Of a DNA stretch of 64,000 bases, positions 1 through 64,000 are shown piece by piece. Both the position numbers and the translations under genes were made by a program. The stretch is from Patescibacteria group bacterium. Its GTDB lineage: Bacteria > Patescibacteriota > UBA1384 > DATEAH01. The stretch covers positions 11,951 through 75,950 of the forward strand of contig DATEAH010000009.1 in assembly GCA_035288465.1 (NCBI GenBank), written 5' to 3'. The notes beneath the pieces were generated by a model. It was not told the DNA's origin and ran no database searches. It saw nothing but the letters and a program-made list of their open reading frames with translations. The stretch's first letter is position 1, and each line of letters opens with the position of its first letter.

Positions 1-1
1 A

Positions 2-1669
2 TCATTGGATTTGCCGCTTGAAATTAATATTGCGCAGCCGAAATCTACCCCAAAATATAGCTATCGGTTGATTTCTAATTTAAAAATTGGGTCATCCCCA
101 GATTGGTTAGTAAAAAGATTAGAGCAAATGGGAGGCCGGTCTGTTAATAATATTGTTGACGTCACCAATTATGTGATGTTAGCTGTAGGACAACCTTTGC
201 ACGCTTTTGATTATGATAAAATTGAGCCTAAAATAATCTCGATTCGGAATTCAGAAGATTCAGAAAAAATTACCACCTTGGATGGGACTGAGCATAAATT
301 AGCCCCAGAAACGCTCGTAATTGAGAATAACGGCCGTTTAATTGATCTTGCAGGGATTATGGGTGGGGAAAATTCACAGGTTTCTCATGAGACCGGCACA
401 ATTATTTTACAGGCAGCAATTTTTGATCCTGTCCAAGTCCGCCGCAGCTCAAAAAAATTAAATTTTTCCACTGACGCCTCATACCGATATGAAAGGGGAG
501 TGGATTTTGAATTTACGCAATATGTCTTAGATTTCGCCACCAACTTAATCTTGAAATTATCAAAAAATGCCAAAGCTGGCGAAATTGTCGATTTAGTTTT
601 GGAAAAAGAAAAACCAATTGAATTAGACTTATCTGTCGAGAAAATCAATCACCTTTTAGGGACAAATTTATCCAAAGAAGTAATGGAAAAAATTTTGAAA
701 AATTTGGGATTCAAAATCGGCAATAAAATTACAGTTCCGTCCTGGCGCCACGATATTTATTGCTGGCAAGATTTAGCCGAAGAAATTGCCAGAATTTCCG
801 GATATGTAAATATTAAAATGAGTTATTTAAAACCCAAACCTCAACGGACGAATTTGGAATTTAATATTGAACAAAAAACAGCTTCAATCATATCCTCGTT
901 GGGATTTGTCGAAACTTTAAGTTATTCATTTGTTTCAGAAAAAGATTTGCAGAATTTTGGACAAAATCCAGCTAATGTTTTGGAAGTCACCAATCCAATT
1001 TCAAAAGAATATCAGTATTTGCGGCCTAATCTAAAAATTTCCGTCATTAAACAAATTGCCAAAAATCCCTGGGCGCCCGAGGTCAAATTATTTGAAATTG
1101 GGAATGTTTTTAATAAAAAATCTTCAAAAACGGAATTATTAATCGCCTCCACTCAAAAAAAATTAAAAACCGAAGAAATTATCTCAAATCTTAAAACCGG
1201 GTTAGGGATTAAGAATATTGAATATCAGGAAGAGGCGATTGAAGCGCGACTTTTAGGTTTATATAAAATTCGCCGTCCGGTGCGGATTATTTCAATTAAT
1301 TTTAATCAAATCAATAAAGTCGCCAAGCCTATTAAGATTGAATACCAATTACCAGAAATGTCCCAAAAATATCAACCAATTTCTAAATTTCCACCCACCA
1401 TTCGCGATTTAGCCTTTATCATCGATGCTAATATTTTGGCAGATGAGGTTTTAAAAACTATTAAAGTAATTGATCCGAAAATATTTTTAGTCGAAATTTT
1501 TGACGAATTTGCCTCTGATAAATTTGGAAAAGGCAAAAAAAATCTTGCTTTTCATATCTGGCTACAAGATTTACATAAAAACTTGAATCCAAATGAAGTT
1601 GATAATATAGTTGAAAAAATTAGCAATCTCATACAGAAAAAATATCAGGCAAAAATTAGAAATTTCTAA
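2..1669 (+). CDS. pheT: phenylalanine--tRNA ligase beta subunit, C-terminal portion (5' end outside window)
   Basis: ORF open to window edge; PheT-like B3/4-B5-FDX-ACB region (…GRSVNNIVDVTNYVMLAVGQPLHAFDYDKI…); aspS starts 9 nt downstream. Confidence 0.8.
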   Translation, partial: SLDLPLEINIAQPKSTPKYSYRLISNLKIGSSPDWLVKRLEQMGGRSVNNIVDVTNYVMLAVGQPLHAFDYDKIEPKIISIRNSEDSEKITTLDGTEHKLAPETLVIENNGRLIDLAGIMGGENSQVSHETGTIILQAAIFDPVQVRRSSKKLNFSTDASYRYERGVDFEFTQYVLDFATNLILKLSKNAKAGEIVDLVLEKEKPIELDLSVEKINHLLGTNLSKEVMEKILKNLGFKIGNKITVPSWRHDIYCWQDLAEEIARISGYVNIKMSYLKPKPQRTNLEFNIEQKTASIISSLGFVETLSYSFVSEKDLQNFGQNPANVLEVTNPISKEYQYLRPNLKISVIKQIAKNPWAPEVKLFEIGNVFNKKSSKTELLIASTQKKLKTEEIISNLKTGLGIKNIEYQEEAIEARLLGLYKIRRPVRIISINFNQINKVAKPIKIEYQLPEMSQKYQPISKFPPTIRDLAFIIDANILADEVLKTIKVIDPKIFLVEIFDEFASDKFGKGKKNLAFHIWLQDLHKNLNPNEVDNIVEKISNLIQKKYQAKIRNF

Positions 1670-1677
1670 GGAGTAAA

Positions 1678-3096
1678 ATGACTCAACAATCAAAATCATC
1701 AACCAAATTAGAAACTCGAATTGAAATTATCAAATGCCCAGATTTAATTAACAAAGAAGTTCAATTATCAGGTTGGGTCCATTCCCGCCGCGATCACGGC
1801 CAGATAATTTTTATTGATTTGCGGGACCGATCTGGAATTGTGCAATTAGTTTTTTCTAAAGATTTAAGCCCTAAAGCTTATCTGCTTGCTCAAAAATTAA
1901 CTGCCGAAGACGTAATTTCAATTACCGGCCAAGTTTCTGCCAGACCTGAAAAAATGGTCAATTTAGAAATTCCCACCGGTAAAATTGAAATTTCAGTTAA
2001 AGAATTAGAAATTTTAAACAAAGCTGCCAATTTACCCTTTGATCCAACACAAGACACCCAAAAAATTAATGAAGAAACCAGGCTAAAGTATCGTTATTTA
2101 GATTTACGGAATGAACGCCTCAAAAATAATCTCGAAAAAAGGCATCAAGCAATTTTATTTATCAGAAATTGGTTAGCCAAACACGATTTTTGGGAAATCG
2201 AAACCGCAATTTTAACTAAATCCACTCCAGAAGGTGCCCGCGATTATTTAGTGCCTTCGCGCCAACAACCAGGCAAATTTTATGCCTTACCACAATCCCC
2301 TCAGCAATATAAACAATTATTGCAGGTGGCTGGTATTGAAAAATATTTTCAGATCGCACGTTGTTTTCGCGATGAAGACCCCAGAGCTGATCGCCAGCCC
2401 GAATTTACTCAGTTGGATTTGGAAATGAGTTTTGTTAAGGCTGAGGATGTGATGCAAATCACCGAAGAACTTTTTATAGAATTGGTTGAAAGAGTTTTCC
2501 CAAAAAAGAAAATCAGCCAAAAACCATTTCCGAAATTAACTTATGACGAAGCGATCAAAAAACACAAAACCGACAAACCAGATTTAAGAAAAGATCCCAA
2601 AAATCCCCACGAATTAGCTTTTGCCTGGATTACAAATTGGCCATATTTTGAAAAAACCGAAAATGGTTTTGAACCGCACCACCATATTTTTACTTCGCCA
2701 ACCCAAGAAACTGTCAAATATTTAGATTCAGATTTATCGAAAGTCAAATCTTCCCAATATGATTTAGTTTTAAATGGCTATGAAGTGGGTGGCGGTTCGA
2801 TTCGAATTACCAACCCCGAAATTCAAAAAAAGATTTTTAAGGTGGTAGGGATTTTGGAAAAAGATGCCGAAAATAAATTCGGGCACATGTTAAAAGCCTT
2901 TACTTTTGGCGCGCCCCCGCATGGCGGTATTGCCCCGGGCTTAGATCGAATTATTGCAATTTTACAAAATGAAGATAATATTCGCGAAGTCATCGCCTTT
3001 CCTAAAACCGGTGATGGCCGTGATCCTTTAATGTCTTCGCCCTCTGAAGTGGCAAACGAGCAATTAAAAGAACTCAAAATTCAAATTAAAAAATAA
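1678..3096 (+). CDS. aspS: aspartate--tRNA ligase, short (archaeal/eukaryal-like, no GAD insertion) form
   Basis: Class IIb motifs: QLSGWVHSRRDHGQIIFIDLRD (OB fold), FRDEDPRADRQPEFTQLDLEMSF, GAPPHGGIAPGLDRI; RBS AAGGAG before ATG. Confidence 0.85.
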   Translation: MTQQSKSSTKLETRIEIIKCPDLINKEVQLSGWVHSRRDHGQIIFIDLRDRSGIVQLVFSKDLSPKAYLLAQKLTAEDVISITGQVSARPEKMVNLEIPTGKIEISVKELEILNKAANLPFDPTQDTQKINEETRLKYRYLDLRNERLKNNLEKRHQAILFIRNWLAKHDFWEIETAILTKSTPEGARDYLVPSRQQPGKFYALPQSPQQYKQLLQVAGIEKYFQIARCFRDEDPRADRQPEFTQLDLEMSFVKAEDVMQITEELFIELVERVFPKKKISQKPFPKLTYDEAIKKHKTDKPDLRKDPKNPHELAFAWITNWPYFEKTENGFEPHHHIFTSPTQETVKYLDSDLSKVKSSQYDLVLNGYEVGGGSIRITNPEIQKKIFKVVGILEKDAENKFGHMLKAFTFGAPPHGGIAPGLDRIIAILQNEDNIREVIAFPKTGDGRDPLMSSPSEVANEQLKELKIQIKK

Positions 3097-3191
3097 AAAA
3101 AGCTTGGCAGGGGTTTTAGGAATTAATATTAAAATGGAGATAACCCAATTACCAAGCTTAGATTTTGGATAAAGTAGATTTAGTGTTTGTG

Positions 3192-3419
3192 CTACACCCT
3201 GATAAAAGTAGGTGGTGATTCAATTAAATGAAAACGGCTCACAAATGATTGAACGCCACAAATATCAGTATAAGATTTAGGGAATGGGCTATTTTCTGAA
3301 ATCGGACAGGTATAACGGTATGCTACTAAATTATTAATTACTCTGGTTACGACCACTTCCGTATTATCAGAATTTCGACGAAATTTTTCATTGAGACGAG
3401 GTACTCTTGGGCTGTCCAT
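3192..3419 (-). CDS. hypothetical small protein
   Basis: 75-aa ORF immediately downstream of the previous one on the same strand; no motif recognised. Confidence 0.25.
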   Translation of the reverse strand: MDSPRVPRLNEKFRRNSDNTEVVVTRVINNLVAYRYTCPISENSPFPKSYTDICGVQSFVSRFHLIESPPTFIRV

Positions 3420-3425
3420 GATGGT

Positions 3426-3761
3426 TTATGCCTCCTCAGTATCTCGAAATAAATCTTCCTGACATTCACCAATATACGTAGTCGAAGCTGCGGCAGCTCT
3501 TAGTGAGCGGGCATGGATTAATCTCATTGGATTATTCGAATAAGCCTTTCGAGCTTTTTCTTCAATTTCGCGAATTTCTTCAGGTGTTCGCCTGATAACT
3601 CGTAAAGTTTTTCGTGATTTAACGTTCTGCGAAGCCTCAAGTTCTTTACTTCGCAATATTACTAATTGTTCCTCGGTTAAATCACGATGATGAGAGGGAT
3701 ATTTTAACAAATGAGAAAATCTTGGCGTCTTTTTACGGTGTGTTTTTTTTGCCACGCTCAT
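3426..3761 (-). CDS. hypothetical basic protein (start uncertain; track ORF begins at a TTG)
   Basis: ORF in a 42-45% GC segment; no motif recognised. Confidence 0.3.
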   Translation of the reverse strand: MSVAKKTHRKKTPRFSHLLKYPSHHRDLTEEQLVILRSKELEASQNVKSRKTLRVIRRTPEEIREIEEKARKAYSNNPMRLIHARSLRAAAASTTYIGECQEDLFRDTEEA

Positions 3762-3891
3762 CAGCTCCCTGAGAGGAGTCAAAACCCATCGTTTAAATTA
3801 TATCTAAAAAACAGGTAAAAGTCAAAAATTTGCATTATTTGAAATTTAATTTTATGATAGGTATAGATTAGAAAAAAAAGAGGGGAATTCA

Positions 3892-5301
3892 ATGATTAAA
3901 AAAATCAGCCTGTTTTTTATCGCTTTAATTACTTTATTTTTGCCTCAAACGGCTTTGGCAGATGGTGGAGTTTTTCCGCCCCCAGACAAATATGTCACCG
4001 AAACTGATCAAAAAGCCATTATCGCCTTCGAAAACAATTTAGAAACCCTAATTTTGTCCGTCAACTTTAAGGGTGATCCTGAGGATTTTGGCTGGGTAAT
4101 TCCTATTCCTTCAAAGCCCGAAATTACCAAATCCCAAGATAATTTATTTCAAGCCTTATCAGATTTAACACAACCTATCACCACCCAAACCCCGACAATG
4201 TCCAATGGTTTTAATTTATTAGATAAAGCGACTACGGCCGAGACCCATGTTAGTATTGTCGAAACGCAAGAAATTGAAAATTATGATATTACTACTATTA
4301 CTGCCAATGATTCCAAAGCCTTGGCCAAATGGCTCGCCGATAATAAATACCAGGTTCCCGAAACAGCTTCCGGAATATTTGAAGATTATGTGCAAAAATC
4401 ATGGTATTTTATTTGTATCAAATTGGATTTATCCAAAACCACCGCCGCGGCCAAGGACCAATTAAAAAGTGGCCACGCCACCCCCTTAAAAATTCAGTTT
4501 GAATCAAAACAAATTATTTTTCCTTTAAAACTAACCTCGATTTTATCCGAATATGAAGAATTATCTCCGGATGCCAAAAATGAGGTTAAGGGTTTAACGC
4601 GTTTGCCCCAAATTTCCATCATGCTATATGTTTTAGCAGATGGCAAAAAAACGGCTCCGGGCTTTACCACCCAATTTGCTAAATGGTTGCGAAGAAATGA
4701 AATTCAAGATTTATCCCAAGATACCGAAGGCTCGAGTTGGTATCAGCCAAAAGCTCCAAAACTATATTTGACAAAATTATACCGTTCCATGAGTACGGCG
4801 CAAATGACTGACGATTTAGTAATTTCATCAGTCAGCAATAATGAAACTGTCGGGACATCGGCAAACAATTTGTGGCTGGACATTATTACTGCCGTGGTGG
4901 TTTTTGCCTTGTCGTTAGTGATTATTATTTTATCGCCGCTAGGTTTGTTGTATTTTATTTTTGCCTTGGTTCAGTTTTTCTCAAAATCCAAAACCGCTCA
5001 TATTGTCGCCTGGATATTTCAATCTTTATTAATTTTATTAACATTGTTGGTGGGTTTGGTTGTATCTTTAGTGGTATCGGATAATTTTAAAAATAATGTT
5101 GCCATTGACTCAATTGGGTATAATTATCGCTTTGATTGGTCTGGAGTTGGCGTTTTAACAGCTATTGTGATGGTGATAGCCTGCCAAACTGTAGTTTTAT
5201 TTTATCAGCGTCGACATCACCAAACCTTGATCCAGACCAAAAACGATAATCCCGAGAACAAAGCTGACGAAATGTTTGAAGGCGAAAAGCAGGAAAAATA
5301 A
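3892..5301 (+). CDS. secreted/membrane-anchored protein of unknown function (signal peptide, C-terminal TM cluster)
   Basis: N-terminal MIKKISLFFIALITLFLPQTALA signal; hydrophobic C-terminal third; AGAGGGGA RBS. Confidence 0.5.
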   Translation: MIKKISLFFIALITLFLPQTALADGGVFPPPDKYVTETDQKAIIAFENNLETLILSVNFKGDPEDFGWVIPIPSKPEITKSQDNLFQALSDLTQPITTQTPTMSNGFNLLDKATTAETHVSIVETQEIENYDITTITANDSKALAKWLADNKYQVPETASGIFEDYVQKSWYFICIKLDLSKTTAAAKDQLKSGHATPLKIQFESKQIIFPLKLTSILSEYEELSPDAKNEVKGLTRLPQISIMLYVLADGKKTAPGFTTQFAKWLRRNEIQDLSQDTEGSSWYQPKAPKLYLTKLYRSMSTAQMTDDLVISSVSNNETVGTSANNLWLDIITAVVVFALSLVIIILSPLGLLYFIFALVQFFSKSKTAHIVAWIFQSLLILLTLLVGLVVSLVVSDNFKNNVAIDSIGYNYRFDWSGVGVLTAIVMVIACQTVVLFYQRRHHQTLIQTKNDNPENKADEMFEGEKQEK

Positions 5302-5304
5302 AAA

Positions 5305-6252
5305 ATGGTTTCAAATTTTATTTTAGCAGTTACAATTTTAGCTGAAATTTTTGGTATTGTTCATCCCACCCAAAAGCTCTCGACCGAAATCGGTGAAAAT
5401 TCTGTTTTTGTCAAATCGACTCCGGGACAGGTTTTAGGAGAAAGCTCTAAAGATTCACAACTTCCCCAAATAGCGCTTTCGCAGATTAATCCCTTGCCTC
5501 AGCCAATCCAAAAAAATCAATTTTCAACCAGGGCACGCTCAGCCTTAGTTTTAGATATGAATTCAAATAAAATTTTGTATCAAAAAAATGCCAATTTATC
5601 ACAACCCATAGCTTCAATTACGAAATTAATGACCGCGGTGGTGATTTTAGATAATTTTAATGTTAATGAAACCGTGGATATTTCTGCCCATTCAGCTTTT
5701 CAGGTCGGTTCAAAAGCCCATTTATTACCCGGTGAACAAGTTTCCGCTTTAGAATTAATTAAAGCCATACTCATTGTCTCCGGCAATGACGCCGCCGCCG
5801 CCTTAGAAGAGCATTATGGTCAAGAAAAATTAGTCGCCACCATGAACGAAAAAGCCCAGTTTTTGGGCATGACAAATTCAAAATTTGCCGATGCGACCGG
5901 TTTAGATTCGGGTAATATTTCAAATGCGAATGATTTGGTTTTGCTGACTAGGTATGCGATGAAAAATAAAATCATTGTTGATGCTGTTATCACTAGGGAA
6001 TATATTGTTGTGGCAAAAAATGGCCAAACTCAACATCTTATTCATACTACCAATCGTTTATTAAACCAATATCCAGATATTATTGGTGTAAAAACTGGTT
6101 TTACAAATGAAGCTGGCAATTGTTTAATTGCCGTTGCAAAACAAAACAAACATCAAATTGTCTCAATAGTGCTCGGCGTTGATAATTACGACTTGCGGTT
6201 TTCAGAATCGCGAGATCTTTTGGACTCAGCCTTTTCCGGTTTCAAATGGTAA
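5305..6252 (+). CDS. D-alanyl-D-alanine carboxypeptidase (S11 serine peptidase, PBP5-like)
   Basis: SxxK (SITK), SGN (VSGND) and KTG (KTGFT) motifs in canonical order. Confidence 0.8.
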   Translation: MVSNFILAVTILAEIFGIVHPTQKLSTEIGENSVFVKSTPGQVLGESSKDSQLPQIALSQINPLPQPIQKNQFSTRARSALVLDMNSNKILYQKNANLSQPIASITKLMTAVVILDNFNVNETVDISAHSAFQVGSKAHLLPGEQVSALELIKAILIVSGNDAAAALEEHYGQEKLVATMNEKAQFLGMTNSKFADATGLDSGNISNANDLVLLTRYAMKNKIIVDAVITREYIVVAKNGQTQHLIHTTNRLLNQYPDIIGVKTGFTNEAGNCLIAVAKQNKHQIVSIVLGVDNYDLRFSESRDLLDSAFSGFKW

Positions 6253-6259
6253 TTATAAA

Positions 6260-6766
6260 TTAAAAAACCTTGCTTACAAACCAGCCGATCATGATGGCGG
6301 CTAAGGCAAATTTTAATATTGAGCCGAAAATAATTCCAAAAATTGCACCTACACCAGCCTTAACAGCTCCTTCAATTTTTTTATGGGAAAATATCATTTC
6401 AAAAAGAATTGTGCCTATAAATGCTCCGCCTATGATACCGACCAAGCCACCAATAAAAATCCCCACAATTGCTCCCACGATTGCGCCAAGAATGCCCATA
6501 AAATCTGCTTTGCCGCTTTTGGCACCTAAAATAGCTCCCAACCAATCAAATAATAAACCAAATAGGGTCAAAGCCAGAAAAATTATAATAAAAATTAAGT
6601 TTGTTTTTTCAAAACCAGTCCAAATCGAATATATGAGTGCGCCCAAAAAAACAAAAATTAAATCAGGCAATCCTGGCACCAAAATTCCCGCCAGTCCGAC
6701 CAGCATTACAATTAAAGCAACAATAAATGGCGCTAAATCGGTCATTTTTTTGATTCCTTTGGCCAT
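6260..6766 (-). CDS. small integral membrane protein (DUF456-like, Gly-zipper rich)
   Basis: Four hydrophobic helices with GxxxG repeats; overlaps rnc 3' end by 25 nt. Confidence 0.45.
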   Translation of the reverse strand: MAKGIKKMTDLAPFIVALIVMLVGLAGILVPGLPDLIFVFLGALIYSIWTGFEKTNLIFIIIFLALTLFGLLFDWLGAILGAKSGKADFMGILGAIVGAIVGIFIGGLVGIIGGAFIGTILFEMIFSHKKIEGAVKAGVGAIFGIIFGSILKFALAAIMIGWFVSKVF

Positions 6767-7440
6767 TTATCAATGGCATTTTGGGCAGCTTTTACTTGGG
6801 CTAATTGTTTAGATGATCCTTGTCCAAGACCTGCCTCTTTGTTGCCTAAAAATACGGTCATCGTGAAAATTTTCGCATGGTCGGGACCGGTTTCCTTCAA
6901 AACCTCATAGGTTGGCGTCACGCCCAATTCATCTTGGGCTTTTTCTTGTAACTGAGTCTTAGGGTCAATATAAATCTTTTTTTCAATAATTTCCGGCAAA
7001 TCGCTTAAAAGGTGTTTTTCGAGAAATTTTTTTACCTTTTCGTAGCCTTTTTCTAAATATAAAGCGCCGATTAACGCCTCAAAAGCATTCGCTAGCAATA
7101 AATCTTTTTCACGGCCACCCATTTTTTCTTCCCCGCGGGATAAATACAAAAATTTTCCCATCTCAAATTTTATGGCAACTTTAGACAGGCTTGGTCCGCA
7201 AACCAAAGCCGAACGCCAGCCAGTTAATTCGCCTTCGGGATTTTGATAATTTTTAAACATATTTTCCGTCACCACTAATTCCAAAACCGCATCACCTAAA
7301 AATTCGAGCCTTTCATTTGACTCTAAAGTTAATTTCGGATTTTCATTCAAGAAAGATCGGTGAATAAAAACATTTTTGAGCAAATTTTTATTATCAAATT
7401 TAATCTCAATTTTACTTTCAAATTCTTTTAAATCTCGCAT
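6742..7440 (-). CDS. rnc: ribonuclease III
   Basis: RNase III signature ERLEFLGDAVLELVV plus C-terminal dsRBD-like segment. Confidence 0.9.
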   Translation of the reverse strand: MRDLKEFESKIEIKFDNKNLLKNVFIHRSFLNENPKLTLESNERLEFLGDAVLELVVTENMFKNYQNPEGELTGWRSALVCGPSLSKVAIKFEMGKFLYLSRGEEKMGGREKDLLLANAFEALIGALYLEKGYEKVKKFLEKHLLSDLPEIIEKKIYIDPKTQLQEKAQDELGVTPTYEVLKETGPDHAKIFTMTVFLGNKEAGLGQGSSKQLAQVKAAQNAIDKWPKESKK

Positions 7441-7461
7441 TATGCTCCTTTAGGGTAAATC

Positions 7462-7598
7462 ATAATTTCTAAATTCTAAATCCTAAACAATATTAAAATT
7501 CAAAAGTCCAAATATCCCAAACATGTTTGAAATATTGTATTTTAGAAATTTGAATTTGTTTAGTATTTGGTGCTTAGGATTTCGGATTTCTTCAAAAG
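7462..7598. repeat. AT-rich palindromic dispersed repeat, copy 1 (arms ~CTAAATCCTAAACAA … TTGTTTAG..TAGGATTTCGGATTT); right arm supplies the last codons of the NUDIX gene
   Basis: Imperfect inverted arms around ~70 bp; same arm sequences recur at 20.65k, 42.55k, 52.35k and inside leuS. Confidence 0.5.
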
Positions 7599-8051
7599 CA
7601 AAATTGCTTTTGAAACGATTGGCTTTAAATCTTTATATTTAATTAATTTTTCAGCCTCAATTATTGGTAACCATTTCGCATCTCTAATTTCATGTTTTTG
7701 AATTTTTAAAGCATCTTGCGGATCAGCTTTAACTAAAAAATATTCCACAATTTTAAAAATTGGTTGACCCTTAAGTCGAAAAAAATATTTTGCTTTTCCA
7801 ATTTTTTCAATAATTTCTAATTTCACCAAACCGGTTTCTTCGGAAATTTCCCGTAAAGCCGCATGGGTCATTTTTTCTTTGATTTCCGGATGACCCTTTG
7901 GCAAGGCCCATTTTCCATAAGAATCCTTAATCACTAATATTTCAAATTTATTTTTTAAATCGTGGCTTTCAATTTTCCTATAAACCACCCCACCCGCGGA
8001 AATTTCAAATTTAGTCTTGGGTTTATTCAATTTTTTATTTTCACTCTGCAT
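7560..8051 (-). CDS. NUDIX hydrolase
   Basis: Nudix box GHPEIKEKMTHAALREISEETGL; start taken at MQSEN (track ORF starts further upstream at 8108). Confidence 0.8.
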   Translation of the reverse strand: MQSENKKLNKPKTKFEISAGGVVYRKIESHDLKNKFEILVIKDSYGKWALPKGHPEIKEKMTHAALREISEETGLVKLEIIEKIGKAKYFFRLKGQPIFKIVEYFLVKADPQDALKIQKHEIRDAKWLPIIEAEKLIKYKDLKPIVSKAILLLKKSEILSTKY

Positions 8052-8514
8052 TTTTACTTTTTGCTCTTTTATTTTCAAATTTATTATCATCTTCTTTGAC
8101 ATAAACATCTGAATGGCGATAAATTGTCCCTAAAACACCGTTCACAAATTTAGAACTATTTTCCCCTCCAAAATTTTTAGCAATTTCAACCGCTTCATCT
8201 ATGGCAACTTTTGGCGGCACGCGCTTATCTTTATCTTCGTACAAAAGCTCAAAAACTGCAATTCTCAGTACGTTTTTATCAACTCGAGCAATTTGTTCTA
8301 ACGGCCATTCTGGGGCGGAATCGGCAATTAATTTATCAATCTCCTTGGTATGTTTGATGACACCCGAAATCGTATTTTTTACAAAATCTTCATCCGTATT
8401 TGGTTTTTCGGTAAAATTTCGATTTAAAATTTCCGTCAATTTTGCCGATGGCCTAAGATCAAATTCGTATAAAGACTGCATTGCGCAAATACGAGATTGA
8501 TGACGATTTGCCAT
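8041..8514 (-). CDS. nusB: transcription antitermination factor NusB
   Basis: MANRHQSRICAMQSLYEFDL… NusB N-terminus and overall helical profile. Confidence 0.85.
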   Translation of the reverse strand: MANRHQSRICAMQSLYEFDLRPSAKLTEILNRNFTEKPNTDEDFVKNTISGVIKHTKEIDKLIADSAPEWPLEQIARVDKNVLRIAVFELLYEDKDKRVPPKVAIDEAVEIAKNFGGENSSKFVNGVLGTIYRHSDVYVKEDDNKFENKRAKSKNAE

Positions 8515-8586
8515 AATCGCTCCTTTTAGTCGCTAAAATTTAAGATTAAAAAGAAAAGATTATAAATTAAAATTAAAAATAACAGA

Positions 8587-8964
8587 TTATTTATTTTTTA
8601 AAGTTAAAATACTTTTACCTAAAATATTACTAAGCTGATTCGTCTCGTCAAGGAGTTTGTTCGTTTTATATATTTCTGATTTTTTTGAATCGCGAAGTAA
8701 GCATAACCAAAATTTAGTTTCATTTGCAGATTTTAAGGCATGGCTTAGGAAATTTTTAAAATCATTTCGAGAACTTGACGCTTGAGCCTCCACGATATTT
8801 GCACTAATTGACGTTGCAGAACGTAATAGTTGTTTGTTTATAATCTGTGTTGTTGTATTTTCAGGCGTACTTTCAATAAATTTAATAATATTCAACGCAA
8901 AGACATAAGCTCTTTCTTTGGCAACATTGTTATTCTGTCCAAATCTTTGATTTTTGCTTTGCAT
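8587..8964 (-). CDS. four-helix-bundle protein (23S rRNA intervening-sequence protein family)
   Basis: LRSATSISANIVEAQ…SRNDFKNFLSHALKSANETKFWL matches the TIGR02436-type pattern. Confidence 0.7.
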   Translation of the reverse strand: MQSKNQRFGQNNNVAKERAYVFALNIIKFIESTPENTTTQIINKQLLRSATSISANIVEAQASSSRNDFKNFLSHALKSANETKFWLCLLRDSKKSEIYKTNKLLDETNQLSNILGKSILTLKNK

Positions 8965-8974
8965 TTTTACTCTT

Positions 8975-9184
8975 TTATTTTTTATTTTTTATTTTTTTAG
9001 TCACTTTTGTGGCGGTTTCTAAAACTTCGCGTCCTTTATATGTTCCACAAACTTGGCAGACATGATGAGGTAGATGTTTGGTACGGCATTTTGGGCAAAT
9101 TGATAATTGAATTTTGGTTATTTTTTGTGATCCCTTGCGTTTTCGGTTTCGAGATCGAGATAGCTTTTGCTTTGGCTCTGGCAT
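8975..9184 (-). CDS. rpmF: 50S ribosomal protein L32
   Basis: KRKGSQ…CPKCRTKHLPHHVCQVCGTYKG zinc ribbon; GGAAGGAG RBS. Confidence 0.85.
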   Translation of the reverse strand: MPEPKQKLSRSRNRKRKGSQKITKIQLSICPKCRTKHLPHHVCQVCGTYKGREVLETATKVTKKIKNKK

Positions 9185-9396
9185 ATTCGCTCCTTCCCTT
9201 CCTAATTTATTTGGGTCAGTCGCTTAAAATAAAAGATTAAAGAGAAAAAATAAAAAATCCTGTTATAAATTTTTAATCTTTGCTCTGCATTTTTAATCTT
9301 TGATTTTTAATTTTTACTTTTATATTTTCTTATCTAAATTATATCCGAAAAATCGCCAAATTGCAATCCCATATACCTATTATATATATTAATAAA

Positions 9397-9436
9397 GCCC
9401 TGCCTCAGCAGATGTGATCTGCGTCTGAGGCAGGGC
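9397..9436 (-). terminator. intrinsic terminator-like hairpin downstream of the DHH gene (12-bp GC stem, then AT/T-rich tract on minus strand)
   Basis: GCCCTGCCTCAG…CTGAGGCAGGGC perfect 12-bp stem. Confidence 0.6.
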
Positions 9437-9480
9437 TCGTATGATATCAGCAACTCCGAAAGTCGCTGTTAGGGGTTCGT

Positions 9481-10686
9481 TTACAGGGTAACTCCTTCGG
9501 CGATGTTTAGACAACGCGGCAGCCCAAAGGGGAACATCGAACACTTATTACCTGAACAAGTATTGCGGGGGCAGTCCTTGGCGAGCACTTTATCGTTGAC
9601 GCCAACATACAGGGCATGGGACAACTCATCCATCGAAAGCATTGTAGATTTAATGTCATGTTTTTGAGAGCCATTCATCACTCCCCAGACAATGCCGTTT
9701 TTACCCCGAGGTGCGTACCACCAGGGACAGATGCCATTAAAATCATCAGGTGAAAGGTCGCAAATCCGGTAAGAATCCGTAATTCCTCGAGCCTTTAGCT
9801 CAAGCACCTTGATTATTCGCGCTGTATCAGCAAGATCTAAATATTCGTCTGATGGACCCAAATCATCCTGGGGACGATGCACCCATTGATTGAGGAGAAT
9901 CTGGGTATTGCCCGATGATTGACGCTGAATAATAATATTGTGCTGCCCACCAGCTTTGCTTCGGCTATAACCGGCAACACCGTCCACATCAGTTTCGATC
10001 ATTGCCACTGAAATACACATTCGTCCGATTATGAATGATTTACACTTCACTTTATCTTGATATTCTGCTGGGACAGTAGCATCATACCAACGTTTGTAAT
10101 CAACCATACCGTCAACAATTCGTCCAACCAGCGTTTTCTCGCCTGGATCGCCAAGCTTTTTTCTTAGGTGCCCCATGATTGAAGGTAAACTAAACATTTC
10201 CAGAAGTCGGACCCGATCTTGTATTTCTTGCGGAGCTCCCAAATCACGAAGATCCTGAGAAACCGTGAAAGGCCCTTCGGTGTCGTGCATGTCAACATAA
10301 TCAACAAGAGCTCGAAAATAAGGGTGAAATTCAACTCCACCCCGGCGCGCGACGAGACGGGTTGTCGAACAATCAACGTCACTGGTTCCATGGTGGTCAA
10401 TAACGTAAAGGTCTAATTCCGGATCGTGCAATTTCTCAAGGGTTAAATGTTGTCTCCCAAAATCAAGAGCAATCGCACCAGCTTGTTTCATCTGTGCTAA
10501 GGTCATTGGCAGTTTGCCATGAAATTCAACTTTAGCCTCGCGAATTCCGGGAAATGCATGCAAACACTCTTCCTGGCGAGCGATTGCCAAAGATGCGAGG
10601 GCATCAAGGTCGGTATTTTGATGTAAAAGGACAATCTTAATGGTCGGATATTCTCTAATAGTTCGTGTCGGTTCTGAGTTAGCCAC
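9481..10686 (-). CDS. DHH-family phosphoesterase-like protein with Cys-rich C-terminus; GTG start preferred over the longer track ORF
   Basis: DHH motifs I (HQNTDLDALASL) and III (VIDHHGTSD), possible GGGH-like AGGQH; RBS AAGAGGTGA + GTG at 10686; ~47% GC. Confidence 0.55.
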   Translation of the reverse strand: MANSEPTRTIREYPTIKIVLLHQNTDLDALASLAIARQEECLHAFPGIREAKVEFHGKLPMTLAQMKQAGAIALDFGRQHLTLEKLHDPELDLYVIDHHGTSDVDCSTTRLVARRGGVEFHPYFRALVDYVDMHDTEGPFTVSQDLRDLGAPQEIQDRVRLLEMFSLPSIMGHLRKKLGDPGEKTLVGRIVDGMVDYKRWYDATVPAEYQDKVKCKSFIIGRMCISVAMIETDVDGVAGYSRSKAGGQHNIIIQRQSSGNTQILLNQWVHRPQDDLGPSDEYLDLADTARIIKVLELKARGITDSYRICDLSPDDFNGICPWWYAPRGKNGIVWGVMNGSQKHDIKSTMLSMDELSHALYVGVNDKVLAKDCPRNTCSGNKCSMFPFGLPRCLNIAEGVTL

Positions 10687-10744
10687 TTGAGTCACCTCTT
10701 GGGGCGTGGTAGAGATTAAATTGTGTATGTGCTTCTGGTTCAAG

Positions 10745-10773
10745 ATTATATCAAATAAATTATAAAATGTCAA
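10745..10773 (-). promoter_or_regulatory. sigma70-like promoter for the DHH gene (TTGACA-17-TATAAT)
   Basis: Consensus -35 and -10 hexamers with 17-nt spacer on minus strand, in an AT-rich stretch. Confidence 0.5.
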
Positions 10774-10993
10774 GATTTTAGTACAAAAAAATCCAAAATT
10801 ATATTTTTTGGATTTAAAAACGATAAAGGCTGGCATAGGTGGATTCTGAAAGAGAGGATCAACAGAGCGAACTCTGTTGAAGATTCTTTCAGGCCTATGT
10901 CAGCCTTCTGGACATCAAGCTCTTGGGGAGCCTGATGTTAGTAGTTTAGGTTAGAACGGGGGTGTTGGTGGGTGGGGTGTGCCCCAGGTTGGG

Positions 10994-11958
10994 CTACCCC
11001 TCGCGGAGGAAGCTGTTGCGGGTGCGGGTGGGTTTGTTCTGCCGAGCGGCACGGCGAATCTCCTTGCCGTTCTCGGCGTTGCGCTTGGCATCGCGGCGGG
11101 AAGTGGGGCGGGAAGTGGAGGCCGGTGCGGCCTGAGTAGTGGTCTGTTCCAGGTAGGGACCCACATCGCCGTACTCGCGGTGATCAGCCTTGGCGATGAT
11201 CAGCCGAAGACCAGTACCGTTCATGCGGTCCTGTACCGCGGCCACGAGACCCTCCCCGCGCTCACGCGAACGCAGGTACATACCGGCGTTCTTGAGCGCC
11301 GTTGCGACCTCGTTCCATGTCTCCTGCCATTGCGCGCCCTGAGCGAAATACGAGTGGGCACGTTCAAGCTCGACGGGGAAGCCGTCGGCTTCGGCCTTGG
11401 AGATGAACTTCTCGACGGACTGTCTGGCGGCAGTCTCGTTGCCCTGGAAGACCTCGCTGGCAACGCCGAGAAGTTCGGCGAGGCACGTCTCGAACTCGTC
11501 GTGGCTCATCGCAGCGACGGTCTGTCCCTCCCACGCATAGGAGGGTTCGAACTCGCGAGACGGCAGCTCAGCCTGTGTGGCCGATGCCGTCGCTGCGTCC
11601 GTGTCGGCGCAGACGTCGTCTGCGGTCTCGGTCTGTGTCTCGGCCGCGGGCTCTGCAGACTCAGCGACGGGTGTCGCTTCAGCCGCAGGCGCGGTTTCGG
11701 GGGTGGGGGCCATCTCGGCCTCGGACCCACCCTCGTCGCTCGGTGCCGGAGGGATCTCCTCCTCTACAGGAGCAGGAGGGATCACCTCTTCGGCGGCAAT
11801 GAGCTTCGTTTCGCGAAGATCGAACCACGAAGCCCAACCGTCGTTGGCGGCGCGGAGCTTGGCGACGCCGTCGGTGTTCTCATCGCAGACCTGACAGAAC
11901 TCCGTCAGAGTCTGTGCCCCCTGAAGGGCAGTCGAAAGATCAGCGAGAGTCAAAGACA
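10994..11958 (-). CDS. hypothetical acidic protein (Pro/Ala/Glu-rich central low-complexity region), high GC
   Basis: GGAGG RBS then ATG at 11958 (MSLTLADLS…); ~62% GC; no family recognised. Confidence 0.45.
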
Positions 11959-12365
11959 TTATTGAACCTCCAGTGGTGCTATATTCCCTCCGCTTAAGCG
12001 CGAGGGTTTGTAACCTTGGAGCATGATCACGTCGAGTATGTAAACGAGTTAGTACGACAAATCTAACTCGAGACTTTTCCAGACCTTGGATGTACAAGTT
12101 GCGATTAAGTCAAGTTGTGAAGGAACCGAGTTGATCTGGCAAACAGCGTGAAGCTGAAATAATACCATTACAACATATGCGTATATTATAGCAAATAATA
12201 ATTTATTTGTCAAGAGTTATAGGAATAAAATCTCAGAAAATAATTTAGGCTCATAAAAAACGAACAGGGTGGGCAGAAAATCTCGGGTTGATAGCTGAAA
12301 GCTATCAAGCTTTGAAATTCTACCCACCCTTGGGTAAATTGTCAGATCCGACCGAAGTCGAATCA

Positions 12366-13028
12366 TTAGTCATCGGGTACGGGCGGAATCGGTTCAAGTG
12401 TTGGAGTTGACGGGGCTGGAGGTGCGGGGGTTGGTGGCGTTGGTGTAGTGTCGGCGGTGGGACCAACAGTCGCGCCAGCGGCGAACCGAGTCCGATTGGT
12501 GACCCGGGTGGTGTATCTGATGTACACAGAATTCCGGGCCGGGATCTCGGTGACCCCAAAGTCAGACAAGGAGGCATCCCCACCAAAGAGTCGAGCAAGT
12601 TGCTCGTCCGAAATGGGGATGTCTTCGCCGTCCCGGCCGATGTTAAGCAGACCGGAACCGGCCACCAAGGTCGCGTCACCATGTAGATTGTCGGTGCCGC
12701 GAACCTCATCCGCACGGGTCGGGGTATACCCGGAGTTCTGCCAATCGAGGCGCCACCGGAGATAGTCCCCGACACCGGACTCGACATTCTCCTGCCAGCC
12801 TGAGCCGGCGGGAGTCCGAGTCAAGTTCCGGACAAGCTTGAACGTCCGGAGCGGAGGCGGGAGGATCACCCTCGAAGCAGCTCGCGCTTCCCGAATGGGG
12901 ATTCCCAGGAACCAACCCCGCAAGATATTGGTAATCCTGCGACCGGACCAGAACAGAAGCCACAGGAGCCAGGCAACGACTCCTGCTGCGACGACGGACA
13001 ATACCGTTACGAGTGTGGTCATTACCAT
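12366..13028 (-). CDS. hypothetical N-terminally membrane-anchored protein with Pro/Thr-rich C-terminus, high GC
   Basis: [29 protein letters not shown] helix; start overlaps stop of upstream collagen-like gene (ATGGTAATGA). Confidence 0.45.
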
Positions 13029-13702
13029 AACCTCCTGAGGTATTCCCGGATGCCGATGTACGCGCAGCCCAAGATTACGAAAATCAGGGCTACGATGGCA
13101 ACGAGTAGCCAAGGGCTGTCTCCTTGCCCATCGGGTGCGGACGGACCAGTCATTGTCTTGGATGCGAGGACCTGACGGTCTCGTGCCTCGACAAACGACT
13201 TTGAGACGACGCCGGATTTGATAGCCCATTCCGCGATGGTCTCAATGACCACGTGGCGCGATAGGCCATCTTGTCCGGCTGGTCCGCGAGGTCCGCGCGA
13301 ACCGCGACGTCCCAGACCCGAAGGTCCAGGTACGCCATCTTTGCCAGCAGGACCAGGAGCACCGTTTTGGCCGTTTAGACCAGGCGCCCCGTCCTTAACG
13401 GCAGGCCCCGGGATTCCCTGCGGACCCGGAGGTCCGGCAAGTCCGCCAGTTGACACCACCACTGGGGGTGGTGTTGTGTCCGGTGAGACCGGAGGCGCTA
13501 GAGTTTCCGGAGTCGAATTGACCTCCGGTTGCTCCACTGGAATCTCCACTGGGATGGTCGGCTGGTTGGGCTGATCAGTGCGCCCAAGGACTTTTACGTC
13601 CCGGGCGTCACCTTCGGCCCTTGCAACTTGCAACGAGGCCACCGCTGCCAGGAGGCAAGCGGCGACCCAGAGAACGAACTTGTGACGGTTCATCGCCGTC
13701 AC
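13022..13702 (-). CDS. secreted collagen-like (Gly-X-Y) repeat protein with C-terminal TM anchor, high GC
   Basis: Signal peptide [29 protein letters not shown]; [11 protein letters not shown]…[25 protein letters not shown] triplets; C-terminal hydrophobic helix. Confidence 0.55.
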
Positions 13703-13865
13703 CTCCTATCCGGCAGCGGTGACCTCTCTGGTGGTCATCGTGCCTAAAACCGTCCCAATACACCCACAAAGGGTTTAATCAGGATCGGTCGAGAGCTATG
13801 TTAAAGTGCCTGAGGCACTTGGAATCTGAGAAATCTGAGAGTAAGCCTCGAATTCCTATATTATA

Positions 13866-13905
13866 TCAAAAAAAGCTCCCTCTGTCAAGGGAATTAGCTT
13901 TATTT
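13866..13905 (-). terminator. intrinsic terminator of leuS (TCCCT-loop-AGGGA + GCTTTTTTT on minus strand)
   Basis: Hairpin followed by 7-T run directly 3' of the leuS stop. Confidence 0.6.
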
Positions 13906-13939
13906 TACTAAATTTATTCTAGCGCACTATAAAATTTAA

Positions 13940-16780
13940 TTAGATCACAAAATTTATTAAACGGTTTGGGACCCAGATCGTTTTTTTTATTTTTTTATCA
14001 GCCAATAACGCCAAAATATTTTTAGATTTTTTCGCCAGTTCAATTATTTCTTTTTCCGAAATTCCATTGACCACTGTTAATTTATCTCGAACTTTGCCAT
14101 TAATTTGCACTACTACCAAAATATCTTTAAGTTTGACTAATTTCTCATTAAACTCAGGCCATTGTTCTTCGAAAATGGGATTTTTATGTCCTAATTTTTG
14201 CCATAACTCTTCAGCCAAATGCGGAAATATCGGTGCCATTAAAATCAGGATTTTTTCACCAGGCTTTTTTTCGTGATTAAAATATTCCATCATTGCCGAA
14301 ATTGCGGTATTTAATCGAAAATTTTCTAAATCTTCTGTCACTTTTTTAATCGCATGATGTAGCAGTGGTGTTTCATTTTGACCAAATTTTGTCCCCCAGA
14401 CTTTTTTCAAAAACCTAAAAATACCCAAGATGCCAGAATCCATCCATTCCGAATCCTCATCAGCCGGACCGATAAACATTTCATAGCCGCGTAAAGCATC
14501 GGTGCCATATTTTGCCACCAATTCATCTGGCGAAACAATATTGCCTTTGGATTTGGACATTTTTGCACCTTGATAATAAATCATGCCAATGTTAAATAAT
14601 TTGCGAAATGGTTCGCCATCTGGATCAAAATTAGTTAATTTGAAATCGTGTAAAAATTTACAAATAAATCTCGCGTATAATAAATGCATCGTGGCGTGTT
14701 CAATACCACCAATATATAAATCAACCGGCAACCAAAACTCGGTTTTTTCCTCATCAAAAGCTTTTTCAGAGTTTTTCGCATCCGCGTATCTTAAATAATA
14801 CCAAGATGAACAAACAAATGTATCTAAAGTATCGGTTTCTCGTACAGCTTCGCCGCCGCATTTTGGACATTTGGTTTCTAAAAATTCTTTATCGTGTTTT
14901 AATGGAGAACCGCCAGTCGGTTTAAATTCAATCTCTTTTGGCAACACCACTGGCAGCTCATTTTCAGGTACAGCCATCTCACCGCACTTATTGCAATATA
15001 TAATAGGTATAGGGGCACCCCAATAGCGCTGCCTCGAAACCAACCAGTCTCGTAAATGATAAGTGGTGGTTTTTTTAGCTTCGCCCTTTTTCGCCAACGA
15101 GCTTGTAATCTTAATTTTTGCTTCATTAGAATCCAAGCCATCAAATTCACCCGAATTTATCAAAATTCCCGTCTCCTCATAAGCCAAATTTTCATGATCA
15201 ATTCGGTCAAACCACAAATCTAATTCTGCACAAGTCATTCTGGCTGGAGTAATTTGCTCGCGAGATAACCATTCAATCTCGTGTTTTTCTTTTTCTTCCG
15301 CAGAAACTGGTACGCGCTCGTCATCAATCAATTCAAAATACAAAGCATTCGTCATCGCCTGCCGATTGACATTTTTGTGAGCGGCATAATATTCGGAAAA
15401 AACCAGACCGCCTAAAAATCGAGTGAATTTAACATTCACAAAACCGGTTTCTTCTTTAATTTCTCTTTTGGCTGCCCCTACTAAATCTTCGCCATCTTTT
15501 GCGCCGCCAACCACAAAAGCGATCCAGGGTTGTTTTTTCCAATTCAAACAGAGGTATTTTTTAGTTTTTGGATTGAAAACTATGGCATGGACTGAATTTC
15601 TTTTGGCAATTTCTTTTCCGTCTTTGGGTGGATTTTTAGAATCAATTCGATGGGGGATAATGACATCTTTTATCGGTAAATCGTATTTCTTAGCAAATTC
15701 AAAATCGCGCTGGTCATGAGCTGGCACACACATAATTGCACCTGTCGCATAATCTCGCAAAACATAATCCGCGACCCAAACCGGGATTTTCTCGCCATTT
15801 ACCGGATTAACCGCGTATGCACCCGTGAAAACGCCAGTTTTTTCACGAGTCGTAGAAGTTCTTGCTATTTCCGAATATTTTCCGGCCTTTTCCACGTATT
15901 CCGCCACCGTCTTTTTTTGTTTAGGAGTAGTAATTTTAGCCACCATTTCGTGTTCTGGGGCCAAAACTAAATAAGTGGCGCCAAATAAAGTGTCGGGTCT
16001 GGTGGTAAACACCTCAATAAAATGTTTCGAATTTAATATTTGAGATTTAGGATTTGTTTCGAATTTCGAATTTCGAATTTCGAATTTAATCGTTACTCCC
16101 TCAGAGCGTCCAATCCAATTTTTTTGCAAGATCTTAGTTCGTGCTGGCCAATCAATTTTTCCCAAATCCGCTAATAACCGATCGGCATATTTAGTAATCT
16201 TAAAAAACCATTGTTTTAAATCTTTTTTGACCACTTTTGAACCGCAACGTTCGCATTCACTTGCCACCACCTGTTCATTAGCCAAAACCGTGTGGCAAGA
16301 TGGACAAAAATTAACCAAGGCTTTTTTGCGATATGCCAAACCCTGTTTATATAATTGCAAAAATAACCACTGCGTCCAGCGATAATAATCAGGGCTTGAG
16401 GTATTAATTTCTCGTTCCCAATCATATAATGAACCAATTTGTGCCAATTGTTCTTTAAATTTAGAAATCGCAGTCTCAGTAAATTCCGCCGGATGAGAAT
16501 TTTTTTTAATCGCCGCATTTTCCGCCGGCAAGCCAAAAGCATCAAAGCCCATCGGATGCAAAATATTTTTACCTTTTAAAATTTGATAGCGCGTCCAAAT
16601 GTCAGACAAAACATAGCCTCGCCAATGCCCCACATGCAAACCTTCCCCAGATGGATAAGGGAACATATCCAAACAATAAAATTTGGGCTTTTTAGAAAAA
16701 TCCACGGCCTGATTTAAATTATTCTTGGCCCAAACTTTTTGCCACCTGGATTCAATTTTTTGAGGATTATAATCTGTCAT
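13940..16780 (-). CDS. leuS: leucine--tRNA ligase carrying an inserted NUDIX domain (aa ~375-535) and a repeat-derived low-complexity insertion (aa ~231-254)
   Basis: HIGH (LHVGH), KMSKS, CP1 editing AHDQRDFEFA; Nudix box GGAKDGEDLVGAAKREIKEETGF between IKDVI and GILINSGEFDGL. Confidence 0.9.
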   Translation of the reverse strand: MTDYNPQKIESRWQKVWAKNNLNQAVDFSKKPKFYCLDMFPYPSGEGLHVGHWRGYVLSDIWTRYQILKGKNILHPMGFDAFGLPAENAAIKKNSHPAEFTETAISKFKEQLAQIGSLYDWEREINTSSPDYYRWTQWLFLQLYKQGLAYRKKALVNFCPSCHTVLANEQVVASECERCGSKVVKKDLKQWFFKITKYADRLLADLGKIDWPARTKILQKNWIGRSEGVTIKFEIRNSKFETNPKSQILNSKHFIEVFTTRPDTLFGATYLVLAPEHEMVAKITTPKQKKTVAEYVEKAGKYSEIARTSTTREKTGVFTGAYAVNPVNGEKIPVWVADYVLRDYATGAIMCVPAHDQRDFEFAKKYDLPIKDVIIPHRIDSKNPPKDGKEIAKRNSVHAIVFNPKTKKYLCLNWKKQPWIAFVVGGAKDGEDLVGAAKREIKEETGFVNVKFTRFLGGLVFSEYYAAHKNVNRQAMTNALYFELIDDERVPVSAEEKEKHEIEWLSREQITPARMTCAELDLWFDRIDHENLAYEETGILINSGEFDGLDSNEAKIKITSSLAKKGEAKKTTTYHLRDWLVSRQRYWGAPIPIIYCNKCGEMAVPENELPVVLPKEIEFKPTGGSPLKHDKEFLETKCPKCGGEAVRETDTLDTFVCSSWYYLRYADAKNSEKAFDEEKTEFWLPVDLYIGGIEHATMHLLYARFICKFLHDFKLTNFDPDGEPFRKLFNIGMIYYQGAKMSKSKGNIVSPDELVAKYGTDALRGYEMFIGPADEDSEWMDSGILGIFRFLKKVWGTKFGQNETPLLHHAIKKVTEDLENFRLNTAISAMMEYFNHEKKPGEKILILMAPIFPHLAEELWQKLGHKNPIFEEQWPEFNEKLVKLKDILVVVQINGKVRDKLTVVNGISEKEIIELAKKSKNILALLADKKIKKTIWVPNRLINFVI
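16019..16090. repeat. intragenic in-frame copy of the palindromic repeat family inside leuS, including (TTCGAAT)x4 7-bp tandem repeat
   Basis: Sequence …GAGATTTAGGATTTGTTTCGAATTTCGAATTTCGAATTTCGAATTT… matches arms of intergenic copies; encodes FEIRNSKFETNPKSQILNSKH. Confidence 0.5.
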
Positions 16781-16869
16781 AAATTATTCCTTTTGAGTAA
16801 ATTTTATCAAAAAAAATCAAATTTCGCAATTAAAATTGGCAAAATTTCAATAAATTAAATTTTAGGAGG

Positions 16870-17301
16870 TTATGATTGAGTTTGGATTTTGCTCTTTTGC
16901 TTAAAGACCCAGAATTTACTCCAGATATAGTTCCAAATAAAAACCAATATTAGCGAAATAATTTTTGCATAATTGAACCATAAATGGGCATATTGAATAA
17001 AAACAAACATCGCCAATAAATTTAAACCAAAACCCGTGCCGCGGACAATAAAAAATTGAGTGTATTCAGTCGCTTTATTGCCTTTACTTTTGAAAGTCCA
17101 AATCCGATTCCAAATATAAGCATTCGTGGCCGCCACGATAAAGGAAATTGAGGTGGCAAGGTAAACATTCGTATGAAAAACTATCACCAATAGATTTAAA
17201 ACCGCAAAATCAATTACCAACGATGAAAGGGCAACTAAGGCAAATTTTAAAAATTCAAGCACATTTTTTTGAGTTTTTTGGGGTTGGCTATTTTCCGGCA
17301 T
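16870..17301 (-). CDS. GtrA-family membrane protein
   Basis: 4-TM ~140-aa protein with the N-terminal pattern typical of GtrA-like proteins. Confidence 0.6.
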   Translation of the reverse strand: MPENSQPQKTQKNVLEFLKFALVALSSLVIDFAVLNLLVIVFHTNVYLATSISFIVAATNAYIWNRIWTFKSKGNKATEYTQFFIVRGTGFGLNLLAMFVFIQYAHLWFNYAKIISLILVFIWNYIWSKFWVFKQKSKIQTQS

Positions 17302-17327
17302 TTACTCCTCCTTTAAAAAATTTAGTC

Positions 17328-17945
17328 CTATTTAATATTTTCGATTTTTATTGAATTAATTTTGTCGCCAACTGCGATATTTTTCACTACATCCATTCCG
17401 ACAGTAACTTGTCCGAATAAATTATATTGTTTTGGCAGGGTTGGTTGATCATCTAAACAAATAAAAAATTGCGAGCCGTTGGTGTCTGGACCAGAATTAG
17501 CCATCGCCACTGTGCCAGCTTTATAATCTCCTTGAACTTTCTCATCCTCAAATTGATATCCCGGGCCACCCGATCCGGTTCCCTCGGGATCTCCGCCCTG
17601 AATCACAAAACCAGGTACTACACGATGAAAAGTTAAACCATCATAGAACCCTTTTTCAGCTAAATATACAAAATTACTGACCGTTTTTGGCGCAGAATCT
17701 GCATATAATTCAAATTCAATTTTGCCCTTGCCAGTTTCTAAAACGGCTTTTTTGTTATTAATTTTATCTTCTGCTAAAATTCCAGGAAATTCTAATTTCA
17801 TCCCAGTCTCCTTTTTAATATTATTATCAGCGGTATTTGTGTCGGTGTTATTATTAGTATTTGATTTTGCGCCAGACCCTTTGAGTCCAAAATATGCAAA
17901 AACCGCAATAATCGCAATTAATATAATAATTCCAAAACTTTTCAT
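17328..17945 (-). CDS. peptidyl-prolyl cis-trans isomerase, cyclophilin type, membrane/secreted
   Basis: FHRVVPGFVIQGGDP … MANSGPDTNGSQFFI cyclophilin motifs; N-terminal hydrophobic anchor. Confidence 0.8.
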   Translation of the reverse strand: MKSFGIIILIAIIAVFAYFGLKGSGAKSNTNNNTDTNTADNNIKKETGMKLEFPGILAEDKINNKKAVLETGKGKIEFELYADSAPKTVSNFVYLAEKGFYDGLTFHRVVPGFVIQGGDPEGTGSGGPGYQFEDEKVQGDYKAGTVAMANSGPDTNGSQFFICLDDQPTLPKQYNLFGQVTVGMDVVKNIAVGDKINSIKIENIK

Positions 17946-18078
17946 GAATAATATATCCTTAGGTAAAAAATTATTTATAACACATGTGTTTCGAAAATAA
18001 ATCTATTTTATTATTGAAAACTTTAATATAATTGTCGGCTAGTTTTTTTTATTTTAAATTCTTCAGTTAAGTATTTTT

Positions 18079-18867
18079 TCATATCTTATTATTTAAACCC
18101 TTCATCTTTTTATCTATCTCATTATAAAGTTCTGAACCTACTTCCTCAAAAACTTTTAATAAATCTTCATAAGTATTTTTACCGCCAAGTAAATCCCAAA
18201 ATTCAACCCCAACCAAAACTTCTTCTTTCAAGTCAAAAAGTCCTTGCAATGTCCAACGCTCATATGGTTTTGGTTCGTAAGGATTATATGGAATAGCAAC
18301 GATTGTTTTAATTTTTGCTTTTGGGTTTTCACTACCGCGCATCGTAATCCAATCTAGCATTTGCTTTTTAATGCCGGTAAATTCGTTCATGTTTGGTTTT
18401 GCGCTTTTTAGTTCAAAATAATACTCTGTTTCGTCTTTCATTTCTATAAAAAGGTCAACGCGCTTTTTAAGTTTTTTTCCCATTTCGCCTTTGCCGGCTA
18501 CGGCCAATACTTCTTTCGTTTCTTTATCCTTATCAGGCGTTCGTGAAGCAAGACGTAATTCACGCATTATACTATCAATTTTCAAAACGGCTTCGCTACT
18601 GATATATCCTTCAAATCCTTTATATTGTCCTATTGCTTGTTTGGCTTTTGGCTCGGCGATTATTTTACCAACCTGCTCAAAAATTGATGTTCCAAGTATT
18701 GTGTTTACTGATTGAATAAAAGAGAATAACGCCATTCTATCTTTGCCGAGTAAACGAAAATGAAATGGCATTGAATTTGTCTCCGGATCATAAGTCGCCA
18801 ACTTTTGGCGGATTTTACTTACTAAATACTCCTTAATCTGTTTGCTTTGTTGAGTTGTGAGTGCCAT
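18079..18867 (-). CDS. putative type II restriction endonuclease (PD-(D/E)xK-like candidate)
   Basis: Starts 1 nt after the MTase stop on the same strand; possible VDLFIEMK catalytic motif; no firm family match by eye. Confidence 0.45.
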   Translation of the reverse strand: MALTTQQSKQIKEYLVSKIRQKLATYDPETNSMPFHFRLLGKDRMALFSFIQSVNTILGTSIFEQVGKIIAEPKAKQAIGQYKGFEGYISSEAVLKIDSIMRELRLASRTPDKDKETKEVLAVAGKGEMGKKLKKRVDLFIEMKDETEYYFELKSAKPNMNEFTGIKKQMLDWITMRGSENPKAKIKTIVAIPYNPYEPKPYERWTLQGLFDLKEEVLVGVEFWDLLGGKNTYEDLLKVFEEVGSELYNEIDKKMKGLNNKI

Positions 18868-18868
18868 A

Positions 18869-20458
18869 TTATTTTTCCTTTTTTAAGTGAAAAATTATTT
18901 CCGAATAAGGAGACTTGTCCCGTTCGGTTCTATTTAATACTGGTCGTTTAAATTGGTTTATAATTTTCATTCCAACTCGATCGGCAATTGTAGAATAAAG
19001 ATTGTATTTATCGTTTGCAACGATGAATACATCAAAATCATTAGCTAAAAATTTTCTACAATTAAGCAGAACTCTTGAAATTCCCTCAACATAAGATGCG
19101 CGCGCTTCCGTACTCTGACCTTTATAAAGCGGTCCTATCTCAAGCTCATCTCTGCGTTCAAATCCGAAAAGATCGTATGCATAAGCATGTTGCTCGTGAT
19201 AATCAATTTGACCAACATAGGGTGGTGAAGTAAAAATGCCATTGATTTTTTTCTTCTTTAAAACCTCGTAGAATTTTTTGTTTCTTTTTTTTACTTCTTC
19301 AAAAATATCCACCGTCCGAGAGTCTGCAGGAAGTATGGTATAATGTGCGTTTGTCTTTAGCTTTGTGAAGGTTCTGAGTCGATATACAGTATCAACTGCA
19401 TATCGATCGAACCACTCCTTTACTGAGAAAAGAGGCTTACAGATCTTTTTGTGTTTCCAGCAATAATAAGTTGTTATTTGCGGTTCTTTGAGGGTAGCTA
19501 AATCCGAGTGTGTCGTTGCGCGGCACGACCTTATCGTTCGACTCAAAATTATCGCTAATATCTTTTTATTCCTGACATCTTTTACTTTCTTGATTTGTTT
19601 AAATGCAAAATCAATTTCTTTGCGTATATTTTTAATATACCATTTGTCTAAGAAGTTTTTAGCGGAAAAATGATTTAATTCAATACCATATTTCTTAACG
19701 AGGCCGTTATAAATTTTCAAAAATTCTTTTTCTTTCTCTGTCGAGTATTTTTTTTCATCTATTTGTCTTCTTTGAACCTTATATTTGAATTCTGGACTTG
19801 GGAAGTATTTATTATTGAAATTTGTCATATGCATTAATAGCTCATTTTCAAAACTAGTAAGATTAATGTCAGCCTCGTAGTTTGTAATTGCTTGTCTTAT
19901 TTTTTCAACTTCGCTCTCAAGAGCTGGAAAATCATAATCGAGCAACTTTGTTTCTGTCATCATGCAATTAAAACGAGATATATCAATACCGATAGCATTT
20001 ATTCCCATTTCATGTGCTTGTACAAGTGTTGTTCCTGAACCGGAAAACGGATCAAGAACAATGTCGCCTGAATTAAAATAAACATCTTTTTTAAAATTGT
20101 CAGTATGGTTGTCAATAAAATATTGGACAAGTTGCGGAATAAACTTGCCTTTGTACGGATGCAAACGATGGACGTGCTTTGTCGTGTCCTTTTCTTTGAG
20201 GTGATCAAAGGACAATGCCCAATTCAAGTCATTACCAAGTCGTTTTTTCCAATCAATCTCTTGTTTTCCTCGATATGAATCATAATAATTTTTTAAATCG
20301 TTTAGATTAACAAAAATAGAAGCACCGCTATTGTGTTTTTTTATTTTCCCGTATTGAACTAAATACGAAATATTTGATTCGCTAATATCGCGCCTAAGGA
20401 AATCACTTGCCCAATGACTCGCTTCTTTAATTGTTAGAAGTTGTTTAGTTTGTTGCAT
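18869..20458 (-). CDS. DNA methyltransferase (N4-cytosine/N6-adenine type; SPPY motif IV and DPFSGSGTT motif I)
   Basis: VLDPFSGSGTTLVQA (AdoMet motif I) and IFTSPPYVGQIDY (motif IV). Confidence 0.8.
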   Translation of the reverse strand: MQQTKQLLTIKEASHWASDFLRRDISESNISYLVQYGKIKKHNSGASIFVNLNDLKNYYDSYRGKQEIDWKKRLGNDLNWALSFDHLKEKDTTKHVHRLHPYKGKFIPQLVQYFIDNHTDNFKKDVYFNSGDIVLDPFSGSGTTLVQAHEMGINAIGIDISRFNCMMTETKLLDYDFPALESEVEKIRQAITNYEADINLTSFENELLMHMTNFNNKYFPSPEFKYKVQRRQIDEKKYSTEKEKEFLKIYNGLVKKYGIELNHFSAKNFLDKWYIKNIRKEIDFAFKQIKKVKDVRNKKILAIILSRTIRSCRATTHSDLATLKEPQITTYYCWKHKKICKPLFSVKEWFDRYAVDTVYRLRTFTKLKTNAHYTILPADSRTVDIFEEVKKRNKKFYEVLKKKKINGIFTSPPYVGQIDYHEQHAYAYDLFGFERRDELEIGPLYKGQSTEARASYVEGISRVLLNCRKFLANDFDVFIVANDKYNLYSTIADRVGMKIINQFKRPVLNRTERDKSPYSEIIFHLKKEK

Positions 20459-20551
20459 GATTCCATTTTATCAAATCATCAATTAAAACGCCCAGCGCTT
20501 TGGCTATTTTTGAATGTTGAATTTTCAAATTATAAAAAATAAAATAATTTT

Positions 20552-20625
20552 TGGACCCAGCCGGATTCGAACCGGCGGCCTCATGCATGCCATGCATGCG
20601 CTCTAGCCAGCTGAGCTATGGGCCC
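20552..20625 (-). tRNA. tRNA-Ala (anticodon GGC)
   Basis: Cloverleaf by hand: acceptor GGGCCCA/TGGGTCC with G3:U70, anticodon loop ATGGCAT, T-loop TTCGAAT; no encoded CCA. Confidence 0.9.
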
Positions 20626-20645
20626 AAATTTGTAAAAATCCTAAG

Positions 20646-20782
20646 CACGAAATCCTAAATCCTAAACAAACTCTAATGATCAAAATTTTAAATGTTTAAA
20701 ATCGGTTTTGAAAATTTGAATATTGGGATTTTGATATTGTTTAGAATTTAGATATTCGGATTTCGAATTTTCAACGAAGGTG
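20646..20782. repeat. AT-rich palindromic dispersed repeat, copy 2 (CGAAATCCTAAATCCTAAACAA … TTGTTTAGAATTTAGATATTCGGATTTCGAA)
   Basis: ~25-bp inverted arms around ~75 bp; right arm overlaps last codons of dgkA. Confidence 0.5.
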
Positions 20783-21133
20783 TGGCCAAAAAATAATAAT
20801 CCCTACCACCAGTGAAACGATAGACCACAATAAAACAAAACCGGCCATCATGTCTTTAATAATTTTAACGTCTAAATCATTTGAGGGATGAAAACGATCC
20901 AAGGTAAATTCGACTAAAGTGTTTAAGATTTCCGCCGCAATCGTTGATGTCACAAAAAGCAAAAGAATTAATTCCTTATTAAATTCCAATTGATAATACC
21001 AGGCTAAAAACATTACCAATATCCCGACTACCAGCATAATCCATAAATTTTGTTCAGTGACTAGCGATCGCCACAAACCAGACCAGGCGTAAAAAAAGCT
21101 TCCTTTAAATCTTTCCCAGCTTGAAAAAATCAT
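20771..21133 (-). CDS. dgkA: diacylglycerol kinase / undecaprenol kinase (DgkA family)
   Basis: 3-TM 120-aa protein; AAEILNTLVEFTLDRFHPSNDLDVKIIKDMMAGFV matches prokaryotic DAGK core. Confidence 0.65.
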   Translation of the reverse strand: MIFSSWERFKGSFFYAWSGLWRSLVTEQNLWIMLVVGILVMFLAWYYQLEFNKELILLLFVTSTIAAEILNTLVEFTLDRFHPSNDLDVKIIKDMMAGFVLLWSIVSLVVGIIIFWPHLR

Positions 21134-21181
21134 TTTCCCTCCTCCTAATTTTACCCAATTTGTACCTAAAAATCAATAAAT

Positions 21182-22498
21182 TTATATATTTTTAATAAAT
21201 TTTTCCGCTTCAACTTTAGTTTTTACTTTTTCTTCGAGCTGCGCATCCATTAAAGCTTCCATAATTTTTCCTACCTCAGGGCCAGATTCAATTTTTAAAA
21301 TTTTCATAATCTGATTACCATTTAATAGTGGAATAGGTGGTTGTGGTTTTTTCAATTCTGCCTGATATAATTTTAAAGAATAATTATACAAGGTTAAATC
21401 TTCAGGCATTGATCCTTGGCCATCAGCTTTCCAAACCGCCAATAAGTCGTGAATCCAAGGATGCCTTGCCCAGCGGATTTGTTTGGCCAATTTCATTTGC
21501 ATAATATCTTTGTGGCGTAAATGTTCGCGTACCAAAAAAACCACTTTTTCAGAAAATTTTCGTGGAAATTTTAACCTTTTCATAATCTTTTCTGTCATTT
21601 GCGCTGATAATTTAACATGGCCATAAAAAGTGATTCTTTTGCCATATTTTGGGTGTTCGCGGATTTTCCAGGTTTGCGGTTTGCCAATATCATGCAGTAA
21701 AACTGCCCAAATCACCGATAATTTTGCCTGGGCTGGAATTTTTTTCAATGATAAAATCGTATGAATCCAAACATCGCCTTCAGCATGAAAATTATTAGGC
21801 TGTGTTGAACCTTTGCCGTTTTCAAGCTCTGGCAAAAGATGATTTAAAATTTCTAATTTTGACAAATCTTCAATACTTTTAGTTCTGGAAGGATTTTTGA
21901 GCATTTTATTCAATTCATCTCGAATTCTCTCGGCAGATACCGAAATTACCAATTTCGCATTTTTACGAAGCGCTTTTTCGGTTTCTGGATCAAATTTAAA
22001 ACCCAAAGCATTTTTAAAACGAACCGCGCGCAAGATTCGCAAATGATCTTCGCCAATTCTTTTTTCGGGATTGCCAATAAATCGCAAGATCTTATTCTTA
22101 ATATCTTTTTGCCCGTCAACCCAATCGATTACTTTATTTGAAAGAGGATCATACAAAAGGGCATTAACCGTAAAATCTCGGCGTTTAACATCTTCTTCGG
22201 CGGTTGCCCAGGAGACTTGGGATGGTCGGCGAGAATCACGATAATCCGCTTCGGTGCGAAAGGTGGCGACTTCAAATTGATGTTTATTTTTGATCACCAA
22301 AATCACCCCAAATTTTTTCCCCACCGCCACGGTTTTAGAAAATAGTTTTTCGACTTCGTCGGGTTTTGCCGAGGTGACAATATCAAAATCATGGGGAGTT
22401 TTACCCATGACAATATCTCGTACGCACCCGCCAACCCAATAGACTTCGTGTCCGGCATTTTTGAGTTTTTTGACAATTTCCAAGGCTGTTTTTTTCAT
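21182..22498 (-). CDS. cca: CCA-adding tRNA nucleotidyltransferase with HD domain
   Basis: YWVGGCVRDIVMG…DFDIVT head motif; RRDFTVNAL; downstream HD-like LLHDIGK. Confidence 0.85.
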   Translation of the reverse strand: MKKTALEIVKKLKNAGHEVYWVGGCVRDIVMGKTPHDFDIVTSAKPDEVEKLFSKTVAVGKKFGVILVIKNKHQFEVATFRTEADYRDSRRPSQVSWATAEEDVKRRDFTVNALLYDPLSNKVIDWVDGQKDIKNKILRFIGNPEKRIGEDHLRILRAVRFKNALGFKFDPETEKALRKNAKLVISVSAERIRDELNKMLKNPSRTKSIEDLSKLEILNHLLPELENGKGSTQPNNFHAEGDVWIHTILSLKKIPAQAKLSVIWAVLLHDIGKPQTWKIREHPKYGKRITFYGHVKLSAQMTEKIMKRLKFPRKFSEKVVFLVREHLRHKDIMQMKLAKQIRWARHPWIHDLLAVWKADGQGSMPEDLTLYNYSLKLYQAELKKPQPPIPLLNGNQIMKILKIESGPEVGKIMEALMDAQLEEKVKTKVEAEKFIKNI

Positions 22499-22585
22499 AA
22501 TTAATTTAATATTAGCATGAATTCCGCTAAAAATGAAGCTTTGACGAATCCGCTCCGGTTTGATATTGTGGAGAAAGGAGGTAAA

Positions 22586-24367
22586 ATGTCTAAAAAATTT
22601 ACTTATGAGACTATCAAAAAATCAAAAAAAGACTTAAAAATTGAGCCAAATCTACCAGATTATGACAAGACCCATCAAACTTGGGATTGGAAGAAGGCTG
22701 AAAAAGCCCTAACTTGGTTTCCGGGCCACAAAATCAACGCTGCTTACAATGCCATTGACCGGCATGCCGAAGGTGAACGTAAAAACAAAGTGGCACTTTA
22801 CTGGATGGGCGAAGACGGCACCAAAAAGGAATTCACTTTTTGGGAGATGCAGAATTTATCAAACCAAGTCGCTAATATCTTAAAAAATCATGGACTCGAA
22901 AAAGGCGAACGAGTTTTCCTATTTTTACCCAGAAATCCCGAACTTTATTTTAGCTTTTTGGGAGTGATTAAAACTGGCGCCATTGCCGGCACCATGTTTC
23001 AGGCCTTTGGACCCGAAGGGATACGCGACCGTTTGCAAAATTCCGGCGCCAAATTTTTAATCACCACCAGCGAAATGGTCAAACGCGTTTACAAAATTAA
23101 AAAAGATCTTCCAAATTTAGAAAAAATCTTTTTAACTGATGTCAAACCTGGCCAAAAACTCAAAAAAGGCGAAGTCGACTTTCAAAAAGAAATGAAATCA
23201 GCCTCAGTTGAGTTTAAAGTCGTGGAAATGAAACCCGAAGATTACGCCTTTATGCTTTATACTTCAGGCACCACTGGCAAACCCAAAGGCGTGGTACATA
23301 GGCACTTAGCTATTTTACAGGAACATTTTACCGCCAAGTGGGTTTTAGACATTCATGATTCTGATATTTATTGGTGCACGGCTGATCCGGGCTGGGTGAC
23401 CGGCATCGCTTATGAAATTTTAGGGGTTTGGTCAATTGGTGCCTCGTCAGTGGTTTATGATGGCAGATTTGATCCGGCAACTTGGTATCAGATTTTGCAG
23501 GATTATGAAGTCACAGTTTGGTATACCGCGCCAACCGCAATTCGCATGTTGGCAAAATCTGGCACTGATTTGGTCAAAAAATATGATTTATCCCATTTGC
23601 GCTATATGGCTTCGGTGGGTGAACCTTTAAATCCTGAACCGATTAAATGGGGCATGAAAGCTTTTGGTTTGCCATTTCATGATAACTGGTGGCAGACCGA
23701 GATTGGCGGCATTTCCATTGCCAATTACCCAACCATGGACATCCGTTTAGGTTCAATGGGCAAGCCAATTCCTGGCGTCTTTGCCACCATTTTGTCGGAT
23801 GATGGCAAGGAATTGCCAAATTTGCATGAAGGCAATTTAGTTTTAAAGCCGGCTTTTCCGTCGCTCATGAAAGCCATTTGGCGCCGTCCCGGCAAATTTA
23901 AATCTTATTTTATGAAGGGGCTGGCTGGCCACGAGCGGGGAGTCGAGTGGTATATTACCGGCGACCGTGCCTTCAAAGACAAAGACGGTTATTTTTGGTT
24001 TATTGGTCGTGCTGACGATGTCATTAAAACTGCCGGCGAAAGAGTTGGTCCGTTTGAAGTCGAATCTGCCTTAATTGACACCGGCAAAGTCATTGAAGCA
24101 GGCGTCATCGGCAAGCCAGATCCAGAACGTGGCGAAATTATCAAAGCCTTTTGTATATTGCGGCAAGGCGTGACCCCATCTGAAAAATTGAAAACAGAAC
24201 TCTCAGAATATGTCAAAAAACATTTAGCCGGCCACGCCTACCCCAAAGAAATTGAATTTGTCGAAACTTTACCAAAAACCCGCTCAGGCAAAATTATGCG
24301 ACGTGTTTTAAAAGCCAAAGAACTCGGTTTACCGGTTGGCGACACCTCGACACTTGAAGAGTATTAA
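22586..24367 (+). CDS. acetyl-CoA synthetase-like AMP-forming acyl-CoA ligase
   Basis: YTSGTTGKPKG AMP-binding motif, Acs-like N-terminus (WFPGHKINAAYNAIDRH); start set at ATG after GAAAGGAGG RBS. Confidence 0.7.
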   Translation: MSKKFTYETIKKSKKDLKIEPNLPDYDKTHQTWDWKKAEKALTWFPGHKINAAYNAIDRHAEGERKNKVALYWMGEDGTKKEFTFWEMQNLSNQVANILKNHGLEKGERVFLFLPRNPELYFSFLGVIKTGAIAGTMFQAFGPEGIRDRLQNSGAKFLITTSEMVKRVYKIKKDLPNLEKIFLTDVKPGQKLKKGEVDFQKEMKSASVEFKVVEMKPEDYAFMLYTSGTTGKPKGVVHRHLAILQEHFTAKWVLDIHDSDIYWCTADPGWVTGIAYEILGVWSIGASSVVYDGRFDPATWYQILQDYEVTVWYTAPTAIRMLAKSGTDLVKKYDLSHLRYMASVGEPLNPEPIKWGMKAFGLPFHDNWWQTEIGGISIANYPTMDIRLGSMGKPIPGVFATILSDDGKELPNLHEGNLVLKPAFPSLMKAIWRRPGKFKSYFMKGLAGHERGVEWYITGDRAFKDKDGYFWFIGRADDVIKTAGERVGPFEVESALIDTGKVIEAGVIGKPDPERGEIIKAFCILRQGVTPSEKLKTELSEYVKKHLAGHAYPKEIEFVETLPKTRSGKIMRRVLKAKELGLPVGDTSTLEEY

Positions 24368-24454
24368 ATCGCCTCATCGGCGATCCGCCAGAGAGGCGGA
24401 ATATACAAAAAAGCTTCTGGAAAACTTGAATCTATAACCTAGGAGCTTTTTTTA

Positions 24455-24483
24455 TTGGCAAAAATTTCGAATTATGGTATAAT
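24455..24483 (+). promoter_or_regulatory. sigma70-like promoter upstream of purN (TTGGCA-17-TATAAT)
   Basis: Near-consensus hexamers ~30 nt upstream of purN ATG. Confidence 0.5.
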
Positions 24484-24509
24484 TTTGATATTAGTAAGGA
24501 ATTAAAATA

Positions 24510-25124
24510 ATGGAAAAATTAAAATTAGCGGTTTTAATCGGCCGTGGTGGCAGGTTAGAAGCCCTCTATAATAATTGCCAAAAATCAGGACTTGCAGAAA
24601 TCGTGGCGGTAATTTCACATAAAAAAGAATCACCCGGGATTGAGTGGGCAAAAAAGCAGGGGATTGAGGCTTTTTATTTTCGCTGGTCAGATTTCAAAAT
24701 CAACAATAATAACCGTTGCGCTTTTGACACCGAATTAGCTAAAAAATTACAAAAATCAAACCCAGACCTAATTGTTATGGCTGGCTGGGATTTGATAATT
24801 CACGACGAACTAATCTCCAAATTTCCCAATAAAGTTATCAATATTCATCCCGCCTTATGTCCCGCATTTCCCGGTACGGAAGCCGAAAAACAAGCTTTAG
24901 ACTATGGCGTGCAATTTACCGGCTGCACAGTTCATTTTGTGACCGATGAAGGCGTTGATACTGGACCAATCATTCAGCAAGCGGTGGTTAAAATCGAAAA
25001 AGGCGAAACCGTTGAATCATTACAAGCCAAAATTCACCAAGGCGAAGATGAAATATTAGCCGAGGCTGTCAAATTAATTGCCCTCAAAAAAATAAAAATC
25101 TCCGGTCGCAGAGTGGAGATTTAA
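24510..25124 (+). CDS. purN: phosphoribosylglycinamide formyltransferase
   Basis: Formyl-transferase core NIHPALCPAFPG…; ~200 aa as expected for PurN. Confidence 0.75.
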   Translation: MEKLKLAVLIGRGGRLEALYNNCQKSGLAEIVAVISHKKESPGIEWAKKQGIEAFYFRWSDFKINNNNRCAFDTELAKKLQKSNPDLIVMAGWDLIIHDELISKFPNKVINIHPALCPAFPGTEAEKQALDYGVQFTGCTVHFVTDEGVDTGPIIQQAVVKIEKGETVESLQAKIHQGEDEILAEAVKLIALKKIKISGRRVEI

Positions 25125-25170
25125 AAATTACCAAAACTCAATAAAATTATGCTCGAACCCTTATCGGGAT

Positions 25171-26751
25171 TTAATTTTTATTTAGGCTAGAAAGCAGGCT
25201 TTTGCCGGTCATTTCCGCCGGAATCGCTAAGCCTAAAAGTTCTAAAATTGTGGGTGCAATATCGGCCAAATTATAATCAGAACCCATCATTGCCGAGATT
25301 ATTGAGCCTCGATCAACTTGTTGCATCAGACTATGTTGGTCAAGGCGGTTGTCTGGATTAATTAAAATAAATGGCACCGGATTAGTGGTATGAAAATTTT
25401 TTAATTGACCGGTAAAACTGCTAATTTTGCCCATTTCTTCGGCTAAACCATGATCAGCAGTCAGAATCGCACAACCGCCCACGCTAAGGGTTTTTTCGAC
25501 AATTTCCGCAATTGCAATATCAACATATTTAACCGCCGTTTCCACAACTTGGGAATTTCCGGTATGTCCGCAAATATCAACATTTGGTAAATTCGTCACA
25601 ATTAGATTAAAATTGCCCTGCACAATTTTAGAAACTACCATATTTTTAACGTCATATAACCTTAATTGTGGTGATTTGTTAATATCATGGCTGGTGTATG
25701 ATTTGAGAATAAAATTTTCTTCACCTGTGAATTTTGAATGTGAATAGCCGTTAAAATCATATATTAAATTCTTTTCTTTGTAGCTTTCCGTGATTTTAGC
25801 AATTTTTAAATTATTTTTAGAAATCACCTCGCTAAGGGTAGGGCTAACTTTGGGGGTGGTAAAAATCGGTTGAGTTTTGAGATGGGAATAATCAGTCAGG
25901 GTATAAATATTTTTATTATAATTAGAAATAATATTGATATATTCGGAAATATCTCGGCCATTAAAATTAAAAAATATGATCGAATCGTCAGGTTTGATGC
26001 GACTCAATTCAGGATCAAAATTTAACATTAAAGTTGGCGAAAAATCAGCATCACCAACATGATTCTGATAAGAATTTTTAATCGCCTGCAGAGGATTGGG
26101 GGAAGTCGGAATTTTATTTGTTTCAAAAAGAGCTCGAGCCGAGATTCTAATTTGTCGCAAATCAGCATCGCCATCCTCAATCCAGCCTCGTCCAGTTAAG
26201 GTGGCAATTTTTCCCAAATTTTGGCTTTCCAGCGTTTTTTCTAACCAATCAATCGTGCCAATGCCGGCATTGTGATTGGTGTCAACGCCATCCAAAATCC
26301 CGTGCAAATAAACGTTTTTTACCCCTTTATTTTTAAAATAATTAAGTAAGGCCTGTAAATGAGTTAATTCAGCCACCGAATGAGCTTTGGTAATCATGCC
26401 CACCAAATGTAAATTTGTTTTGGCATTAAAAATATTTAAAGCAATTTTGTGCAAAATTTGGTTTTGATAAAATTCACCGCTTTTAATCTGGCTGGAGATA
26501 ATCCCCGAAATCGGCAAAACTAATCGTCCCGCACCAATTATAGTATGGCAGATTTCAGAATCAGGGTATGTGTCTCGATCACTCGAGACCATCGCTAATG
26601 ATTTTAATGATTGATGGGGATAATTTCGCCAATAATAATTAAAATTTCTCGGCTGTCCCGAAGCAATAAAATTACCGCTCCAAGAAGGAGTTAAGCCCCA
26701 GCCGTCTAAAATAATTAGCACAATTGGTTTATAAAGAGATTTTTGATTCAT
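25171..26751 (-). CDS. divergent paralog of 2,3-bisphosphoglycerate-independent phosphoglycerate mutase (iPGM/alkaline-phosphatase superfamily)
   Basis: ILDGWGL N-terminus and metal-binding DHGL…, CGHTGN conserved, but canonical MGNSEVGH replaced by DSEICHTIIG. Confidence 0.6.
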   Translation of the reverse strand: MNQKSLYKPIVLIILDGWGLTPSWSGNFIASGQPRNFNYYWRNYPHQSLKSLAMVSSDRDTYPDSEICHTIIGAGRLVLPISGIISSQIKSGEFYQNQILHKIALNIFNAKTNLHLVGMITKAHSVAELTHLQALLNYFKNKGVKNVYLHGILDGVDTNHNAGIGTIDWLEKTLESQNLGKIATLTGRGWIEDGDADLRQIRISARALFETNKIPTSPNPLQAIKNSYQNHVGDADFSPTLMLNFDPELSRIKPDDSIIFFNFNGRDISEYINIISNYNKNIYTLTDYSHLKTQPIFTTPKVSPTLSEVISKNNLKIAKITESYKEKNLIYDFNGYSHSKFTGEENFILKSYTSHDINKSPQLRLYDVKNMVVSKIVQGNFNLIVTNLPNVDICGHTGNSQVVETAVKYVDIAIAEIVEKTLSVGGCAILTADHGLAEEMGKISSFTGQLKNFHTTNPVPFILINPDNRLDQHSLMQQVDRGSIISAMMGSDYNLADIAPTILELLGLAIPAEMTGKSLLSSLNKN

Positions 26752-26760
26752 AAAATTAAA

Positions 26761-28329
26761 TTATGTCGTAGTTGGTAAACCATGATAATGATTTTGGGCA
26801 AATAAACTATTTTCCATTTCTTGAGGTTTTGGAATATCTAAAATTTCCAAAATTGTGGGCGCAATATTTGCCAAACGCCCAGGATGAAGGTTTTGATATT
26901 TTCTCACATCGTCAATGATAATAAAGGGGACATCAGAAGTGCTGTGCTCGGTTTCAGGTTCTGAAGTTTTTGGGTTTAACATTTGTTCGGCATTGCCATG
27001 GTCGCCGGTGATGATCGTGACCCCTTTATGGCGCTTCATTTCATTCACAAAACTGCCCACGATTTTATCTAAATAAGTAACTGCCGCAATAGTTGCCTGC
27101 ATGTTGCCGGTGTGGCCAACCATATCCGCATTGGCAAAATTAATTACCATAAAATCAAATTTATTTAAATTTTCAATTGCTGTTTGGGCAATTTCGGCCG
27201 CAGACATTTCGGGTTGAAGATCGTAAGTAGATATTTTTTGGGAGGGGATTAGAATTCTTTTTTCTCCAGGAAATGGGTTTTCCCTGCCACCATTAAAAAA
27301 ATAAGTAATATGGGCGTATTTTTCAGTTTCTGCCAAATGCAGTTGCGTGAGATTATTGTTCGATAAAATTTCCGCTAAACAATTTTTAACTTCAGCCGGG
27401 ACAGGAAAGGCTACTTTTATATCTAATGAATTCTCGTATTCATAAGGCACTAAGCTGGCAAAATAACACTTTTTAAGTTTTTTGGTATGAAATTCTTTAA
27501 ATTTGGGATCGCAAATGCTCCGCACGATTTGTCTCATTCGATCAGCACGAAAATTAAAAAATAAAACTGCATCGCCATCTTTAATTTGACCGGCTGGTTG
27601 ATTTTTAGCTTCAATACTGGTCGGTTCAATAAATTCATCAGTTTTACCAGCAGCATAATTTGCGCTCACCGCTTTTCGGGCATCGCTTGACACCGCGCTT
27701 TTGCCTTCGACAATCACTCGATATTCTCTTTCGGTTCTTTCCCATCTTTTATCGCGATCCATCGCATAATATCTGCCACCAATACTCGCAATTCTGCCCA
27801 CCTTAGTTTGGTTAATTTTATCAGTCAATTTGGCAATAAACGAAATTGCGGCGGTCGTTGGAGTGTCGCGACCATCGCAAAAAGCATGAATAAATACTGA
27901 ATCTAATTCTTTTTGCTGGGCATAATCCAATAATGAAAACAAATGATTAATATGAGAATGGACACCGCCATCCGAAACTAAACCCACGAAATGTAAAGAA
28001 GAGTTATGTTTTTTCGTCCAATCAAAAGCGGCATTAATGACGGGATTTTTAAAAAAACTCCCATCGCTAATTGATTGGTTAATTCTCGAAATGTCCTGTT
28101 TTAAAACCCGACCTGTGCCAATACTCAAATGGCCAACTTCGGAATTGCCCATTTCCTGGCCCGGTAAGCCGACATTATCACCCGAAGCTTTTAATTGAGT
28201 ATGAGGGTAAATAGACCAATAACGGTTCATGTTTGAAGTTTCAGCCAATGAAATTGCATTACCACCCCAAGAAGGGCTGATTCCCCAGCCATCCAAAATT
28301 ACCAAAGCAAATGGTGATATTTTCTTCAT
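26761..28329 (-). CDS. gpmI: 2,3-bisphosphoglycerate-independent phosphoglycerate mutase
   Basis: VILDGWGI, MGNSEVGHLSIGTGR, GDHGN, MVGHTGN motifs. Confidence 0.85.
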   Translation of the reverse strand: MKKISPFALVILDGWGISPSWGGNAISLAETSNMNRYWSIYPHTQLKASGDNVGLPGQEMGNSEVGHLSIGTGRVLKQDISRINQSISDGSFFKNPVINAAFDWTKKHNSSLHFVGLVSDGGVHSHINHLFSLLDYAQQKELDSVFIHAFCDGRDTPTTAAISFIAKLTDKINQTKVGRIASIGGRYYAMDRDKRWERTEREYRVIVEGKSAVSSDARKAVSANYAAGKTDEFIEPTSIEAKNQPAGQIKDGDAVLFFNFRADRMRQIVRSICDPKFKEFHTKKLKKCYFASLVPYEYENSLDIKVAFPVPAEVKNCLAEILSNNNLTQLHLAETEKYAHITYFFNGGRENPFPGEKRILIPSQKISTYDLQPEMSAAEIAQTAIENLNKFDFMVINFANADMVGHTGNMQATIAAVTYLDKIVGSFVNEMKRHKGVTIITGDHGNAEQMLNPKTSEPETEHSTSDVPFIIIDDVRKYQNLHPGRLANIAPTILEILDIPKPQEMENSLFAQNHYHGLPTTT

Positions 28330-28347
28330 AATAAAATCTCATTAAAT

Positions 28348-29652
28348 TTAATATATGGTGCTTTCACTTTTAGAATTATGTCCAAAAACCGCTTTTGCAC
28401 CCAAGGCTTCTTCGATACGAATAATTTGATTATATTTGGCGGTTCGTTCAGACCGTGATAAACTTCCAGATTTAATACCAAACGCACCCACCCCCACCGC
28501 TAAATCAGCAATAAATGTGTCTTCAGTCTCACCCGAGCGATGTGAAATAATTATCGTATAACCTGATTGTTGCGCTAATTTAACCGTTTTAATCGTTTCC
28601 GACAAGGTTCCCACCTGATTAGGTTTAATAATAATCGCGTTGCCGGCTTGATTTTGAATCCCGAGATTCAATCTTTCAATATTGGTCACAAAAATATCAT
28701 CACCCACAATTTTGATATTTGTGCCCAGCAAAGTGGTTAATTTGGTCCAGCCTGCCATATCATCATCTGCCAAACCATCCTCAATGCTATAAATTGGGTA
28801 TTTGTCCGCTAGGGATTTTAAATATTCAATCATTTGGTCGGTTGATAAAACCTTATTTTCTTTTTTAAGCGTATATTGACCGGATTGATTCATTATTTGA
28901 GAGGCGGCGACATCCAAGCCAACAAAAACATCTTTTCCGGGAGTAAAGCCAGCGCTGGTAATTGCCTCAACAATTGCCGCAATCGCTTTTTCGTTTTGGT
29001 CAAAAGAGGGAGAATAGCCACCCTCATCGCCAACATTCGTTGAAACATTTTTTGATTTTAATTGTTTGCCTAAAGCATGATATACTTCAGAACCCCATCT
29101 TACTGCTTCTTTAAAGCTGTCTGCACCCATGGGAATAATCATAAATTCTTGAATATCTAAATTGTAACCCGCGTGAATGCCGCCATTAATGACATTCATA
29201 AAGGGCACCGGCATATGATATGATTCAGGTTGTGGTCGAGTCAAGCGAGTTAAATATTGGTATAAAGGGTATCGATAAGCGATTGCTCCAGCTCGAGCAC
29301 AAGCTAAAGAGGCGCCTAATATTGCATTTGCACCTAATTTGGCCTTGTTGGCAGTATTATCTAAATAAATTAAGATGCGATCAATTTCAGTCTGATTGGC
29401 TAAATCTTTGCCCACAAGATTTTTTTGAATTACAGTTTCCACATTTTCAACCGCTTTTAAAACTCCTTTACCGCCAAACCTTTTTGGATCGCTATCCCTT
29501 AATTCCAAAGCCTCAAATTGTCCCACCGAGGCTCCAGATGGGACCGAAGAGCGGTCAAAAAAACCATCATCAGTAATCACATCAACTTCTACCGTGGGAT
29601 CACCGCGTGAGTCTAATATCTCACGGGCAATTAATTTCGCAATTTTTGACAT
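28348..29652 (-). CDS. eno: enolase
   Basis: AREILDSRGDPTVEVDV N-terminus, SHRSGETEDTFIADLAV active-site region; start at MSKIAK after GGTGGAG RBS. Confidence 0.9.
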   Translation of the reverse strand: MSKIAKLIAREILDSRGDPTVEVDVITDDGFFDRSSVPSGASVGQFEALELRDSDPKRFGGKGVLKAVENVETVIQKNLVGKDLANQTEIDRILIYLDNTANKAKLGANAILGASLACARAGAIAYRYPLYQYLTRLTRPQPESYHMPVPFMNVINGGIHAGYNLDIQEFMIIPMGADSFKEAVRWGSEVYHALGKQLKSKNVSTNVGDEGGYSPSFDQNEKAIAAIVEAITSAGFTPGKDVFVGLDVAASQIMNQSGQYTLKKENKVLSTDQMIEYLKSLADKYPIYSIEDGLADDDMAGWTKLTTLLGTNIKIVGDDIFVTNIERLNLGIQNQAGNAIIIKPNQVGTLSETIKTVKLAQQSGYTIIISHRSGETEDTFIADLAVGVGAFGIKSGSLSRSERTAKYNQIIRIEEALGAKAVFGHNSKSESTIY

Positions 29653-29693
29653 TTCTCCACCCCCTTTACGATAGGTCAATAAAATCTTTGAGC

Positions 29694-30758
29694 TTATTTT
29701 TGTAAACGATCTTTTAGGAAAATGATCGTTTCGTTTGAACTGGGATCAACTTCGTGTAAAATTCCCAGATAAAAACTGGTATAATCGCCCAATAACACAT
29801 AGGCTAACATCTCTGCCAAGGCTGAACATTTTAATTCCAAATTAACCAACAGATTTGGAATTTCTTTTTTATCCAAAATTTCTCGGCAAATCCCAATTCT
29901 TTTATGAATTCTTGGATTATAATATTTTGACTGCAATATCAGCACGTATATTGGGTTTGGCTTTGGAAAATCTAAATCAGCAATGGTATTATGGTTTAAT
30001 TCGGGCAATGCTTCAAAATAAGATGAATATTTAGAATTTTCATTAAACTGGCATTTCCAGCGCCGCGCCACTTCTTCTAGGTTTTCAGCTGACCAAACAA
30101 ATGGCACTGAGCCAAAAATCTGATTTGCAATTCGTTTGGCTAAATTTCGCCCAGTTTTATTTTCAGGTTTGAGGTTTTCATTAACCTGGTTTAAAATCAC
30201 AATTGCCTCATCAATATCTTTTTGCGCTAATTCCGACATCAAGCCAATTTTTTTCATCACCCCTAAAATTGCCCCGAATCCATAACCCATGGCTGCTCGC
30301 GGCTGAGGCGCATCACTTTGGTATTTATACAAAGGCGCGCGATATTTTTTCGCTAATGATTCTAATTTGCCGCCAGTCGTGATTGCTATTAATTTTGCAC
30401 CCTTGGAAAAGGCGGCCACGAATCCATCTAAAACCTCTTCGGTTCCACCAGAATGAGAAACGGCAATTACTAATGTTTTATTGTCAACAAAAGCTGGTAC
30501 CCCATAATCTCGATGAATGATTATCGGATGGGGATTCTCTTTTTTTAATAATGCCTGGACCAAAGCGCCAGCAATACCTGAACCGCCCATGCCTAAAATA
30601 ACAACTTTGCTGGTATTGGGATAAAATGAGGGAATAATTAATTTTTGAGCACTTGACCAGCCTAACTGAATTTGAGGACCCAACTCCGCAATATATTTAC
30701 GGGTGTTTTTAGTATCAATTTGAGCAATTTTGTCTAAATCATTTAAGTTGTTCATCAA
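29694..30758 (-). CDS. bifunctional phosphoglucose/phosphomannose isomerase (SIS domain)
   Basis: SIS motifs VVILGMGGSGIAG and IAVSHSGGTEEV; length typical of PGI/PMI family. Confidence 0.75.
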   Translation of the reverse strand: MMNNLNDLDKIAQIDTKNTRKYIAELGPQIQLGWSSAQKLIIPSFYPNTSKVVILGMGGSGIAGALVQALLKKENPHPIIIHRDYGVPAFVDNKTLVIAVSHSGGTEEVLDGFVAAFSKGAKLIAITTGGKLESLAKKYRAPLYKYQSDAPQPRAAMGYGFGAILGVMKKIGLMSELAQKDIDEAIVILNQVNENLKPENKTGRNLAKRIANQIFGSVPFVWSAENLEEVARRWKCQFNENSKYSSYFEALPELNHNTIADLDFPKPNPIYVLILQSKYYNPRIHKRIGICREILDKKEIPNLLVNLELKCSALAEMLAYVLLGDYTSFYLGILHEVDPSSNETIIFLKDRLQK

Positions 30759-30815
30759 ATAATTCCTTTTAGCTTAATTATAGCTATAAATTATAAAAAT
30801 ACAAGACTATACCTG

Positions 30816-30886
30816 TGGAGACACCGGGAGTCGAACCCGGACCTCGGCAATGCGAATGCCGTGTAATGCCATTTTACTATGTCCCC
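30816..30886 (-). tRNA. tRNA-Ala (anticodon CGC)
   Basis: Acceptor GGGGACA/TGTCTCC with G3:U70, anticodon loop TTCGCAT, T-loop TTCGACT; no encoded CCA. Confidence 0.85.
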
Positions 30887-31010
30887 ATTCTGATTTCATT
30901 TTACCTTATTTGAGCTAAATTTCAATAAAAAAAGCCCGCCAAGGTTTTCCCGCGACGGGGCAGTTAAGGGGCAGTTAAAATGATAAAGTGTTTGAATAAT
31001 TGGGTTTGTG

Positions 31011-31211
31011 TTAAATAAATTTGATCTTATCTGGAGGGGGAAAAGGATTATCCTTGTAAAGGGTTTTAAAGATTTGATAATAATGGCGTTTGGTGGTCCG
31101 GCTATTTTTCGAACAAAGCAGACAAGCAAGAACTGACGTAAAAGTCAAGAATGATATAATCGCCAGCAACGGGATTAAACTAACCAATCCGATAACGGCT
31201 TCATGGCTCAT
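31011..31211 (-). CDS. small hypothetical membrane protein
   Basis: 66-aa ORF with one TM helix and AAAGGAGA RBS. Confidence 0.4.
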   Translation of the reverse strand: MSHEAVIGLVSLIPLLAIISFLTFTSVLACLLCSKNSRTTKRHYYQIFKTLYKDNPFPPPDKIKFI

Positions 31212-31268
31212 CTTTCCATCTCCTTTGGGTTGGTTTGGTGACTGTGGATTAAATAAGGCAAGTTTGAT

Positions 31269-31547
31269 TCACGGGCGAGTATCTGAGAATTCAATAAAGG
31301 GATTAAATGGATAAAACCCATTTGTCACCCCTGAGCTGGCATCGGACAATATTATCAAAAATCTTTGTTGTGCTTCGTCATCTTCTGGAAGAACAGATTC
31401 GATCCAGCAAAACAAATTCTTAAAGAGCCTTTGAGCAAAAAACAACAATACATACCCAATCAATAGGAGAATTGGGATTAATATTGACCAGATGAAGAAA
31501 AATGCGATGTCAGAAAAAAGATACTGCAGATTCGCCACCATATGCAT
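31269..31547 (-). CDS. small hypothetical membrane protein
   Basis: 92-aa ORF with TM helix and GGAAAGGAGA RBS. Confidence 0.45.
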   Translation of the reverse strand: MHMVANLQYLFSDIAFFFIWSILIPILLLIGYVLLFFAQRLFKNLFCWIESVLPEDDEAQQRFLIILSDASSGVTNGFYPFNPFIEFSDTRP

Positions 31548-31659
31548 TATCTCCTTTCCGAGAAAGGATGTTCAATTTATAATACTACCAAAAAATAGCT
31601 AAAAAATCAAATTAAATCTTTAAAAAAAACGATTTTTAGGGTATAATTGAGCTAAGAAT

Positions 31660-31743
31660 GCCGAGGTGGCGGAATTGGTAGACGCGCAGGTCTCAAACAC
31701 CTGTGAGCGCAAGCTCATGCGGGTTCGATTCCCGCCCTCGGCA
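31660..31743 (+). tRNA. tRNA-Leu (anticodon CAA), long variable arm
   Basis: Acceptor GCCGAGG/CCTCGGC, D-loop AATTGGTAG, anticodon loop CTCAAAC, 15-nt variable arm, T-loop TTCGATT; TATAAT -10 13 nt upstream. Confidence 0.9.
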
Positions 31744-31794
31744 TTTTTTATTTGGCCACAAAAAAAAGACTTGACATTTTACCGAATTTGAGTT

Positions 31795-32472
31795 ATGATA
31801 AAATCAATGAAATTTACATTTTTAGCCCAAGAAAATTTAAAAAATCTTTTCAAAAACGTCCTCAAATTTGCGGTTTTCTTTTTAATTATCTTTGCCATTA
31901 TGTTTACACTTTTAAATTGGCCAGCCGTGAAAATTAATGTTAGCTATTATTGGGGAAAAATATTTCACCAAAATAATTCCCAAAAAACAGAACTTACGAC
32001 CTTACCAAATATTAATAATTCCAAACAGCCAACCACCACCGAACTTAAACTCGGAAATAACCGGATTGTGATAAATAAAATAAATATAAACGTTCCTATT
32101 GTTTGGAATGTGCCTGAAAAAGATTTTATTGCCAGTTTAAAAAATGGCGTGGCTCATTATCAAGGCACCGCCAAACCCGGCGATAAAGGCAACATTTTTA
32201 TCGCTGGCCACTCTTCAAATTATTGGTGGGAACAAGGTCCTTATAGCGCCATTTTTTCGATGATCAATAAATTAGATCTCGGCGACGAGGTGATCATTAC
32301 CTATAATAATAAAGCTTATTATTATCGCGTCCAAGAGAAATTTACAGTTAAGCCATCTCAAGTTGAAGTCATGATGCCAACCAAAGAACCAACTTTAACC
32401 TTAATGACTTGCACGCCAATTGGCACGAGTTTAAATCGTTTAATTGTTCGAGCCGATCAGGTAATTCCTTAA
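31795..32472 (+). CDS. sortase-family transpeptidase
   Basis: TLMTCTP catalytic Cys motif and upstream IAGHSS His; N-terminal TM anchor. Confidence 0.7.
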   Translation: MIKSMKFTFLAQENLKNLFKNVLKFAVFFLIIFAIMFTLLNWPAVKINVSYYWGKIFHQNNSQKTELTTLPNINNSKQPTTTELKLGNNRIVINKININVPIVWNVPEKDFIASLKNGVAHYQGTAKPGDKGNIFIAGHSSNYWWEQGPYSAIFSMINKLDLGDEVIITYNNKAYYYRVQEKFTVKPSQVEVMMPTKEPTLTLMTCTPIGTSLNRLIVRADQVIP

Positions 32473-32483
32473 AATTCATCGAG

Positions 32484-33788
32484 CTAATTTCGAAATTTGA
32501 GCAAATTAAGTTTTTTATCAAGATCTAAATAAATTAATTGATTTTGCGAGATTATCTCAAAATTTACCCCCGGAGCTAAGGTTATTTCGTTTTTGCCGAA
32601 TAAATCTATCACTTTTATTTTTTGGTCAAGATTAAAAATAATATAAGGAAAATTATCAAGCCATTCAATTTTCGAAATGGTTTTTGAGGTACGGTAAATT
32701 AAGACATTATTTTTGGTTTCCGGATCATAGTACCAAATTTCACCTAAATCGGTTTTGTATAAAAGTTTTGATTTTTTAATCAAGCCAAAAAAGCGTAATT
32801 CTTGTGAACAAGAAAAATCCTCGACTTGGCTCGAAATCGTTTTAAGCGAGTTATTAATTACTATTGATAATTTGCCTTTTTCATCTAAAATAAAAATATT
32901 TGAATTTTTCACAAAAAGTTTATATTCGCCAGCCGTTAAAGTCACCAAATTTTTAGAATTTGTCAAATCAAAATCAGCTCTTCTGAGCTGGAGTTTATTT
33001 TTTGCTAAAGTTAAATAATAAAGGTCGTTATTCTCAGGGAATATTTTTTGAATATTGTCAGCAATTAGCTTTAAGTTGCCATTTTTAATATTATAAAATT
33101 TGCTATCTTGAGTTAAAATTAAAAAGGTCTGATGACCTTGAGGTAGCCAATAAATTTGTTTAATTTTAGCCGGTATTTTAAAATCAACCGCTGCCAGAAT
33201 ATTATCATTGGCATTATAAAGATAGTAATTACCATTGCCTGCCAGCAAGGCTACTTCAGAATCTGCCGACCAACTGCTAATTTTAAGATTTTCGGGAATT
33301 TTTTTAATGCTTCTAAGGTCTTTGGTGTTTAGATTGTATTGATTTAAAGTTTTATTTATATATAATAATTTATTTGAATCTGGTGAAACCTGGAAAGATT
33401 TAATATTTGAAGCGATATTGGTTTTTTCCGGAGAGGCATAAAAAAGGACAATGTCTTCAAATTTAATCACCCGACCAACCTCAACCGTGATGTGCTTTTT
33501 CCAACTTTGATAATTTGTTTTGCGAATTTCCAAGTCATAATCACCCGGCAATAATCCCAAAGAAGCCGGGCATTGACTTGCCGCTAATTTTCCCGAAACC
33601 AAAATCTCGACATCGCGCGGTTGGCAGGTTATATAAATTAAACCGGATTTTTGCCATTTATGAGCCGAGTAATTATATTTATACCCAGCTGCCCAGAGTA
33701 CCAAAAATATCGAAACTGCCAAAAAAATCACTCCGATCAAACTCCAAAGACTAAGGGTGGCAATAATTTTTTTATGATGTTTTTTCAT
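32484..33788 (-). CDS. membrane-anchored PEGA-domain / beta-propeller-like protein
   Basis: N-terminal TM; PEGA-like segment CQPRDVEILVSGK…GDYDLEIRKTNYQSWKKHITVEVGRV; repetitive beta-rich remainder. Confidence 0.5.
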   Translation of the reverse strand: MKKHHKKIIATLSLWSLIGVIFLAVSIFLVLWAAGYKYNYSAHKWQKSGLIYITCQPRDVEILVSGKLAASQCPASLGLLPGDYDLEIRKTNYQSWKKHITVEVGRVIKFEDIVLFYASPEKTNIASNIKSFQVSPDSNKLLYINKTLNQYNLNTKDLRSIKKIPENLKISSWSADSEVALLAGNGNYYLYNANDNILAAVDFKIPAKIKQIYWLPQGHQTFLILTQDSKFYNIKNGNLKLIADNIQKIFPENNDLYYLTLAKNKLQLRRADFDLTNSKNLVTLTAGEYKLFVKNSNIFILDEKGKLSIVINNSLKTISSQVEDFSCSQELRFFGLIKKSKLLYKTDLGEIWYYDPETKNNVLIYRTSKTISKIEWLDNFPYIIFNLDQKIKVIDLFGKNEITLAPGVNFEIISQNQLIYLDLDKKLNLLKFRN

Positions 33789-33904
33789 AATATTTACTTA
33801 AATTATACCTAAAAAACCTCAAAAACTCAAGCAATGAGCTTGCAAAAGAGTGAAATTTTGGTAAAATTAAAGGTAATCGAAATAAAATAATAAAAGGCAT
33901 AAAT

Positions 33905-35164
33905 ATGGCAAAATTTAAAATTATCGGTGGCAAGCCATTACACGGTACTATCAGCACCACCGGTGCGAAAAATTCGGCATTACCGATAATTGCTGCTTGT
34001 CTTTTAACTGATGAAATTTGTGAAATTGATAATATCCCAGATATTTTGGATATTCAAGTAATGCTGGAGATTATTCAAGAATTGGGCGCTATTGTTAAAA
34101 AAATAAACCCTCATAAGTATCAGATTCAGGCTCAAAAAATTAAAACTACCCAATTAAAATCAGAATTAATCTCAAAACTTAGAGCCTCAATTTTGTTGAT
34201 GGGGCCAATGTTGGCCCGAATGAAAAAAATTCAAATGAAGCATCCGGGAGGTTGTATTATTGGCAAAAGGCCGGTTGGAACTCATTTTTGGGCTTTAGAA
34301 AAAATGGGCGCCACTACCAAACAAGATCAAACATATTATTATGCCCAAGCGCCTCGCGGATTAAATCCGACTGAAATGTTTTTAGATGAGCCATCTGTGA
34401 CTGCCACCGAAAACGTCTTAATGGCGGCCGCTCTTACTCCTGGCAAAACCGTACTCAAGGATGCAGCTTGCGAACCGCACGTTCAAGATTTAGCGCATTT
34501 TTTGATCAAAATGGGCGCATTAATATCAGGCATTGGCACTAATCATTTAGAAATTATTGGCGCTCAAAAATTACAAGGCGCCAAACACCGCCTAATTCCC
34601 GACTTTCTTGACATTGGCACTTTTGCCGCGGCCGCCGCTGCCACCAAGGGCGAAATCACTATCAAAGATGTCGTTGCCACGGATTTAGATCCGATTTTAG
34701 CCAAATTAGAAATGATGGGCGTCAAATATAAACTTGAAAATCGTAGTCTAAAAATTTTAAAAAGCCCCAATCTTAAAGCTTCCCGGATTCAAACTCGACC
34801 CTGGCCAGGCTTTCCCACTGATTTGCAAGCGCCGTTTTGCGTGCTATCCACCCAAGCTAAAGGCACGAGTTTAATTCATGATTGGATTTACGAGCGAAGG
34901 TTATTATACACTGATAATCTAATAAAAATGGGTGCCGAAATTGTCTGGTGCGATCCGCATCGCGCCTTAGTTACCGGACCAACCCAATTATATGGCGCAC
35001 AAATTGGCAGTCCAGATATTCGCGCCGGCATCGCTTTAATTATTGCTGGTTTAGCCGCCAAAGGTGAAACAATCATTGATAATATTGATTTGGTTGATCG
35101 AGGTTATGAAGCAGTTGAAATTAGGCTGCAAGCCCTAGGTGCCAATATCAAAAGAATCAAATAA
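33905..35164 (+). CDS. murA: UDP-N-acetylglucosamine 1-carboxyvinyltransferase
   Basis: MAKFKIIGGKPLHGTISTTGAKNSALPIIAACLL N-terminus and EPT fold length. Confidence 0.9.
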   Translation: MAKFKIIGGKPLHGTISTTGAKNSALPIIAACLLTDEICEIDNIPDILDIQVMLEIIQELGAIVKKINPHKYQIQAQKIKTTQLKSELISKLRASILLMGPMLARMKKIQMKHPGGCIIGKRPVGTHFWALEKMGATTKQDQTYYYAQAPRGLNPTEMFLDEPSVTATENVLMAAALTPGKTVLKDAACEPHVQDLAHFLIKMGALISGIGTNHLEIIGAQKLQGAKHRLIPDFLDIGTFAAAAAATKGEITIKDVVATDLDPILAKLEMMGVKYKLENRSLKILKSPNLKASRIQTRPWPGFPTDLQAPFCVLSTQAKGTSLIHDWIYERRLLYTDNLIKMGAEIVWCDPHRALVTGPTQLYGAQIGSPDIRAGIALIIAGLAAKGETIIDNIDLVDRGYEAVEIRLQALGANIKRIK

Positions 35165-35237
35165 TAAACTTGTTGGTATATAAATTAGTATATAATTAGG
35201 TAACACGGATTTAATTTAAATATCGTAATGGAGGAAG

Positions 35238-36248
35238 ATGTTAGGTCGAAGAATTGGCATTGATTTAGGGACCACCAATACTTTAGTGTATTTGCCCAAA
35301 AAGGGGATTGTGAGTAATGAACCAACGGTGGTGGCATTATCGGTTGATGATAACCGTGTTTTAGCAATTGGCAAAGAAGCCAAAGAAATGATTGGACGCA
35401 CGCCTGAAAGTATTATTGCTTCGCATCCTTTGCGGGATGGTGTCATTGCCGATTATCGAATTTGCGAAGCGATGTTGAGATATTTTATTAATCGCGTTTC
35501 TGGCGGTTTAAGGTTATTTCGTCCGGAAGTGATGATTGCCGCCCCAGCTGGTATTACCTCCACTGAAAAAAGGGCGGTTATTGATGCGGCCTTGCAAGCT
35601 GGTGCCAAAGCAGCTTTTATCATCAAAGAGCCGGTTGCCGCCGCGCTTGGTGCGGAAGTGCCAATTTCTTCTCCGTCGGGGAATATGATTATTGATATTG
35701 GCGGTGGCACCTCTGAAGTAGCAGTAATTGCTTTGGGTGATATTGTCGCGGCCAGCTCAGTTCGTACCGGGGGCCGGAAAATGGATCAAGCTCTTGCCAA
35801 TTATATCCGTCGCAAACATAATCTAATTGTTGGCGAACAAACCGCCGAAAACATTAAAATTAAAATCGGTTCAGTTTTACCTTTGAAAAAAGAGTTAAAA
35901 ATGGAGATCTCTGGTTCTAATTCAATCTCTGGCTTGCCCGAAACAATTATCGTTACCAGCAATGATGTGGTAAAGTCACTTAAAAATGAGTTAAAAGATA
36001 TTATCAACACCGTCAAAAATGTTTTACAAAACACCCCCCCGGAATTAGCCGCAGATGTGATTGATAAAGGCATTATAATGTCTGGTGGCGGTTCAATGTT
36101 GCGAAATATTGATTCATTAATGACCAAGGTCACCGGCGTGCCGTGCCATGTTGCTGAAGAGCCTTTATTGGCGGTGGCAAAGGGAACAGGCATGGCGGTT
36201 GAAAATTTAGACGCCTACAAAAAATCAGTCTTATGGATAAAATCATAA
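35238..36248 (+). CDS. mreB: rod shape-determining protein MreB
   Basis: IGIDLGTTNTLVY phosphate-1 motif, IIDIGGGTSEVAV, actin-fold length. Confidence 0.9.
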   Translation: MLGRRIGIDLGTTNTLVYLPKKGIVSNEPTVVALSVDDNRVLAIGKEAKEMIGRTPESIIASHPLRDGVIADYRICEAMLRYFINRVSGGLRLFRPEVMIAAPAGITSTEKRAVIDAALQAGAKAAFIIKEPVAAALGAEVPISSPSGNMIIDIGGGTSEVAVIALGDIVAASSVRTGGRKMDQALANYIRRKHNLIVGEQTAENIKIKIGSVLPLKKELKMEISGSNSISGLPETIIVTSNDVVKSLKNELKDIINTVKNVLQNTPPELAADVIDKGIIMSGGGSMLRNIDSLMTKVTGVPCHVAEEPLLAVAKGTGMAVENLDAYKKSVLWIKS

Positions 36249-37186
36249 TCATGATTAATCCTAAAGTAGCCATTATTTTAGTTAATTATAATTCACAACA
36301 AGACACTCTCGAATGCTTAGAGAGTCTTTTTCGAATTAGCTATCCGAATTTTAAAGTGGTTTTAGTGGATAATAATTCCAAAGATGATTCAGCCAAAATA
36401 ATTCGACAAAGATTTGGTGCTAAAGTAAAAATCATTGAAAATTCTAAAAATTTAGGTTTTGCCGAAGGTAATAATGTTGGCGTTCGTTGGGCACTAAAAA
36501 ACAATGCCGACTATGTTATGCTCTTGAATAATGACACCATTGTTAATCCGAGTTTTTTGGATATTTTAATCAAAAATGTCCAAAATAAACCCCAATTCGA
36601 AGTTTTTTCCCCACAAATCCGCATGTATCCGGATAAAAACCGCTTATGGTATGCGGGGGGACGAATGATGCCGTTTCTCGGGTCTGTGCAAATGTTTAAT
36701 CGGGGTGCCAAAATTTCAAATGCGAAATTAAAAAAACCAAGCGAAATTACTTTTATCACTGGGGCGGCGATGCTAATCTCCGCTTTGTTATTTAAAAAAG
36801 TGGGTTTTTTGGATAAAAAATATTTTTTATACTGGGAAGAAACAGATTGGGAAGCTCGGGCTCTTCGTGCTGGGGTAAAATTTTTATATGTTCCAGATGC
36901 GGTGATTTGGCACAAGATTTCCCAAAGCACTGGTGGTGCCGCAAACCCCAAAATGCAATATTATTTCTATCGCAACAATTTATTATTTGCGAAAAAGAAT
37001 TTGGTATTTTATTGGTGGCCAACTTTTTTACTTTTTATATTTTTTAGAATTTTATTTTTTGAAATTGGTTTAGGGTTAATCCAATATTTGTTTGGAAAAC
37101 GAACTCGATTTTTAGGTTTAAAATATTTATGTAGGGGAATTTTAGATTTTTTTAGCGGCAAATTTGGTGCAACAAAATTGGAATAA
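36233..37186 (+). CDS. family 2 glycosyltransferase
   Basis: VAIILVNYNSQQDTLECLESL … VVLVDNNSKDDS … DxD-type GT-A signature; C-terminal TM. Confidence 0.8.
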   Translation: MDKIIIMINPKVAIILVNYNSQQDTLECLESLFRISYPNFKVVLVDNNSKDDSAKIIRQRFGAKVKIIENSKNLGFAEGNNVGVRWALKNNADYVMLLNNDTIVNPSFLDILIKNVQNKPQFEVFSPQIRMYPDKNRLWYAGGRMMPFLGSVQMFNRGAKISNAKLKKPSEITFITGAAMLISALLFKKVGFLDKKYFLYWEETDWEARALRAGVKFLYVPDAVIWHKISQSTGGAANPKMQYYFYRNNLLFAKKNLVFYWWPTFLLFIFFRILFFEIGLGLIQYLFGKRTRFLGLKYLCRGILDFFSGKFGATKLE

Positions 37187-37399
37187 TTTTTAAAATGTTT
37201 CGCTCGGCACTCTCCACAAAAAGACGCTCCGTCAATCAAATTTATTATCAAAATTACTCTCAAGCCGTCGCTTGACTCTTGTCTTGCCCCAATTGTTATA
37301 CTTTTTTAATGCCTTATCTTGGGCAAGTCTGCGAGACACTTTTTTTAGGAGGTGCCTTCGCTCTTTACCTGTAAATTTTATCTTTTTAAGGTAGAGATA

Positions 37400-37427
37400 T
37401 TGACAAATATTTTTGATATGGTATAAT
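37400..37427 (+). promoter_or_regulatory. near-consensus sigma70 promoter (TTGACA-16-TATAAT) driving the GC-rich noncoding unit
   Basis: Exact -35 and -10 hexamers in an AT-rich spacer just before GC content jumps. Confidence 0.6.
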
Positions 37428-37434
37428 AAGTAAA

Positions 37435-38564
37435 ATAAAGAAAAACAAAGATAAACCCAAAATAAACTAAAACGCAGGCAACACCCGCCAGGGTGCAGAC
37501 GGAGGTCGTCTGTCCCAACAGACCCATTCGTCGGGTCTGACTACATATGGCAGAAGGAGATGGTGTCAATGGTCGTACCAGGTCGCTCAGACAGACAGGG
37601 AACACACAGGGCCTGACGGCGGTTGACCCCAGCACCGGACCGGCGATGCGTCCCACAAGACGTAATCCATCATCAGAAAGGAGTATCAACTCCTTGAACC
37701 GGTTCTTCTCGAGCTTCCGAAAACGATAGTCCGACCCCACCCCCGGGAGCATGTTCAGTTCAGGTAGGATAGTCAGGATAGTCGGTTGGCAAGCCCGGCA
37801 ACCTCGAGGTGTTCTGCCAACGGGTTATACCGGTCGTCAGCTGATAAAAGCGCCGTCGCGTTTCCTGTCGTCCGGCATCGCTTCCGGCGTCGTAAAACTC
37901 GGCAGCTCCACCAGTCTTCGGCTAGATACCCAACTATCCTCGGAATCACACCCACAGGTTTCATGACTGGGGTTTGGTCCAGGACACGGCCCGTCAAGGC
38001 CACTAGGGTTTCGGCCACAAGGAAGACTGGGTTCGGTTCGTACCTTCACAACTAGTCGCAACTTCTTCTCGGCGCATAGTGCAGCTCTCGCGCTAAACTA
38101 CCAGAAGAACTGGTTCACCTTCGGGTGATAAGAAAACGGTTTCTGCACGAACCGGACCTAAGGTAAAGAAGAAACGCCAAACAGTTTCGCGTCGAGCAGG
38201 CATGGCCGTAGTGGTTACAAGAAAGTGTGGCCTGCCGCCGCGAAACTGCCGCTGGGCGACCAGATGTGGTTCCATCTTAGAGCTCCTAATCGGGCTCAAC
38301 AAACCCATCTGGTCTGACAGCACAACGTCCCACTGGGGGCGACCAAGCCGGGTAACGGGATTGGAGCGGATTCATCCGACTTACAACCCCTCACCAACCT
38401 GACTTCGGTCGCCCCTCCCTTTCCACCCTTCCTCCGCAATCCTCGTCTCTTTCGTCCTATTCGGGGCGGCAGCCGGTCCACAACGGGACCCTTCTGGGTC
38501 ACGAAACCCCCACTGGCTTGCCGCCCCGATATCTAAAAATTATTAGACCTTTTGGTCTTTTTTT
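37435..38564 (+). ncRNA. candidate large structured noncoding RNA (~1.1 kb, ~57% GC, ORF-free) of unknown class
   Basis: Bounded by promoter and intrinsic terminator; only short overlapping Arg/Pro/Ser-rich ORFs on both strands, none with RBS; UUCG tetraloop hairpins (CACC-TTCG-GGTG, GAC-TTCG-GTC); ~13-bp closing helix GGGGCGGCAGCC/GGCTTGCCGCCCC. Confidence 0.55.
38545..38564 (+). terminator. intrinsic terminator AGACC-TTTT-GGTCT + TTTTTT
   Basis: Perfect 5-bp stem, UUUU loop, 6-T run at 3' edge of the GC-rich unit. Confidence 0.7.
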
Positions 38565-38648
38565 GTTTCCAGCTTTATTTTTGGCTTAAAAAATGATAGA
38601 ATAGCATCAAGTAAAATCAGTAAACAATAAACAAATAATATCCGCCAG

Positions 38649-40028
38649 TTGGCGGAAGCAATCATCATGATAATTTTAGTAATTTTCGCCTTAGCCTTAA
38701 TTATTTTTTCATTTCTAAAACCCAAATGGGCGTTTTATTTGTTATTAGCTTTAATTCCCTTCCATGCTTTTTTATTCACCACTTTCAATGAATTATTAAA
38801 TTTAACTGGCCGCAGTTCGCAAATTCTGGCTTCTTGGAAAGAAATTATTATGTTCGGTTTGATTTTGCGCATTTTATGGCAAATTGTTAAGACTCGAAAA
38901 CCACCCTTTAAAATTTTATTTGTCGACAAAATTATTGCTTTATTGTTTTTACTCGGCATTTCCACCATGATCTTTTTCTTGATTCCGCTCAAATCTGCTT
39001 TTTGGGGATTTCGATTTGATTTTGAGATGTTTTTAATTTATTTCCTAGCTCGCTCCTATGTTTGGAAAAAACCTGAAATTCAAAAATCAGTCCTAATAAT
39101 TTTATCATCAGCCATGATTGTGGCTCTTTTTGCATTGTTGCAAGCCTGGTTTCTGCCGGCCGATTTTCTGACTCATTTCGGTTATTCATCAGGAGTAAAT
39201 TGGCAACAAGCGATCGCTTTGCCGGCTTATCAAACCATTGGCGCCTCAAATGTGGTGCGCATGCAATCATTTTTAGCTGGTCCAAATCAATTAGGCTCGT
39301 ATTTATTAATCCCAATTTTTATCAGCCTGGTGTATTTAATTTCTGCAAAAAGTAACAAATTAAAATTACTGTTAACTGTTTACTGTTTACTGTTAATTTT
39401 TTCTTTATTTTACACCTATTCCCGTTCCGCATGGTTGGCATTTGCCGCAGGTTTGGTGGTTTTAATTTTAATAAAAATCAAACAGCGTTACCCACTCAAA
39501 ACATTTTTAATCACCATGTCTGCAATTTTTGTAGTTTTAATAGGATTGTTGATTTTTATCCAATATCAACCCTTTGGTATTAAATTTGCCGATGTATATA
39601 TTAATCATCAAGGCTCAAATTTGGAAAGATTTAGCCGGCTTCAAGCCTCTTTTGAAACTATTATTAAAACACCGTGGGGTTTGGGAATCGGACAAGCTGG
39701 GCAAGCTCAACTTCATTCCATGAGTGCTACGGCTTTAATTTCAGAAAATTGGTATTTGCAAATTGGCGTTGAATTGGGAATTTTGGGTTTGATAATTTAT
39801 TTGCTCGTTATCTACCACTTTCTTAAAAATTTATGGCAAACCTTAAAATTTTTAACTGGAAAATTTGGCCACGATCTTAGTCTGGCGGTATTTTCAGGAT
39901 TTATCGTTCTTTCTTTGCACGCGATGTTTTTACACACTTGGTCTGATATTTCCACCGCTTTAACCTTTTGGTTTTTGGTCGGCTTGATTTTGACACAGAC
40001 ATCTACAAAATTACAAAAAAGTACATAA
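38649..40028 (+). CDS. O-antigen ligase/polymerase-like polytopic membrane protein
   Basis: ~10-12 TM helices with a large periplasmic loop; context with GT2 and TagA genes. Confidence 0.55.
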   Translation: MAEAIIMIILVIFALALIIFSFLKPKWAFYLLLALIPFHAFLFTTFNELLNLTGRSSQILASWKEIIMFGLILRILWQIVKTRKPPFKILFVDKIIALLFLLGISTMIFFLIPLKSAFWGFRFDFEMFLIYFLARSYVWKKPEIQKSVLIILSSAMIVALFALLQAWFLPADFLTHFGYSSGVNWQQAIALPAYQTIGASNVVRMQSFLAGPNQLGSYLLIPIFISLVYLISAKSNKLKLLLTVYCLLLIFSLFYTYSRSAWLAFAAGLVVLILIKIKQRYPLKTFLITMSAIFVVLIGLLIFIQYQPFGIKFADVYINHQGSNLERFSRLQASFETIIKTPWGLGIGQAGQAQLHSMSATALISENWYLQIGVELGILGLIIYLLVIYHFLKNLWQTLKFLTGKFGHDLSLAVFSGFIVLSLHAMFLHTWSDISTALTFWFLVGLILTQTSTKLQKST

Positions 40029-40096
40029 ATACAAGAAATAAAAACTTTCGTATTTTCGTAAAATTTTGTATTTAGTAAAATAGTTATGGAGGATTT

Positions 40097-40867
40097 ATGA
40101 AATTAACAATTTTGGGATCCGGTGGCGCGCTTTACAACCTTAAAAGGGGTTTTCCGGGTTATTATTTAGAAATTGGCAATGACAAAGTTTTACTCGATGC
40201 CGGTCCCGGCACTTTGACAAAATTAGCCAAAGCCAAAATTGATTATTTTGATTTAACCCATATTTTAATTTCTCATACTCATGCTGATCACCTTTCTGAT
40301 TTAATGCCGATCCTTATTAATATTTATTTGAAAACTTTATCAGCATATGGTGGGAAAGAGAAAATAAAACCTCTAATAATTTTTGGCCCACCAGGCTTTA
40401 AAAAAACATATCATCAATTAAAAGAAATGATGTTCCCCGAAAAAGAAAGTTTTAAAATTGAAATTCGCGAGCTTAAAAATAGCCGACTAAAATTTAAAAA
40501 TTGGCAATTAGAATCAGTTATTACGCGCCATGTCCCTTACTGGAAATCAATTTCGGTTAAATTTACCGAGTCCAATACTTCTTTTGTTTATTCAGGTGAC
40601 AGCGCATTTTGTCCAGAATTGATCAAATTATCCCAAAATGCCGAAAACTTATTGTTTGATTGTTCGGCGTTAATTAGTAATGAGTTTCCTCAATCACATT
40701 TAAATCCCCAATTTGCGGCCGAAATTGCTAATTTATCTGGTGCGAAAAAATTAATTTTATCCCATTTATATGATTTAGATGAGCTTGCCGAGATTAAAAA
40801 AGAGGTTGCCAAAGTTTTTAAAGGTGAAATCCATCTTGCTCGTGATTTGGAAAAATATATCTTATGA
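40097..40867 (+). CDS. MBL-fold metallo-hydrolase (RNase Z/BN-like)
   Basis: LISHTHADHLSDL zinc-binding motif; N-terminal ILGSGGA. Confidence 0.7.
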   Translation: MKLTILGSGGALYNLKRGFPGYYLEIGNDKVLLDAGPGTLTKLAKAKIDYFDLTHILISHTHADHLSDLMPILINIYLKTLSAYGGKEKIKPLIIFGPPGFKKTYHQLKEMMFPEKESFKIEIRELKNSRLKFKNWQLESVITRHVPYWKSISVKFTESNTSFVYSGDSAFCPELIKLSQNAENLLFDCSALISNEFPQSHLNPQFAAEIANLSGAKKLILSHLYDLDELAEIKKEVAKVFKGEIHLARDLEKYIL

Positions 40868-41688
40868 AATATCAAATTGGTTTAAAGGTTGGGTCAAAAT
40901 ATGGTTTTGGGGATGTTAAATCCTTAATTAAAAAAGGAATTAGTTGGGGTATTAATTTTTTTGAAATCACCACTACCGATATTAAAGATATTGAATTTTA
41001 TAAAAATTTAAAAAAACAAAAGATAAATTTTGGTATTCATGTTCCTCATGCTTATACACCTGACAACCCCATGGCTTTATGTGCAACTCTTTCTCCGTAT
41101 AAAGAAAGAGCAATTAAGTGGTTTAAAAAATCTATTAAAATCGCTCAAGAATTAAACGCAAAATATATTATCGTTCATCCGGATTTATCCCAAATTCCTA
41201 AAGGAAATTCGCGTTATCCGGAAGGAATTAAATTTGCGAGGAACAGAAAAGAAGGATTTAATCAATTTATTGAAAACATTAAGAAATATCATCAAGAAAT
41301 TCCCTTACTAATTGAAGTAATGCCAAGCCCTAATTATTATAATTTTAATTTAAAGGAGAGTTTAAAATTACATAATATAATTAAAACAAATTTTTGTTTT
41401 GATGTTGATCATGCTTTTGAAGTTGACCAAAAAATAAACACAGTAATTCACTGGTACCAAGGCATTAAAAAATATGTTGAGATATTTCATGTCTGTGATT
41501 TTGATCCTGAAATTAGAGGGCACTTACCAATTGGCGAAGGAAAAATTAATTTTAACAAATTTTTCCAAAAAATTAAATTAAATAATAATCAAATTTTTAT
41601 TTTAGAAGTTTTGCCAAATTCAATAAAAAGCACCGAAAAGGATTTAATTGGCTCTAAAAATAAATTAGAGCAATGGCTGAAAAATTAA
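40864..41688 (+). CDS. sugar-phosphate isomerase/epimerase-like TIM-barrel protein
   Basis: Weak resemblance to xylose-isomerase-like TIM barrels (GIHVPHAY…IIVHPD…); 4-nt overlap with upstream gene. Confidence 0.45.
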   Translation: MKYQIGLKVGSKYGFGDVKSLIKKGISWGINFFEITTTDIKDIEFYKNLKKQKINFGIHVPHAYTPDNPMALCATLSPYKERAIKWFKKSIKIAQELNAKYIIVHPDLSQIPKGNSRYPEGIKFARNRKEGFNQFIENIKKYHQEIPLLIEVMPSPNYYNFNLKESLKLHNIIKTNFCFDVDHAFEVDQKINTVIHWYQGIKKYVEIFHVCDFDPEIRGHLPIGEGKINFNKFFQKIKLNNNQIFILEVLPNSIKSTEKDLIGSKNKLEQWLKN

Positions 41689-41692
41689 TCAT

Positions 41693-42418
41693 ATGGATAT
41701 TTTAGGAGTTAGAGTTCATAATCTTAGTTTTAATCAAGCTCTTGAGAAAATTGAGAGTTTTATCAAAAGTGGGCAAAAACATCAAATCGCCACCATAAAT
41801 GCAGAATTTATTATTGCCGCGCAAAAAGATTTAGAATTCAAGAAAATCTTGAATTCGGCTTCATTGGCAGTTCCAGATGGAACCGGCTTACTATTCGCTT
41901 CAAAATTTTTATATGGTGCAAAAAATGCTTTCAAAGAACGGGTGACTGGAGTTGATTTAACTTGGGAATTGGCAAAAATTGCTGAAAAAAATAATTGGTC
42001 AATATATCTTTTGGGCGCCAAAACTGGCGTGGCCCAAAAAACAGCTGTTAGATTAAAATATTTATATCATAATTTGAAAATTGTTGCTATTTCCGAAGGC
42101 ATGCCAAGATACACCGAGAAACAGGTGCTCGCCAACATTAATAAAGTCAAACCAGATATTTTATTAGTCGCTTTTGGTGCGCCCAAACAAGAAAAATTTA
42201 TCGCTAAAAATTTACCTAATTTAAATTTCAAAGTCGCCATTGGTGTCGGTGGGACATTTGATTTTATTGCCGAAACGCAAAAAAGAGCCCCGGTTTGGCT
42301 ACAAAAACTTGGTTTAGAGTGGTTGTGGCGACTAATTCATGAACCTAAAAGAATTGGTCGGATTTATAACGCGGTTATAAAATTCCCGTTCTTAGTTTTC
42401 TGGTCAAAAATCACTTGA
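41693..42418 (+). CDS. WecB/TagA/CpsF-family glycosyltransferase
   Basis: Family-typical ATINAEFIIAAQKD…LAVPDGTGLLFAS…YLLGAKTGV pattern. Confidence 0.75.
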   Translation: MDILGVRVHNLSFNQALEKIESFIKSGQKHQIATINAEFIIAAQKDLEFKKILNSASLAVPDGTGLLFASKFLYGAKNAFKERVTGVDLTWELAKIAEKNNWSIYLLGAKTGVAQKTAVRLKYLYHNLKIVAISEGMPRYTEKQVLANINKVKPDILLVAFGAPKQEKFIAKNLPNLNFKVAIGVGGTFDFIAETQKRAPVWLQKLGLEWLWRLIHEPKRIGRIYNAVIKFPFLVFWSKIT

Positions 42419-42532
42419 CAAAAAAATTAACCGGGCTTATAATAAAAATGATCTGGTGGCTTTTGGCCACCTCATTTTTTACCAAAATCCTTTGCTGAAA
42501 TTAATAATATTTGATATAATATATGTAAGGAA

Positions 42533-42658
42533 ATTCTAAATACTAAATCCGAAATCCTAAACAAATTCAAAATTCTAATTTCCCAATTTTCTAAACTATT
42601 TAGCAGATATAATTTGGGTCATTGAAATTTGTTTAGAGATTAGAAATTAGAATTTGAC
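42533..42658. repeat. AT-rich palindromic dispersed repeat, copy 3 (AAATCCGAAATCCTAAACAAATT … AAATTTGTTTAGAGATTAGAAATTAGAATTT)
   Basis: Same arm sequences as copies at 7.5k and 20.7k; fills tagA-nusA intergenic. Confidence 0.5.
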
Positions 42659-42672
42659 TCCGAAGGAGCAAT

Positions 42673-43914
42673 GTGGATCCAGAGTTTGTAGCCGCCGTTC
42701 GGCAAATTTGTGACGAAAAAGGCATTCAACCAGAACAAGTTTATGAAACCGTCGCTTCGGCGATCGCTTCCGCATACAGAAAAGATTTTGCCAAACCCGG
42801 CAATAAGATTGAGGCCGAATTTGATCCAGAATCTGGAAAAGTGCGAATTTTCCAGGTTTTAGAAGTAGTAGAAGAAGTTGAAAATCCGGATCGTGAAATC
42901 ACCGTTGATGAAGCTAAAAAATATAAGAAAAAGCCCAAAGTCGACGACACCATTCAAATTGACAAAGAGGCCCCAGTTAGTTATGGCCGCATTGCTGCTC
43001 AAACCGCCAAACAAGTTGTAATTCAAAAAATCCGCGAAGCTGAACGAAACGTCTTGTTTAATGAATTCAAAGATAAAGAAGGCGAATTGCTCACTGGCGT
43101 GGTTCAGCAAATTGAAGGTCGGAATATCATTATTAATTTAGGCCGAGCCAATGGAATCCTTTTTCCCAAAGATCAAATTGCTGATGAAAGATATTATTTA
43201 GGACAAAGATTAAAAGTCTATATTGCGGCGGTTGAAGAAACCTCAAAAAATCCGCAAATTCTTTTGTCCCGAACCCATCCAGAAATGATTCATCGTCTAT
43301 TTGAATTAGAAGTCCCGGAAATTAATTCTGAAGCGGTGGAAATTAAAGCCATTGCCAGAGAAGCGGGGAAGAGATCTAAAGTGGCAGTTTCGGCAAATCA
43401 GGAAGGGGTGGATCCGGTTGGTTCGTGTGTTGGTCAGCGAGGCACCAGAATTCAAGCGGTTTTAGCCGAAATTGGTGAAGAAAAAATTGATATCATTCTT
43501 TGGGACGATAAAATTGAAAAATATATTGAAAATGCGCTTTCTCCTGCCAAAATTAAAAGCCTTAAGTTAGATAAAAAAAATCAAGTTGCCACCGTCAATG
43601 TGGCTGAAGATCAACTTAGTTTAGCCATTGGTCGAGAAGGCCAAAACGTTAGATTAGCTTCAAAATTAACTGGTTGGGAAGTCAATATTCAAAAAGCCGA
43701 AGTTGTTGAAGCCAAGAAAATCCAAAAACCCACCGAAGCCAACCCAGCAAGCGAAGCTGAGACCAATTTGAATCCTAAAGATCTCAAAGATATTAAAACA
43801 CCCAAAAGGGAAGTTTCAAAAATTAAAAGCGCTAAAGTCCCTAAAAAGGCTACCAAAATCAAAAAAGCCAGTGCCAAATCCAAAACTGTCAAAAAAACTG
43901 GCAAAAAGGGATAA
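42673..43914 (+). CDS. nusA: transcription termination/antitermination factor NusA (Lys-rich C-terminal tail)
   Basis: NusA N-terminal domain, S1 and two KH regions (GxxG: GREGQNVRLA). Confidence 0.85.
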   Translation: MDPEFVAAVRQICDEKGIQPEQVYETVASAIASAYRKDFAKPGNKIEAEFDPESGKVRIFQVLEVVEEVENPDREITVDEAKKYKKKPKVDDTIQIDKEAPVSYGRIAAQTAKQVVIQKIREAERNVLFNEFKDKEGELLTGVVQQIEGRNIIINLGRANGILFPKDQIADERYYLGQRLKVYIAAVEETSKNPQILLSRTHPEMIHRLFELEVPEINSEAVEIKAIAREAGKRSKVAVSANQEGVDPVGSCVGQRGTRIQAVLAEIGEEKIDIILWDDKIEKYIENALSPAKIKSLKLDKKNQVATVNVAEDQLSLAIGREGQNVRLASKLTGWEVNIQKAEVVEAKKIQKPTEANPASEAETNLNPKDLKDIKTPKREVSKIKSAKVPKKATKIKKASAKSKTVKKTGKKG

Positions 43915-44004
43915 TATACTTTATTATTTTATCAGCTATTTTTCAGTTGATCGGCTTATATTATAATTAATTTTACAAATTAGAAAATATGTTAAGGAGG
44001 TAAT

Positions 44005-46530
44005 ATGAACGAATTTAATCGATTTTCGGCAGAAGCTAAAAAGATTATTAAAGTTGCTGAAAATATTGCTACTGACATGAACACTCAGACTGGTTCTAAC
44101 CATATTTTATTATCAATCGCTTCAAGTTCTAATACCGCTTCTGCTGAAGTATTGCGAAATAACGGTATTAATATTGATCGGATTCATTTAGCAATTTCAA
44201 TTTCAAGATTGAGTAGTTTTGATGTTTTTCCGATTGGCGTCAGCAATGAAACGAAAAAATTAGTTGAAAAAGCCTTGGTTTGGGCAAAGGATTTAGGTTC
44301 GTCCATGGTTGAGCCGGATCATCTTTTTTTAGCAATTTTGTCTGAACCTGGTTTTGCCGGATATAAAATTTTAGAAGATTTAGGCATTGACTCGCAATTA
44401 TTAAAAGAGCAATTACTGTCGATGTTGACTGGGTCCGAAAAAGCGGCAGAATCTGCCTCAAATTCCGAAGAAACAGATGAGGAACCAGTCTCTGGATTTG
44501 GTGAATTTGGCAAATTAGGGGAAATATTTGATGAACCATTTTTTGGCCAAGCTCTTCAAGCGATCCGACCTAAAAAAAGCTCAAGTTCGGTTTTGGCAAA
44601 TTATACTTTAGATTTAACACAAAAAGCTTCAGAAGGCGTTTTAGATCCAATTGTGGGGCGTGGTCCGGAAATTCAGAGAGTTTTGCGGATTTTAAACCGT
44701 CGCAATAAAAATAATCCAGTCTTGGTTGGCGAACCAGGAGTGGGTAAAACCGCGATTGTCGAGGGATTAGCCCAAAAAATAATTGCCGGTGACATTCCTA
44801 AAAATATTGCCGGAAAGAGAATTTTGGTTTTAGATTTAGCCTTGTTATTAGCTGGTACTAAATATCGAGGTGAATTCGAAGAAAGAATCAAAAAGGTTAC
44901 CAAAGAAATAATGCAGGCTAAAGATATCATCCTTTTTATTGACGAACTTCACACCATTGTGGGTGCGGGATCAGCAGAAGGCGCCATGGATGCGGCAAAT
45001 ATTCTAAAACCAGCCTTAGCCCGAGGCGATTTACGCTTGGTTGGTGCCACGACTCTTGATGATTATCGAAAATACATCGAAAAAGATCCAGCCCTCGAGC
45101 GACGCTTGCAGATGGTGAAGGTGGATGAACCAACCCCTGAAGAAACCCTGCAAATTCTCCAGGGGATTAAAAAAAAATACGAAGAATTTCACCATGTTAA
45201 TATTAGTGATGAAGCAATTGAGGCTGCGGTTGAGCTATCTGTGCGTTATATTTCTGATCGATTTTTGCCTGACAAAGCGGTGGATTTAATTGACGAAGCC
45301 GCCTCTGACGCTTCGTTATATGCTTCACCTCGAAATCCCGAATTGATTAATCTTAAAAAACAGTATAATGAATTAGAAAAGGAAAAAGATCAATTAGTAG
45401 CTCGCGAAAATTTCAAAAAAGCCGCTCAAATTAAGATTAAACAGCGCCAGATTCGACAAAAAATCTTACAATCAGGCTCAAAAACTTCAGATATTCATCC
45501 GATTATAATTAACAGAACCAATATTGCCAAAGTTGTTTCTGAATGGACCAAAATTCCAGTTTCATCTTTAGTTAAAGAAGAAATTGCCAAATTTAAAAAT
45601 CTCGAGCAAATTCTCAAAAAGAGAATCAAGGGGCAAGATGAAGCCATAGATACAATTAGCCAAAGCATTAAGAGATCGCGCACAGGTGTCACTGCCGAAA
45701 CCAGACCTTTAGGCTCATTTATCTTTTTGGGTCCAACCGGTGTTGGTAAAACTGAATTAGCCAAAGTTTTGGCTGAAGAAATTTTTGAATCGTCCGAAGC
45801 ATTGATTAAGATTGATATGTCTGAATTTATGGAAAAACACAATATTTCCAGATTAGTGGGCGCACCTCCAGGTTATGTTGGCTATGAAGAAGCTGGCAAA
45901 TTAACCGAATCGATACGTCGCCGACCGTATTCAGTCGTTCTTTTTGATGAAATCGAAAAAGCCCATCCCGATGTGCAGAATATTCTACTTCAAGTTTTAG
46001 AAGATGGCTATTTGACGGATGCTCGAGGCAGGAGGGTAAATTTTAGAAATACAATTATTATTATGACCTCAAATATTGGCATGCGTGAATTAACGACTCA
46101 AGCCGTGGTTGGTTTTCGAGCCCAGGATAATCGCAAACAGGATTTTCTCAAAAGTTATGAACAAATGAAAGACAAGGTTCTACGCGATTTAAAACAGCAA
46201 TTTCGACCCGAATTTCTAAATCGTGTTGACAGGGTCGTGGTTTTTAAACCTTTGGGCGAAAAAGAAATTGCCGAAATTGTTGATTTAAGACTCTCGGAAT
46301 TAATCGAAAGACTGCAAAAAGGACAAGAAATTTTACTGAAATTTTCGCCAAAAGTTAGGGAAAAAATTGCCAAAATTGGTTTTGATCCCGAAAATGGCGC
46401 TCGACCAATTCGACGAGCCATTTCTGATTTAGTTGAAGAACCATTAGCTGAAGCGATCTTAGCTGGAGAGATAAAATCTGGCCAAAAAGTATTAGTGGAT
46501 CTTCGTGGAGATAAAATCGTTTTCAAATAA
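44005..46530 (+). CDS. clpC: ATP-dependent Clp protease ATP-binding subunit (ClpC-type, two AAA+ modules)
   Basis: Clp_N repeats, Walker [16 protein letters not shown] and [15 protein letters not shown], short middle domain, 841 aa. Confidence 0.85.
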
Positions 46531-47306
46531 ATAAAATCGTATATCTAAAAAAAATCCCTCTAAGGATGATGGTTATGAAAAGTTGGCCCTAAAGGGAAAA
46601 GTAAAAAAATAATAGATTAATGTCGTCTCGTCTGCAAACGCGATGGGGGTCGGCGACAGCAATCAGGTTTTGTGGGATGATGTTTTAAATGACCATTTCG
46701 GCCGTTATTTTTGGTTGATTTCGGTTGGGTGGGTTCTAAAGGCTGCATTTGCCACTTATTACATGCAAGCGAATCGGGTCGGAAGGATCGCTTACGAAAT
46801 GAACAAGACAATTCATCTGTATCAATCGCCATTTGATCTGTGGATTCGCCAGTCCAGACTGATTGAAATTGAATTTGGTGGTGGGCATGAGTGCAGAAAC
46901 CGCACCGTTTCACCCGATCCCGATGTAGCTGTCTGTTGTCTGACGCCTCCGACGAAGTGGTGCTTGGAACGACTGGCTTTTTCGGCAAGAGCTGTCACCT
47001 CTTCTGGAGTTCGCACGGATGTTCTTATTATACCAATTTCCAAATTTTTGTCAATGTCGAAAAAATGGCCGAGGGTTCCAAGATGAACATTTATTTGAAT
47101 CTCTGACCCGTATCTGTTGACGCCAGCAATAATGCATACGCTGGTTAAAAGACGTGCAATTTGCACAAAGCTTTGTGCGGTGACGCTTAGCCTTAATCCG
47201 GTGAACTTTTTTTCTTCTCTTTGAGTTTGGGATTAGATCCACCTCCACAAGAATATCAGAATGTTAATAATATACCCATTTTTTGTTTATTTGTCAAATT
47301 GAAATC

Positions 47307-47335
47307 TTGCCAAATAATTTAAAACGTGAGATAAT
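47307..47335 (+). promoter_or_regulatory. sigma70-like promoter (TTGCCA-17-GATAAT) placing the TSS at/near the rel ATG (leaderless)
   Basis: Hexamers with 17-nt spacer; ATG at 47343 has no upstream SD. Confidence 0.45.
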
Positions 47336-47342
47336 TTAGCAA

Positions 47343-48839
47343 ATGAATATTAAAATTGATGAAGTTCTCAAAATTTGTGCCAAATACCAAAGCAAGACAG
47401 ATTTAGAATTAATTAAAAAAGCTTATTTATTTAGTGACCACGCGCATTTTGGGCAAAAACGAAAAAGTGGGGAAGATTATATCCAACATCCTTTACAGCT
47501 GGCAAAAACCTTAGCCGAGCTTGGTTTGGATGCTCCCACAATCGAGGCTGGATTATTACATGATACTGTTGAAGATGCTGGAATAAATTTAACGCAGATT
47601 GAAAAAGAATTTGGCAAAGATGTGGCGGTTTTAGTGGCTGGCGTGACCCGGGTTTCAAAAGTAAGGTTAAAATCAGATTATGTCGAAAATAATTTAAATC
47701 CGCGTGAAAAAAGTCAACTTGAAAACTTACGCAAAATGTTTATCGCCATGTCCGAAGATTTACGTGTCATTTTTATCAAATTGGCAGATAGGCTCCATAA
47801 TATGCGAACTTTGTATGCCTTGCCAGCTTCAAAAGCCACCAGAATCGCCAGGGAAACTTTAGAAATATACGCGCCAATCGCCCATCGACTCGGAATTGGT
47901 GAAATTAAGGGCGAACTCGAAGATTTAGCCTTTCCTTATGTATATCCTGAAGATTATAAAACTGTTAAAAGTTTAGTCGGTGTCAGAAGGCTAGAAAATG
48001 AAATATATGTCGATCTCGTCATTTCTAAAATAAAATCAGAACTCAAAAAACGAGGCATTAAATTTACCAATATAAATGGGCGGGCAAAACACCTGTATAG
48101 CCTTTTTAAAAAACTTAAAAAACATAACCAAAATATGTCTAAAATTTATGATCTCATCGCGATTCGGATAATCTGTAAAACTGTTTCTGATTGTTACGAA
48201 ATTTTAGGCGAGATTCATCAATTTTTCAAACCCTTGCCAGGCTATATTAAAGATTACATTGCCATGCCAAAGCCCAACGGTTACCAAAGTTTGCATACGA
48301 CGGTTTTTGCGCTCAAGGGCCGAATTTGTGAAATTCAAATTAGAACCATTAATATGCACGATCATGCTGAAAAAGGCGTCGCCGCGCATTGGCATTATAC
48401 CAATAATACTGGCGAAAAAAACGAAATTGAAAAAAGGGGGATTTTTGCGCCGAAAAAAGAAATTGCTTGGATTGCTGATTTGGCGCGCTGGCAGGAAAAA
48501 TTAAATAATCCCCAAGAATTCAAAAAAGTCTTAAAAATGGATTTTTTCTCAGATCGAATTTTTGTCTTTACTCCTGAAGGCGATGTCAGAAATTTGCCCC
48601 AAAGCGCCACCCCGATCGATTTTGCCTATTCTGTGCACACGGAAATTGGTGGTACTTGTCGGGGTGCAAAAGTCAATGGGAAAATGGCTTCTCTGGATTA
48701 CAAATTAAAAAATGGTGATATGATTGAAATAATCACCGCTAAAAATTCAACTCCGAGGCCAGATTGGTTAAAATTAGTTAAAACTACGCAAGCTCGCTCA
48801 AAAATTCGAACTTATCTTAAGAACAAAGGCCTAATTTAA
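47343..48839 (+). CDS. rel: RelA/SpoT-family (p)ppGpp synthetase/hydrolase, short form (HD + synthetase + TGS, no ACT)
   Basis: HD motif HPLQLAKTLAE…LLHDTVEDAG; synthetase RAKHLYSLFKK; C-terminal TGS-like GDVRNLPQSATPIDFAYSVHTEIG. Confidence 0.85.
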   Translation: MNIKIDEVLKICAKYQSKTDLELIKKAYLFSDHAHFGQKRKSGEDYIQHPLQLAKTLAELGLDAPTIEAGLLHDTVEDAGINLTQIEKEFGKDVAVLVAGVTRVSKVRLKSDYVENNLNPREKSQLENLRKMFIAMSEDLRVIFIKLADRLHNMRTLYALPASKATRIARETLEIYAPIAHRLGIGEIKGELEDLAFPYVYPEDYKTVKSLVGVRRLENEIYVDLVISKIKSELKKRGIKFTNINGRAKHLYSLFKKLKKHNQNMSKIYDLIAIRIICKTVSDCYEILGEIHQFFKPLPGYIKDYIAMPKPNGYQSLHTTVFALKGRICEIQIRTINMHDHAEKGVAAHWHYTNNTGEKNEIEKRGIFAPKKEIAWIADLARWQEKLNNPQEFKKVLKMDFFSDRIFVFTPEGDVRNLPQSATPIDFAYSVHTEIGGTCRGAKVNGKMASLDYKLKNGDMIEIITAKNSTPRPDWLKLVKTTQARSKIRTYLKNKGLI

Positions 48840-48934
48840 AAATTTTAGACTTGATTTCAGATAAAAAAACGTTTAAAATAAGGCTAAATGAATTAAATTT
48901 TATTTATTTTAATTAATTAGGAAAGCGAGGCATT

Positions 48935-50236
48935 ATGCTCTTTCAAGCCCCCAGAGGCTGCAAAGACATTCTTCCTGATGATCAAAAGTACTATCAATTT
49001 ATTGAGCGAACTCTAGACAAGCAAGCAGAGATTAATGGCTATGAAAAAATTGAGACGCCGTTATTTGAATATGAATCGTTATACAAAAAAGGCACTGGCG
49101 AAGGCTCAGAGATTGTTCAAAAAGAAATGTATGAAGTCAAAAGGTTGATTAAAGATGAAAACGAAGATAAAGCCGAAAAAGAACGTTTAATTTTGCGACC
49201 TGAATATACACCAGGAGTAATTAGGGCTTTTATTGAGCATGGCATGAAAAACTTACCACAGCCTGTTCAATTATATTATTTTGGACCGGTTTTTAGGTAC
49301 AATCGGCCTCAAAAAGGGCGACTCAGGCAATTTTATCAATTTGGTTTTGAACAAATTGGTGCGGCCGATCCAGCTACTGATGCGCGCATGATTTCTTTAA
49401 TGCACTCATTGGCAAAAGCTTTACGCTTAGAAGAAGTGGTCATTTTAATCAATAGTATTGGTTGCAGTACTTGTCGGCCGAATTTGAAAGATTATTTAAA
49501 AGATTTTTTCAGCAAGAAAAAAGCCGCTCTCTGCGAAGATTGCAAGTCTCGGCTTGAACAAAATCCTTTTCGAATTTTAGACTGTAAAAATGAAACCTGC
49601 CAAAAAATTGGCAAAACTACCCCACCGATTATTGACCATCTTTGTGAAGCCTGCAAAGATCATTTTAAACAAGTTTTAGAATTTTTAGATGAATCTGAAA
49701 TCCCTTATGATTTGGAACCGACCTTAGTTCGAGGTTTGGATTATTATGCTCGGACAGTTTTTGAAATGGTGATGAAATCAGACAATAAGCGACAAAATTC
49801 CTTGGCTGGTGGGGGAAGATATGACGATTTAATCCAAATCTATGGCGAAAGACCCACTCCTGCGATTGGGGTGGCTTTTGGTGTCGAAAGAATCATTGAA
49901 TTATTAAAAGAACGCCATATTAAGCTCGAAGAAGCCGAAAAGCCCCAAATTTTTATTGCTCAATTAGGCGAAAAAGCCAAGAAAAAAGCGATCGCAATTT
50001 TGGAAATTTTACAGCATGAAAATATAATCGCTCGTGCCGCTTTGTCAAAAAATACTCTCAAATCTCAGCTCAGAGTCGCGGATCAACTTGAAGTGCCTAT
50101 TACTGTCATTATTGGTCAGCGTGAAGTGATGGATGGCACCGCCATTATTCGCGACATGCGCGAAGGTGTTCAAGAAATTGTCGAACAAGAAGAGATTTTA
50201 GATCGTCTCAAGCGTAAATTAGAACTAAAAAAATAA
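48935..50236 (+). CDS. hisS: histidine--tRNA ligase with a 4xCxxC zinc-ribbon-like insertion
   Basis: Class II motifs LRPEYTPGVIRAF, FRYNRPQKGRLRQFYQFGFE; insertion CSTC…CEDC…CKNETC…CEAC; C-terminal anticodon-binding domain. Confidence 0.85.
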   Translation: MLFQAPRGCKDILPDDQKYYQFIERTLDKQAEINGYEKIETPLFEYESLYKKGTGEGSEIVQKEMYEVKRLIKDENEDKAEKERLILRPEYTPGVIRAFIEHGMKNLPQPVQLYYFGPVFRYNRPQKGRLRQFYQFGFEQIGAADPATDARMISLMHSLAKALRLEEVVILINSIGCSTCRPNLKDYLKDFFSKKKAALCEDCKSRLEQNPFRILDCKNETCQKIGKTTPPIIDHLCEACKDHFKQVLEFLDESEIPYDLEPTLVRGLDYYARTVFEMVMKSDNKRQNSLAGGGRYDDLIQIYGERPTPAIGVAFGVERIIELLKERHIKLEEAEKPQIFIAQLGEKAKKKAIAILEILQHENIIARAALSKNTLKSQLRVADQLEVPITVIIGQREVMDGTAIIRDMREGVQEIVEQEEILDRLKRKLELKK

Positions 50237-50251
50237 TATTCTGGAGGGAAA

Positions 50252-51133
50252 TTGTCCTCAAAAGTCGGCATTTCAAGAGGCTCAAATCGTCAGGACAATA
50301 TTCTGGCGGCCTTAAAGCCTTTGGCTGATGATTTGCGCGAAAAAATCGCTCGCAAAAGACGAGTTGTCATAAAGCCTAATTTAGGTTTTATTAAACATAA
50401 TTTAGCTAACACACAAGCGGAAGCCGTGGAAGCTGTTTTAATGTTTTTACGCCAGTTTTATTCTAAAAAAATCATAATTGCGGAAAGTACTACCGTGGGA
50501 GAAACCGATCGAGCCTATTTTGAATATGATTATGAAGATTTAGCCGACAAATACAATGTGGAACTCCGCGATTTAAATGATGATGATTTTGTCGATTTTA
50601 AAATTTATGATGGCAGATTATCGCCAAAATCAGAAATTGGTTTGGCTAAAACCTTAGCAAAATCAGATTTTATTATTTCTGTATGCCCGATGAAAACACA
50701 CGATTCGGTGATTGTCACTTTGGGAATTAAAAATGTCGCGGTTGGTGCGATTAGGCGAAAAGATCGGTCTAAATTGCATGCCGGTCCCAAAGCGATTAAT
50801 TTATCAATCGCTAAAATTGCCAAAAAAGTTTGGCCAAGCCTATCTGTTTTAGATGGTTTTTGGGGAATGGAGGGGAATGGGCCAGTTGAGGGCGAAAAAG
50901 TTGAATTTAAAACCGCCATAGCAAGTCTTGATGCCATGGCCGCTGATGTGATGGGCACGATTTTAATGGGTTATAATCCGCAAGAAATTGGTTATTTATC
51001 AGAATTAGCAAATCAAAAAATGGGCACTGCTGACCCATTAAAAATGATTATAATGGGGGGAAATTGGCGAACGATGGTGAGAAAATTTAAACCCCACGAA
51101 TCATATCAGCAACAACTCAAGTGGCAAACTTAA
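50252..51133 (+). CDS. DUF362-like protein
   Basis: N-terminal VVIKPNLGF…AESTT pattern reminiscent of DUF362. Confidence 0.5.
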   Translation: MSSKVGISRGSNRQDNILAALKPLADDLREKIARKRRVVIKPNLGFIKHNLANTQAEAVEAVLMFLRQFYSKKIIIAESTTVGETDRAYFEYDYEDLADKYNVELRDLNDDDFVDFKIYDGRLSPKSEIGLAKTLAKSDFIISVCPMKTHDSVIVTLGIKNVAVGAIRRKDRSKLHAGPKAINLSIAKIAKKVWPSLSVLDGFWGMEGNGPVEGEKVEFKTAIASLDAMAADVMGTILMGYNPQEIGYLSELANQKMGTADPLKMIIMGGNWRTMVRKFKPHESYQQQLKWQT

Positions 51134-52137
51134 CACGTTTTATTAAGTTCTAAATAGGCGAGCGTCCAATACGAAGAAATAAAAGCATTTGTAGGACCTG
51201 AAATCACGGCCATCACTAACAGTAAGAGCACAAAAGCACAAATTGCGTAGATGATAGTTGCGGTAGTGCCAAAAATAAAATATAACGCCACCCCAATCCC
51301 GGCAAATAATCCGCCAATTATCAAAAAGCAAATTCCAATTATTATCCCCACAATTAAGCCCAAGATAACAGAAATTAGCCAAATTAGGCTAGTTTCTTTT
51401 AGTTTAACCCGAATTGCTCCAAAAGCTTTACCAAGCGCCTCGGAAGCTGATATTTTATCAATCACGATCATTCGTAGGCCGTATTGTCGAATAATATCCA
51501 AAATAATCATCGCTAAAATCATTGGCAAAATGACAATTACCATCCAAATAATACCAATCGCATAAATATTTACTATAAACGAGAAAATTACCGGTAAACC
51601 TACCAAAAAAATTAAAGCCAGCCCCATTAAAGCTAAAAATAAATCTAAAAATATTACTTGCCAAAAAACATGGTAACCTTTTTTTATGCAACTCGCAAAA
51701 TCACTTTTGTGGTCGTGCTCTATTTCTTTTACGCCCCAAACCAAACCAGCCTGAGCCACGCGCGAAATGACTATAACCGCGATCGTAATTAAAATAATTA
51801 TTGCCAAAATAATAATAATCGTTAACCAATGCGCTTCAAGCCAATTGCTGATCCCTGTTAAGGTATCAGTATTATTTAGGCTAATTTTATTGCCTAAAAC
51901 ACGCTCTTTTATGTTTTGCGCCGTGGTAGTGGGATATGTGGGCGCGGTATTGCCATTGTTTTCCCAGATTTTTTTAAATTCATTATAATCTGCAGAGCTA
52001 AAATTACCGAAATTAAAATTCGAGCCAGATTGAGTCAAAGCCGCCAAAATTCCCAAGATCCACAAAAATTTGTTTTTGGTAGTAATTAGAAATGCTTTTT
52101 TAACAATTCCAAAATAGTTCAAAATAATTCCTTTCAA
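51130..52137 (-). CDS. hypothetical polytopic membrane protein
   Basis: Multiple long hydrophobic helices; no motif recognised. Confidence 0.4.
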   Translation of the reverse strand: MKGIILNYFGIVKKAFLITTKNKFLWILGILAALTQSGSNFNFGNFSSADYNEFKKIWENNGNTAPTYPTTTAQNIKERVLGNKISLNNTDTLTGISNWLEAHWLTIIIILAIIILITIAVIVISRVAQAGLVWGVKEIEHDHKSDFASCIKKGYHVFWQVIFLDLFLALMGLALIFLVGLPVIFSFIVNIYAIGIIWMVIVILPMILAMIILDIIRQYGLRMIVIDKISASEALGKAFGAIRVKLKETSLIWLISVILGLIVGIIIGICFLIIGGLFAGIGVALYFIFGTTATIIYAICAFVLLLLVMAVISGPTNAFISSYWTLAYLELNKTC

Positions 52138-52340
52138 CTATATTATAACAGATTTGTCAAATTATTATAATTTAAAACAATGATTGTTCAAAAAAGTCAA
52201 TTCTTGACAAGATTTGTCATAGGATTATACTAAAAATAGATGTATAACATTGTGTATAACTTTTAATTTTGATAATTTAGTCGGCGAGTTTAAGGTTGCC
52301 CCTCCTTCTTAAACTCGCCCATAGAATTATCAAAGTAAAT

Positions 52341-52465
52341 CAAATCCGAAGCACTAAATCCGAAACAATTTCTAAATCACAAAATCGCAAATCATAAACG
52401 AGTTTAGAATTTGAAAAATTAGAATTTAAAATTTGTTTAGAAATTAGATATTAGAAATTATGATT
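52341..52465. repeat. AT-rich palindromic dispersed repeat, copy 4 (AAATCCGAAGCACTAAATCCGAAACAATTTCTAAATC … AAATTTGTTTAGAAATTAGATATTAGAAATT)
   Basis: Same arm family; immediately upstream of lexA. Confidence 0.5.
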
Positions 52466-52497
52466 TCTCCGTCAAAAGAGGGCAAAGGAGGTTTAAA

Positions 52498-53118
52498 ATG
52501 CCCAAAACCATTACTAAAAATCAAAAGAAAATTTTAGAACTAATTCGTTTGGCCCTCGAAGAGTATGGTGAAGCGCCGACCATCCGAGAATTAATGATGG
52601 AAATTGGCGCCAAATCGCCCAGAACCATTTCTCATCACATTGAGCAATTGGAAAAATCAGGTCTGATCAAAAGAACTGGCGAAGCGAAAAGAAATATTAT
52701 TCTCACCAAAAATGATCCCAAAAATCCTTTTCGAGATTTAGTGCGAGTGCCCTTGGTTGGTTGGACTGCTGGTGGGGAAGCGATTTTTTCTGAAGAAAAT
52801 ATTTTAGATTGGATTTCGATTTCCACGAGATTTTTTAAAGCCCCCTCAAACGATGTTTTTCTGCTCAAAGTACGAGGCAATTCAATGAGCCCAAAAATTG
52901 ATGATGGCGATATTGTGATTGTTAAAAAACAATATACCGCTGAGCCAGGTCAAACCATTGTCGCTCTTTTAGGTGCGGAAACGACCGTCAAAAAGTATTT
53001 ACCCCGCGAAGACCATATTGTTTTACAGCCAATCAATGAAAATTTTGAGCCAATTGTAGTTTTCCCCGATGAACTCAGAATTCAAGGCGTAATCCAAGGC
53101 GTGCTTAAATATTGTTGA
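52498..53118 (+). CDS. lexA: LexA repressor (S24 autopeptidase)
   Basis: N-terminal wHTH, catalytic GNSM Ser and VKK Lys, cleavage-region VGWTAGG; AAAGGAGG RBS. Confidence 0.8.
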   Translation: MPKTITKNQKKILELIRLALEEYGEAPTIRELMMEIGAKSPRTISHHIEQLEKSGLIKRTGEAKRNIILTKNDPKNPFRDLVRVPLVGWTAGGEAIFSEENILDWISISTRFFKAPSNDVFLLKVRGNSMSPKIDDGDIVIVKKQYTAEPGQTIVALLGAETTVKKYLPREDHIVLQPINENFEPIVVFPDELRIQGVIQGVLKYC

Positions 53119-53176
53119 AAACTATGCTTGCAAACTTTATTAAATTATATATTATAATAGGTATAGGGACTAATAA

Positions 53177-53407
53177 TTGATTCGAAGTATAAAGGTATTA
53201 ATGATTGTTATTATTAGGATCATCATTGTCAGTGCTGTAATCTTTGCTGTTTTGGGTTTTTTATTCTCCATTTTTCAGTGGCTACCTCATTTTCCAGGAG
53301 ATACCTTTTATACTCGTGAAAATTTTACCTTTTATTTTCCGGTTATTACCTGCGCGGTTATATCAATTTGCGCCGCCGCCATTTTGTGGTTAACCAAAAA
53401 AATATAA
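53177..53407 (+). CDS. small hypothetical membrane protein
   Basis: 76 aa, two TM helices. Confidence 0.3.
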   Translation: MIRSIKVLMIVIIRIIIVSAVIFAVLGFLFSIFQWLPHFPGDTFYTRENFTFYFPVITCAVISICAAAILWLTKKI

Positions 53408-53420
53408 ATTTGAGGTCATT

Positions 53421-54065
53421 GTGTTTCCATTATCATTTATCCTGCTATTAATCCTCGCTATCCCGTTCCTTTTTTTGGTGTTAAATTATCATATTTCTGA
53501 ATTAGCTTTTGTCAAATTGGGAATTCCCGCCAATCTTATTTTTGCCGTTTTTATCCTTTCATTACTGGGCGGTTTAATTAATATTCCGATTTCAAAACGA
53601 AAAATTACCCAAAAAGATGAATTACCACCCTTAATGTCAATGTTTTTTTATTATCCACCACGAATGAGAGAGCAAATCATTGCCATAAATGTCGGCGGCG
53701 CCATTGTCCCGATTTTAATTTCAATTTATTTATTCAAATTTGCCCCAATTGTGCCAGTCATAATTGCCACCACTATTATTACGATTTTAACCAAATTTTT
53801 AGCCAGGCCAGTTCCAGGAATTGGGATCGCCATGCCCGCGTTTATCCCGCCGATTGTGGCAGCGGTTTTAGCGATGTTGCTCGCCCATAATCAAAATCCG
53901 GCCGCCGTGGCCTATATCTCTGGAGTGATCGGAACCTTGGTGGGTGCAGATTTGCTAAACTTAAATAAAATTAGCAAAATGGGCGGCTATGTCCTTTCCA
54001 TTGGTGGCGCCGGTGTTTTTGATGGAATTTTCTTAATTGGCGTTATCGCCGCATTATTAGCTTAA
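53421..54065 (+). CDS. hypothetical polytopic membrane protein
   Basis: 214 aa, ~6 TM helices, Gly/Ala-rich helices. Confidence 0.4.
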   Translation: MFPLSFILLLILAIPFLFLVLNYHISELAFVKLGIPANLIFAVFILSLLGGLINIPISKRKITQKDELPPLMSMFFYYPPRMREQIIAINVGGAIVPILISIYLFKFAPIVPVIIATTIITILTKFLARPVPGIGIAMPAFIPPIVAAVLAMLLAHNQNPAAVAYISGVIGTLVGADLLNLNKISKMGGYVLSIGGAGVFDGIFLIGVIAALLA

Positions 54066-54090
54066 ATTAATAATTATATAAGGAGGTAGA

Positions 54091-54251
54091 TGAAAAAGAA
54101 ACAAATTGCGGGAGTTTTGGTTGTTTTGTCTGGATTAGCCATCATTTTAGCTTTCATTGGTTCACTAAATTATGATTTATGGTTAGCTTCAACTCAATGG
54201 TTGCTGATTGGTATTGCCTTGGCTGCTTACGGTATTTACGCCAAGTTATAA
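54091..54251 (+). CDS. small hypothetical membrane protein (53 aa, below ORF-track cutoff)
   Basis: AAGGAGG RBS 6 nt before ATG; two TM helices. Confidence 0.3.
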
Positions 54252-54328
54252 AGGCTGAGTTTATAATGTAGAATTTATCTGCTGAATTCCAATTATTTCA
54301 TGAATTAAAAAGAGAGGGAGGGGTTATA

Positions 54329-57300
54329 ATGCCCTTTGAGATTCAACCAAGTTTTATCTTGATAATTTTGGCATTTTTAGGTATTTTTGTTTTTTGGTAT
54401 CCAAAAACAAGAGTTCTAATTATAAAATATTCTAAATTATTTTGGAAAATTATCTTAATTTGTCTAAATAATCTTTCAAAATTGTATAAAATAATAAGTA
54501 TTTATTGGGAAAAATACATTTTTGTCTATTTCCGAACACGAGAAAAAGAGCAAATCCGTGGACTGACAAAAATTGCAATTATTCTCATTATTTTTTCCTT
54601 TATTCTCAATTCATTTGGCCTTGAACCCGACAGTCCCCAAAAAGCAGTCGCCGGCTATCAATGGACGCCTTCGGGGGGAAGTGTTATTACCGGGAGTGAA
54701 TATAATACCCAAGATGCAATTGCCAACACGCCTTCATATCGGGCATTAATGTCTAGCGATGATGTCCGCTGGCTGACAAAATATGATCCTGCCGCAGGTT
54801 TAGATAAACGGACCTATATTGATGGGGTTCAGCTTCAGGGCGCTAACAAAATGTTTATCACTTATGAAGGTTACGCCAGTGATGCCGCCGGAAATTATAC
54901 GGTTGAGATTTATGATAACACTGATTTTGTTTGGCGGACTTTAAATTGGCGCGGCACTGCTTTTACTAATACCAGTGACTCAACTTATACTTTTGAAATC
55001 TATAATGGTTTTTGGCAATCAGGCGGAAATCCGGTTAATACGCCCTTGTCTCGTTTTGTGACCGGAGATGCCAATAAGAGAGTCTCTATTCGAGTTTATT
55101 CGGCCGTAACTGGCGGCAGAATTCATTATTGGGACCGGCTGCAAGTTGAAGTTGGCATTGATCCGGTTTATTACACAAACTCTTTAACTAAATTAAATGG
55201 CTGGACAGGGGCAATTACCAATGATTATACCTGGACTAATTATGCCGATGACCAAAGAATGGTTGCCGCAAATCAAGCCGGAACGCCTTTGGATTTTTAT
55301 CTTTCATACACCGGAATCCAAACATACCCTAGCGCTAATACTATCTTTGTTGATTTTCAAGGCTCAGTTTCAAACGCGGCCCTAACTTATCAGCTTCAAA
55401 TTTATAATTTTACCGGTTTAAGCTGGGAAAATTTAAACACCACCCTGCTTGCCAATACTACTGAAACAAGTTATTATTTTGCTAAAAATAATGTCACACT
55501 TGCAGATTATATTTCTGCTAATGAAGCCAGAATTAGGATTTATACCGCTACTGGCAATACCTACACCTTAAGCGCAGACCGGGTTTATATCACTGTCGGC
55601 TCAACTAATACTGACCAAGGTTTGTGTCAGGTTTCTTTTGGCACAGAAGCTGGCGGGACAAATTGTTCAAATACTCGAACGATTGATACTTCAAGCGCCG
55701 AGAGTACTTGGCAGCAGACCACAGCGACTACCGCCGCCGCTGGTTATTACCCGGGAGATTACGCTGGAACCTGGGGAACTAATTATTCGGCGTCTGCTAA
55801 TCTTTCGGTGCCAATTACCATTCCAGACAGTACCGCGGTGACTGGGATTAAATACACGGCTAGATTTCGTTCAAATGTGACCACCAACACGATGATGCCA
55901 AGCCTAAAAGATATGTCTGGGATTAATACCTCTGTGGTCGGGACAGGCTATGCCGCACCCGGGGGTTGGGTTGATGTTTCAGCTTCAAATGCATTAACGA
56001 CTTATTCCACTTTAGAACCAGCCGCTTATACTCTTTCAACTTCATCAGAAGATTTTATTAATACTGAAAGCGATCTTGCGAATATACGCATGCGAACCTC
56101 AGCCAGCACTGCTACCGGAAGCGTAACGAGGGACTGGGATTTTGCTTTAATTGCGATTCGATGGCTTGCTGATGACACTGTCGCGGCCGATAATCCCCAA
56201 TATGTAGCCACATCTGGGTCTCTCCAAACCGGGACAGCGGTTGCAGTTGGCGCGACAAATACCGCATCATATTCCGGCACATTAAATTCTGAAAATTATT
56301 ACTGGCAAAACCAAAATTCAGCTTCTGGTTTGGATGTTCGGGTCAACATCGATGGTGTTAAACTCAACAATGCCAACAAAATGATTATTACTTATGAAGG
56401 CATGGTTTCAAACGCGGCTTTAGTATATTATGTGCAAATCTATGATAATACCAACTCTTTATGGCGAACCTTAAATGACCGAGGAGCAGCCCTCACCAGT
56501 ATTACGGAATCAAGCTATTATTTCTCGATCTTTAATGGTTTCTGGGGAGCAGACACTCCCTTATCAAACTTTATCACCAGTGATGCCAACAAACGGGTTC
56601 AACTAAGAATCTATTCTGAATATAAGGGTACTGCCTATACTCAATCTATAGACCGACTTCAACTTGAAGTAGCCACTGACCCAATTTACTGGGCTAAAGA
56701 CCAGACAGTTTTAGCGGGTGGAGATGGGGCAGTGACTAGTACCGGAACTAATGCCAGAGCCTTTGATATTACTAAAGATTCCTCTTATACGTATGCAGTA
56801 GGATATTGCGGAAATGATTGGTGCATAGAAAAAAGAAGAATTTCTGACGGAAGTTTAGTCAATGATTTTGGCAATAATGGTTTGGTTATTGGTACAATAT
56901 CGAGCAATAATGCGACTGCGCTTGCGATTGACGCAACTTATATGTATATTGTCGGGAATACTGGTGGATTTCCAAGTAATTTTTATTACGAAAAAAGAAA
57001 CCTTATTGATGGTAATCTAGATTTAGGTTTTGGGACTAACGGTGTTATTACCGGTGATCCCGATAGTAATATGGCTACAAGTATTGTCATTGATAATAGT
57101 AATATGTATGTGATTGGATACGACGATTCAAATAATTTACGCATTGAAAAAAGATCATTAACTAATGGCACATTAGATGCAGGTTTTGGTACCAATGGTG
57201 TGATCACTGGCGATCCATCAAGCAATATCGCTGAAGATATAGCCATAGATAATGAGTTTATGTATGTGGTAGGAGCTGATGACACTCCGGACTGGCGAAT

Positions 57301-60300
57301 CGAGAAACGTTATTTATCTGACGGCGACCCGGATGTAACTTTTGGCATTAATGGGGTGAAAACTAGTGACGCCGCCAGTAAATATGCTTTTGCAATTGCG
57401 ATTGACGCGACTCAAATGTATGTGGTGGGTCAAGATGAAACGCCGGATATTCGTATTGAAAATAGATTGCTTTCTGATGGCAGTTTGGATTTGACTTTTG
57501 GTTTAAATGGGGTGAAAACTAGCGACGCCGCAAGTGTTGTCGCCCAAGATATTGCCATTGACGACCAATATATGTATTTGACAGGGTCCAACACTACCCC
57601 GGACTGGCGAACTGAAAAACGCCTCTTATCTGATGGCAGTTATGATTTAGGTTTTGGTACTAACGGTGTTGCGACTAGTGCCTCAGCGAGTGACTACGCT
57701 TTTGGTATCGTGATTGATGCAAATGATATGTACATCGCCGGTAGTGAATACGCAGCCGATTGGCAGTGGCGGGTTGAAAAAAGAAGTTTATCTGACAGCT
57801 CTTTAAATACAATTTATGGAAGTCTTAATAATAATTACAAATTTACTCATCCGGCGGCTGGCAGCGCCATCTCTACTGGCGGTTCAGATGACCAAAGGAT
57901 GACTTTTGCCAATCCTTCAGGTGCCTCTTTTGATTATTATCTCACCTTTGGCAATGTGACTAAATACACTGGTGCGAATGCGATTCTGGTCTATTATGAA
58001 GGCAACACCTCTACTGCCAGTTTAACCTATAAAATTAAAATCTATAATTTTACCACTCCAGGCTGGGAAGATTTATCTAGCACTGTTTTTGCTAATACTT
58101 CAGATACTGCATATCAATTTGCCAAAGCTCCCATTGCCAATCTTGATGATTACATCTCTGATGGCAATATCAGGATTGGTTTTTACACCAATACCACTCA
58201 AGCTGGTACTTTTTCTGTTGATTACGTTTATGCCACCCTGGGTAGCGTGATTTCCGATGCTGGCAATTCTGAATTAACTTTTGGCGCCACCAATGGCGGC
58301 TCTTCATCATTAAATAGCCAATCCATAGATACAAGTTCAACCTCGCCTTCTACCTGGCAGATAAATACTTCAAATACCGGTGCAAATCCTTATGCTTCAG
58401 ATTGGGCAGGACAATATAGTGTCAATCAGCAAGCCACCGCTTTAATTGATTTTTCAACTACTTTAGGGAATAATACCCCCACCACTGGTATCAGATATGC
58501 TTTTCGGATGTTAACTGCTTCCACCAGTTTGACTTGGCAAGGGTATCAACAAGATTATTCGGGATTAATCGGCACTGTTGGCGGTTGGTTAGCAGCTGGT
58601 ACAACCAATAGTTCCGATTCAACATATACATATACCGAAGGCTGGAATGGCACCACTTTTAGAAATAATGAAAATTATCTCAATACTTTCGAAAATACCT
58701 TGAATTTAAAATTAAAACCGACTGCCAGTACCCGAGGTACCCAGTTAACCACCAATTGGGATTTTGCTTTTGCCTCTTTGCGTTGGTATGAAAATTCAGC
58801 CAACGCCCATTATAATTTTCAACTCACCCCAACCAATAGCAGTATTACTTTAGGTTCAGATATCGATCCTCAAGATGCGGTGCAAAATGTTGGTTCTTGG
58901 CGGGCCGCCTTAGCTTCAGATGATAATAGATGGGTAATTAAAAATGACCCTACCGCCGGACTTGATGCTAGAATCAGCCTTGATAATATTGACTTAAACT
59001 CCGGCAACAAAATGATGATTACTTATGAAGGCTCAGTCTCATATGCCTCAGCTTATTATTTTGTCCAAATTTATGACAATGTAAGTTCGGTTTGGCGAAC
59101 TTTAAATGACCGAGAAGTAGCTTTAAATAATACCACCGAAACTAGTCCATATTATTTTTCAATTTTCAACGGTTACTGGAATGATGGCGGGGGTTCTGTT
59201 AACGCGCCTTTGAGTAATTTTATCACCAACGATGCCAATAAACGGGTTCAGATTAGATTTTATTCGACGACGAACATTGTTGGATTTACCTTAGCAATAG
59301 ACCGTGTGCAGGCCGAAGTCGCGACTGATCCGGTTTATTGGCCAAGTAATTTTAATTTATCAAGCGGCAGTGATGGGATTATGGATGGCGTTGTCGCTAG
59401 TGATAGCATTCGCGCTATGGCGAAGGATACCAGCTATATGTATGTGGTAGGTAATGATAGCACTCCTGACTGGCGAGTTGAAAAAAGAAGTTTAATAAGC
59501 GGCAGTTTGGATACTGGTTTTGGCACCAATGGCGTAGCCACCGGCGCTTCGGCAAGCAACTGGGCTTATGCCATTGCTATTGATGCTAACTTTATGTACG
59601 TTGCAGGGGGTGATAGTACTCCTGATTTGCGCATTGAAAAACGCAGATTGTCTGATGGCAGTTTAGATGTAGGTTTTGGCACCAATGGCGTGGTTACTGG
59701 AGCATCGTCTAGTAATGGAATTTCGACCATTGCCATTGATTCTACCTATATGTATGTGGCTGGGTGGGATAGCACTCCTAATTGGCGCATTGAAAAACGC
59801 AGCTTGTCTAATGGCAGTTTAGATTTAGGTTTTGGCAATAATGGCGTCATTACCAGCGATTCGGATGGCGATTATGCTCAAGCTATTGCCATTGACACTA
59901 ATTTTATGTATGTGGCGGGAATAACCGGCGCTCCTAATTGGCGCATTGAAAAACGCAGCTTATCCGACGGCAGTTTAGATTTAGGTTTTGGCACCAATGG
60001 CGTAATCGCTTGCGACCCAGCAAGCAATGATCTGGGGGGGATTGCTGTAGCTGCCGGTTTTATGTATATAGCAGGTTTTGATGACACTTTTAATTGGCGC
60101 ATTGAAAAACGCAACTTATCCGACGGTACTCCGGATAATGGTTTTGGCACCAACGGTGTCGTCACCGGCGACCCGGCGAGCAACAGGGCTTATGCCATTG
60201 CCATTGATGCTACCTATATGTATGTAGCGGGACGCGATGAAAATACTAAATGGCGCATTGAAAAACGCAACTTATCCGACGGTACTCCGGATAATGTTTT

Positions 60301-63300
60301 TGGCACCAACGGTGTCGTCACCGGCGATGTAACCAGTTTTGTTGCTTTTGCCATTACTATTGATGCCAGCAAAATATATACGGCAGGTTCTGATTGGGTG
60401 GGTAACTGGCACATTGACAAAAGAGCTCTTTCTGACGGTGCCTTAGATACATCTTCTGGCTCAGGTTTTGGCAATGTTGATTATAATACTTACAAAGCCA
60501 CTCATCCAATTGCCACGACAGCAATTTCTTCGGGCGGTTCGGATGATCAATACCTAGCTGTTCAGAATATCTCTGGTCAATCGTTTGACTTTTATCTGAC
60601 TTTCGGCAATGTTGCCACCTATACCGGTGCTAATGCCCTTTTTGTTTATTATGAAGGTAAAACCTCAGCGGCAGGTTTAACCTACAAAATTAAAATCTAT
60701 AATTTTACTACCCCCGGCTGGGAGGATTTATCAGCCACGGTTTTTGCTAACACCACTGATACAGCCTACCAGTTTGCCAAGGCTCCGATTGCAAATCTCG
60801 ATGACTACATTTCGGGCGGGAATATTCGGATTGGTTTTTACACACCTTCCACCACAGCTGGGAGCTTTAGTATTGATTATCTTTATCTGATGCCGGGTTC
60901 AGTGATTGACAATGCCGCTAATTCGGAAATATCTTTTGGCACAGAAGCGGGCGGTACCGCCGCCACCGGGACGCAAAGCTTGGATACAAGCTTAGGAGCA
61001 GGCGCCGAAAATTATTGGGGAGTCACCACCGCGACAACTGCCACTAATCCTTATTTTGGCGACTGGTCAGGAACCTACAGCACAAATGATAACGGCGCCG
61101 CTAATATCTCCTTTCCGGTGACAATGCCCGCCAACGCTAAAGTGACTAACACCAGGTCTGTGGCAAGGTATTTGTCTAATTCAGCCGCAAACACGATTGA
61201 ATACGCTTTTAAAGATTATGGCGGAGCTTTGGGAACAACCGGCGGTTGGGTTGATCCGGGCGCTGTCAGCAATAACTCTTCCACTTATTCTATAAATTAC
61301 TATCGGCAAACCACAAATCCCGAAGATTTTATCAATACCTCAACTAACAAAATGAACATGAAAATCAGAACCACCGCCAGCACTGATGCTAATTTGGTCA
61401 CTTACCGCTGGGATTTTGCTTTCGTCACTTTTGCTTGGACAACCGAAGAAGATCACCCTTCGGGTTCTCATCAATTCACCGGTACAGGCGGTTCTTTAGA
61501 AGTTGGGATAGGCATGGCGTTGTCATCAACTAATTATGGCAGCTGGCGCGGGACTTTAGCGTCTGATAATGGTTACTGGCAAAACCAAAATTCAGCTTCG
61601 GGTTTAGATGTGCGAGTCAGCATCGATGGTGTTAAACTCAACAATGCCAACAAAATGATTATCACTTATGAGGGCATGGTTTCCAACGCGGCCTTAACTT
61701 ATTATGTCCAAATATATGATAATACCGCTGGTTTCTGGCGGACCCTAAATGATCGAGGCGCCCTATTAACCAGCACCACCGAATCAACTTATTATTTCTC
61801 CATCTTCGACGGTTTTTGGGGTTCAAGTACTCCCTTATCAAACTTTATCACCAGTGATGCCAACAAACGAGTTCAATTAAGAATCTATTCCGAATATACT
61901 GGCACGGCCTACACCCAATCTGTTGACCGATTCCAACTTGAGGTTGCCACGGATCCTGTTTATTGGGCTAAAGACCAGACAGTCTTGGCGGGTGGAGATG
62001 GGGTAATTACTAGTGCTGCTGATGGCTATGAAGCCACTGATGTTGCCAAAGATGATACCTATATGTATGTGTTTGGAAACAATGAATCTTTTGATTGGCG
62101 GGTTGAAAAAAGAAAGTTATCCGATGGCACCCTAGATGTTGGTTTTGGTAATAATGGTGTTGTTTCAAGCCCGGGAGCAAGTAATTATGCTGAAGCCATT
62201 ACTATTGACTCGACTTATATGTATATCGTAGGTAGTAATTGGACAACTGAGGACAAAATACGAGTTGAAAAACGTCGTTTGTCTGATGGTAGCTTAGATA
62301 TGAGCTTCGGCACAAATGGTGTAATTTTAGGTGATTCAAGTAGTTCTTATGCTTACGCCATTGATGTTGACTCAACTTATATGTACATAGTTGGAACTGA
62401 TGACACTCCTGACTGGCGAATTGAGAAACGTTATTTATCTGATGGCAGCTTAGATTTAAGTTTTGGGAATAATGGTATTATCACTTGCGATCCTTTAAGT
62501 TATGCAGCATTAGCAATTATTATTGATAATAATTTTATGTATATTACCGGGAGAGATGAAACGGCAGATTGGCGCATTGAAAAAAGGGCTCTTTCAAATG
62601 GTGATTTAGATTTAGGTTTTGGCGATCAAGGTGTAATCACCGGTGACCCGGCAGGTTTCGCGGCTAATAATCTTGCCATTAATGACACGTATATGTATGT
62701 CGTTGGAAATATCCCAACCCCTGATTGGCGCATTGAAAAAAGAGCTTTACTTGATGGTAGTTTGGACTTAAGTTTTGGCAATAATGGTGTTATTTCAGGT
62801 GATCCATCCAGTAATACTCCATATGATATTACTATTGATTCAAATTATATGTATGTTACCGGAGATCAATGGGCGGCTGGATATGACTGGCGAATTGAAA
62901 AACGAGCCCTCTCAGACGGTGCTCCAGATTTAGGTTTTGGCACCAACGGGGTGATCACCGGTGATGTAGCCACATATCGGTCTTATGGCATTGTTAAAGA
63001 CTCAAATGATATGTATGTGGTTGGGGGTGACGGTTCTGATTGGCGAATTGAAAAACGAGCCCTCTCAAATGGTGCCCTAAATACTATCTTTGGCAGTCTT
63101 AATAATAATTACAAATTTACCCACCCGGCGGCTGGCAGCGCTATTTCCACTGGCGGTTCAGATGATCAGAAGTTGGCTTATGTCAATCCTTCAGGTGCCT
63201 CTTTTGATTATTATTTAACTTTTGGCAATGTCGCTACTTATACTGGCGCAAATGCAATTTTGGTCTATTACGAGGGTATGACTTCCACCGCTAGCCTTAC

Positions 63301-64000
63301 CTACAAACTTAAGATATATAATTTTACTAATTTGAACTGGGAAGATTTATCCTCAACTGCTCTTGTCAATACGGCAGATACTGCCTATCAGTTTGCCAAA
63401 GCGCCCATTGCAAACCTCGATGATTATATCCAAGGCGGCAATATCCGGATTGGTTTTTATACCTCTACCACCCAAGCCGGCACTTTTTCTGTCGATTATA
63501 TTTATGCCACCCTGGGCAGTGTGATTTCTGATGCGGGGAATGCCCAAATCTCTTTTGGCTCAACTGACGGTTCAAGCGCTTTAAACACCCAAAACCTCGA
63601 TGCTTCTTTAGCCAGTCCTGCTGTTTATGGCGTAAATACTGCCACCACTGCCGCCAGTTTTTACGCGAATGATTATGCACCAGGTCTATATAATGTTGCT
63701 CAAAATGGGGCCGCGAATATCAATTTTAACATCACACCCACTAATAATACTTTTGTGACCGGTATTCGATATGCGGCGCGTTATCGTTCTAATTCAACTT
63801 TACTGACAGTCCAGCCTAATGTTTTTGATTACAGCGGTTTACTTGGGGTATCAGGCGGCTGGTTAGCGGTCGGCACCACCAATGCCCTTACTACCTATAC
63901 TTATTCTGAAGGTTTTCATAATGCCACGAATAATAACGCTTGGGGTTTTAATAACGATCTTTCTAATATGCGTTTGAGAACTACCGCCAGTACTTTAGGC
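54329..64000 (+). CDS. giant N-terminally membrane-anchored surface repeat protein (>3,224 aa, 3' end beyond window)
   Basis: GGGAGGGG RBS then ATG 54329; hand translation stop-free to window end (9,672 nt = 3,224 codons); two N-terminal hydrophobic helices then repeated A/B/C modules and delta-60-like ~45-aa repeats. Confidence 0.75.
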   Translation, partial: MPFEIQPSFILIILAFLGIFVFWYPKTRVLIIKYSKLFWKIILICLNNLSKLYKIISIYWEKYIFVYFRTREKEQIRGLTKIAIILIIFSFILNSFGLEPDSPQKAVAGYQWTPSGGSVITGSEYNTQDAIANTPSYRALMSSDDVRWLTKYDPAAGLDKRTYIDGVQLQGANKMFITYEGYASDAAGNYTVEIYDNTDFVWRTLNWRGTAFTNTSDSTYTFEIYNGFWQSGGNPVNTPLSRFVTGDANKRVSIRVYSAVTGGRIHYWDRLQVEVGIDPVYYTNSLTKLNGWTGAITNDYTWTNYADDQRMVAANQAGTPLDFYLSYTGIQTYPSANTIFVDFQGSVSNAALTYQLQIYNFTGLSWENLNTTLLANTTETSYYFAKNNVTLADYISANEARIRIYTATGNTYTLSADRVYITVGSTNTDQGLCQVSFGTEAGGTNCSNTRTIDTSSAESTWQQTTATTAAAGYYPGDYAGTWGTNYSASANLSVPITIPDSTAVTGIKYTARFRSNVTTNTMMPSLKDMSGINTSVVGTGYAAPGGWVDVSASNALTTYSTLEPAAYTLSTSSEDFINTESDLANIRMRTSASTATGSVTRDWDFALIAIRWLADDTVAADNPQYVATSGSLQTGTAVAVGATNTASYSGTLNSENYYWQNQNSASGLDVRVNIDGVKLNNANKMIITYEGMVSNAALVYYVQIYDNTNSLWRTLNDRGAALTSITESSYYFSIFNGFWGADTPLSNFITSDANKRVQLRIYSEYKGTAYTQSIDRLQLEVATDPIYWAKDQTVLAGGDGAVTSTGTNARAFDITKDSSYTYAVGYCGNDWCIEKRRISDGSLVNDFGNNGLVIGTISSNNATALAIDATYMYIVGNTGGFPSNFYYEKRNLIDGNLDLGFGTNGVITGDPDSNMATSIVIDNSNMYVIGYDDSNNLRIEKRSLTNGTLDAGFGTNGVITGDPSSNIAEDIAIDNEFMYVVGADDTPDWRIEKRYLSDGDPDVTFGINGVKTSDAASKYAFAIAIDATQMYVVGQDETPDIRIENRLLSDGSLDLTFGLNGVKTSDAASVVAQDIAIDDQYMYLTGSNTTPDWRTEKRLLSDGSYDLGFGTNGVATSASASDYAFGIVIDANDMYIAGSEYAADWQWRVEKRSLSDSSLNTIYGSLNNNYKFTHPAAGSAISTGGSDDQRMTFANPSGASFDYYLTFGNVTKYTGANAILVYYEGNTSTASLTYKIKIYNFTTPGWEDLSSTVFANTSDTAYQFAKAPIANLDDYISDGNIRIGFYTNTTQAGTFSVDYVYATLGSVISDAGNSELTFGATNGGSSSLNSQSIDTSSTSPSTWQINTSNTGANPYASDWAGQYSVNQQATALIDFSTTLGNNTPTTGIRYAFRMLTASTSLTWQGYQQDYSGLIGTVGGWLAAGTTNSSDSTYTYTEGWNGTTFRNNENYLNTFENTLNLKLKPTASTRGTQLTTNWDFAFASLRWYENSANAHYNFQLTPTNSSITLGSDIDPQDAVQNVGSWRAALASDDNRWVIKNDPTAGLDARISLDNIDLNSGNKMMITYEGSVSYASAYYFVQIYDNVSSVWRTLNDREVALNNTTETSPYYFSIFNGYWNDGGGSVNAPLSNFITNDANKRVQIRFYSTTNIVGFTLAIDRVQAEVATDPVYWPSNFNLSSGSDGIMDGVVASDSIRAMAKDTSYMYVVGNDSTPDWRVEKRSLISGSLDTGFGTNGVATGASASNWAYAIAIDANFMYVAGGDSTPDLRIEKRRLSDGSLDVGFGTNGVVTGASSSNGISTIAIDSTYMYVAGWDSTPNWRIEKRSLSNGSLDLGFGNNGVITSDSDGDYAQAIAIDTNFMYVAGITGAPNWRIEKRSLSDGSLDLGFGTNGVIACDPASNDLGGIAVAAGFMYIAGFDDTFNWRIEKRNLSDGTPDNGFGTNGVVTGDPASNRAYAIAIDATYMYVAGRDENTKWRIEKRNLSDGTPDNVFGTNGVVTGDVTSFVAFAITIDASKIYTAGSDWVGNWHIDKRALSDGALDTSSGSGFGNVDYNTYKATHPIATTAISSGGSDDQYLAVQNISGQSFDFYLTFGNVATYTGANALFVYYEGKTSAAGLTYKIKIYNFTTPGWEDLSATVFANTTDTAYQFAKAPIANLDDYISGGNIRIGFYTPSTTAGSFSIDYLYLMPGSVIDNAANSEISFGTEAGGTAATGTQSLDTSLGAGAENYWGVTTATTATNPYFGDWSGTYSTNDNGAANISFPVTMPANAKVTNTRSVARYLSNSAANTIEYAFKDYGGALGTTGGWVDPGAVSNNSSTYSINYYRQTTNPEDFINTSTNKMNMKIRTTASTDANLVTYRWDFAFVTFAWTTEEDHPSGSHQFTGTGGSLEVGIGMALSSTNYGSWRGTLASDNGYWQNQNSASGLDVRVSIDGVKLNNANKMIITYEGMVSNAALTYYVQIYDNTAGFWRTLNDRGALLTSTTESTYYFSIFDGFWGSSTPLSNFITSDANKRVQLRIYSEYTGTAYTQSVDRFQLEVATDPVYWAKDQTVLAGGDGVITSAADGYEATDVAKDDTYMYVFGNNESFDWRVEKRKLSDGTLDVGFGNNGVVSSPGASNYAEAITIDSTYMYIVGSNWTTEDKIRVEKRRLSDGSLDMSFGTNGVILGDSSSSYAYAIDVDSTYMYIVGTDDTPDWRIEKRYLSDGSLDLSFGNNGIITCDPLSYAALAIIIDNNFMYITGRDETADWRIEKRALSNGDLDLGFGDQGVITGDPAGFAANNLAINDTYMYVVGNIPTPDWRIEKRALLDGSLDLSFGNNGVISGDPSSNTPYDITIDSNYMYVTGDQWAAGYDWRIEKRALSDGAPDLGFGTNGVITGDVATYRSYGIVKDSNDMYVVGGDGSDWRIEKRALSNGALNTIFGSLNNNYKFTHPAAGSAISTGGSDDQKLAYVNPSGASFDYYLTFGNVATYTGANAILVYYEGMTSTASLTYKLKIYNFTNLNWEDLSSTALVNTADTAYQFAKAPIANLDDYIQGGNIRIGFYTSTTQAGTFSVDYIYATLGSVISDAGNAQISFGSTDGSSALNTQNLDASLASPAVYGVNTATTAASFYANDYAPGLYNVAQNGAANINFNITPTNNTFVTGIRYAARYRSNSTLLTVQPNVFDYSGLLGVSGGWLAVGTTNALTTYTYSEGFHNATNNNAWGFNNDLSNMRLRTTASTLG
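56300..64000 (+). repeat. tandem ~2.64-kb intragenic supermodules (x3+ within the giant gene), ~88-90% DNA identity between copies
   Basis: e.g. ACTGGCAAAACCAAAATTCAGCTTC…GATGGTGTTAAACTCAACAATGCCAACAAAATGATTAT at 56.30k and 61.57k; CTTAATAATAATTACAAATTTAC…GGCGGTTCAGATGA at 57.82k and 63.10k. Confidence 0.7.

Follow-up and report, generated by a model that had tools for sequence, protein, structure and literature searches.

The window analysed here, a 64-kb stretch of DNA from an uncultured member of the Patescibacteria, carries a GC-rich unit at positions 37400–38564 of the plus strand (hereafter the window RNA). We give an even chance to the reading that its 37434–38564 part (+) is a non-coding RNA gene of approximately 1.13 kb that is transcribed independently, yields a highly structured RNA, is specific to a small clade, and resides in the slot between the genes for a family-2 glycosyltransferase (GT2) and a Wzy_C protein. 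The earlier note on this DNA proposed a large structured ncRNA, and the proposal holds for the separate transcription unit, the ORF-free state, the excess of predicted structure, and the tRNA-like GC content. A conserved, covarying architecture is unsupported; the bodies of the unit and its counterparts in related genomes align at the level of shuffled sequences, except for an approximately 100-nt module common with L091. The main rival to an RNA gene, unlikely in our judgement albeit of real weight, is a transcribed functionless insert, i.e., an expression platform like those that drive GC-rich accessory protein genes elsewhere in the genome, but whose cargo is a foreign or decayed GC-rich segment that lost its coding capacity or never had any, with the SD-like box and the mini-ORF described below being the stump of an old translation start.

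The unit and its two neighbouring genes are delimited by the following features:

36233–37186, plus strand: upstream neighbour, GT2 (family-2 glycosyltransferase) of 317 aa; an ORF, with Pfam Glycos_transf_2 found on the identical called gene.
37400–37427, plus strand: sigma-70 promoter TTGACA-16-TATAAT with a TG extended -10, 12/12 match.
38545–38564, plus strand: intrinsic terminator AGACC-UUUU-GGUCU + U7, with a short stem (5 bp).
38594–38602, plus strand: the extended -10 promoter of Wzy_C itself, TGATAGAAT, as read from the sequence.
38667–40028, plus strand: downstream neighbour, Wzy_C / O-antigen-ligase-like membrane protein of 453 aa (PF04932).

By these signals, spaced -35 and -10 hexamers on the 5' side and a same-strand intrinsic terminator on the 3' side, the window RNA is predicted to be an independent sigma-70 transcription unit, the start of which probably lies at approximately 37434. 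The exact TTGACA-16-TATAAT promoter and the AGACC-TTTT-GGTCT terminator pointed out in the earlier note are both confirmed, the former with the extension that makes it TTGACA-16-TGnTATAAT and the latter with a T-tract of T7. A promoter scan found no antisense promoter at the window RNA. The surrounding genes encode MurA, MreB, GT2, Wzy_C, an MBL-fold protein, NusA, and ClpB, and NusA uses the same consensus promoter. The promoter pattern matched 67 times in IMG/VR, not once in company with the RNA, which marks it as a generic strong promoter.

That promoter and terminator are both intact speaks against a functionless insert. However, the argument from host-type signals against a high-GC insert is weaker than the earlier note had it, because coding GC-rich inserts in this DNA bear the same promoter and terminator signals. 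Six perfect promoters of the window RNA type are present in the 64-kb window, three of them heading GC-rich protein-coding cassettes, and coding cassette A ends in a composite terminator module similar to the 3' module of the window RNA. Moreover, L168 places the promoter and 25-nt leader of the L091 RNA ahead of a 282-aa ORF. These arrangements are what an insert carried by an expression platform would look like.

The jump in GC content described previously is borne out, with 200-nt windows at 0.24–0.40 before 37400, 0.52–0.61 over 37500–38500, and approximately 0.30 thereafter. The body (37470–38530) has 57.4% GC versus 37–39% for the 64-kb window, and falls inside the range of the tRNAs encoded in the same window (56–65%). 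For an insert, such a composition would require the upkeep of 57% GC within a 37% GC genome. A 1201-nt stretch over the unit is 100% identical in at least nine independent assemblies (ENA, JGI, and Logan contigs), and on this ground an assembly artefact is rejected for the window RNA. A search of 90% clusters for strain variants gave L169 and L170, whose islands do not differ from that of the window RNA; no variation within the strain was seen, and the nearest related Wzy_C, with no closer relative found, is only 51% identical.

Coding signal, ORF, and protein homology are all absent from the window RNA by the tests run here. The island has no long ORF, whether read with table 11 or after stop codons are reassigned, and its six-frame translations gave no credible Pfam match and no protein remnant. 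The period-3 signal-to-noise ratio is 0.3–1.4 in every 300-nt window of the island versus 1.4–10.4 in the GC-rich coding cassettes of the genome; this counts against a decayed protein gene, since frameshifts would merely shift the phase within windows of that size. Contrary to the statement that all ORFs are under 90 aa, a 124-aa ORF exists on the minus strand (37378–37752, extending into the AT-rich promoter). This ORF, which we take to be spurious, has no Pfam match, and a search against 5.8 billion proteins recovered only the ORF itself and no homolog. To look for decayed cargo, all cassette proteins were compared by tblastn with the five ORF-free RNAs of the slot, and no match was found.

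The predicted fold of the window RNA comprises the following elements (P, base-pair probability):

37432–37473, plus strand: A-rich leader at the 5' end, in which a 15-nt repeat occurs three times (AAAAYAAAGAWAAAC); both the MFE and the centroid structure leave it unpaired.
37491–37539, plus strand: two 5' hairpins, 37491–37516 and 37519–37539, base-pair probabilities 0.95–0.99.
37553–37562, plus strand: SD-like purine box GAAGGAGAUG, 5' strand of a 900-nt-span helix; predicted pairing with 38444–38453, P 0.94–1.0.
37569–37616, plus strand: possible mini-ORF MVVPGRSDRQGTHRA (then stop), 9 nt downstream of the SD-like box and putatively translated.
37594–37869, plus strand: Domain 1, closing helix GACAGGGAAC/GUUUCCUGUC, P 0.84–0.98; contains the AGGAGU-AUCA-ACUCCU hairpin at 37679–37694.
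37912–38029, plus strand: Domain 2, closing helix CAGUCUUC/GAAGACUG, P 0.89–0.99; z -3.9 for 37750–38249.
38031–38157, plus strand: Domain 3, closing helix GUUCGGUUCGU/ACGAACCGGAC, P 0.93–1.0; inverted repeat I8, with a cUUCGg hairpin (38116–38127) inside.
38182–38314, plus strand: two long hairpins, 38182–38248 (18 bp) and 38258–38314 (13 bp), P 0.97–0.98; inverted repeats I2 and I6.
38318–38417, plus strand: 3' module, with an outer G-rich/C-rich helix (38336–38353/38397–38415) and an inner hairpin ending CUUACAACCC; from alignment and base-pair probabilities.
38418–38462, plus strand: pyrimidine tract of 45 nt, 38/45 C or U, with CCUCC/CUUCC anti-SD-like motifs; 38444–38453 predicted to pair with the SD-like box.
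38461–38529, plus strand: strong 16-bp hairpin GGGGCGGC-GCCGGU...ACUGGC-GCCGCCCC, P 0.98–0.99; I9; no U-tract after the hairpin.

According to this model, the SD-like box and the pyrimidine tract approximately 900 nt away are predicted to close the whole RNA. The comparison with shuffled sequences suggested in the earlier note gave an MFE z-score of -7.0 for the plus strand and -2.8 for the minus strand (40 dinucleotide shuffles), and 238/339 MFE pairs have P >= 0.8. The motif CUUCGG occurs three times on the plus strand and not at all on the minus strand, with a chance expectation of approximately 0.3 by our rough estimate. Both the fold excess and the cUUCGg motifs are thus specific to the plus strand, which is evidence against a functionless insert. 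Nevertheless, the excess is confined to the 3' two-thirds, and the 5' third (37470–37969), including the Domain 1 region, lacks it (z -0.9), as an insert would allow. Parts of the GC-rich coding cassettes reach fold z-scores of -5 to -8, partly owing to Gly/Pro-rich repeats, which weakens the z-score of the window RNA as an argument; after these controls, we no longer take it as proof by itself. Among the helices named in the earlier note, AAGGAGU-AUCA-ACUCCUU (predicted as AGGAGU/ACUCCU) and CACC-UUCG-GGUG are recovered at 37679–37694 and 38116–38127, each with P >= 0.9. The supposed second UUCG hairpin, GAC-UUCG-GUC, at 38401–38410, sits in the 3' strand of a longer ensemble helix and is not a tetraloop. 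The proposed long-range closing helix GGGGCGGC/GCCGCCCC is predicted (38461–38529, P >= 0.9), but as a local 68-nt hairpin that is neither long-range nor closing.

Four related genomes, L091, L094, L096, and L097 (Wzy_C 45–51% identical), have ORF-free units of 420–1000 nt in the GT2/Wzy_C slot on the same strand, headed, as is the window RNA, by the promoter TTGACAAAnnnTTTnnnTATGnTATAAT, and the synteny MurA-MreB-GT2-[unit]-Wzy_C-MBL-WecG-NusA is maintained. In L092 and L095, the slot is occupied by small protein genes. Cargo that varies in length and sequence among relatives and is protein-coding in two of them fits an insert, yet the ORF-free state recurs in 5/7 genomes at the slot, which an insert would not lead one to expect. 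Among 80 GTDB species searched through MreB-anchored loci (best 70% identity), homolog, GC island, and slot were all absent.

Global alignments of the body of the window RNA with those of L091, L094, L096, and L097 gave z-scores of 2.1, -0.3, 0.2, and 1.4, respectively, i.e., the level of shuffled sequences. The only body motif common to most ORF-free units is the SD-like box, AGAAAGGA; the motifs AAGAAAGGATGATGCGC and GCGCTTTCTGGCTCTT...AGTCARAGCG, found in the bodies of L091, L094, and L096, do not occur in the window RNA. The hairpin at 38258–38314 holds a 10-mer, CAAACCCAUC, that is also present in L094 and L096. The 3' module of approximately 100 nt has a homolog in the terminator module of the L091 RNA, with which it aligns at approximately 60% identity; by our reading of the alignment, one pair goes from A-U to G-C, a change in both partners, and another is mismatched. 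The module also resembles the terminator modules of L097 and of coding cassette A. Fold z-scores of the counterparts are -5.5 for L094, -4.4 for L097, and -1.0 for the whole L091 RNA.

Evidence of constraint comes from L094 and L096, whose bodies are 84–90% identical versus 46–72% at the four-fold sites of the flanking genes. Their indels measure 4, 4, 6, 1, 1, 1, and 3 nt, and the substitutions have no phase bias. Among 98 predicted pairs, no pair is broken, a single partner has changed in 11, and both partners have changed in five; in a two-sequence test, five compensatory pairs were reached by 21/500 shuffles. As judged from the two sequences, this comparison shows purifying selection, free of a codon pattern, on the L094 and L096 units. 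Selection with compensatory changes on such a counterpart counts against a functionless insert.

All ORF-free units have, close to the 5' end, a putative mini-ORF preceded by an SD; mini-ORFs comparable to that of the window RNA have 11–27 codons in the relatives. A good SD and start codon followed by only 7–27 codons in every unit is what the stump of a translation start would leave. It could also indicate an mRNA or dual-function RNA, in which a 15–17-residue peptide is translated from the SD-like box and AUG 37569 while the remainder gates the SD via the helix of 900-nt span, in the way known from fold-back-inhibited small-ORF mRNAs. We regard this as very improbable. The good SD, its 9-nt spacing to the AUG, and the predicted long-range helix that sequesters the SD-like box of the window RNA, L094, and L096 (not clearly that of L091 and L097) would suit it, as would the CR-x-RST(I/L) sequence common to the L091, L094, and L096 peptides, whose Arg, Cys, and Ser codons differ synonymously. 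However, the peptides vary from 7 to 27 aa in length and are not conserved in the window RNA or L097, and they are neither toxin-like nor hydrophobic, that of the window RNA being basic. The nucleotide conservation between L091 and L094 does not end at the stop codon of L094 but goes on in another frame, through an 8-nt indel, a 4-nt indel between L094 and L096 falls within the putative mini-ORF, and more than 95% of the transcript would stay untranslated. A conserved micro-peptide as the main function is rejected, because nucleotide conservation disregards frame and stop codon.

The position of the unit, on the same strand and just approximately 100 nt 5' of Wzy_C in all genomes, brings up another explanation, to which we assign only a slim chance. 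The unit would be a cis-acting leader or attenuator, of great length, for the Wzy_C-MBL-AP endonuclease-WecG operon, and regulated read-through of the weak 5-bp terminator would link the strong promoter to genes for envelope glycans, like the antitermination leaders of polysaccharide operons. The shortness of the final stem agrees with it, and so does the ancestral terminator module, the U-tract of which has degenerated to CCCUUUCC in the window RNA, indicating that read-through has already happened once. The spacer from terminator to Wzy_C is also well preserved, with 56/58 nt identical between L094 and L096. On the other side, the extended -10 at 38594–38602 makes Wzy_C independent of the window RNA unit, and a TGnTAAAAT-type element stands between terminator and start codon of every Wzy_C ortholog (7/7 genomes), including L092 and L095, both without the RNA. 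Furthermore, L094, L096, and L097 have strong terminator stems with a U7 tract behind them, the riboswitch and leader models of Rfam did not match the window RNA, and 420–1130 nt far exceeds known leaders.

The Rfam check recommended in the earlier note (GOLLD, ROOL, OLE, RNase P, tmRNA, group I/II) returned no match to any family. At gathering score, the whole 64-kb window was searched with the window RNA unmatched, and permissive filters (E <= 10) on the island (37300–38700) gave only implausible microRNA and sRNA matches of 12–20 bits. The covariance models of RNase P RNA, tmRNA, SRP RNA, and 6S RNA did not match the window RNA, nor did those of OLE, GOLLD, ROOL, and HEARO at gathering score or, on the island, at E <= 10. 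ARAGORN found no tRNA or tmRNA in 37200–38800. Regarding group I and II introns, the Rfam cores did not match, flanking exons and an intron-encoded protein are absent, and the unit lies between two intact genes under its own promoter. At the counterpart loci, L091, L092, and L094 had no Rfam match at E <= 1, and L096 and L097 had two weak sRNA matches only, both outside the units. Size and GC content would fit a very divergent known large RNA (RNase P, tmRNA, group I/II intron, OLE, GOLLD, ROOL, or HEARO) missed by the covariance models, and Candidate Phyla Radiation (CPR) lineages are known for divergent RNAs. Given the failed searches in the window and at all five loci, the empty ARAGORN result, and the missing intron hallmarks, this explanation is already largely refuted and we hold it to be barely credible.

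Searches beyond known families were equally negative. The island was unmatched by 'distant' blastn against phage and plasmid collections, and exact 24–26-mers of the island and of cassette B were not found in IMG/VR. Metagenomes scanned for a two-part motif (22 bases) of the L091 and L094 RNAs gave the same strains again and one chance match, L166, with tandem repeats. The absence of body homologs in all searches run (phages, plasmids, MreB-anchored loci, the 124-aa ORF, IMG/VR) is in line with an insert of foreign or decayed origin. The apparent connection between cassette B and a phage capsid gene (P0129/L171) is most likely an assembly chimera via a shared 21-mer and was not counted as evidence.

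If the window RNA is indeed an RNA gene, it would build up as a stable and abundant molecule and would act in trans. The likeliest mode would be sequestration or base-pairing via the exposed A-rich leader and the pyrimidine-rich (anti-SD-like) or SD-like elements, by which it may sequester a protein or purine-rich RNA segments, e.g., SD regions. A role as a template or as a cis-acting leader is less likely. A more far-reaching proposal, which we put forward as rather improbable, views the GT2/Wzy_C slot as a conserved platform for expression, made up of a composite terminator and the strongest promoter that the organism has, and as keeping fast-evolving, ORF-free, self-closing structured RNAs of 0.4–1.1 kb that are selected in at least five genomes. 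The window RNA would then be the largest member of an undescribed clade-specific class. With its SD-like box and anti-SD-like tract, it would imitate or titrate the signals that start translation, or else an RNA-binding protein.

Large structured ncRNAs are uncommon in bacteria, and new biology has followed from each class discovered (OLE, GOLLD, ROOL). We know of no large structured ncRNA described from the CPR, and a literature search for CPR ncRNAs yielded nothing relevant. Since CPR genomes are minimal, keeping a non-coding gene of 1.1 kb under a perfect promoter has a cost, and a purpose is to be expected. If functional, the window RNA would offer a first way to approach regulation or scaffolding by RNA in uncultured episymbionts and would mark a variable, strongly expressed locus within an envelope-glycan cluster. 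If the reading as an undescribed class is true, it would mean mimicry or titration of translation signals in organisms with very few conventional regulators. Should it be transcribed junk, it would show, together with the sister GC-rich cassettes, that segments of deviant GC are held as autonomous promoter-terminator units.

The window RNA resembles OLE, GOLLD, and ROOL in being several hundred to approximately 1000 nt long, ORF-free, higher in GC than its AT-rich genome, rich in predicted helices, and without an assigned function. Like them, it forms its own, probably highly expressed unit, and the same signature of a long GC-rich intergenic region drew attention to it. The cores of those families, however, are widely conserved with strong covariation, whereas the window RNA has approximately five barely alignable positional counterparts and is unmatched by models. 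The gene contexts also differ. OLE is associated with oapA/B, GOLLD and ROOL with phage or tRNA, and HEARO with IscB; the window RNA lacks these signature neighbours, including any oapA/B, phage, or tRNA neighbourhood, and has GT2, Wzy_C, the MBL-fold protein, MreB, and MurA instead.

The Staphylococcus RNAIII and the RsaE- and RoxS-type RNAs use C-rich motifs to pair with Shine-Dalgarno regions, and RNAIII is a dual-function RNA. Like them, the window RNA stands alone between a strong promoter and a terminator and has a tract, with CCUCC/CUUCC motifs, complementary to SD sequences; a possible small ORF recalls RNAIII. It differs in being two to ten times longer, in having no homology to them, and in the tract being partly taken, in the predicted fold, by its own SD-like box. 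EAR and JUMPstart/ops are leader or antitermination RNAs of polysaccharide operons; similarly, the window RNA belongs to a glycan cluster of the cell envelope, immediately 5' of Wzy_C and on its strand, but it is ten times longer, has its own terminator, and matches nothing in Rfam, and the Wzy_C promoter is separate. Type I toxin and fold-back small-ORF mRNAs are characterised by a small hydrophobic ORF, an SD sequestered by 5'-3' pairing, and an antisense partner; for the window RNA, SD sequestration is predicted, the mini-ORF is basic and not conserved, and an antisense promoter was not found.

The layout can also be compared with that of phage 'morons', autonomous promoter-gene-terminator inserts with GC unlike their surroundings (PMC3594210). 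The window RNA likewise has its own promoter and terminator and deviant GC, lies between unrelated genes, and is present, absent, or different in relatives, and the sister cassettes in the 64-kb window match the moron layout with protein cargo. Unlike morons, the window RNA stands among housekeeping genes (MurA, MreB, NusA, ClpB) and not in a prophage, its cargo is non-coding, and its promoter is the organism's own consensus, as at NusA.

The GC-rich segment between the GT2 glycosyltransferase gene and the O-antigen-ligase-like (Wzy_C) gene is a real feature, with the boundaries (37400–38564) and the transcription signals that an earlier note had read from the sequence. The GC content of 200-nt windows jumps from 0.24–0.40 to 0.52–0.61 across ~37470–38530 and is then ~0.30; the body of this island has 57.4% GC, compared with 37%–39% for the window, and lies within the range of the window's three tRNAs (56%–65%). 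It is preceded by a consensus promoter (TTGACA-16-TATAAT, 12/12, with a TG extended -10; 37400–37427) and closed by a terminator, the hairpin AGACC-TTTT-GGTCT followed by T7 (38545–38564). The DNA comes from the MAG of an uncultured 'Patescibacteria group bacterium'. A chimeric insert, the reading that would have undone the feature, is ruled out by the 100% identity of the stretch in at least nine contigs of independent assemblies (ENA, JGI, and Logan); no strain variants were found in the databases. An AT-rich 15-nt inverted repeat (37452–37466 / 38574–38588, 13/15 complementary) flanks the GC-rich body and the terminator, and could be chance in AT-rich sequence or an insertion relic.

The island is not coding. 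The statement that no credible ORF is present stands, whereas the limit of 90 aa once set for all ORFs does not, as the reverse strand holds a 124-aa ORF (37378–37752). This ORF extends into the AT-rich promoter; Pfam does not match it, and 5.8 billion proteins yielded no homolog. By Fourier analysis, the period-3 signal of the island stays at the noise level (0.3–1.4 in every 300-nt window), against 1.4–10.4 in the remaining GC-rich segments of the genome, which code for protein. Reassigning any stop codon opened no long frame in the island, and its six-frame translations gave no credible Pfam match. Among known RNAs, Rfam 15 at gathering score returned only the three tRNAs over the window, and permissive filters on the island alone yielded only implausible microRNA and sRNA matches of 12–20 bits. 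ARAGORN gave no match, and the phage and plasmid collections held no DNA similar to the island. The predicted transcript (~37434–38564; the window RNA) is, by these searches, not a known RNA; a known family missed by these searches is one of the lesser alternatives.

A stable fold is predicted for the 1061-nt body: its MFE of -426 kcal/mol compares with -371 ± 7.9 in 40 dinucleotide shuffles (z -7.0). For the reverse complement z is -2.8, a difference between the modelled strands that agrees with an RNA transcribed from the promoter strand. The forward strand has CUUCGG three times, the reverse strand not at all. In the partition function, 238 of the 339 MFE pairs have P ≥ 0.8, and the following elements are predicted:

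37594/37869, 37912/38029, and 38031/38157, forward strand: domain-closing long-range helices
38182–38248 and 38258–38314, forward strand: two long hairpins
38336–38415, forward strand: composite 3' module
38461–38529, forward strand: 16-bp hairpin
38545–38564, forward strand: terminator hairpin
37553–37562, forward strand: 5' SD-like box GAAGGAGAUG, predicted to pair with 38444–38453 (P ~1)

The partner of the SD-like box falls within a 45-nt pyrimidine tract, so that the predicted helix closes ~900 nt. The z-score of 500-nt windows is uneven along the island (-0.9 in the 5' third, -3.9 in the middle, -8.1 in the 3' third), and parts of the GC-rich coding cassettes elsewhere in the window, taken as a control, reach -5 to -8 (other coding windows, +0.5 to -3.7), at least partly because their Gly/Pro-rich repeats are self-complementary. 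The z-score is therefore supportive, not decisive. The main rival explanation, which we consider rather unlikely, is a GC-rich insert that has no function and is simply transcribed from the platform.

The nearest Wzy_C orthologs beyond this strain are only 45%–51% identical; the gene order in the contigs of these relatives is still MurA-MreB-GT2-[slot]-Wzy_C-MBL-(AP endonuclease)-WecG-NusA-ClpB. The slot of four of the six relatives contains a same-strand unit that begins with a near-identical promoter (TTGACAAAnnnTTTnnnTATGnTATAAT), is enriched in GC and free of ORFs over its body, and ends in a hairpin/U-run terminator:

L091, same strand: ORF-free unit of ~1.0 kb
L094, same strand: ORF-free unit of ~430 nt
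L096, same strand: ORF-free unit of ~420 nt
L097, same strand: ORF-free unit of ~560 nt

No RNA is present in the other two, where the slot is filled by small ORFan genes for proteins of 113 and 159 aa (L092, 4300–5620) or of 85 aa (L095, 1–680). The L092 terminator is homologous to a terminator upstream of the RNA in L091 (4750–4810). In terms of cargo, the slot is a turnover hotspot. Rfam gave no credible match on the relatives' slot loci, and farther relatives (MreB ≤70% identity) are without such a slot. A metagenome scan with a specific two-part motif recovered the L091 and L094 strains again, plus one match judged to be chance, an unrelated contig (L166, 5349–5562) with >15 tandem copies of an 11-nt unit (GGAGTCACAGC / GGAGCCACAGC) that reach the contig end. 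On another contig of the L091 genome (L168, 443–1550), the promoter and the first 25 transcribed bases of the slot RNA head a 282-aa ORFan that lies upstream of MurA and ends in CAGCUGCCCCUAUUUUUUUU; a further ORF-free unit, with the SD-like box AGAGGUGAU, follows ClpB in L091 (12900–13347). A Wzy_C leader is another lesser alternative for the window RNA, which lies just upstream of that gene. A TGnTAAAAT extended -10 precedes all Wzy_C genes, RNA present or absent, so the RNA unit is not their promoter region. A perfect 6-bp hairpin (TCCGCCAGTTGGCGGA, 38641–38656) covers the presumed Wzy_C ribosome-binding region, 11 nt before the ATG.

Homology of the window RNA to these counterparts is only partly demonstrable. 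L091 has exact 17- and 16-mers and the terminal hairpin in common with L094 and L096 (global alignment z ~3 against block shuffles); the corresponding z for the window RNA is 2.1 with L091, -0.3 with L094, 0.2 with L096, and 1.4 with L097. An unbiased k-mer search of five independent ORF-free units found little in common except the SD-like box AGAAAGGA and the U-run, and long-range sequestration of the box is predicted in L094 and L096 too. The 3' module (~100 nt) can be aligned between the window RNA and L091 at ~60% identity, with the conserved motifs ACAGNACAAC and CUUACAACCC and, by reading of the alignment, one outer-helix pair exchanged from A-U to G-C. Its U-tract has degenerated in the window (CCCUUUCC), which explains the 150-nt 3' extension that carries the pyrimidine tract, one more hairpin, and a newly formed short terminator. 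The window RNA is therefore treated as a positional relative of the L091, L094, L096, and L097 RNAs, probably a very diverged one, and not as a proven family member.

A functionless insert has to be set against what is seen in L094 and L096, whose RNA bodies are 84%–90% identical, versus 46%–72% at four-fold degenerate sites of the flanking genes. Their seven indels measure 4, 4, 6, 1, 1, 1, and 3 nt, and the substitutions show no codon phase. Of the 98 consensus pairs none is broken: five differ on both sides and 11 on only one, the latter being G-U compatible. Double changes numbered 0–1 in slid controls, and 21 of 500 shuffles equalled the observed five. The folding z is -5.5 for L094, -4.4 for L097, and -1.0 for L091 as a whole. 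For the L094/L096 pair, these comparisons amount to reasonable evidence of a functional RNA. A 60-nt A-rich stretch (L094, 4020–4070; L096, 3600–3650) is 100% conserved between both and comprises a tandem 12-nt repeat (AAGUCAAAGCGA x2); most of it is unpaired in the prediction, which makes it a candidate site for protein binding. The 5' leader of the window RNA has three A-rich 15-nt repeats instead.

The remaining lesser alternative is a micro-peptide mRNA. Every ORF-free unit has a good SD followed by 7–27 codons, and the L091, L094, and L096 peptides have CR-x-RST(I/L) in common, with synonymously differing codons. However, nucleotide conservation runs past the L094 stop codon and, in another frame, over an 8-nt indel, a 4-nt indel interrupts the L094/L096 'ORF' internally, and the window and L097 peptides are unrelated. 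Peptide coding is thus not what the units have conserved, though a mini-ORF may still be translated.

The window has six perfect consensus promoters in 64 kb, one of them ahead of NusA, and they are the organism's own. Other GC-rich units with such promoters adjoin LeuRS, in a surrounding genome of 37% GC:

9481–13888, reverse strand: tandem protein-coding cassettes A, B, and C (GC 47%–69%), promoters TTGACA-17-TATAAT at 13888, 12213, and 10773
13693–13025, reverse strand: cassette A, collagen-like membrane protein with a 218-aa partner ORF
13022–12369, reverse strand: cassette A, 218-aa partner, 23 homologs in 1.8 billion representatives
12330–12255, reverse strand: cassette A, composite terminator (G-rich/C-rich outer helix, inner hairpin ending CAACCC, U-run)
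11959–10997, reverse strand: cassette B, 321-aa acidic ORFan
promoter at 10773, reverse strand: cassette C, DHH-like protein

A homolog of the 218-aa partner is fused to collagen repeats in protein entry P0144. The cargo proteins of these cassettes gave no tblastn match to the island. The cassette A terminator (GGGUGGGUAGAA...AGCUAUCAACCC...UUCUGCCCACCC + U-run) is similar to the 3' module of the island as well as to the L091 and L097 RNA terminators, which suggests that coding and non-coding units have terminator modules in common. The 11-mer GACUUCGGUCG, close to this terminator, is present again in the island. The shared promoter/terminator layout places the island among several autonomous promoter-cargo-terminator units whose GC content deviates, and it is the only one of them in the window without an ORF. 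In a metagenome contig (L171, 1–1120; JGI 3300025289), 931 nt match cassette B (10937–11867) at 100% identity and are joined in frame to 189 nt from a podophage major-capsid gene of 65% GC (73%–84% amino-acid identity to IMG/VR phages; Ralstonia-phage-like). The junction is a 21-mer common to both sides (GTCGCCAAGCTCCGCGCCGCC; VAKLRAA), and the link, most likely an assembly chimera, was discounted as evidence. Two other regions merit mention. One open frame of >3,243 codons (~54270–64000, forward strand), probably a giant surface protein, continues beyond the window end and explains why the last 10 kb seem to lack ORFs. At 46617–47310 (reverse strand, after ClpB), there are two small basic Cys/His-rich ORFs, the second of 123 aa with a TTG start and, in front of it, a perfect consensus promoter (47054); the region is easily taken for non-coding because ORFs overlap on both strands.

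We regard as established the signals for transcription, the absence of coding in the body, a predicted structure specific to one strand, the conserved slot and promoter, and selection on one counterpart pair (L094/L096). The reading we favour, with evenly balanced confidence, is a structured RNA gene that does not code for protein, is transcribed independently, and is specific to a small clade of Patescibacteria. Confidence is limited because the distribution of the slot RNAs is narrow (~5 genomes) and the window sequence lies beyond covariation testing. Such an RNA would accumulate and might act in trans through the A-rich leader together with the SD-like and anti-SD-like elements. Among large bacterial ncRNAs it is, in kind, a new candidate, as yet unclassified; it is not a member of OLE, GOLLD, or ROOL, and an 'ornate, conserved' architecture is unproven. 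In its layout, with its own promoter, its own terminator, and deviant GC, the island, like the other autonomous promoter-cargo-terminator units, recalls phage morons (PMC3594210).

Follow-up and report, generated by a model that had tools for sequence, protein, structure and literature searches.

Reading frame and full-length gene

The window, i.e., the whole 64,000-nt stretch of DNA that was analyzed, ends inside a giant gene (Table 1). Machine translation of positions 54329-64000 of the forward strand gave 3,224 stop-free codons from ATG 54329 to the window end, in agreement with the single open frame claimed in the initial annotation. An in-frame stop is located at 54269, and ATG 54329 is the first start codon downstream of it. 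When genome and metagenome contigs were searched with the last 307 residues encoded in the window, no match extending the gene was found. The full ORF, whose recovery from other contigs had been proposed earlier as a check, was obtained by exact look-up of a neighboring gene and by cluster membership. It was found that the gene extends 1,806 nt past the window and encodes a product of 3,826 aa (P0285), of which the window covers the first 84%. This product corresponds to HLC39156.1 (NCBI) of a Patescibacteria MAG, and gene calling yielded the identical protein on 8 contigs, which derive from samples in ENA and JGI and include one JGI assembly.

Table 1. Features of the giant gene and of its downstream neighbors.
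Feature	Position	Strand	Basis or remark
Shine-Dalgarno-like GAGGGAGGGG	54314..54323	+	5 nt before ATG 54329; read off the sequence
Giant ORF, codons 1-3224 of 3826	54329..64000	+	no stop within the window
Hydrophobic helix 1, aa 7-24	54347..54400	+	Kyte-Doolittle 15-residue mean up to 2.75
Hydrophobic helix 2, aa 79-96	54563..54616	+	Kyte-Doolittle mean up to 2.69
Supermodule 0: A0 54662-55177, B0 55178-55612, C0 55613-56164	54662..56164	+	self-BLAST and four-way alignment; without propeller
A1	56198..56698	+	self-comparison; 80-87% identical to A3, 52-53% to A0 and A2
Predicted propeller 1, seven 52-aa blades, delta-60/DUF5122-type	56717..57823	+	156-nt periodicity, blade register; TIGR02608 E=1.1e-10
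B1 57806-58258, C1 58259-58786	57806..58786	+	self-comparison
A2	58817..59350	+	self-comparison
Predicted propeller 2, seven 52-aa blades	59366..60463	+	periodicity, blade register; TIGR02608 E=9e-13
B2 60464-60913, C2 60914-61438	60464..61438	+	self-comparison
A3	61469..61972	+	self-comparison
Predicted propeller 3, seven 52-aa blades	61991..63079	+	periodicity, blade register; TIGR02608 E=3.5e-11
B3 63080-63532, C3 from 63533	63080..64000	+	self-comparison; C3 cut by the window end
Non-repeat, Ig-like-looking tail, ~420 aa	beyond the window, after C3	+	P0285
Pam-type C-terminal domain (CTD), aa 3666-3826	beyond the window	+	P0285
300-aa chaperone-like gene	L007 21503-22405, directly downstream of the giant gene		signal peptide, two-beta-domain, C-terminal TM
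415-aa gene, after the 300-aa gene	L007, beyond the window		signal peptide, FnIII-like, C-terminal TM

The initial annotation had raised the concern that the repeats of this gene were collapsed or expanded during assembly. This concern was not borne out: because the DNA of the repeats is diverged (60-82% identity, with a longest exact repeat of 46 nt), they are not such an artefact. A mis-assembly of a shorter gene that created the number or order of the repeats might be suspected from the contigs of five assemblies, which break within the gene. However, these five independent partial assemblies were base-identical to the window within the gene, up to position 60365, and their mismatches were confined to sequence upstream of the gene, where contigs L003 and L006 end. 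Additionally, the longest exact repeat is short compared with k=141, the exact 3,826-aa product was present on all 8 contigs mentioned above, and the C modules matched the four trios of a relative, P0126, one to one. Mis-assembly was therefore regarded as extremely improbable.

A-B-C modules

Self-comparison resolved the repetitive part of the protein into three kinds of modules, A, B and C, each present four times. The initial annotation had distinguished the same three kinds and had placed their starts to within ~100 nt; the length of 130-150 aa given there had to be corrected to 145-185 aa. A family of 257 representatives (E<=1e-3, 50% clustering) was collected, in which the order was always A-B-C, and for this unit there was no Pfam or NCBIfam model. 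The twelve domains of the giant protein, arranged in four ordered trios, were shown to represent one undescribed family.

The AF2 model of supermodule 0 was all-beta, with a pLDDT of 58.6 overall, ~64-86 in A, 70-90 in B and 40-65 in C. Foldseek comparison of this A-B-C model with the PDB returned tandem CBM22, reelin repeats, GH101 CBMs and SGBP-B with E values from 1e-8 to 1e-5, while the fold matches in BFVD were phage tail-fibre, Dit and baseplate proteins. Modeling of one supermodule, which had been suggested earlier as a way to look for CBM or lectin-like folds, thus did yield matches to jelly-roll CBMs. With a model of moderate quality and 6-15% identity, modules A, B and C were placed among lectin/CBM-like beta-jelly rolls, a resemblance at the fold level. 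The closest known domains are the type B/C jelly-roll CBMs (CBM4, 16, 22, 29, 61 and others); module C was modeled poorly. Comparison of A, B and C with Pfam, NCBIfam and PDB sequences revealed no membership in a CBM family, and a PDB sequence search with the A-B-C profile gave 0 matches at E<=10. The Pfam matches ACCA_BT, RIP, CS1 fimbrial and PriL, obtained with the whole protein and with single modules, were rejected as chance noise.

Predicted delta-60-type propellers

Arrays of 6-7 repeats of ~45 aa had been described between A and B and likened to delta-60 repeats. This likeness was confirmed, whereas the period was found to be 52 aa (156 nt) and the number of repeats exactly seven. The position between A and B was also correct for the second, third and fourth supermodules, but not for the first A-B-C trio, which has no array. 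In the HMM comparison that had been proposed as a check, TIGR02608 (delta_60_rpt) matched the whole protein with E=6.2e-15 and 54.8 bits, under the cutoff of 76.5, and the match to PF17164 (E=0.044) was likewise below the curated cutoff. The propeller part was 46-47% identical to P0003 and P0005, which belong to PF17164 and one of which is named "delta-60 repeat protein" by JGI; homology to recognized delta-60/DUF5122 members was thus clear. Propeller homologues numbered in the hundreds. From their periodicity and blade register, the 52-aa arrays were shown to correspond to three predicted seven-bladed propellers inserted between A and B of trios 2-4.

The 52-aa repeats match those of delta-60/DUF5122 proteins, but in the giant protein the propeller is an insert within a trio of other domains. 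The junctions of the propeller insertions varied across the A-B-C family. No function is known for the delta-60 repeat family, and the literature found merely mentions it. In a second giant gene, DUF5122 was detected by Pfam, and its propeller was too diverged for the local propeller HMM.

Pam-type C-terminal domain

Because the Pam-type CTD and the chaperone-like gene lie beyond the window end, the most informative part of the locus was not visible when the initial annotation was made. NF058581 (CPR_Pam_pilin_C) matched the CTD with E=8.9e-8 and 32.3 bits against a cutoff of 55, residues 8-158 being aligned to positions 2-146 of the 148 positions of the model. The same model gave 50.6 bits with P0121, a relative of the giant protein, and 82 bits with the bona fide pilin that adjoins it. 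PF14352 (DUF4402) scored 27.7 bits (cutoff 25.2), with only the last ~36 model positions covered. When CTDs of the giant-protein type were aligned by hhalign with CTDs of Pam type, one of them from a bona fide Pam pilin, the probability was 97.5% and the E value 5e-12 over 152 columns. By these profile comparisons, the domain was shown to be homologous to the CTD of CPR Pam pilins, as a divergent subtype. A PDB sequence search with the tail and with the Magasanikbacteria pilin gave chance matches only and no Pam sequence, a word-indexed homologue search with the CTD gave 4 matches, and the AF2 model of the CTD, built from a 5-sequence alignment, had a pLDDT of 37.

The CTD was located at the exact C-terminus in 29 A-B-C sequences, i.e., in 28 library representatives and in the giant protein itself. 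In the 70 CPR loci with relatives of the 300-aa protein, from which the CTD counts were taken, all 123 of 123 CTD matches fell within 12 aa of the ORF end, and 24 carriers were at least 500 aa long. Proteins of this A-B-C/CTD family usually contain one or two trios, and the giant protein is an expanded, propeller-bearing extreme of the family.

The nine-strand beta-sandwich N-terminal domain of PamA/B/E was not found in the giant protein; ~3,660 residues of other domains are present instead, together with a linker-like conserved strand. This strand, SLSLNLDS in the giant protein and SLSFSIS in the bona fide pilin and most family members, was one of the most highly conserved stretches when the CTDs were aligned. 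It could accordingly be imagined that the protein is a polymerizing giant pilin, in which the conserved S-L-x-hydrophobic-x-hydrophobic segment before the CTD would be the donor strand and the CTD the acceptor, so that the protein would enter a filament repeatedly, or be built into one of Pam type, as a subunit with a ~3,600-residue decoration in place of the nine-strand domain. The donated linker is also the most conserved region according to the Pam paper (bioRxiv 10.64898/2026.03.03.709456). However, the conserved strand may serve as a donor or may itself open the CTD as its first strand, and it seems sterically implausible that subunits of 3,826 aa could be packed with a rise of ~5 nm. Moreover, most operons contain a single large CTD protein followed by ~360-aa pilins, to which a tip or terminal role is better suited. 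Polymerization of the giant protein was therefore judged improbable.

Neighboring genes

The 300-aa protein encoded directly downstream matched PF06030 (WxLIP_PGBD) near full length but below threshold (E=5.8e-5, 23.5 bits against a cutoff of 27.3, model positions 19-120 of 121). It had no NCBIfam match, and a PDB search with the chaperone profile gave chance matches only. On the basis of the sub-threshold Pfam match, its architecture and synteny, the protein was considered a putative chaperone. Its relatives were found genome-wide in 70 loci, all from CPR, 62 of which included upstream sequence; in 52 of these 62, a CTD ORF on the same strand ended at most 400 nt upstream of the relative. The mature N-terminus of the 415-aa protein begins ADTQSLNMNVKVIDV, and homologues of this protein follow the chaperone gene in 5 other loci. 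In a Magasanikbacteria MAG, the gene order was an A-B-C-CTD protein (P0121), a bona fide Pam pilin and a homologue of the 300-aa protein (phmmer E ~1e-38). The order in Moraniibacteria loci was an A-B-C protein, two small paralogues of its tail and a WxLIP-like protein.

Neither the 64-kb window nor the 10 kb that follow it yielded a separate Pam pilin gene, and a local HMM scan of the same region in search of additional genes with A, B, C, propeller or CTD domains gave nothing besides the chaperone. The immediate upstream neighbors of the giant gene are housekeeping genes. An elaborate surface had been suggested in the initial annotation from a sortase, a PEGA protein and a glycan cluster; this context proved not to be relevant, as the sortase-like ORF (31795-32472) and the PEGA-motif ORF (1678-3096) lie 22-52 kb away. 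Anchoring by sortase was rejected, since the full-length protein of 3,826 aa lacks an LPXTG motif (searched as [LIV]PX[TSA]G). Its C-terminus reads ...FTATALLF, and the sortase is ~22 kb distant. Elsewhere in the window, an RNA explanation for a GC-rich island at 9.5-13.7 kb was also rejected, no Rfam match being obtained at E<=0.1.

The fold matches of the modules, which include SGBP-B and many enzyme-borne CBMs, could suggest a scaffold for glycan capture or nutrient scavenging and not an adhesin: like the surface glycan-binding proteins of Bacteroides, the CBM-like array would capture polysaccharide at the cell surface, either free or environmental. Against this, no catalytic domain was found in the giant protein or in the scanned neighbors, and the genes follow the logic of clusters for pili and WxL adhesins. 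A scavenging role thus appears quite unlikely.

N-terminus and orientation of the protein

The two N-terminal hydrophobic helices claimed in the initial annotation were recovered by Kyte-Doolittle analysis, and a K/R-rich loop precedes the second of them. Helix 2 could be a signal anchor or the core of a signal peptide. Hydropathy was the only basis for the label "membrane-anchored", and N-terminal anchoring, if it occurred, could invert the polarity proposed below. Relatives of the giant protein have one short N-terminal hydrophobic segment, which looks typical of a signal peptide.

It is conceivable, though unlikely, that the protein is an N-terminally anchored fibril, in which the two helices would form an uncleaved membrane hairpin and the Pam-like domain, accepting no donor strand, would sit at the distal end as an Ig-like cap or provide additional binding. 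This arrangement would be in keeping with the strength of both hydrophobic segments, the K/R-rich loop between them and the lack of any obvious signal-peptidase site beside them, and also with the absence of a pilin gene nearby and with the CTD groove, which could not be modeled (pLDDT 37). However, every CTD match was located at the extreme C-terminus of its ORF, and a passive cap would not require the position directly upstream of a chaperone-like gene that was observed in 52 of the 62 informative loci. The single segment of signal-peptide type in the relatives also argues against a hairpin.

Discussion

The core of the initial annotation, a giant modular surface protein with delta-60-like repeats that is a candidate for host attachment in an episymbiont-type bacterium, was supported. 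The most probable reading, to which a probability of about 0.55 may be assigned, is that the protein is a giant adhesin for glycans whose pilin-type tail is complemented by a beta-strand and so serves for display, in a variant of Pam/WxL surface display. The giant protein would be exported via Sec, and the membrane-anchored chaperone-like protein would hold the incomplete Ig-like CTD by donating a beta-strand to it, following the logic of PapD and PamC/D or of WxLIP. The giant protein would then either stay docked or be passed on, be it to a Pam-type pilus or to the N-terminal strand of the TM-anchored FnIII protein, which resembles PamR in architecture. From this docking or hand-over step it would follow that the C-terminus is cell-proximal, so that the lectin-like modules and propellers, several thousand residues in all, would project outward. 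The array might bind glycans of the host cell envelope with high avidity; attachment to a host was inferred from the lifestyle of the phylum.

FimH and PapG combine an N-terminal lectin domain with a C-terminal incomplete-Ig pilin domain, which is first held by a PapD-type chaperone and then accepts a strand of the subunit lying next to it on the proximal side, an organization that the giant protein would share. The giant protein differs from these chaperone-usher tip adhesins in that an usher and an outer membrane are absent and in that twelve lectin-like domains and three predicted propellers take the place of one lectin domain. The comparison draws on an analogy made in the Pam paper.

Pam pili of CPR consist of the pilins PamA/B/E/T, TM-anchored PapD-like chaperones PamC/D (WP_260763277.1, WP_260763284.1), the tip PamT and the anchor PamR (WP_260763282.1) (Troman et al., bioRxiv 10.64898/2026.03.03.709456). 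Several features link them to the locus studied here, first of all the homologous CTD. By their descriptions, PamC/D (signal peptide, two beta domains, C-terminal TM) would be like the downstream 300-aa protein, and PamR (signal peptide, FnIII-like, C-terminal TM) like the 415-aa protein. Furthermore, Pam pili are restricted to CPR, as are the loci with relatives of the 300-aa protein, and P0121 adjoins a bona fide Pam pilin. On the other hand, where Pam pilins have their nine-strand N-terminal domain, the giant protein has ~3,600 residues made up of CBM-like trios, Ig-like-looking segments and propellers, and its locus has no ~360-aa pilin gene. The way in which Pam pili contact the host is unresolved according to the Pam paper, which names no adhesin and describes no lectin-bearing subunit (bioRxiv 10.64898/2026.03.03.709456).

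The WxL (Csc) clusters of Firmicutes encode small WxL, large WxL and WxLIP (DUF916-DUF3324-TM) proteins, and in them a large WxL protein and strand insertion by WxLIP have been described (PMC10599100). The link to these clusters is the near-full-length, sub-threshold PF06030 match of the 300-aa protein, whose sequence shows a signal peptide and a C-terminal TM helix and for which no DUF3324 match was listed. Pfam WxL (PF13731) matched 0 of 20 CTDs at E<=1, and there was no dual Trp-x-Leu motif in them. These clusters belong to a different phylum, and the resemblance lies in the way the system would work.

A broader and clearly more tentative proposal is that the A-B-C/CTD proteins are the missing host-recognition subunits of Pam pili, and that Pam and the WxL/WxLIP systems of Firmicutes are two branches of one ancient, usher-less strand-complementation display machinery of single-membrane bacteria. 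In such a machinery, a membrane-anchored protein with two Ig domains would hold or pass on partners that have a truncated Ig domain at their end. In that case the giant protein would be a tip adhesin and exceed all other known cargo in size, and the variable propeller insertions might tune the host range.

Related loci are also carried by cultivable Saccharibacteria, for instance that of L085, whose CTD protein of 2,394 aa bears A/B modules. The analysis defines an undescribed three-domain unit, A-B-C, and raises the possibility, open to test, that the WxL clusters of Firmicutes and Pam pili are linked. For the recognition and holding of hosts by CPR/Patescibacteria, the finding offers a concrete and widespread class of candidates, with variable N-terminal parts, a Pam-type domain at the end and a position directly upstream of a chaperone-like gene. 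Among the 24 proteins of at least 500 aa in this class from the 70 loci, the longest has 2,394 aa, and all are exceeded by the giant protein with its 3,826 aa.

Integrity of the giant gene

Translation of window positions 54329-64000 yielded 3,224 in-frame codons without a stop, which upheld the uninterrupted reading frame proposed in the initial annotation. ATG 54329 was the earliest start codon past the closest upstream in-frame stop (54269), and a purine-rich GAGGGAGGGG was located 5 nt 5' of it. The two N-terminal hydrophobic helices claimed there were also recovered as strong hydropathy peaks (aa 7-24 and aa 79-96) separated by a K/R-rich linker.

Exact matches to the neighbouring DUF1614 protein placed the same locus in many assemblies. 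A contig of 116,608 bp was identical to the window, and the gene was called there at 3,826 aa. The full protein had been deposited as HLC39156.1 ('hypothetical protein, Patescibacteria group bacterium'), and gene calls on 8 contigs, which came from ENA and JGI samples, gave the identical 3,826-aa product. Five shorter contigs ended within the giant gene, two of them in module B1, and were base-for-base equal to the window until the break (the furthest at 60365); their sole mismatches were at contig ends upstream of the gene. Because contigs were broken inside this gene in five assemblies, metagenome gene catalogues would be expected to contain mostly fragments of such genes. The internal repeats were 60-82% identical at the DNA level, with no exact repeat longer than 46 nt; therefore, collapse or expansion by the assembler was very unlikely. 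Considering these diverged repeats, the base-identical partial contigs and the same product on 8 contigs, an assembly artefact was ruled out. Thus, neither the stop or frameshift nor the collapsed or expanded repeats that had been named as grounds for rejecting the gene were found.

Coordinates and order of features at the giant gene locus and in related contigs
Feature	Position	Strand	Description
Supermodule 0	aa 112-612		A-B-C, no repeat array
Supermodule 1	aa 624-1486		A-[repeat array]-B-C
Supermodule 2	aa 1497-2370		A-[repeat array]-B-C
Supermodule 3	aa 2381 onward		A-[repeat array]-B-C
Small-x-small motif	aa 105-111; window 54641-54661		directly precedes first A module
Contig ends of L002-L006 in giant gene	55703, 55966, 57901, 58041, 60365		five independent assemblies
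Upstream neighbours of giant gene			housekeeping: NusA, Clp ATPase, RelA/SpoT, HisRS, LexA, DUF1614
300-aa protein gene	22 nt downstream of giant gene		signal peptide, two beta-rich domains, C-terminal TM helix with basic tail
415-aa protein gene	after 300-aa gene		signal peptide, FnIII-like segment, prealbumin-like domain, C-terminal TM helix
86-aa GIY-YIG ORF, then second giant gene	L007 23745-31481		1.9-9.7 kb past window end
ORF with one PEGA motif	window 1678-3096
GC-rich island	window 9400-13750		GC ~0.54
367-aa ORF in island	10994-12097	minus	acidic, Pro/Ala/Glu-rich
226-aa protein in island	13022-13702	minus	signal peptide, collagen-like G-X-Y repeats, C-terminal TM helix
Leucyl-tRNA synthetase	window 13940-16780	minus	NUDIX insertion
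Enolase, two tandem iPGM paralogues	window 25171-29679	minus	25 kb from giant gene
Sortase-like ORF	window 31795-32472		TLMTC motif
O-antigen-ligase-like Wzy_C protein	window 38649-40028
Enolase/iPGM trio, Magasanikbacteria	L010 1-4465		directly upstream of A-B-C/Pam-pilin/chaperone cluster
Dockerin- and cohesin-like proteins, Magasanikbacteria	L010 10431-14004		downstream of chaperone
P0290	L012 8001-8576		191 aa

The A-B-C modules and the propeller arrays

Self-comparison and four-way alignment matched the module map drawn earlier almost exactly. Modules A and B were recognisably akin (30-47% identity), and the relation of C to A was weak. None of the three modules had a sequence match in Pfam, NCBIfam or PDB. 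A profile of the trio retrieved only six proteins from a word-indexed database, all from CPR, and exhaustive HMMER searching over 1.84 billion representatives delimited a family of 257 (E<=1e-3), 101 of which reached E<=1e-30. With local domain HMMs, it was found that the A-B-C order was invariant across this family, that one or two trios were usual and four rare, and that propellers were inserted at the A/B junction, the B/C junction or both. The close relative P0126 (2,480 aa) contained four trios without a propeller, and its C modules paired one to one with those of the giant protein (72, 52, 58 and 57% on the diagonal). Therefore, the four-trio layout was already present before this pair diverged, and gain or loss of the propellers came afterwards.

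The AlphaFold2 model of supermodule 0 was all-beta, with an overall pLDDT of 58.6 (A ~64-86, B 70-90, C 40-65). Foldseek matched it in the PDB to tandem CBM22, reelin repeats, GH101 CBMs, Cry toxin domain III and SGBP-B, and in BFVD to phage tail-fibre, Dit and baseplate proteins with CBM-like inserts. This moderate model supports a lectin-like jelly roll for the modules at the level of fold only, with no particular ligand implied. No enzyme domain was detectable in the giant protein, and an enzymatic role was dropped for this reason.

Ahead of the first A module, a small-x-small motif (AVA, VQA, AKA, AEA, AIA or VWA) was conserved in all relatives inspected (P0121-P0128), often 10-40 residues from a hydrophobic segment. 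Judging from sequence, it may be a processing site.

Short-repeat arrays did lie between A and B; however, the period was 156 nt, i.e., 52 aa instead of the ~45 aa estimated initially, and each of the three arrays contained seven repeats rather than 6-7. The assignment to the delta-60 type was right in substance: the arrays matched NCBIfam TIGR02608 (E=6e-15 over the full protein and between 1e-10 and 1e-13 for the single arrays) with a score under the curated bit cutoff, and Pfam DUF5122 only faintly. When one supermodule was used as the query, 341 proteins were retrieved; almost all aligned to the propeller part alone at 40-49% identity, and several bear PF17164 or a 'delta-60 repeat' label. 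No function is known for this repeat family in the literature.

The C-terminal domain and the neighbouring genes

Residues 3245-3826 were non-repeated and, by the look of the sequence, resembled three Ig-like/beta-sandwich segments; none of them had a Pfam match, and the first was shared with Moraniibacteria relatives. The final 161 aa, designated the CTD, aligned alone and end to end with NCBIfam NF058581 'CPR_Pam_pilin_C' (E=8.9e-8, 32.3 bits against a 55-bit cutoff) and exceeded the threshold of Pfam DUF4402 over the last 36 positions of that model. Profile-profile comparison of nine CTDs of this subtype with 21 Pam-type CTDs, one of them from a pilin that scored 82 bits on NF058581, gave 97.5% probability (E=5e-12, 152 columns). 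Pam pili are CPR-specific filaments described in 2026, assembled by PapD/FimC-like chaperones bearing a C-terminal TM helix, capped by the CTD-only tip protein PamT and anchored by PamR, an FnIII protein with a strand at its N-terminus and a TM helix at its C-terminus; that paper mentions neither an adhesin nor a lectin, nor a link to WxL (bioRxiv 10.64898/2026.03.03.709456).

The 300-aa protein encoded next to the giant gene aligned near-full-length, below threshold, with PF06030, the first domain of WxL-interacting protein; membership of the giant protein itself in the WxL Pfam family was ruled out. No Pam pilin gene was found near the giant gene. The second giant gene (3,032 aa in the public gene call) encodes a DUF5122 propeller (47 bits) and PKD and CarboxypepD_reg domains. 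The sortase, PEGA and glycan genes reported as nearby were present, but they were 14-52 kb away, and the giant protein, having no LPXTG motif, was ruled out as a sortase substrate.

P0290, with a signal peptide and only a CTD of this subtype (34% identity), was PamT-like in architecture but solitary: housekeeping genes surrounded it, and no chaperone was encoded within 8 kb of it.

Association of CTD and chaperone-like genes across CPR

In a Magasanikbacteria MAG, P0121 (A-B-C-CTD; CTD 50.6 bits) was followed by a bona fide Pam pilin, a homologue of the 300-aa protein (phmmer E ~1e-38) and TM-anchored proteins. Two Moraniibacteria loci had an A-B-C protein followed by two small paralogues of its tail and a WxLIP-like/LysM protein. 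When an alignment of the putative chaperone (the 300-aa protein and its relatives) was run against 185,579 species genomes, it gave 70 loci, almost all labelled CPR, many of them Saccharibacteria. CTD-ended ORFs were present in 60 of these, and in 52 of the 62 loci having at least 1 kb upstream, such an ORF ended within 400 nt upstream of the chaperone on the same strand. The CTD lay within 12 residues of the ORF end in all 123 matches, and 24 carriers were large (500-2,394 aa). The commonest operon was a large CTD protein, pilin(s) of ~360 aa and the chaperone; for the subtype studied here, as in two other loci (Berkelbacteria and Magasanikiibacteriota), the chaperone came directly after the large protein. 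Homologues of the 415-aa protein followed the chaperone in five other loci.

Six loci of CPR type were in MAGs labelled Rikenella, Polynucleobacter, Bdellovibrionales, Gammaproteobacteria or Bacteroidetes (L017, L019, L044, L062, L075, L079). These were probably mis-binned CPR contigs with putative hosts or neighbours; if not, they point to transfer outside CPR.

The Magasanikbacteria cluster also encoded a dockerin-like 304-aa protein, then a cohesin-like TM-anchored 573-aa protein and its 306-aa paralogue, which suggests, from sequence likeness, a second, cohesin-dockerin surface attachment. The enolase/iPGM trio of the window recurred at that cluster.

Other features of the window

The GC-rich island (0.33-0.42 GC elsewhere) looks horizontally acquired; its ORFs had no Pfam match, and Rfam gave none at E<=0.1. 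An unusual fusion is seen in the leucyl-tRNA synthetase, where a NUDIX domain (PF00293, aa 393-513, E=6.5e-14) follows the editing domain as an insertion.

Proposed mode of display

The chaperone and anchor roles are putative, drawn from architecture, weak matches and synteny. The CTD would be a putative incomplete Ig fold completed by a strand from the membrane-anchored, chaperone-like 300-aa protein. The giant protein might remain docked on this protein, a state that would resemble the docking of WxL on WxLIP proposed for Firmicutes (PMC10599100). It might instead be handed to the N-terminal strand of the anchor-like 415-aa protein, or to a Pam-type filament, where it would be a terminal adhesin like FimH/PapG. 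With its twelve lectin-like modules and three propellers, the N-terminal array would project outward for multivalent binding of host-envelope glycans. Alternatively, the two N-terminal helices could hold the N-terminus in the membrane, with the polarity reversed. Strand-complemented display with an outward glycan-binding array is the most likely reading.

That CPR bacteria have giant adhesins is broadly expected, and neither the propeller type nor the jelly-roll fold is of a new kind. What is new is that the A-B-C unit forms a family not described before and is fused to a Pam-type domain; that a CTD gene followed by a chaperone is a near-universal arrangement, many large CTD proteins being part of it; that the giant protein is a member of extreme size and bears propellers; and that the genes follow a logic parallel to the one in WxL clusters.

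Follow-up and report, generated by a model that had tools for sequence, protein, structure and literature searches.

At the 3' end of the DNA stretch analysed here (64,000 nt from a Patescibacteria group bacterium, hereafter the window), a giant open reading frame contains long repeats with a period of about 2.64 kb. Do these repeats record a recent and still unstable amplification, an error of assembly, or an old architecture? The original prediction favoured recent intragenic tandem duplication, with proneness to homologous recombination, copy-number or antigenic variation, and an assembled copy number that might be wrong. Our analysis points instead to ancient binding modules between which short stretches were later copied, an ordinary history rather than a recent or unstable duplication. 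We put the probability of this account as a whole (ancient modules, an old duplication, later conversion in two domains, and a probable surface adhesin) at about 0.75.

Extent and modular architecture of the giant gene

The reading frame starts at an ATG preceded by a ribosome-binding site (GGAGGGG) and runs unbroken over at least 3307 codons to the last base of the window. Gene calls of 3826 aa are present on contigs of ENA ERZ27254873, ENA ERZ27254844 and JGI 3300025313, which have 0-1 mismatches relative to the window, and we infer that the complete gene spans 54329-65809 and encodes 3826 aa, so that the window covers its 5' 84%. Our reading of the sequence reached 251 nt past the window end and took in the protein up to its last 519 residues, at the C-terminus. 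Homology searches returned the 3826-aa protein only as a truncated copy (P0135). As to the organism, NusA is 100% identical to a MAG protein filed at NCBI under the name Patescibacteria group bacterium. Module boundaries were set at the protein level by self-comparison of overlapping 200-aa chunks, and the resulting features are as follows.

54329..64000, + strand: giant gene, cut by the window end; open reading frame from ATG 54329 to base 64000
54329..54649, + strand: N-terminal region, strongly hydrophobic in two segments at about aa 6-24 and 76-99 (Kyte-Doolittle)
54650..56191, + strand: module M0 (module 1), D1-D2-D3, three CBM-like beta-sandwich domains without a propeller
56192..58807, + strand: supermodule A (module 2), from module alignment, domain map and seven EKR-anchored units of 52-54 aa
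Domains of A, + strand: D1 56192-56698; 7-blade propeller 56684-57784; D2 57824-58246; D3 58247-58807
58808..61465, + strand: supermodule B (module 3), from module alignment, domain map, EKR-anchored units and TRF
Domains of B, + strand: D1 58814-59347; 7-blade propeller 59333-60424; D2 60476-60901; D3 60902-61459
61466..64000, + strand: supermodule C (module 4), from module alignment, domain map and EKR-anchored units
Domains of C, + strand: D1 61466-61972; 7-blade propeller 61958-63058; D2 63098-63520; D3 from 63521 to beyond the window

Behind the hydrophobic segments at its N-terminus, the protein thus carries four paralogous D1-D2-D3 modules of ancient origin (m1 to m4), each with three CBM-like beta-sandwich domains. 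In modules 2, 3 and 4, a complete 7-bladed beta-propeller separates D1 from D2, which gives rise to the 2.64-kb period. As predicted, the first block has no delta-60-like array: D1 of M0 ends at aa 284 and D2 begins at aa 288. The predicted supermodule period of 2,635 bp is likewise borne out, with boundaries at 56192, 58808 and 61466, and the starts originally noted belong to this repeat, displaced by about +100 nt. Supermodules are 2.62-2.66 kb long, with 2616 nt from the start of A to that of B and 2658 nt from B to C (mean 2637). Just past the window, D3 of supermodule C ends in ...GWDFAFMSIRW about 19 aa beyond the edge (locus L014), and the sequence following it there is non-module sequence, with no fifth module.

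The D1, D2 and D3 domains have the jelly-roll beta-sandwich fold seen in beta-sandwich carbohydrate-binding modules. In the propeller of B, TRF detects a 156-bp period at 59426-60387, and the predicted structure (pLDDT 89.5, pTM 0.90) has 7 blades of 4 strands and matches 7-bladed WD40 propellers in Foldseek with a TM of ~0.6. Trees of the individual repeat units have little resolution past blade 1. The hydrophobic segments at the N-terminus (Kyte-Doolittle 19-residue means of up to 2.0 and 1.9) are a probable membrane anchor or signal anchor.

Age of the repeats and support from independent assemblies

The copies do lie head to tail at a constant period within one open reading frame, as tandem duplication would leave them, and the repeat signal is far above chance. 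Where the original prediction had proposed a dot plot, self-blastn returned the off-diagonal matches it anticipated, at offsets of 2619-2655 and exactly 5274. The best 200-bp window is 86.5% identical at an offset of 5274 and 81.5% at 2655; across 1565 in-frame control offsets the corresponding value has its median at 37.5% and its 99th percentile at 63%. The original prediction also singled out blocks two periods apart, and A and C, separated by 5274 bp, are indeed the closest pair, while neighbouring supermodules share only matches of 75-78% over at most 308 bp. The level of identity, in contrast, had been overestimated. Rather than 88-90% over hundreds of bp, the two best stretches measure 457 bp at 84.0% and 464 bp at 81.0%; identity of at least 88% is seen only on the scale of ~100-bp windows (up to 93%, in 56298-56397), and no 200-bp window attains it.

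In the complete codon alignment, A and C are identical at 65.9% of nucleotides, A and B at 59.1%, and B and C at 59.9%. Recently duplicated units should combine high identity along their whole length with low synonymous divergence, yet here whole-unit identity is 59-66% and dS between supermodules is 1.5-2.5 overall, falling only to ~0.9-1.0 in the best A-C tracts. Apart from A-C in D1 and D2, codons at conserved residues are identical only at chance level (42-47%). The comparison of dN/dS between modules, suggested as a check for diversifying or antigenic variation, gave values of 0.09-0.36 in every domain and pair, which indicates purifying selection on all domains and speaks against such variation.

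The age of the arrangement can be gauged from the three closest relatives, P0001 (JGI 3300045900), P0002 (Logan ERR12350088) and P0003 (KKF32_02660, GCA_018817315.1), which are hypothetical giant proteins of Patescibacteria MAGs and are 55-64% identical to the window protein in the best local alignment. In each, one hydrophobic N-terminal segment precedes D1-D2-D3 modules, exactly four in number and ordered as in the window protein, and the D3 domains correspond module by module. In neighbour-joining trees of these short domains (16-22 sequences), D3 groups by position across genomes for m1, m2 and m3 (bootstrap 97, 75 and 99) and weakly for m4 (28), and D1 of m1 and m3 also groups by position (99 and 92). 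The D3 domains of the window protein are 58-70% identical to the same-position D3 of relatives, compared with 32-50% to their own paralogs. The four-module layout is therefore older than the split from P0001-P0003, and the duplications that created it are old. In these relatives, unlike in the window protein, D1 and D2 are not separated by a propeller (0 blade hits), and the C-terminal regions differ as well.

Could the repeat nonetheless be recent, or an artefact? Recent duplication with active unequal recombination would fit the regular ~2.64-kb period, the 93% A-C identity in one 100-bp window, and the fact that public contigs break inside the gene, L002 at window position 60365 and L009 at 55651. 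We nevertheless consider it very improbable: synonymous sites are saturated, dN/dS is well below 1, and the relatives share the same four modules, so that a module's closest counterpart along much of the unit (D3 in all modules, D1 in m1 and m3) is positional rather than one of its own copies. An assembly error can be suspected in a repetitive gene from a short-read metagenome, where collapse, expansion or chimerism could occur; some contigs do end within the gene, and L009 has a 902-nt non-matching end. Five independent assemblies from different pipelines (ERZ27254873, ERZ27254867, ERZ27254844, ERZ27254809 and JGI 3300025313) nevertheless reproduce the window sequence with at most one mismatch across as much as 20 kb, and three of them call the 3826-aa gene. 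Because the longest exact repeat between supermodules is only 42 nt, this agreement makes misassembly of the repeat unlikely; with repeats that diverge by 16-40%, exact matches of at most 46 nt and an intact frame, we give next to no credence to an artefactual repeat, and the doubt that had been cast on the copy number can be set aside. These assemblies are near-clonal and thus bear on assembly artefacts rather than on variation between diverged strains; among them, as among the three closest relatives with their four modules each, copy number does not vary. The suggestion that the gene is prone to recombination fares in two ways: no copy-number difference appears among the near-clonal assemblies, but D1 and D2 bear traces of gene conversion. 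The gene model and copy number can be trusted, and the repeat is neither recent, unstable nor misassembled.

Probable exchange between modules 2 and 4

In the propeller tree no two paralogs are closer than modules 2 and 4 (bootstrap 97), and the D3 tree weakly agrees (49). Their closeness probably arose in two layers. The first layer would be an old two-module duplication. In the second, short non-reciprocal exchanges would have made D1 and D2 alike again once the relatives had split off, although long ago, as a dS of ~0.9-1.0 suggests. The sliding identity profile and the blastn HSPs place the raised identity in discrete tracts within divergent flanks.

56288..56740, + strand: putative D1 conversion tract in A; partner 61562..62014 in C; 84.0% over 457 bp
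57804..58267, + strand: putative D2 conversion tract in A; partner 63078..63541 in C; 81.0% over 464 bp

Within the D1 tract, identity at third codon positions rises to as much as 82%, compared with a baseline of 35-50%. Where A and C have the same residue, they also use the same codon in 67% of cases in D1 (44% expected, z 5.1) and in 61% in D2 (46% expected, z 3.3), and synonymous-site identity in these two domains thus exceeds what codon usage predicts. The D2 tract is a mosaic, since its centre in A (57926-58231) is nearest to B (60581-60886, 77.9%). In the trees, D1 of m2 and m4 clusters within its own genome for the window protein (bootstrap 91), P0001 (100) and P0003 (69), and in D2 the window's m2 and m4 cluster together (98) and then with m3 (98), in contrast to the orthologous grouping of the flanking D3.

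Relatives have tracts between the same two modules. In P0001, a 984-bp tract is 98.2% identical between m2 and m4, while elsewhere only short matches of ~83% are found, indicating a very recent event. In P0003, 75% of codons at conserved residues are identical between the D1 domains of m2 and m4, compared with 36-57% for cross-species orthologs.

Could the old two-module duplication (m1m2 to m1m2m3m4), together with stronger constraint on D1 and D2, account for the 76-81% nucleotide identity with no conversion at all? Such a history would accommodate several observations: the sister relation of the A and C propellers, the adjacent clades of m2 and m4 in the D3 tree, the fact that no domain is more conserved than D1 and D2 in any comparison, and the marginal p value (0.07) that a scan statistic gives to the A-C run richest in identical codons. 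It would not accommodate the amino-acid identities, however: m2 and m4 of the window protein are 79% identical in D1 and 86% in D2, compared with at most 72% and 63% for positional orthologs, while D3 behaves in the opposite way. The excess of identical codons is synonymous, specific to A-C and above that in ortholog comparisons, and the tract in P0001, which involves the same modules, cannot be ancient. We therefore regard a history free of conversion as improbable, and old gene conversion between A and C in D1 and D2 best explains the trees and codon statistics. Under conversion, the low nucleotide identity of the A and C propellers (60%) would mean that the tracts in D1 and D2 are separate events, or that the conversion is older than much of the propeller divergence. 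Stronger purifying selection on D1 and D2 also adds to their higher identity.

The outcome would be domain-specific concerted evolution between non-adjacent modules. Homogenisation of surface-protein repeats by gene conversion within one gene is known from staphylococcal and streptococcal repeat adhesins and from Candida ALS. Unlike in those systems, the window gene has old and long repeats (modules of 0.5-0.9 kb), homogenisation is confined to sub-domains of modules that are not neighbours, and copy-number variation is not seen among the near-clonal assemblies.

Relatives, known folds and probable function

Beyond the three closest relatives, the family extends to distant members (P0134, P0133, P0140 and P0150) that share the same D1-propeller-D2-D3 supermodule, with the 7-blade propeller at the same D1/D2 junction (14 blades in P0133 m1). 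They differ from the window protein in having two modules rather than four and are only ~35-44% identical to it. The embedded propellers of P0133, P0134 and the window protein form one clade (bootstrap 97), whereas those of P0140 and P0150, which have a further propeller inside D3, group among other propellers. In Omnitrophota, P0004 and P0005 (annotated as 'C25 family cysteine peptidase') are of secreted type, and their N-terminus holds two D1-D2-D3 modules (47-49% identity); unlike the window protein, they are fused to a gingipain-like peptidase (PF01364) and lack a propeller, and their modules cluster within their own lineage. Homology search found no related loci among genome contigs and only five among metagenome contigs, four of them distant (45-47% identity) and the fifth, L009, a fragment of the same gene. 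Synteny between the neighbourhoods of the window gene and of P0001-P0003 was not found.

The array resembles delta-60 repeats (TIGR02608) and DUF5122 (PF17164): a unit of ~52 aa with the motif W-R-I-E-K-R ... F-G-x-x-G-V occurs seven times, and its predicted fold is a propeller of seven such tandem units. TIGR02608 scores 54.8 bits against the window protein, below the cut-off of 76.5, and PF17164 does not match the array, although the relatives P0032 and P0062 pass PF17164 (35.6 and 39.8 bits; cut-off 27). A search of delta-60/DUF5122 type gave 925 proteins at E <= 1e-5, with lengths of 255-652 aa among the 120 listed; unlike in delta-60/DUF5122 proteins, the propeller of the window protein is embedded inside a larger module. 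A literature search on 'delta-60 repeat' returned nothing. Pfam and NCBIfam gave nothing above cut-off for the whole protein, M0 or the array, and a PDB sequence search gave no match. The D domains compare with type B beta-sandwich CBMs (CBM4, CBM16, CBM22 and CBM29) at 7-13% sequence identity and match no Pfam family. The anatomy described here, three CBM-like jelly rolls with an optional embedded 7-bladed propeller, defines the module of a giant-protein family without Pfam annotation. This family is found in Patescibacteria and also in Omnitrophota, where the modules are fused to a C25 peptidase.

From fold and hydrophobicity, to which surface location and ligand binding are both owed here, the giant protein is probably a membrane-anchored, extracellular, multivalent adhesin that binds glycans or surfaces on behalf of an episymbiotic cell. 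Members of this family are candidates for the means by which ultra-small episymbiotic bacteria attach to their hosts. More tentatively, and with odds that we rate as rather low, selection may keep D1-D2 of modules 2 and 4 alike, as two identical binding heads for bivalent recognition of one host-surface ligand, in a new host-attachment family built from triple CBM-like modules and a plug-in 7-bladed propeller. Such a role would fit conversion of m2-m4 D1-D2 that recurs independently from lineage to lineage (old in the window genome, patchy in P0003, and with the 984-bp tract at 98.2% in P0001), while D3 and the other modules diverge freely.

Elsewhere in the window, a high-GC island lies at 10.8-13.8 kb. 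Rfam found no rRNA there, and that identity was rejected; the island looks like coding sequence for a collagen-like repeat.

Repeat period and module anatomy

The giant gene starts at an ATG preceded by GGAGGGG. Since it is called as a 3826-residue product on public contigs with 0-1 mismatches to the window, its end is expected near 65809. Matches within the gene were located by self-blastn of 54.0-64.0 kb, and module boundaries were taken from chunked self-blastp and a MAFFT alignment:

54329-64000 (+): giant gene, open through base 64000
aa 108-621: M0 (module 1)
aa 622-1493: supermodule A (module 2)
aa 1494-2379: supermodule B (module 3)
aa 2380 onward: supermodule C (module 4)
56288-56740 vs 61562-62014: strongest A-C match, 84.0% over 457 bp
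57804-58267 vs 63078-63541: second A-C match, 81.0% over 464 bp

The off-diagonal lines expected by the original prediction were found, at offsets of 2619-2655 and exactly 5274. The best match at the one-period offset is 77.9% over 308 bp. At offset 5274, the highest identities in ungapped sliding windows are 93% for 100 bp (56298-56397), 86.5% for 200 bp and 83.6% for 450 bp. Across 1565 in-frame control offsets, the best 200-bp identity was 37.5% at the median and 63% at the 99th percentile, so both the repeat and its period are genuine and lie far beyond chance. The proposed identity of 88-90% over hundreds of bp was overstated: the two A-C matches are the best, and no 200-bp ungapped window at offset 5274 reaches 88%.

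Every module consists of three domains, D1 (about 170 aa), D2 (about 140 aa, distantly related to D1) and D3 (about 190 aa). In A, B and C, an array of exactly seven 52-54-aa units, each anchored on an E-K-R motif, lies between D1 and D2; as had been noticed, the first block, M0, has no array there. The giant protein matched no Pfam family, and the delta-60 repeat model TIGR02608 scored 54.8 bits, under its cut-off of 76.5. The structural model of array B (pLDDT 89.5, pTM 0.90) has seven four-stranded blades and matches 7-bladed WD40 propellers (TM about 0.6). Based upon this model, the array is predicted to be a complete propeller domain with a structurally fixed blade number, rather than a free-running tandem repeat.

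Blades of propeller B (59426-60387) resemble one another more closely than do the blades of A and C, both in mean nucleotide identity (67.7% vs about 60%) and in third-position identity (57% vs 43%). An exact repeat of 46 nt occurs in propeller B at an offset of 156 bp, and its array alone was detected by TRF. This suggests more recent homogenisation or amplification within propeller B.

Age of the duplications and soundness of the assembly

In codon alignments of whole supermodules, nucleotide identity is 65.9% for A-C, 59.1% for A-B and 59.9% for B-C, and dS is saturated (1.5-2.5). The best A-C domains are D1 (76% identity, dS 0.98) and D2 (81%, dS 0.91). As a test independent of protein constraint, we counted identical codons at columns sharing an amino acid, for which the codon usage of the giant gene predicts 42-47%. 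Nearly all module pairs and domains lie near this expectation, with small excesses at most (z no higher than 3.2); A-C D1 (67%, z 5.1) and A-C D2 (61%, z 3.3) stand out clearly from the rest. These values argue against recent duplication. The dN/dS ratio is 0.09-0.36 throughout module domains and pairs, and thus gives no sign of the diversifying selection for which a comparison between modules had been proposed.

Short-read misassembly had also been raised. Contigs from five assemblies (ENA ERZ27254873, with a contig of 116.6 kb; ERZ27254867; ERZ27254844; ERZ27254809; JGI 3300025313) match the giant gene with 0-1 mismatches; three matching contigs carry the 3826-aa call, and on a fourth the call runs into the contig end after 3797 aa. 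The longest exact matches, 42 nt between supermodules and 46 nt between blades, are too short to mislead an assembler using k = 141. The matching contigs rule out an assembly artefact; being almost clonal, they speak to artefact and not to copy number among diverged strains. One matching locus runs 251 nt beyond the window, where D3 of module C ends in ...GWDFAFMSIRW and no further D1 was found. Thus, the gene has four modules, as in its relatives, a count read through these 251 nt and covering the protein up to its C-terminal 519 residues. Overall, the repeat was partly confirmed as described, and the view of it as a recent duplication, prone to recombination and possibly misassembled, largely lacks support.

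Another JGI contig, Ga0209002_10017359, agrees with window 51249-55651 at every position (100%), but the 902 nt at its start have no match to the window. The junction (about 51249) falls inside a DUF7544 gene (51130-52137, -) and reflects either a rearrangement at strain level or chimerism of the contig.

Probable gene conversion and the history of the propeller

The best homologs of the window protein, P0001, P0002 and P0003, one of which is named Patescibacteria by NCBI, are 55-64% identical in their best local alignments. In all three, the D1-D2-D3 modules number exactly four, and no propeller was found. In neighbour-joining trees (100 bootstraps), D3 forms clades by module position across genomes (m1 97, m2 75, m3 99, m4 28). 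D1 of m1 and m3 also groups by position (99 and 92), whereas D1 of m2 and m4 groups within its own genome (window 91, P0001 100, P0003 69). In the D2 tree, m2 and m4 pair in P0001 (100) and in the window (98), where m3 then joins them at 98. The identity matrices agree: window D3 is 58-70% identical to same-position D3 of relatives vs 32-50% to its own paralogs, while m2 and m4 of the window share 79% in D1 and 86% in D2, against cross-genome maxima of 72% and 63%.

Traces are also visible in the DNA. In the P0001 gene, modules 2 and 4 share a tract that is 98.2% identical, with little similarity beyond it, and this is a very recent gene conversion of the same module pair:

L010:7789-8772 vs L010:10852-11832: 984-bp tract spanning D1-D2 and the start of D3

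In P0003, 75% of codons are identical between m2 and m4 D1 at conserved residues, compared with 36-57% for cross-species orthologs. Within window D2, the closest partner switches from A-C (57818-57935) to A-B (57935-58110) and back to A-C, a mosaic of the kind that several short conversion events would leave. Together, trees, identity matrices and DNA tracts indicate that the four-module layout is ancestral, and that D1 and D2 of modules 2 and 4 have probably been homogenised repeatedly since by gene conversion; in the window genome, the same apparently holds for D2 of module 3. The propeller tree likewise places modules 2 and 4 nearest to each other (97), as does, with weak support, the D3 tree (49), and an older duplication that copied two modules as a unit would fit this pattern.

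Three small 23S_rRNA_IVP (PF05635) genes lie around the P0001 gene.

Within this family, the propeller acts like a plug-in domain. The array alone matched 925 proteins (E <= 1e-5); the 120 listed are 255-652 aa long, and the few source names among the matches listed are Planctomycetota, Nitrospiria, Spirochaetes, Kofleriaceae and Parcubacteria. Distant family members sharing the D1-propeller-D2-D3 unit were recovered when supermodule A served as query in an exhaustive HMMER search. There are two such units in P0134; in P0133, m1 has 14 blades (a double array) and m2 has none; and P0140 and P0150 carry, besides the D1/D2 propeller, a further one inserted into D3 behind the first strand of that domain. 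One clade (97), with stand-alone propellers outside, unites the embedded propellers of the window, P0133 and P0134, and those of P0140 and P0150 are placed elsewhere. The shared unit and clade show that the propeller-bearing supermodule is an old architecture. The absence of propellers from P0001-P0003 may reflect loss in those proteins; alternatively, their presence in the window lineage may be a regain by recombination. Among the window's three propellers, A and C pair at 97, and the grouping of all three is weak (57).

Putative role and genomic surroundings

The giant protein contains twelve CBM-like beta-sandwich domains and three propellers, all under purifying selection, and its N-terminal 100 residues hold two strongly hydrophobic segments. 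The Omnitrophota proteins P0004 and P0005 carry these modules as a fusion with a gingipain-type C25 peptidase. Patescibacteria live as episymbionts. From these features we infer a putative membrane-anchored, extracellular, multivalent surface- or glycan-binding protein. The gene is ordinary and ancient, a modular gene for a probable surface protein in which concerted evolution is patchy. Describing it is of modest value, chiefly for adding a protein family that lacked annotation and a probable case of domain-specific conversion between modules that do not adjoin.

Its neighbours are ordinary chromosomal genes (NusA, ClpB, RelA/SpoT, HisRS, LexA, DUF1614); a NusA of identical sequence (100%) occurs in an NCBI MAG that carries the name "Patescibacteria group bacterium". 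Other features of the window are:

53201-53407 (+): conserved 68-aa ORF upstream of the giant gene, DUF2905 by precomputed Pfam annotation of matching contigs
54090-54251 (+): conserved 53-aa ORF just upstream of the giant gene, without family, in 43 blocks of the contig collection
10800-13800: island of 54-66% GC in a 33-42% GC genome, with overlapping ORFs on both strands
13022-13702 (-): ORF matching the Pfam collagen triple-helix repeat (E 4.6e-6, 26.7 bits, cut-off 27.2)
13940-16780 (-): leucyl-tRNA synthetase

Rfam finds no rRNA in the GC island, which probably consists of one or several genes with collagen-like Gly-X-Y repeats. In the leucyl-tRNA synthetase, the editing domain is immediately followed by a NUDIX hydrolase domain (aa 393-513, E 6.5e-14), an unusual fusion or insertion.
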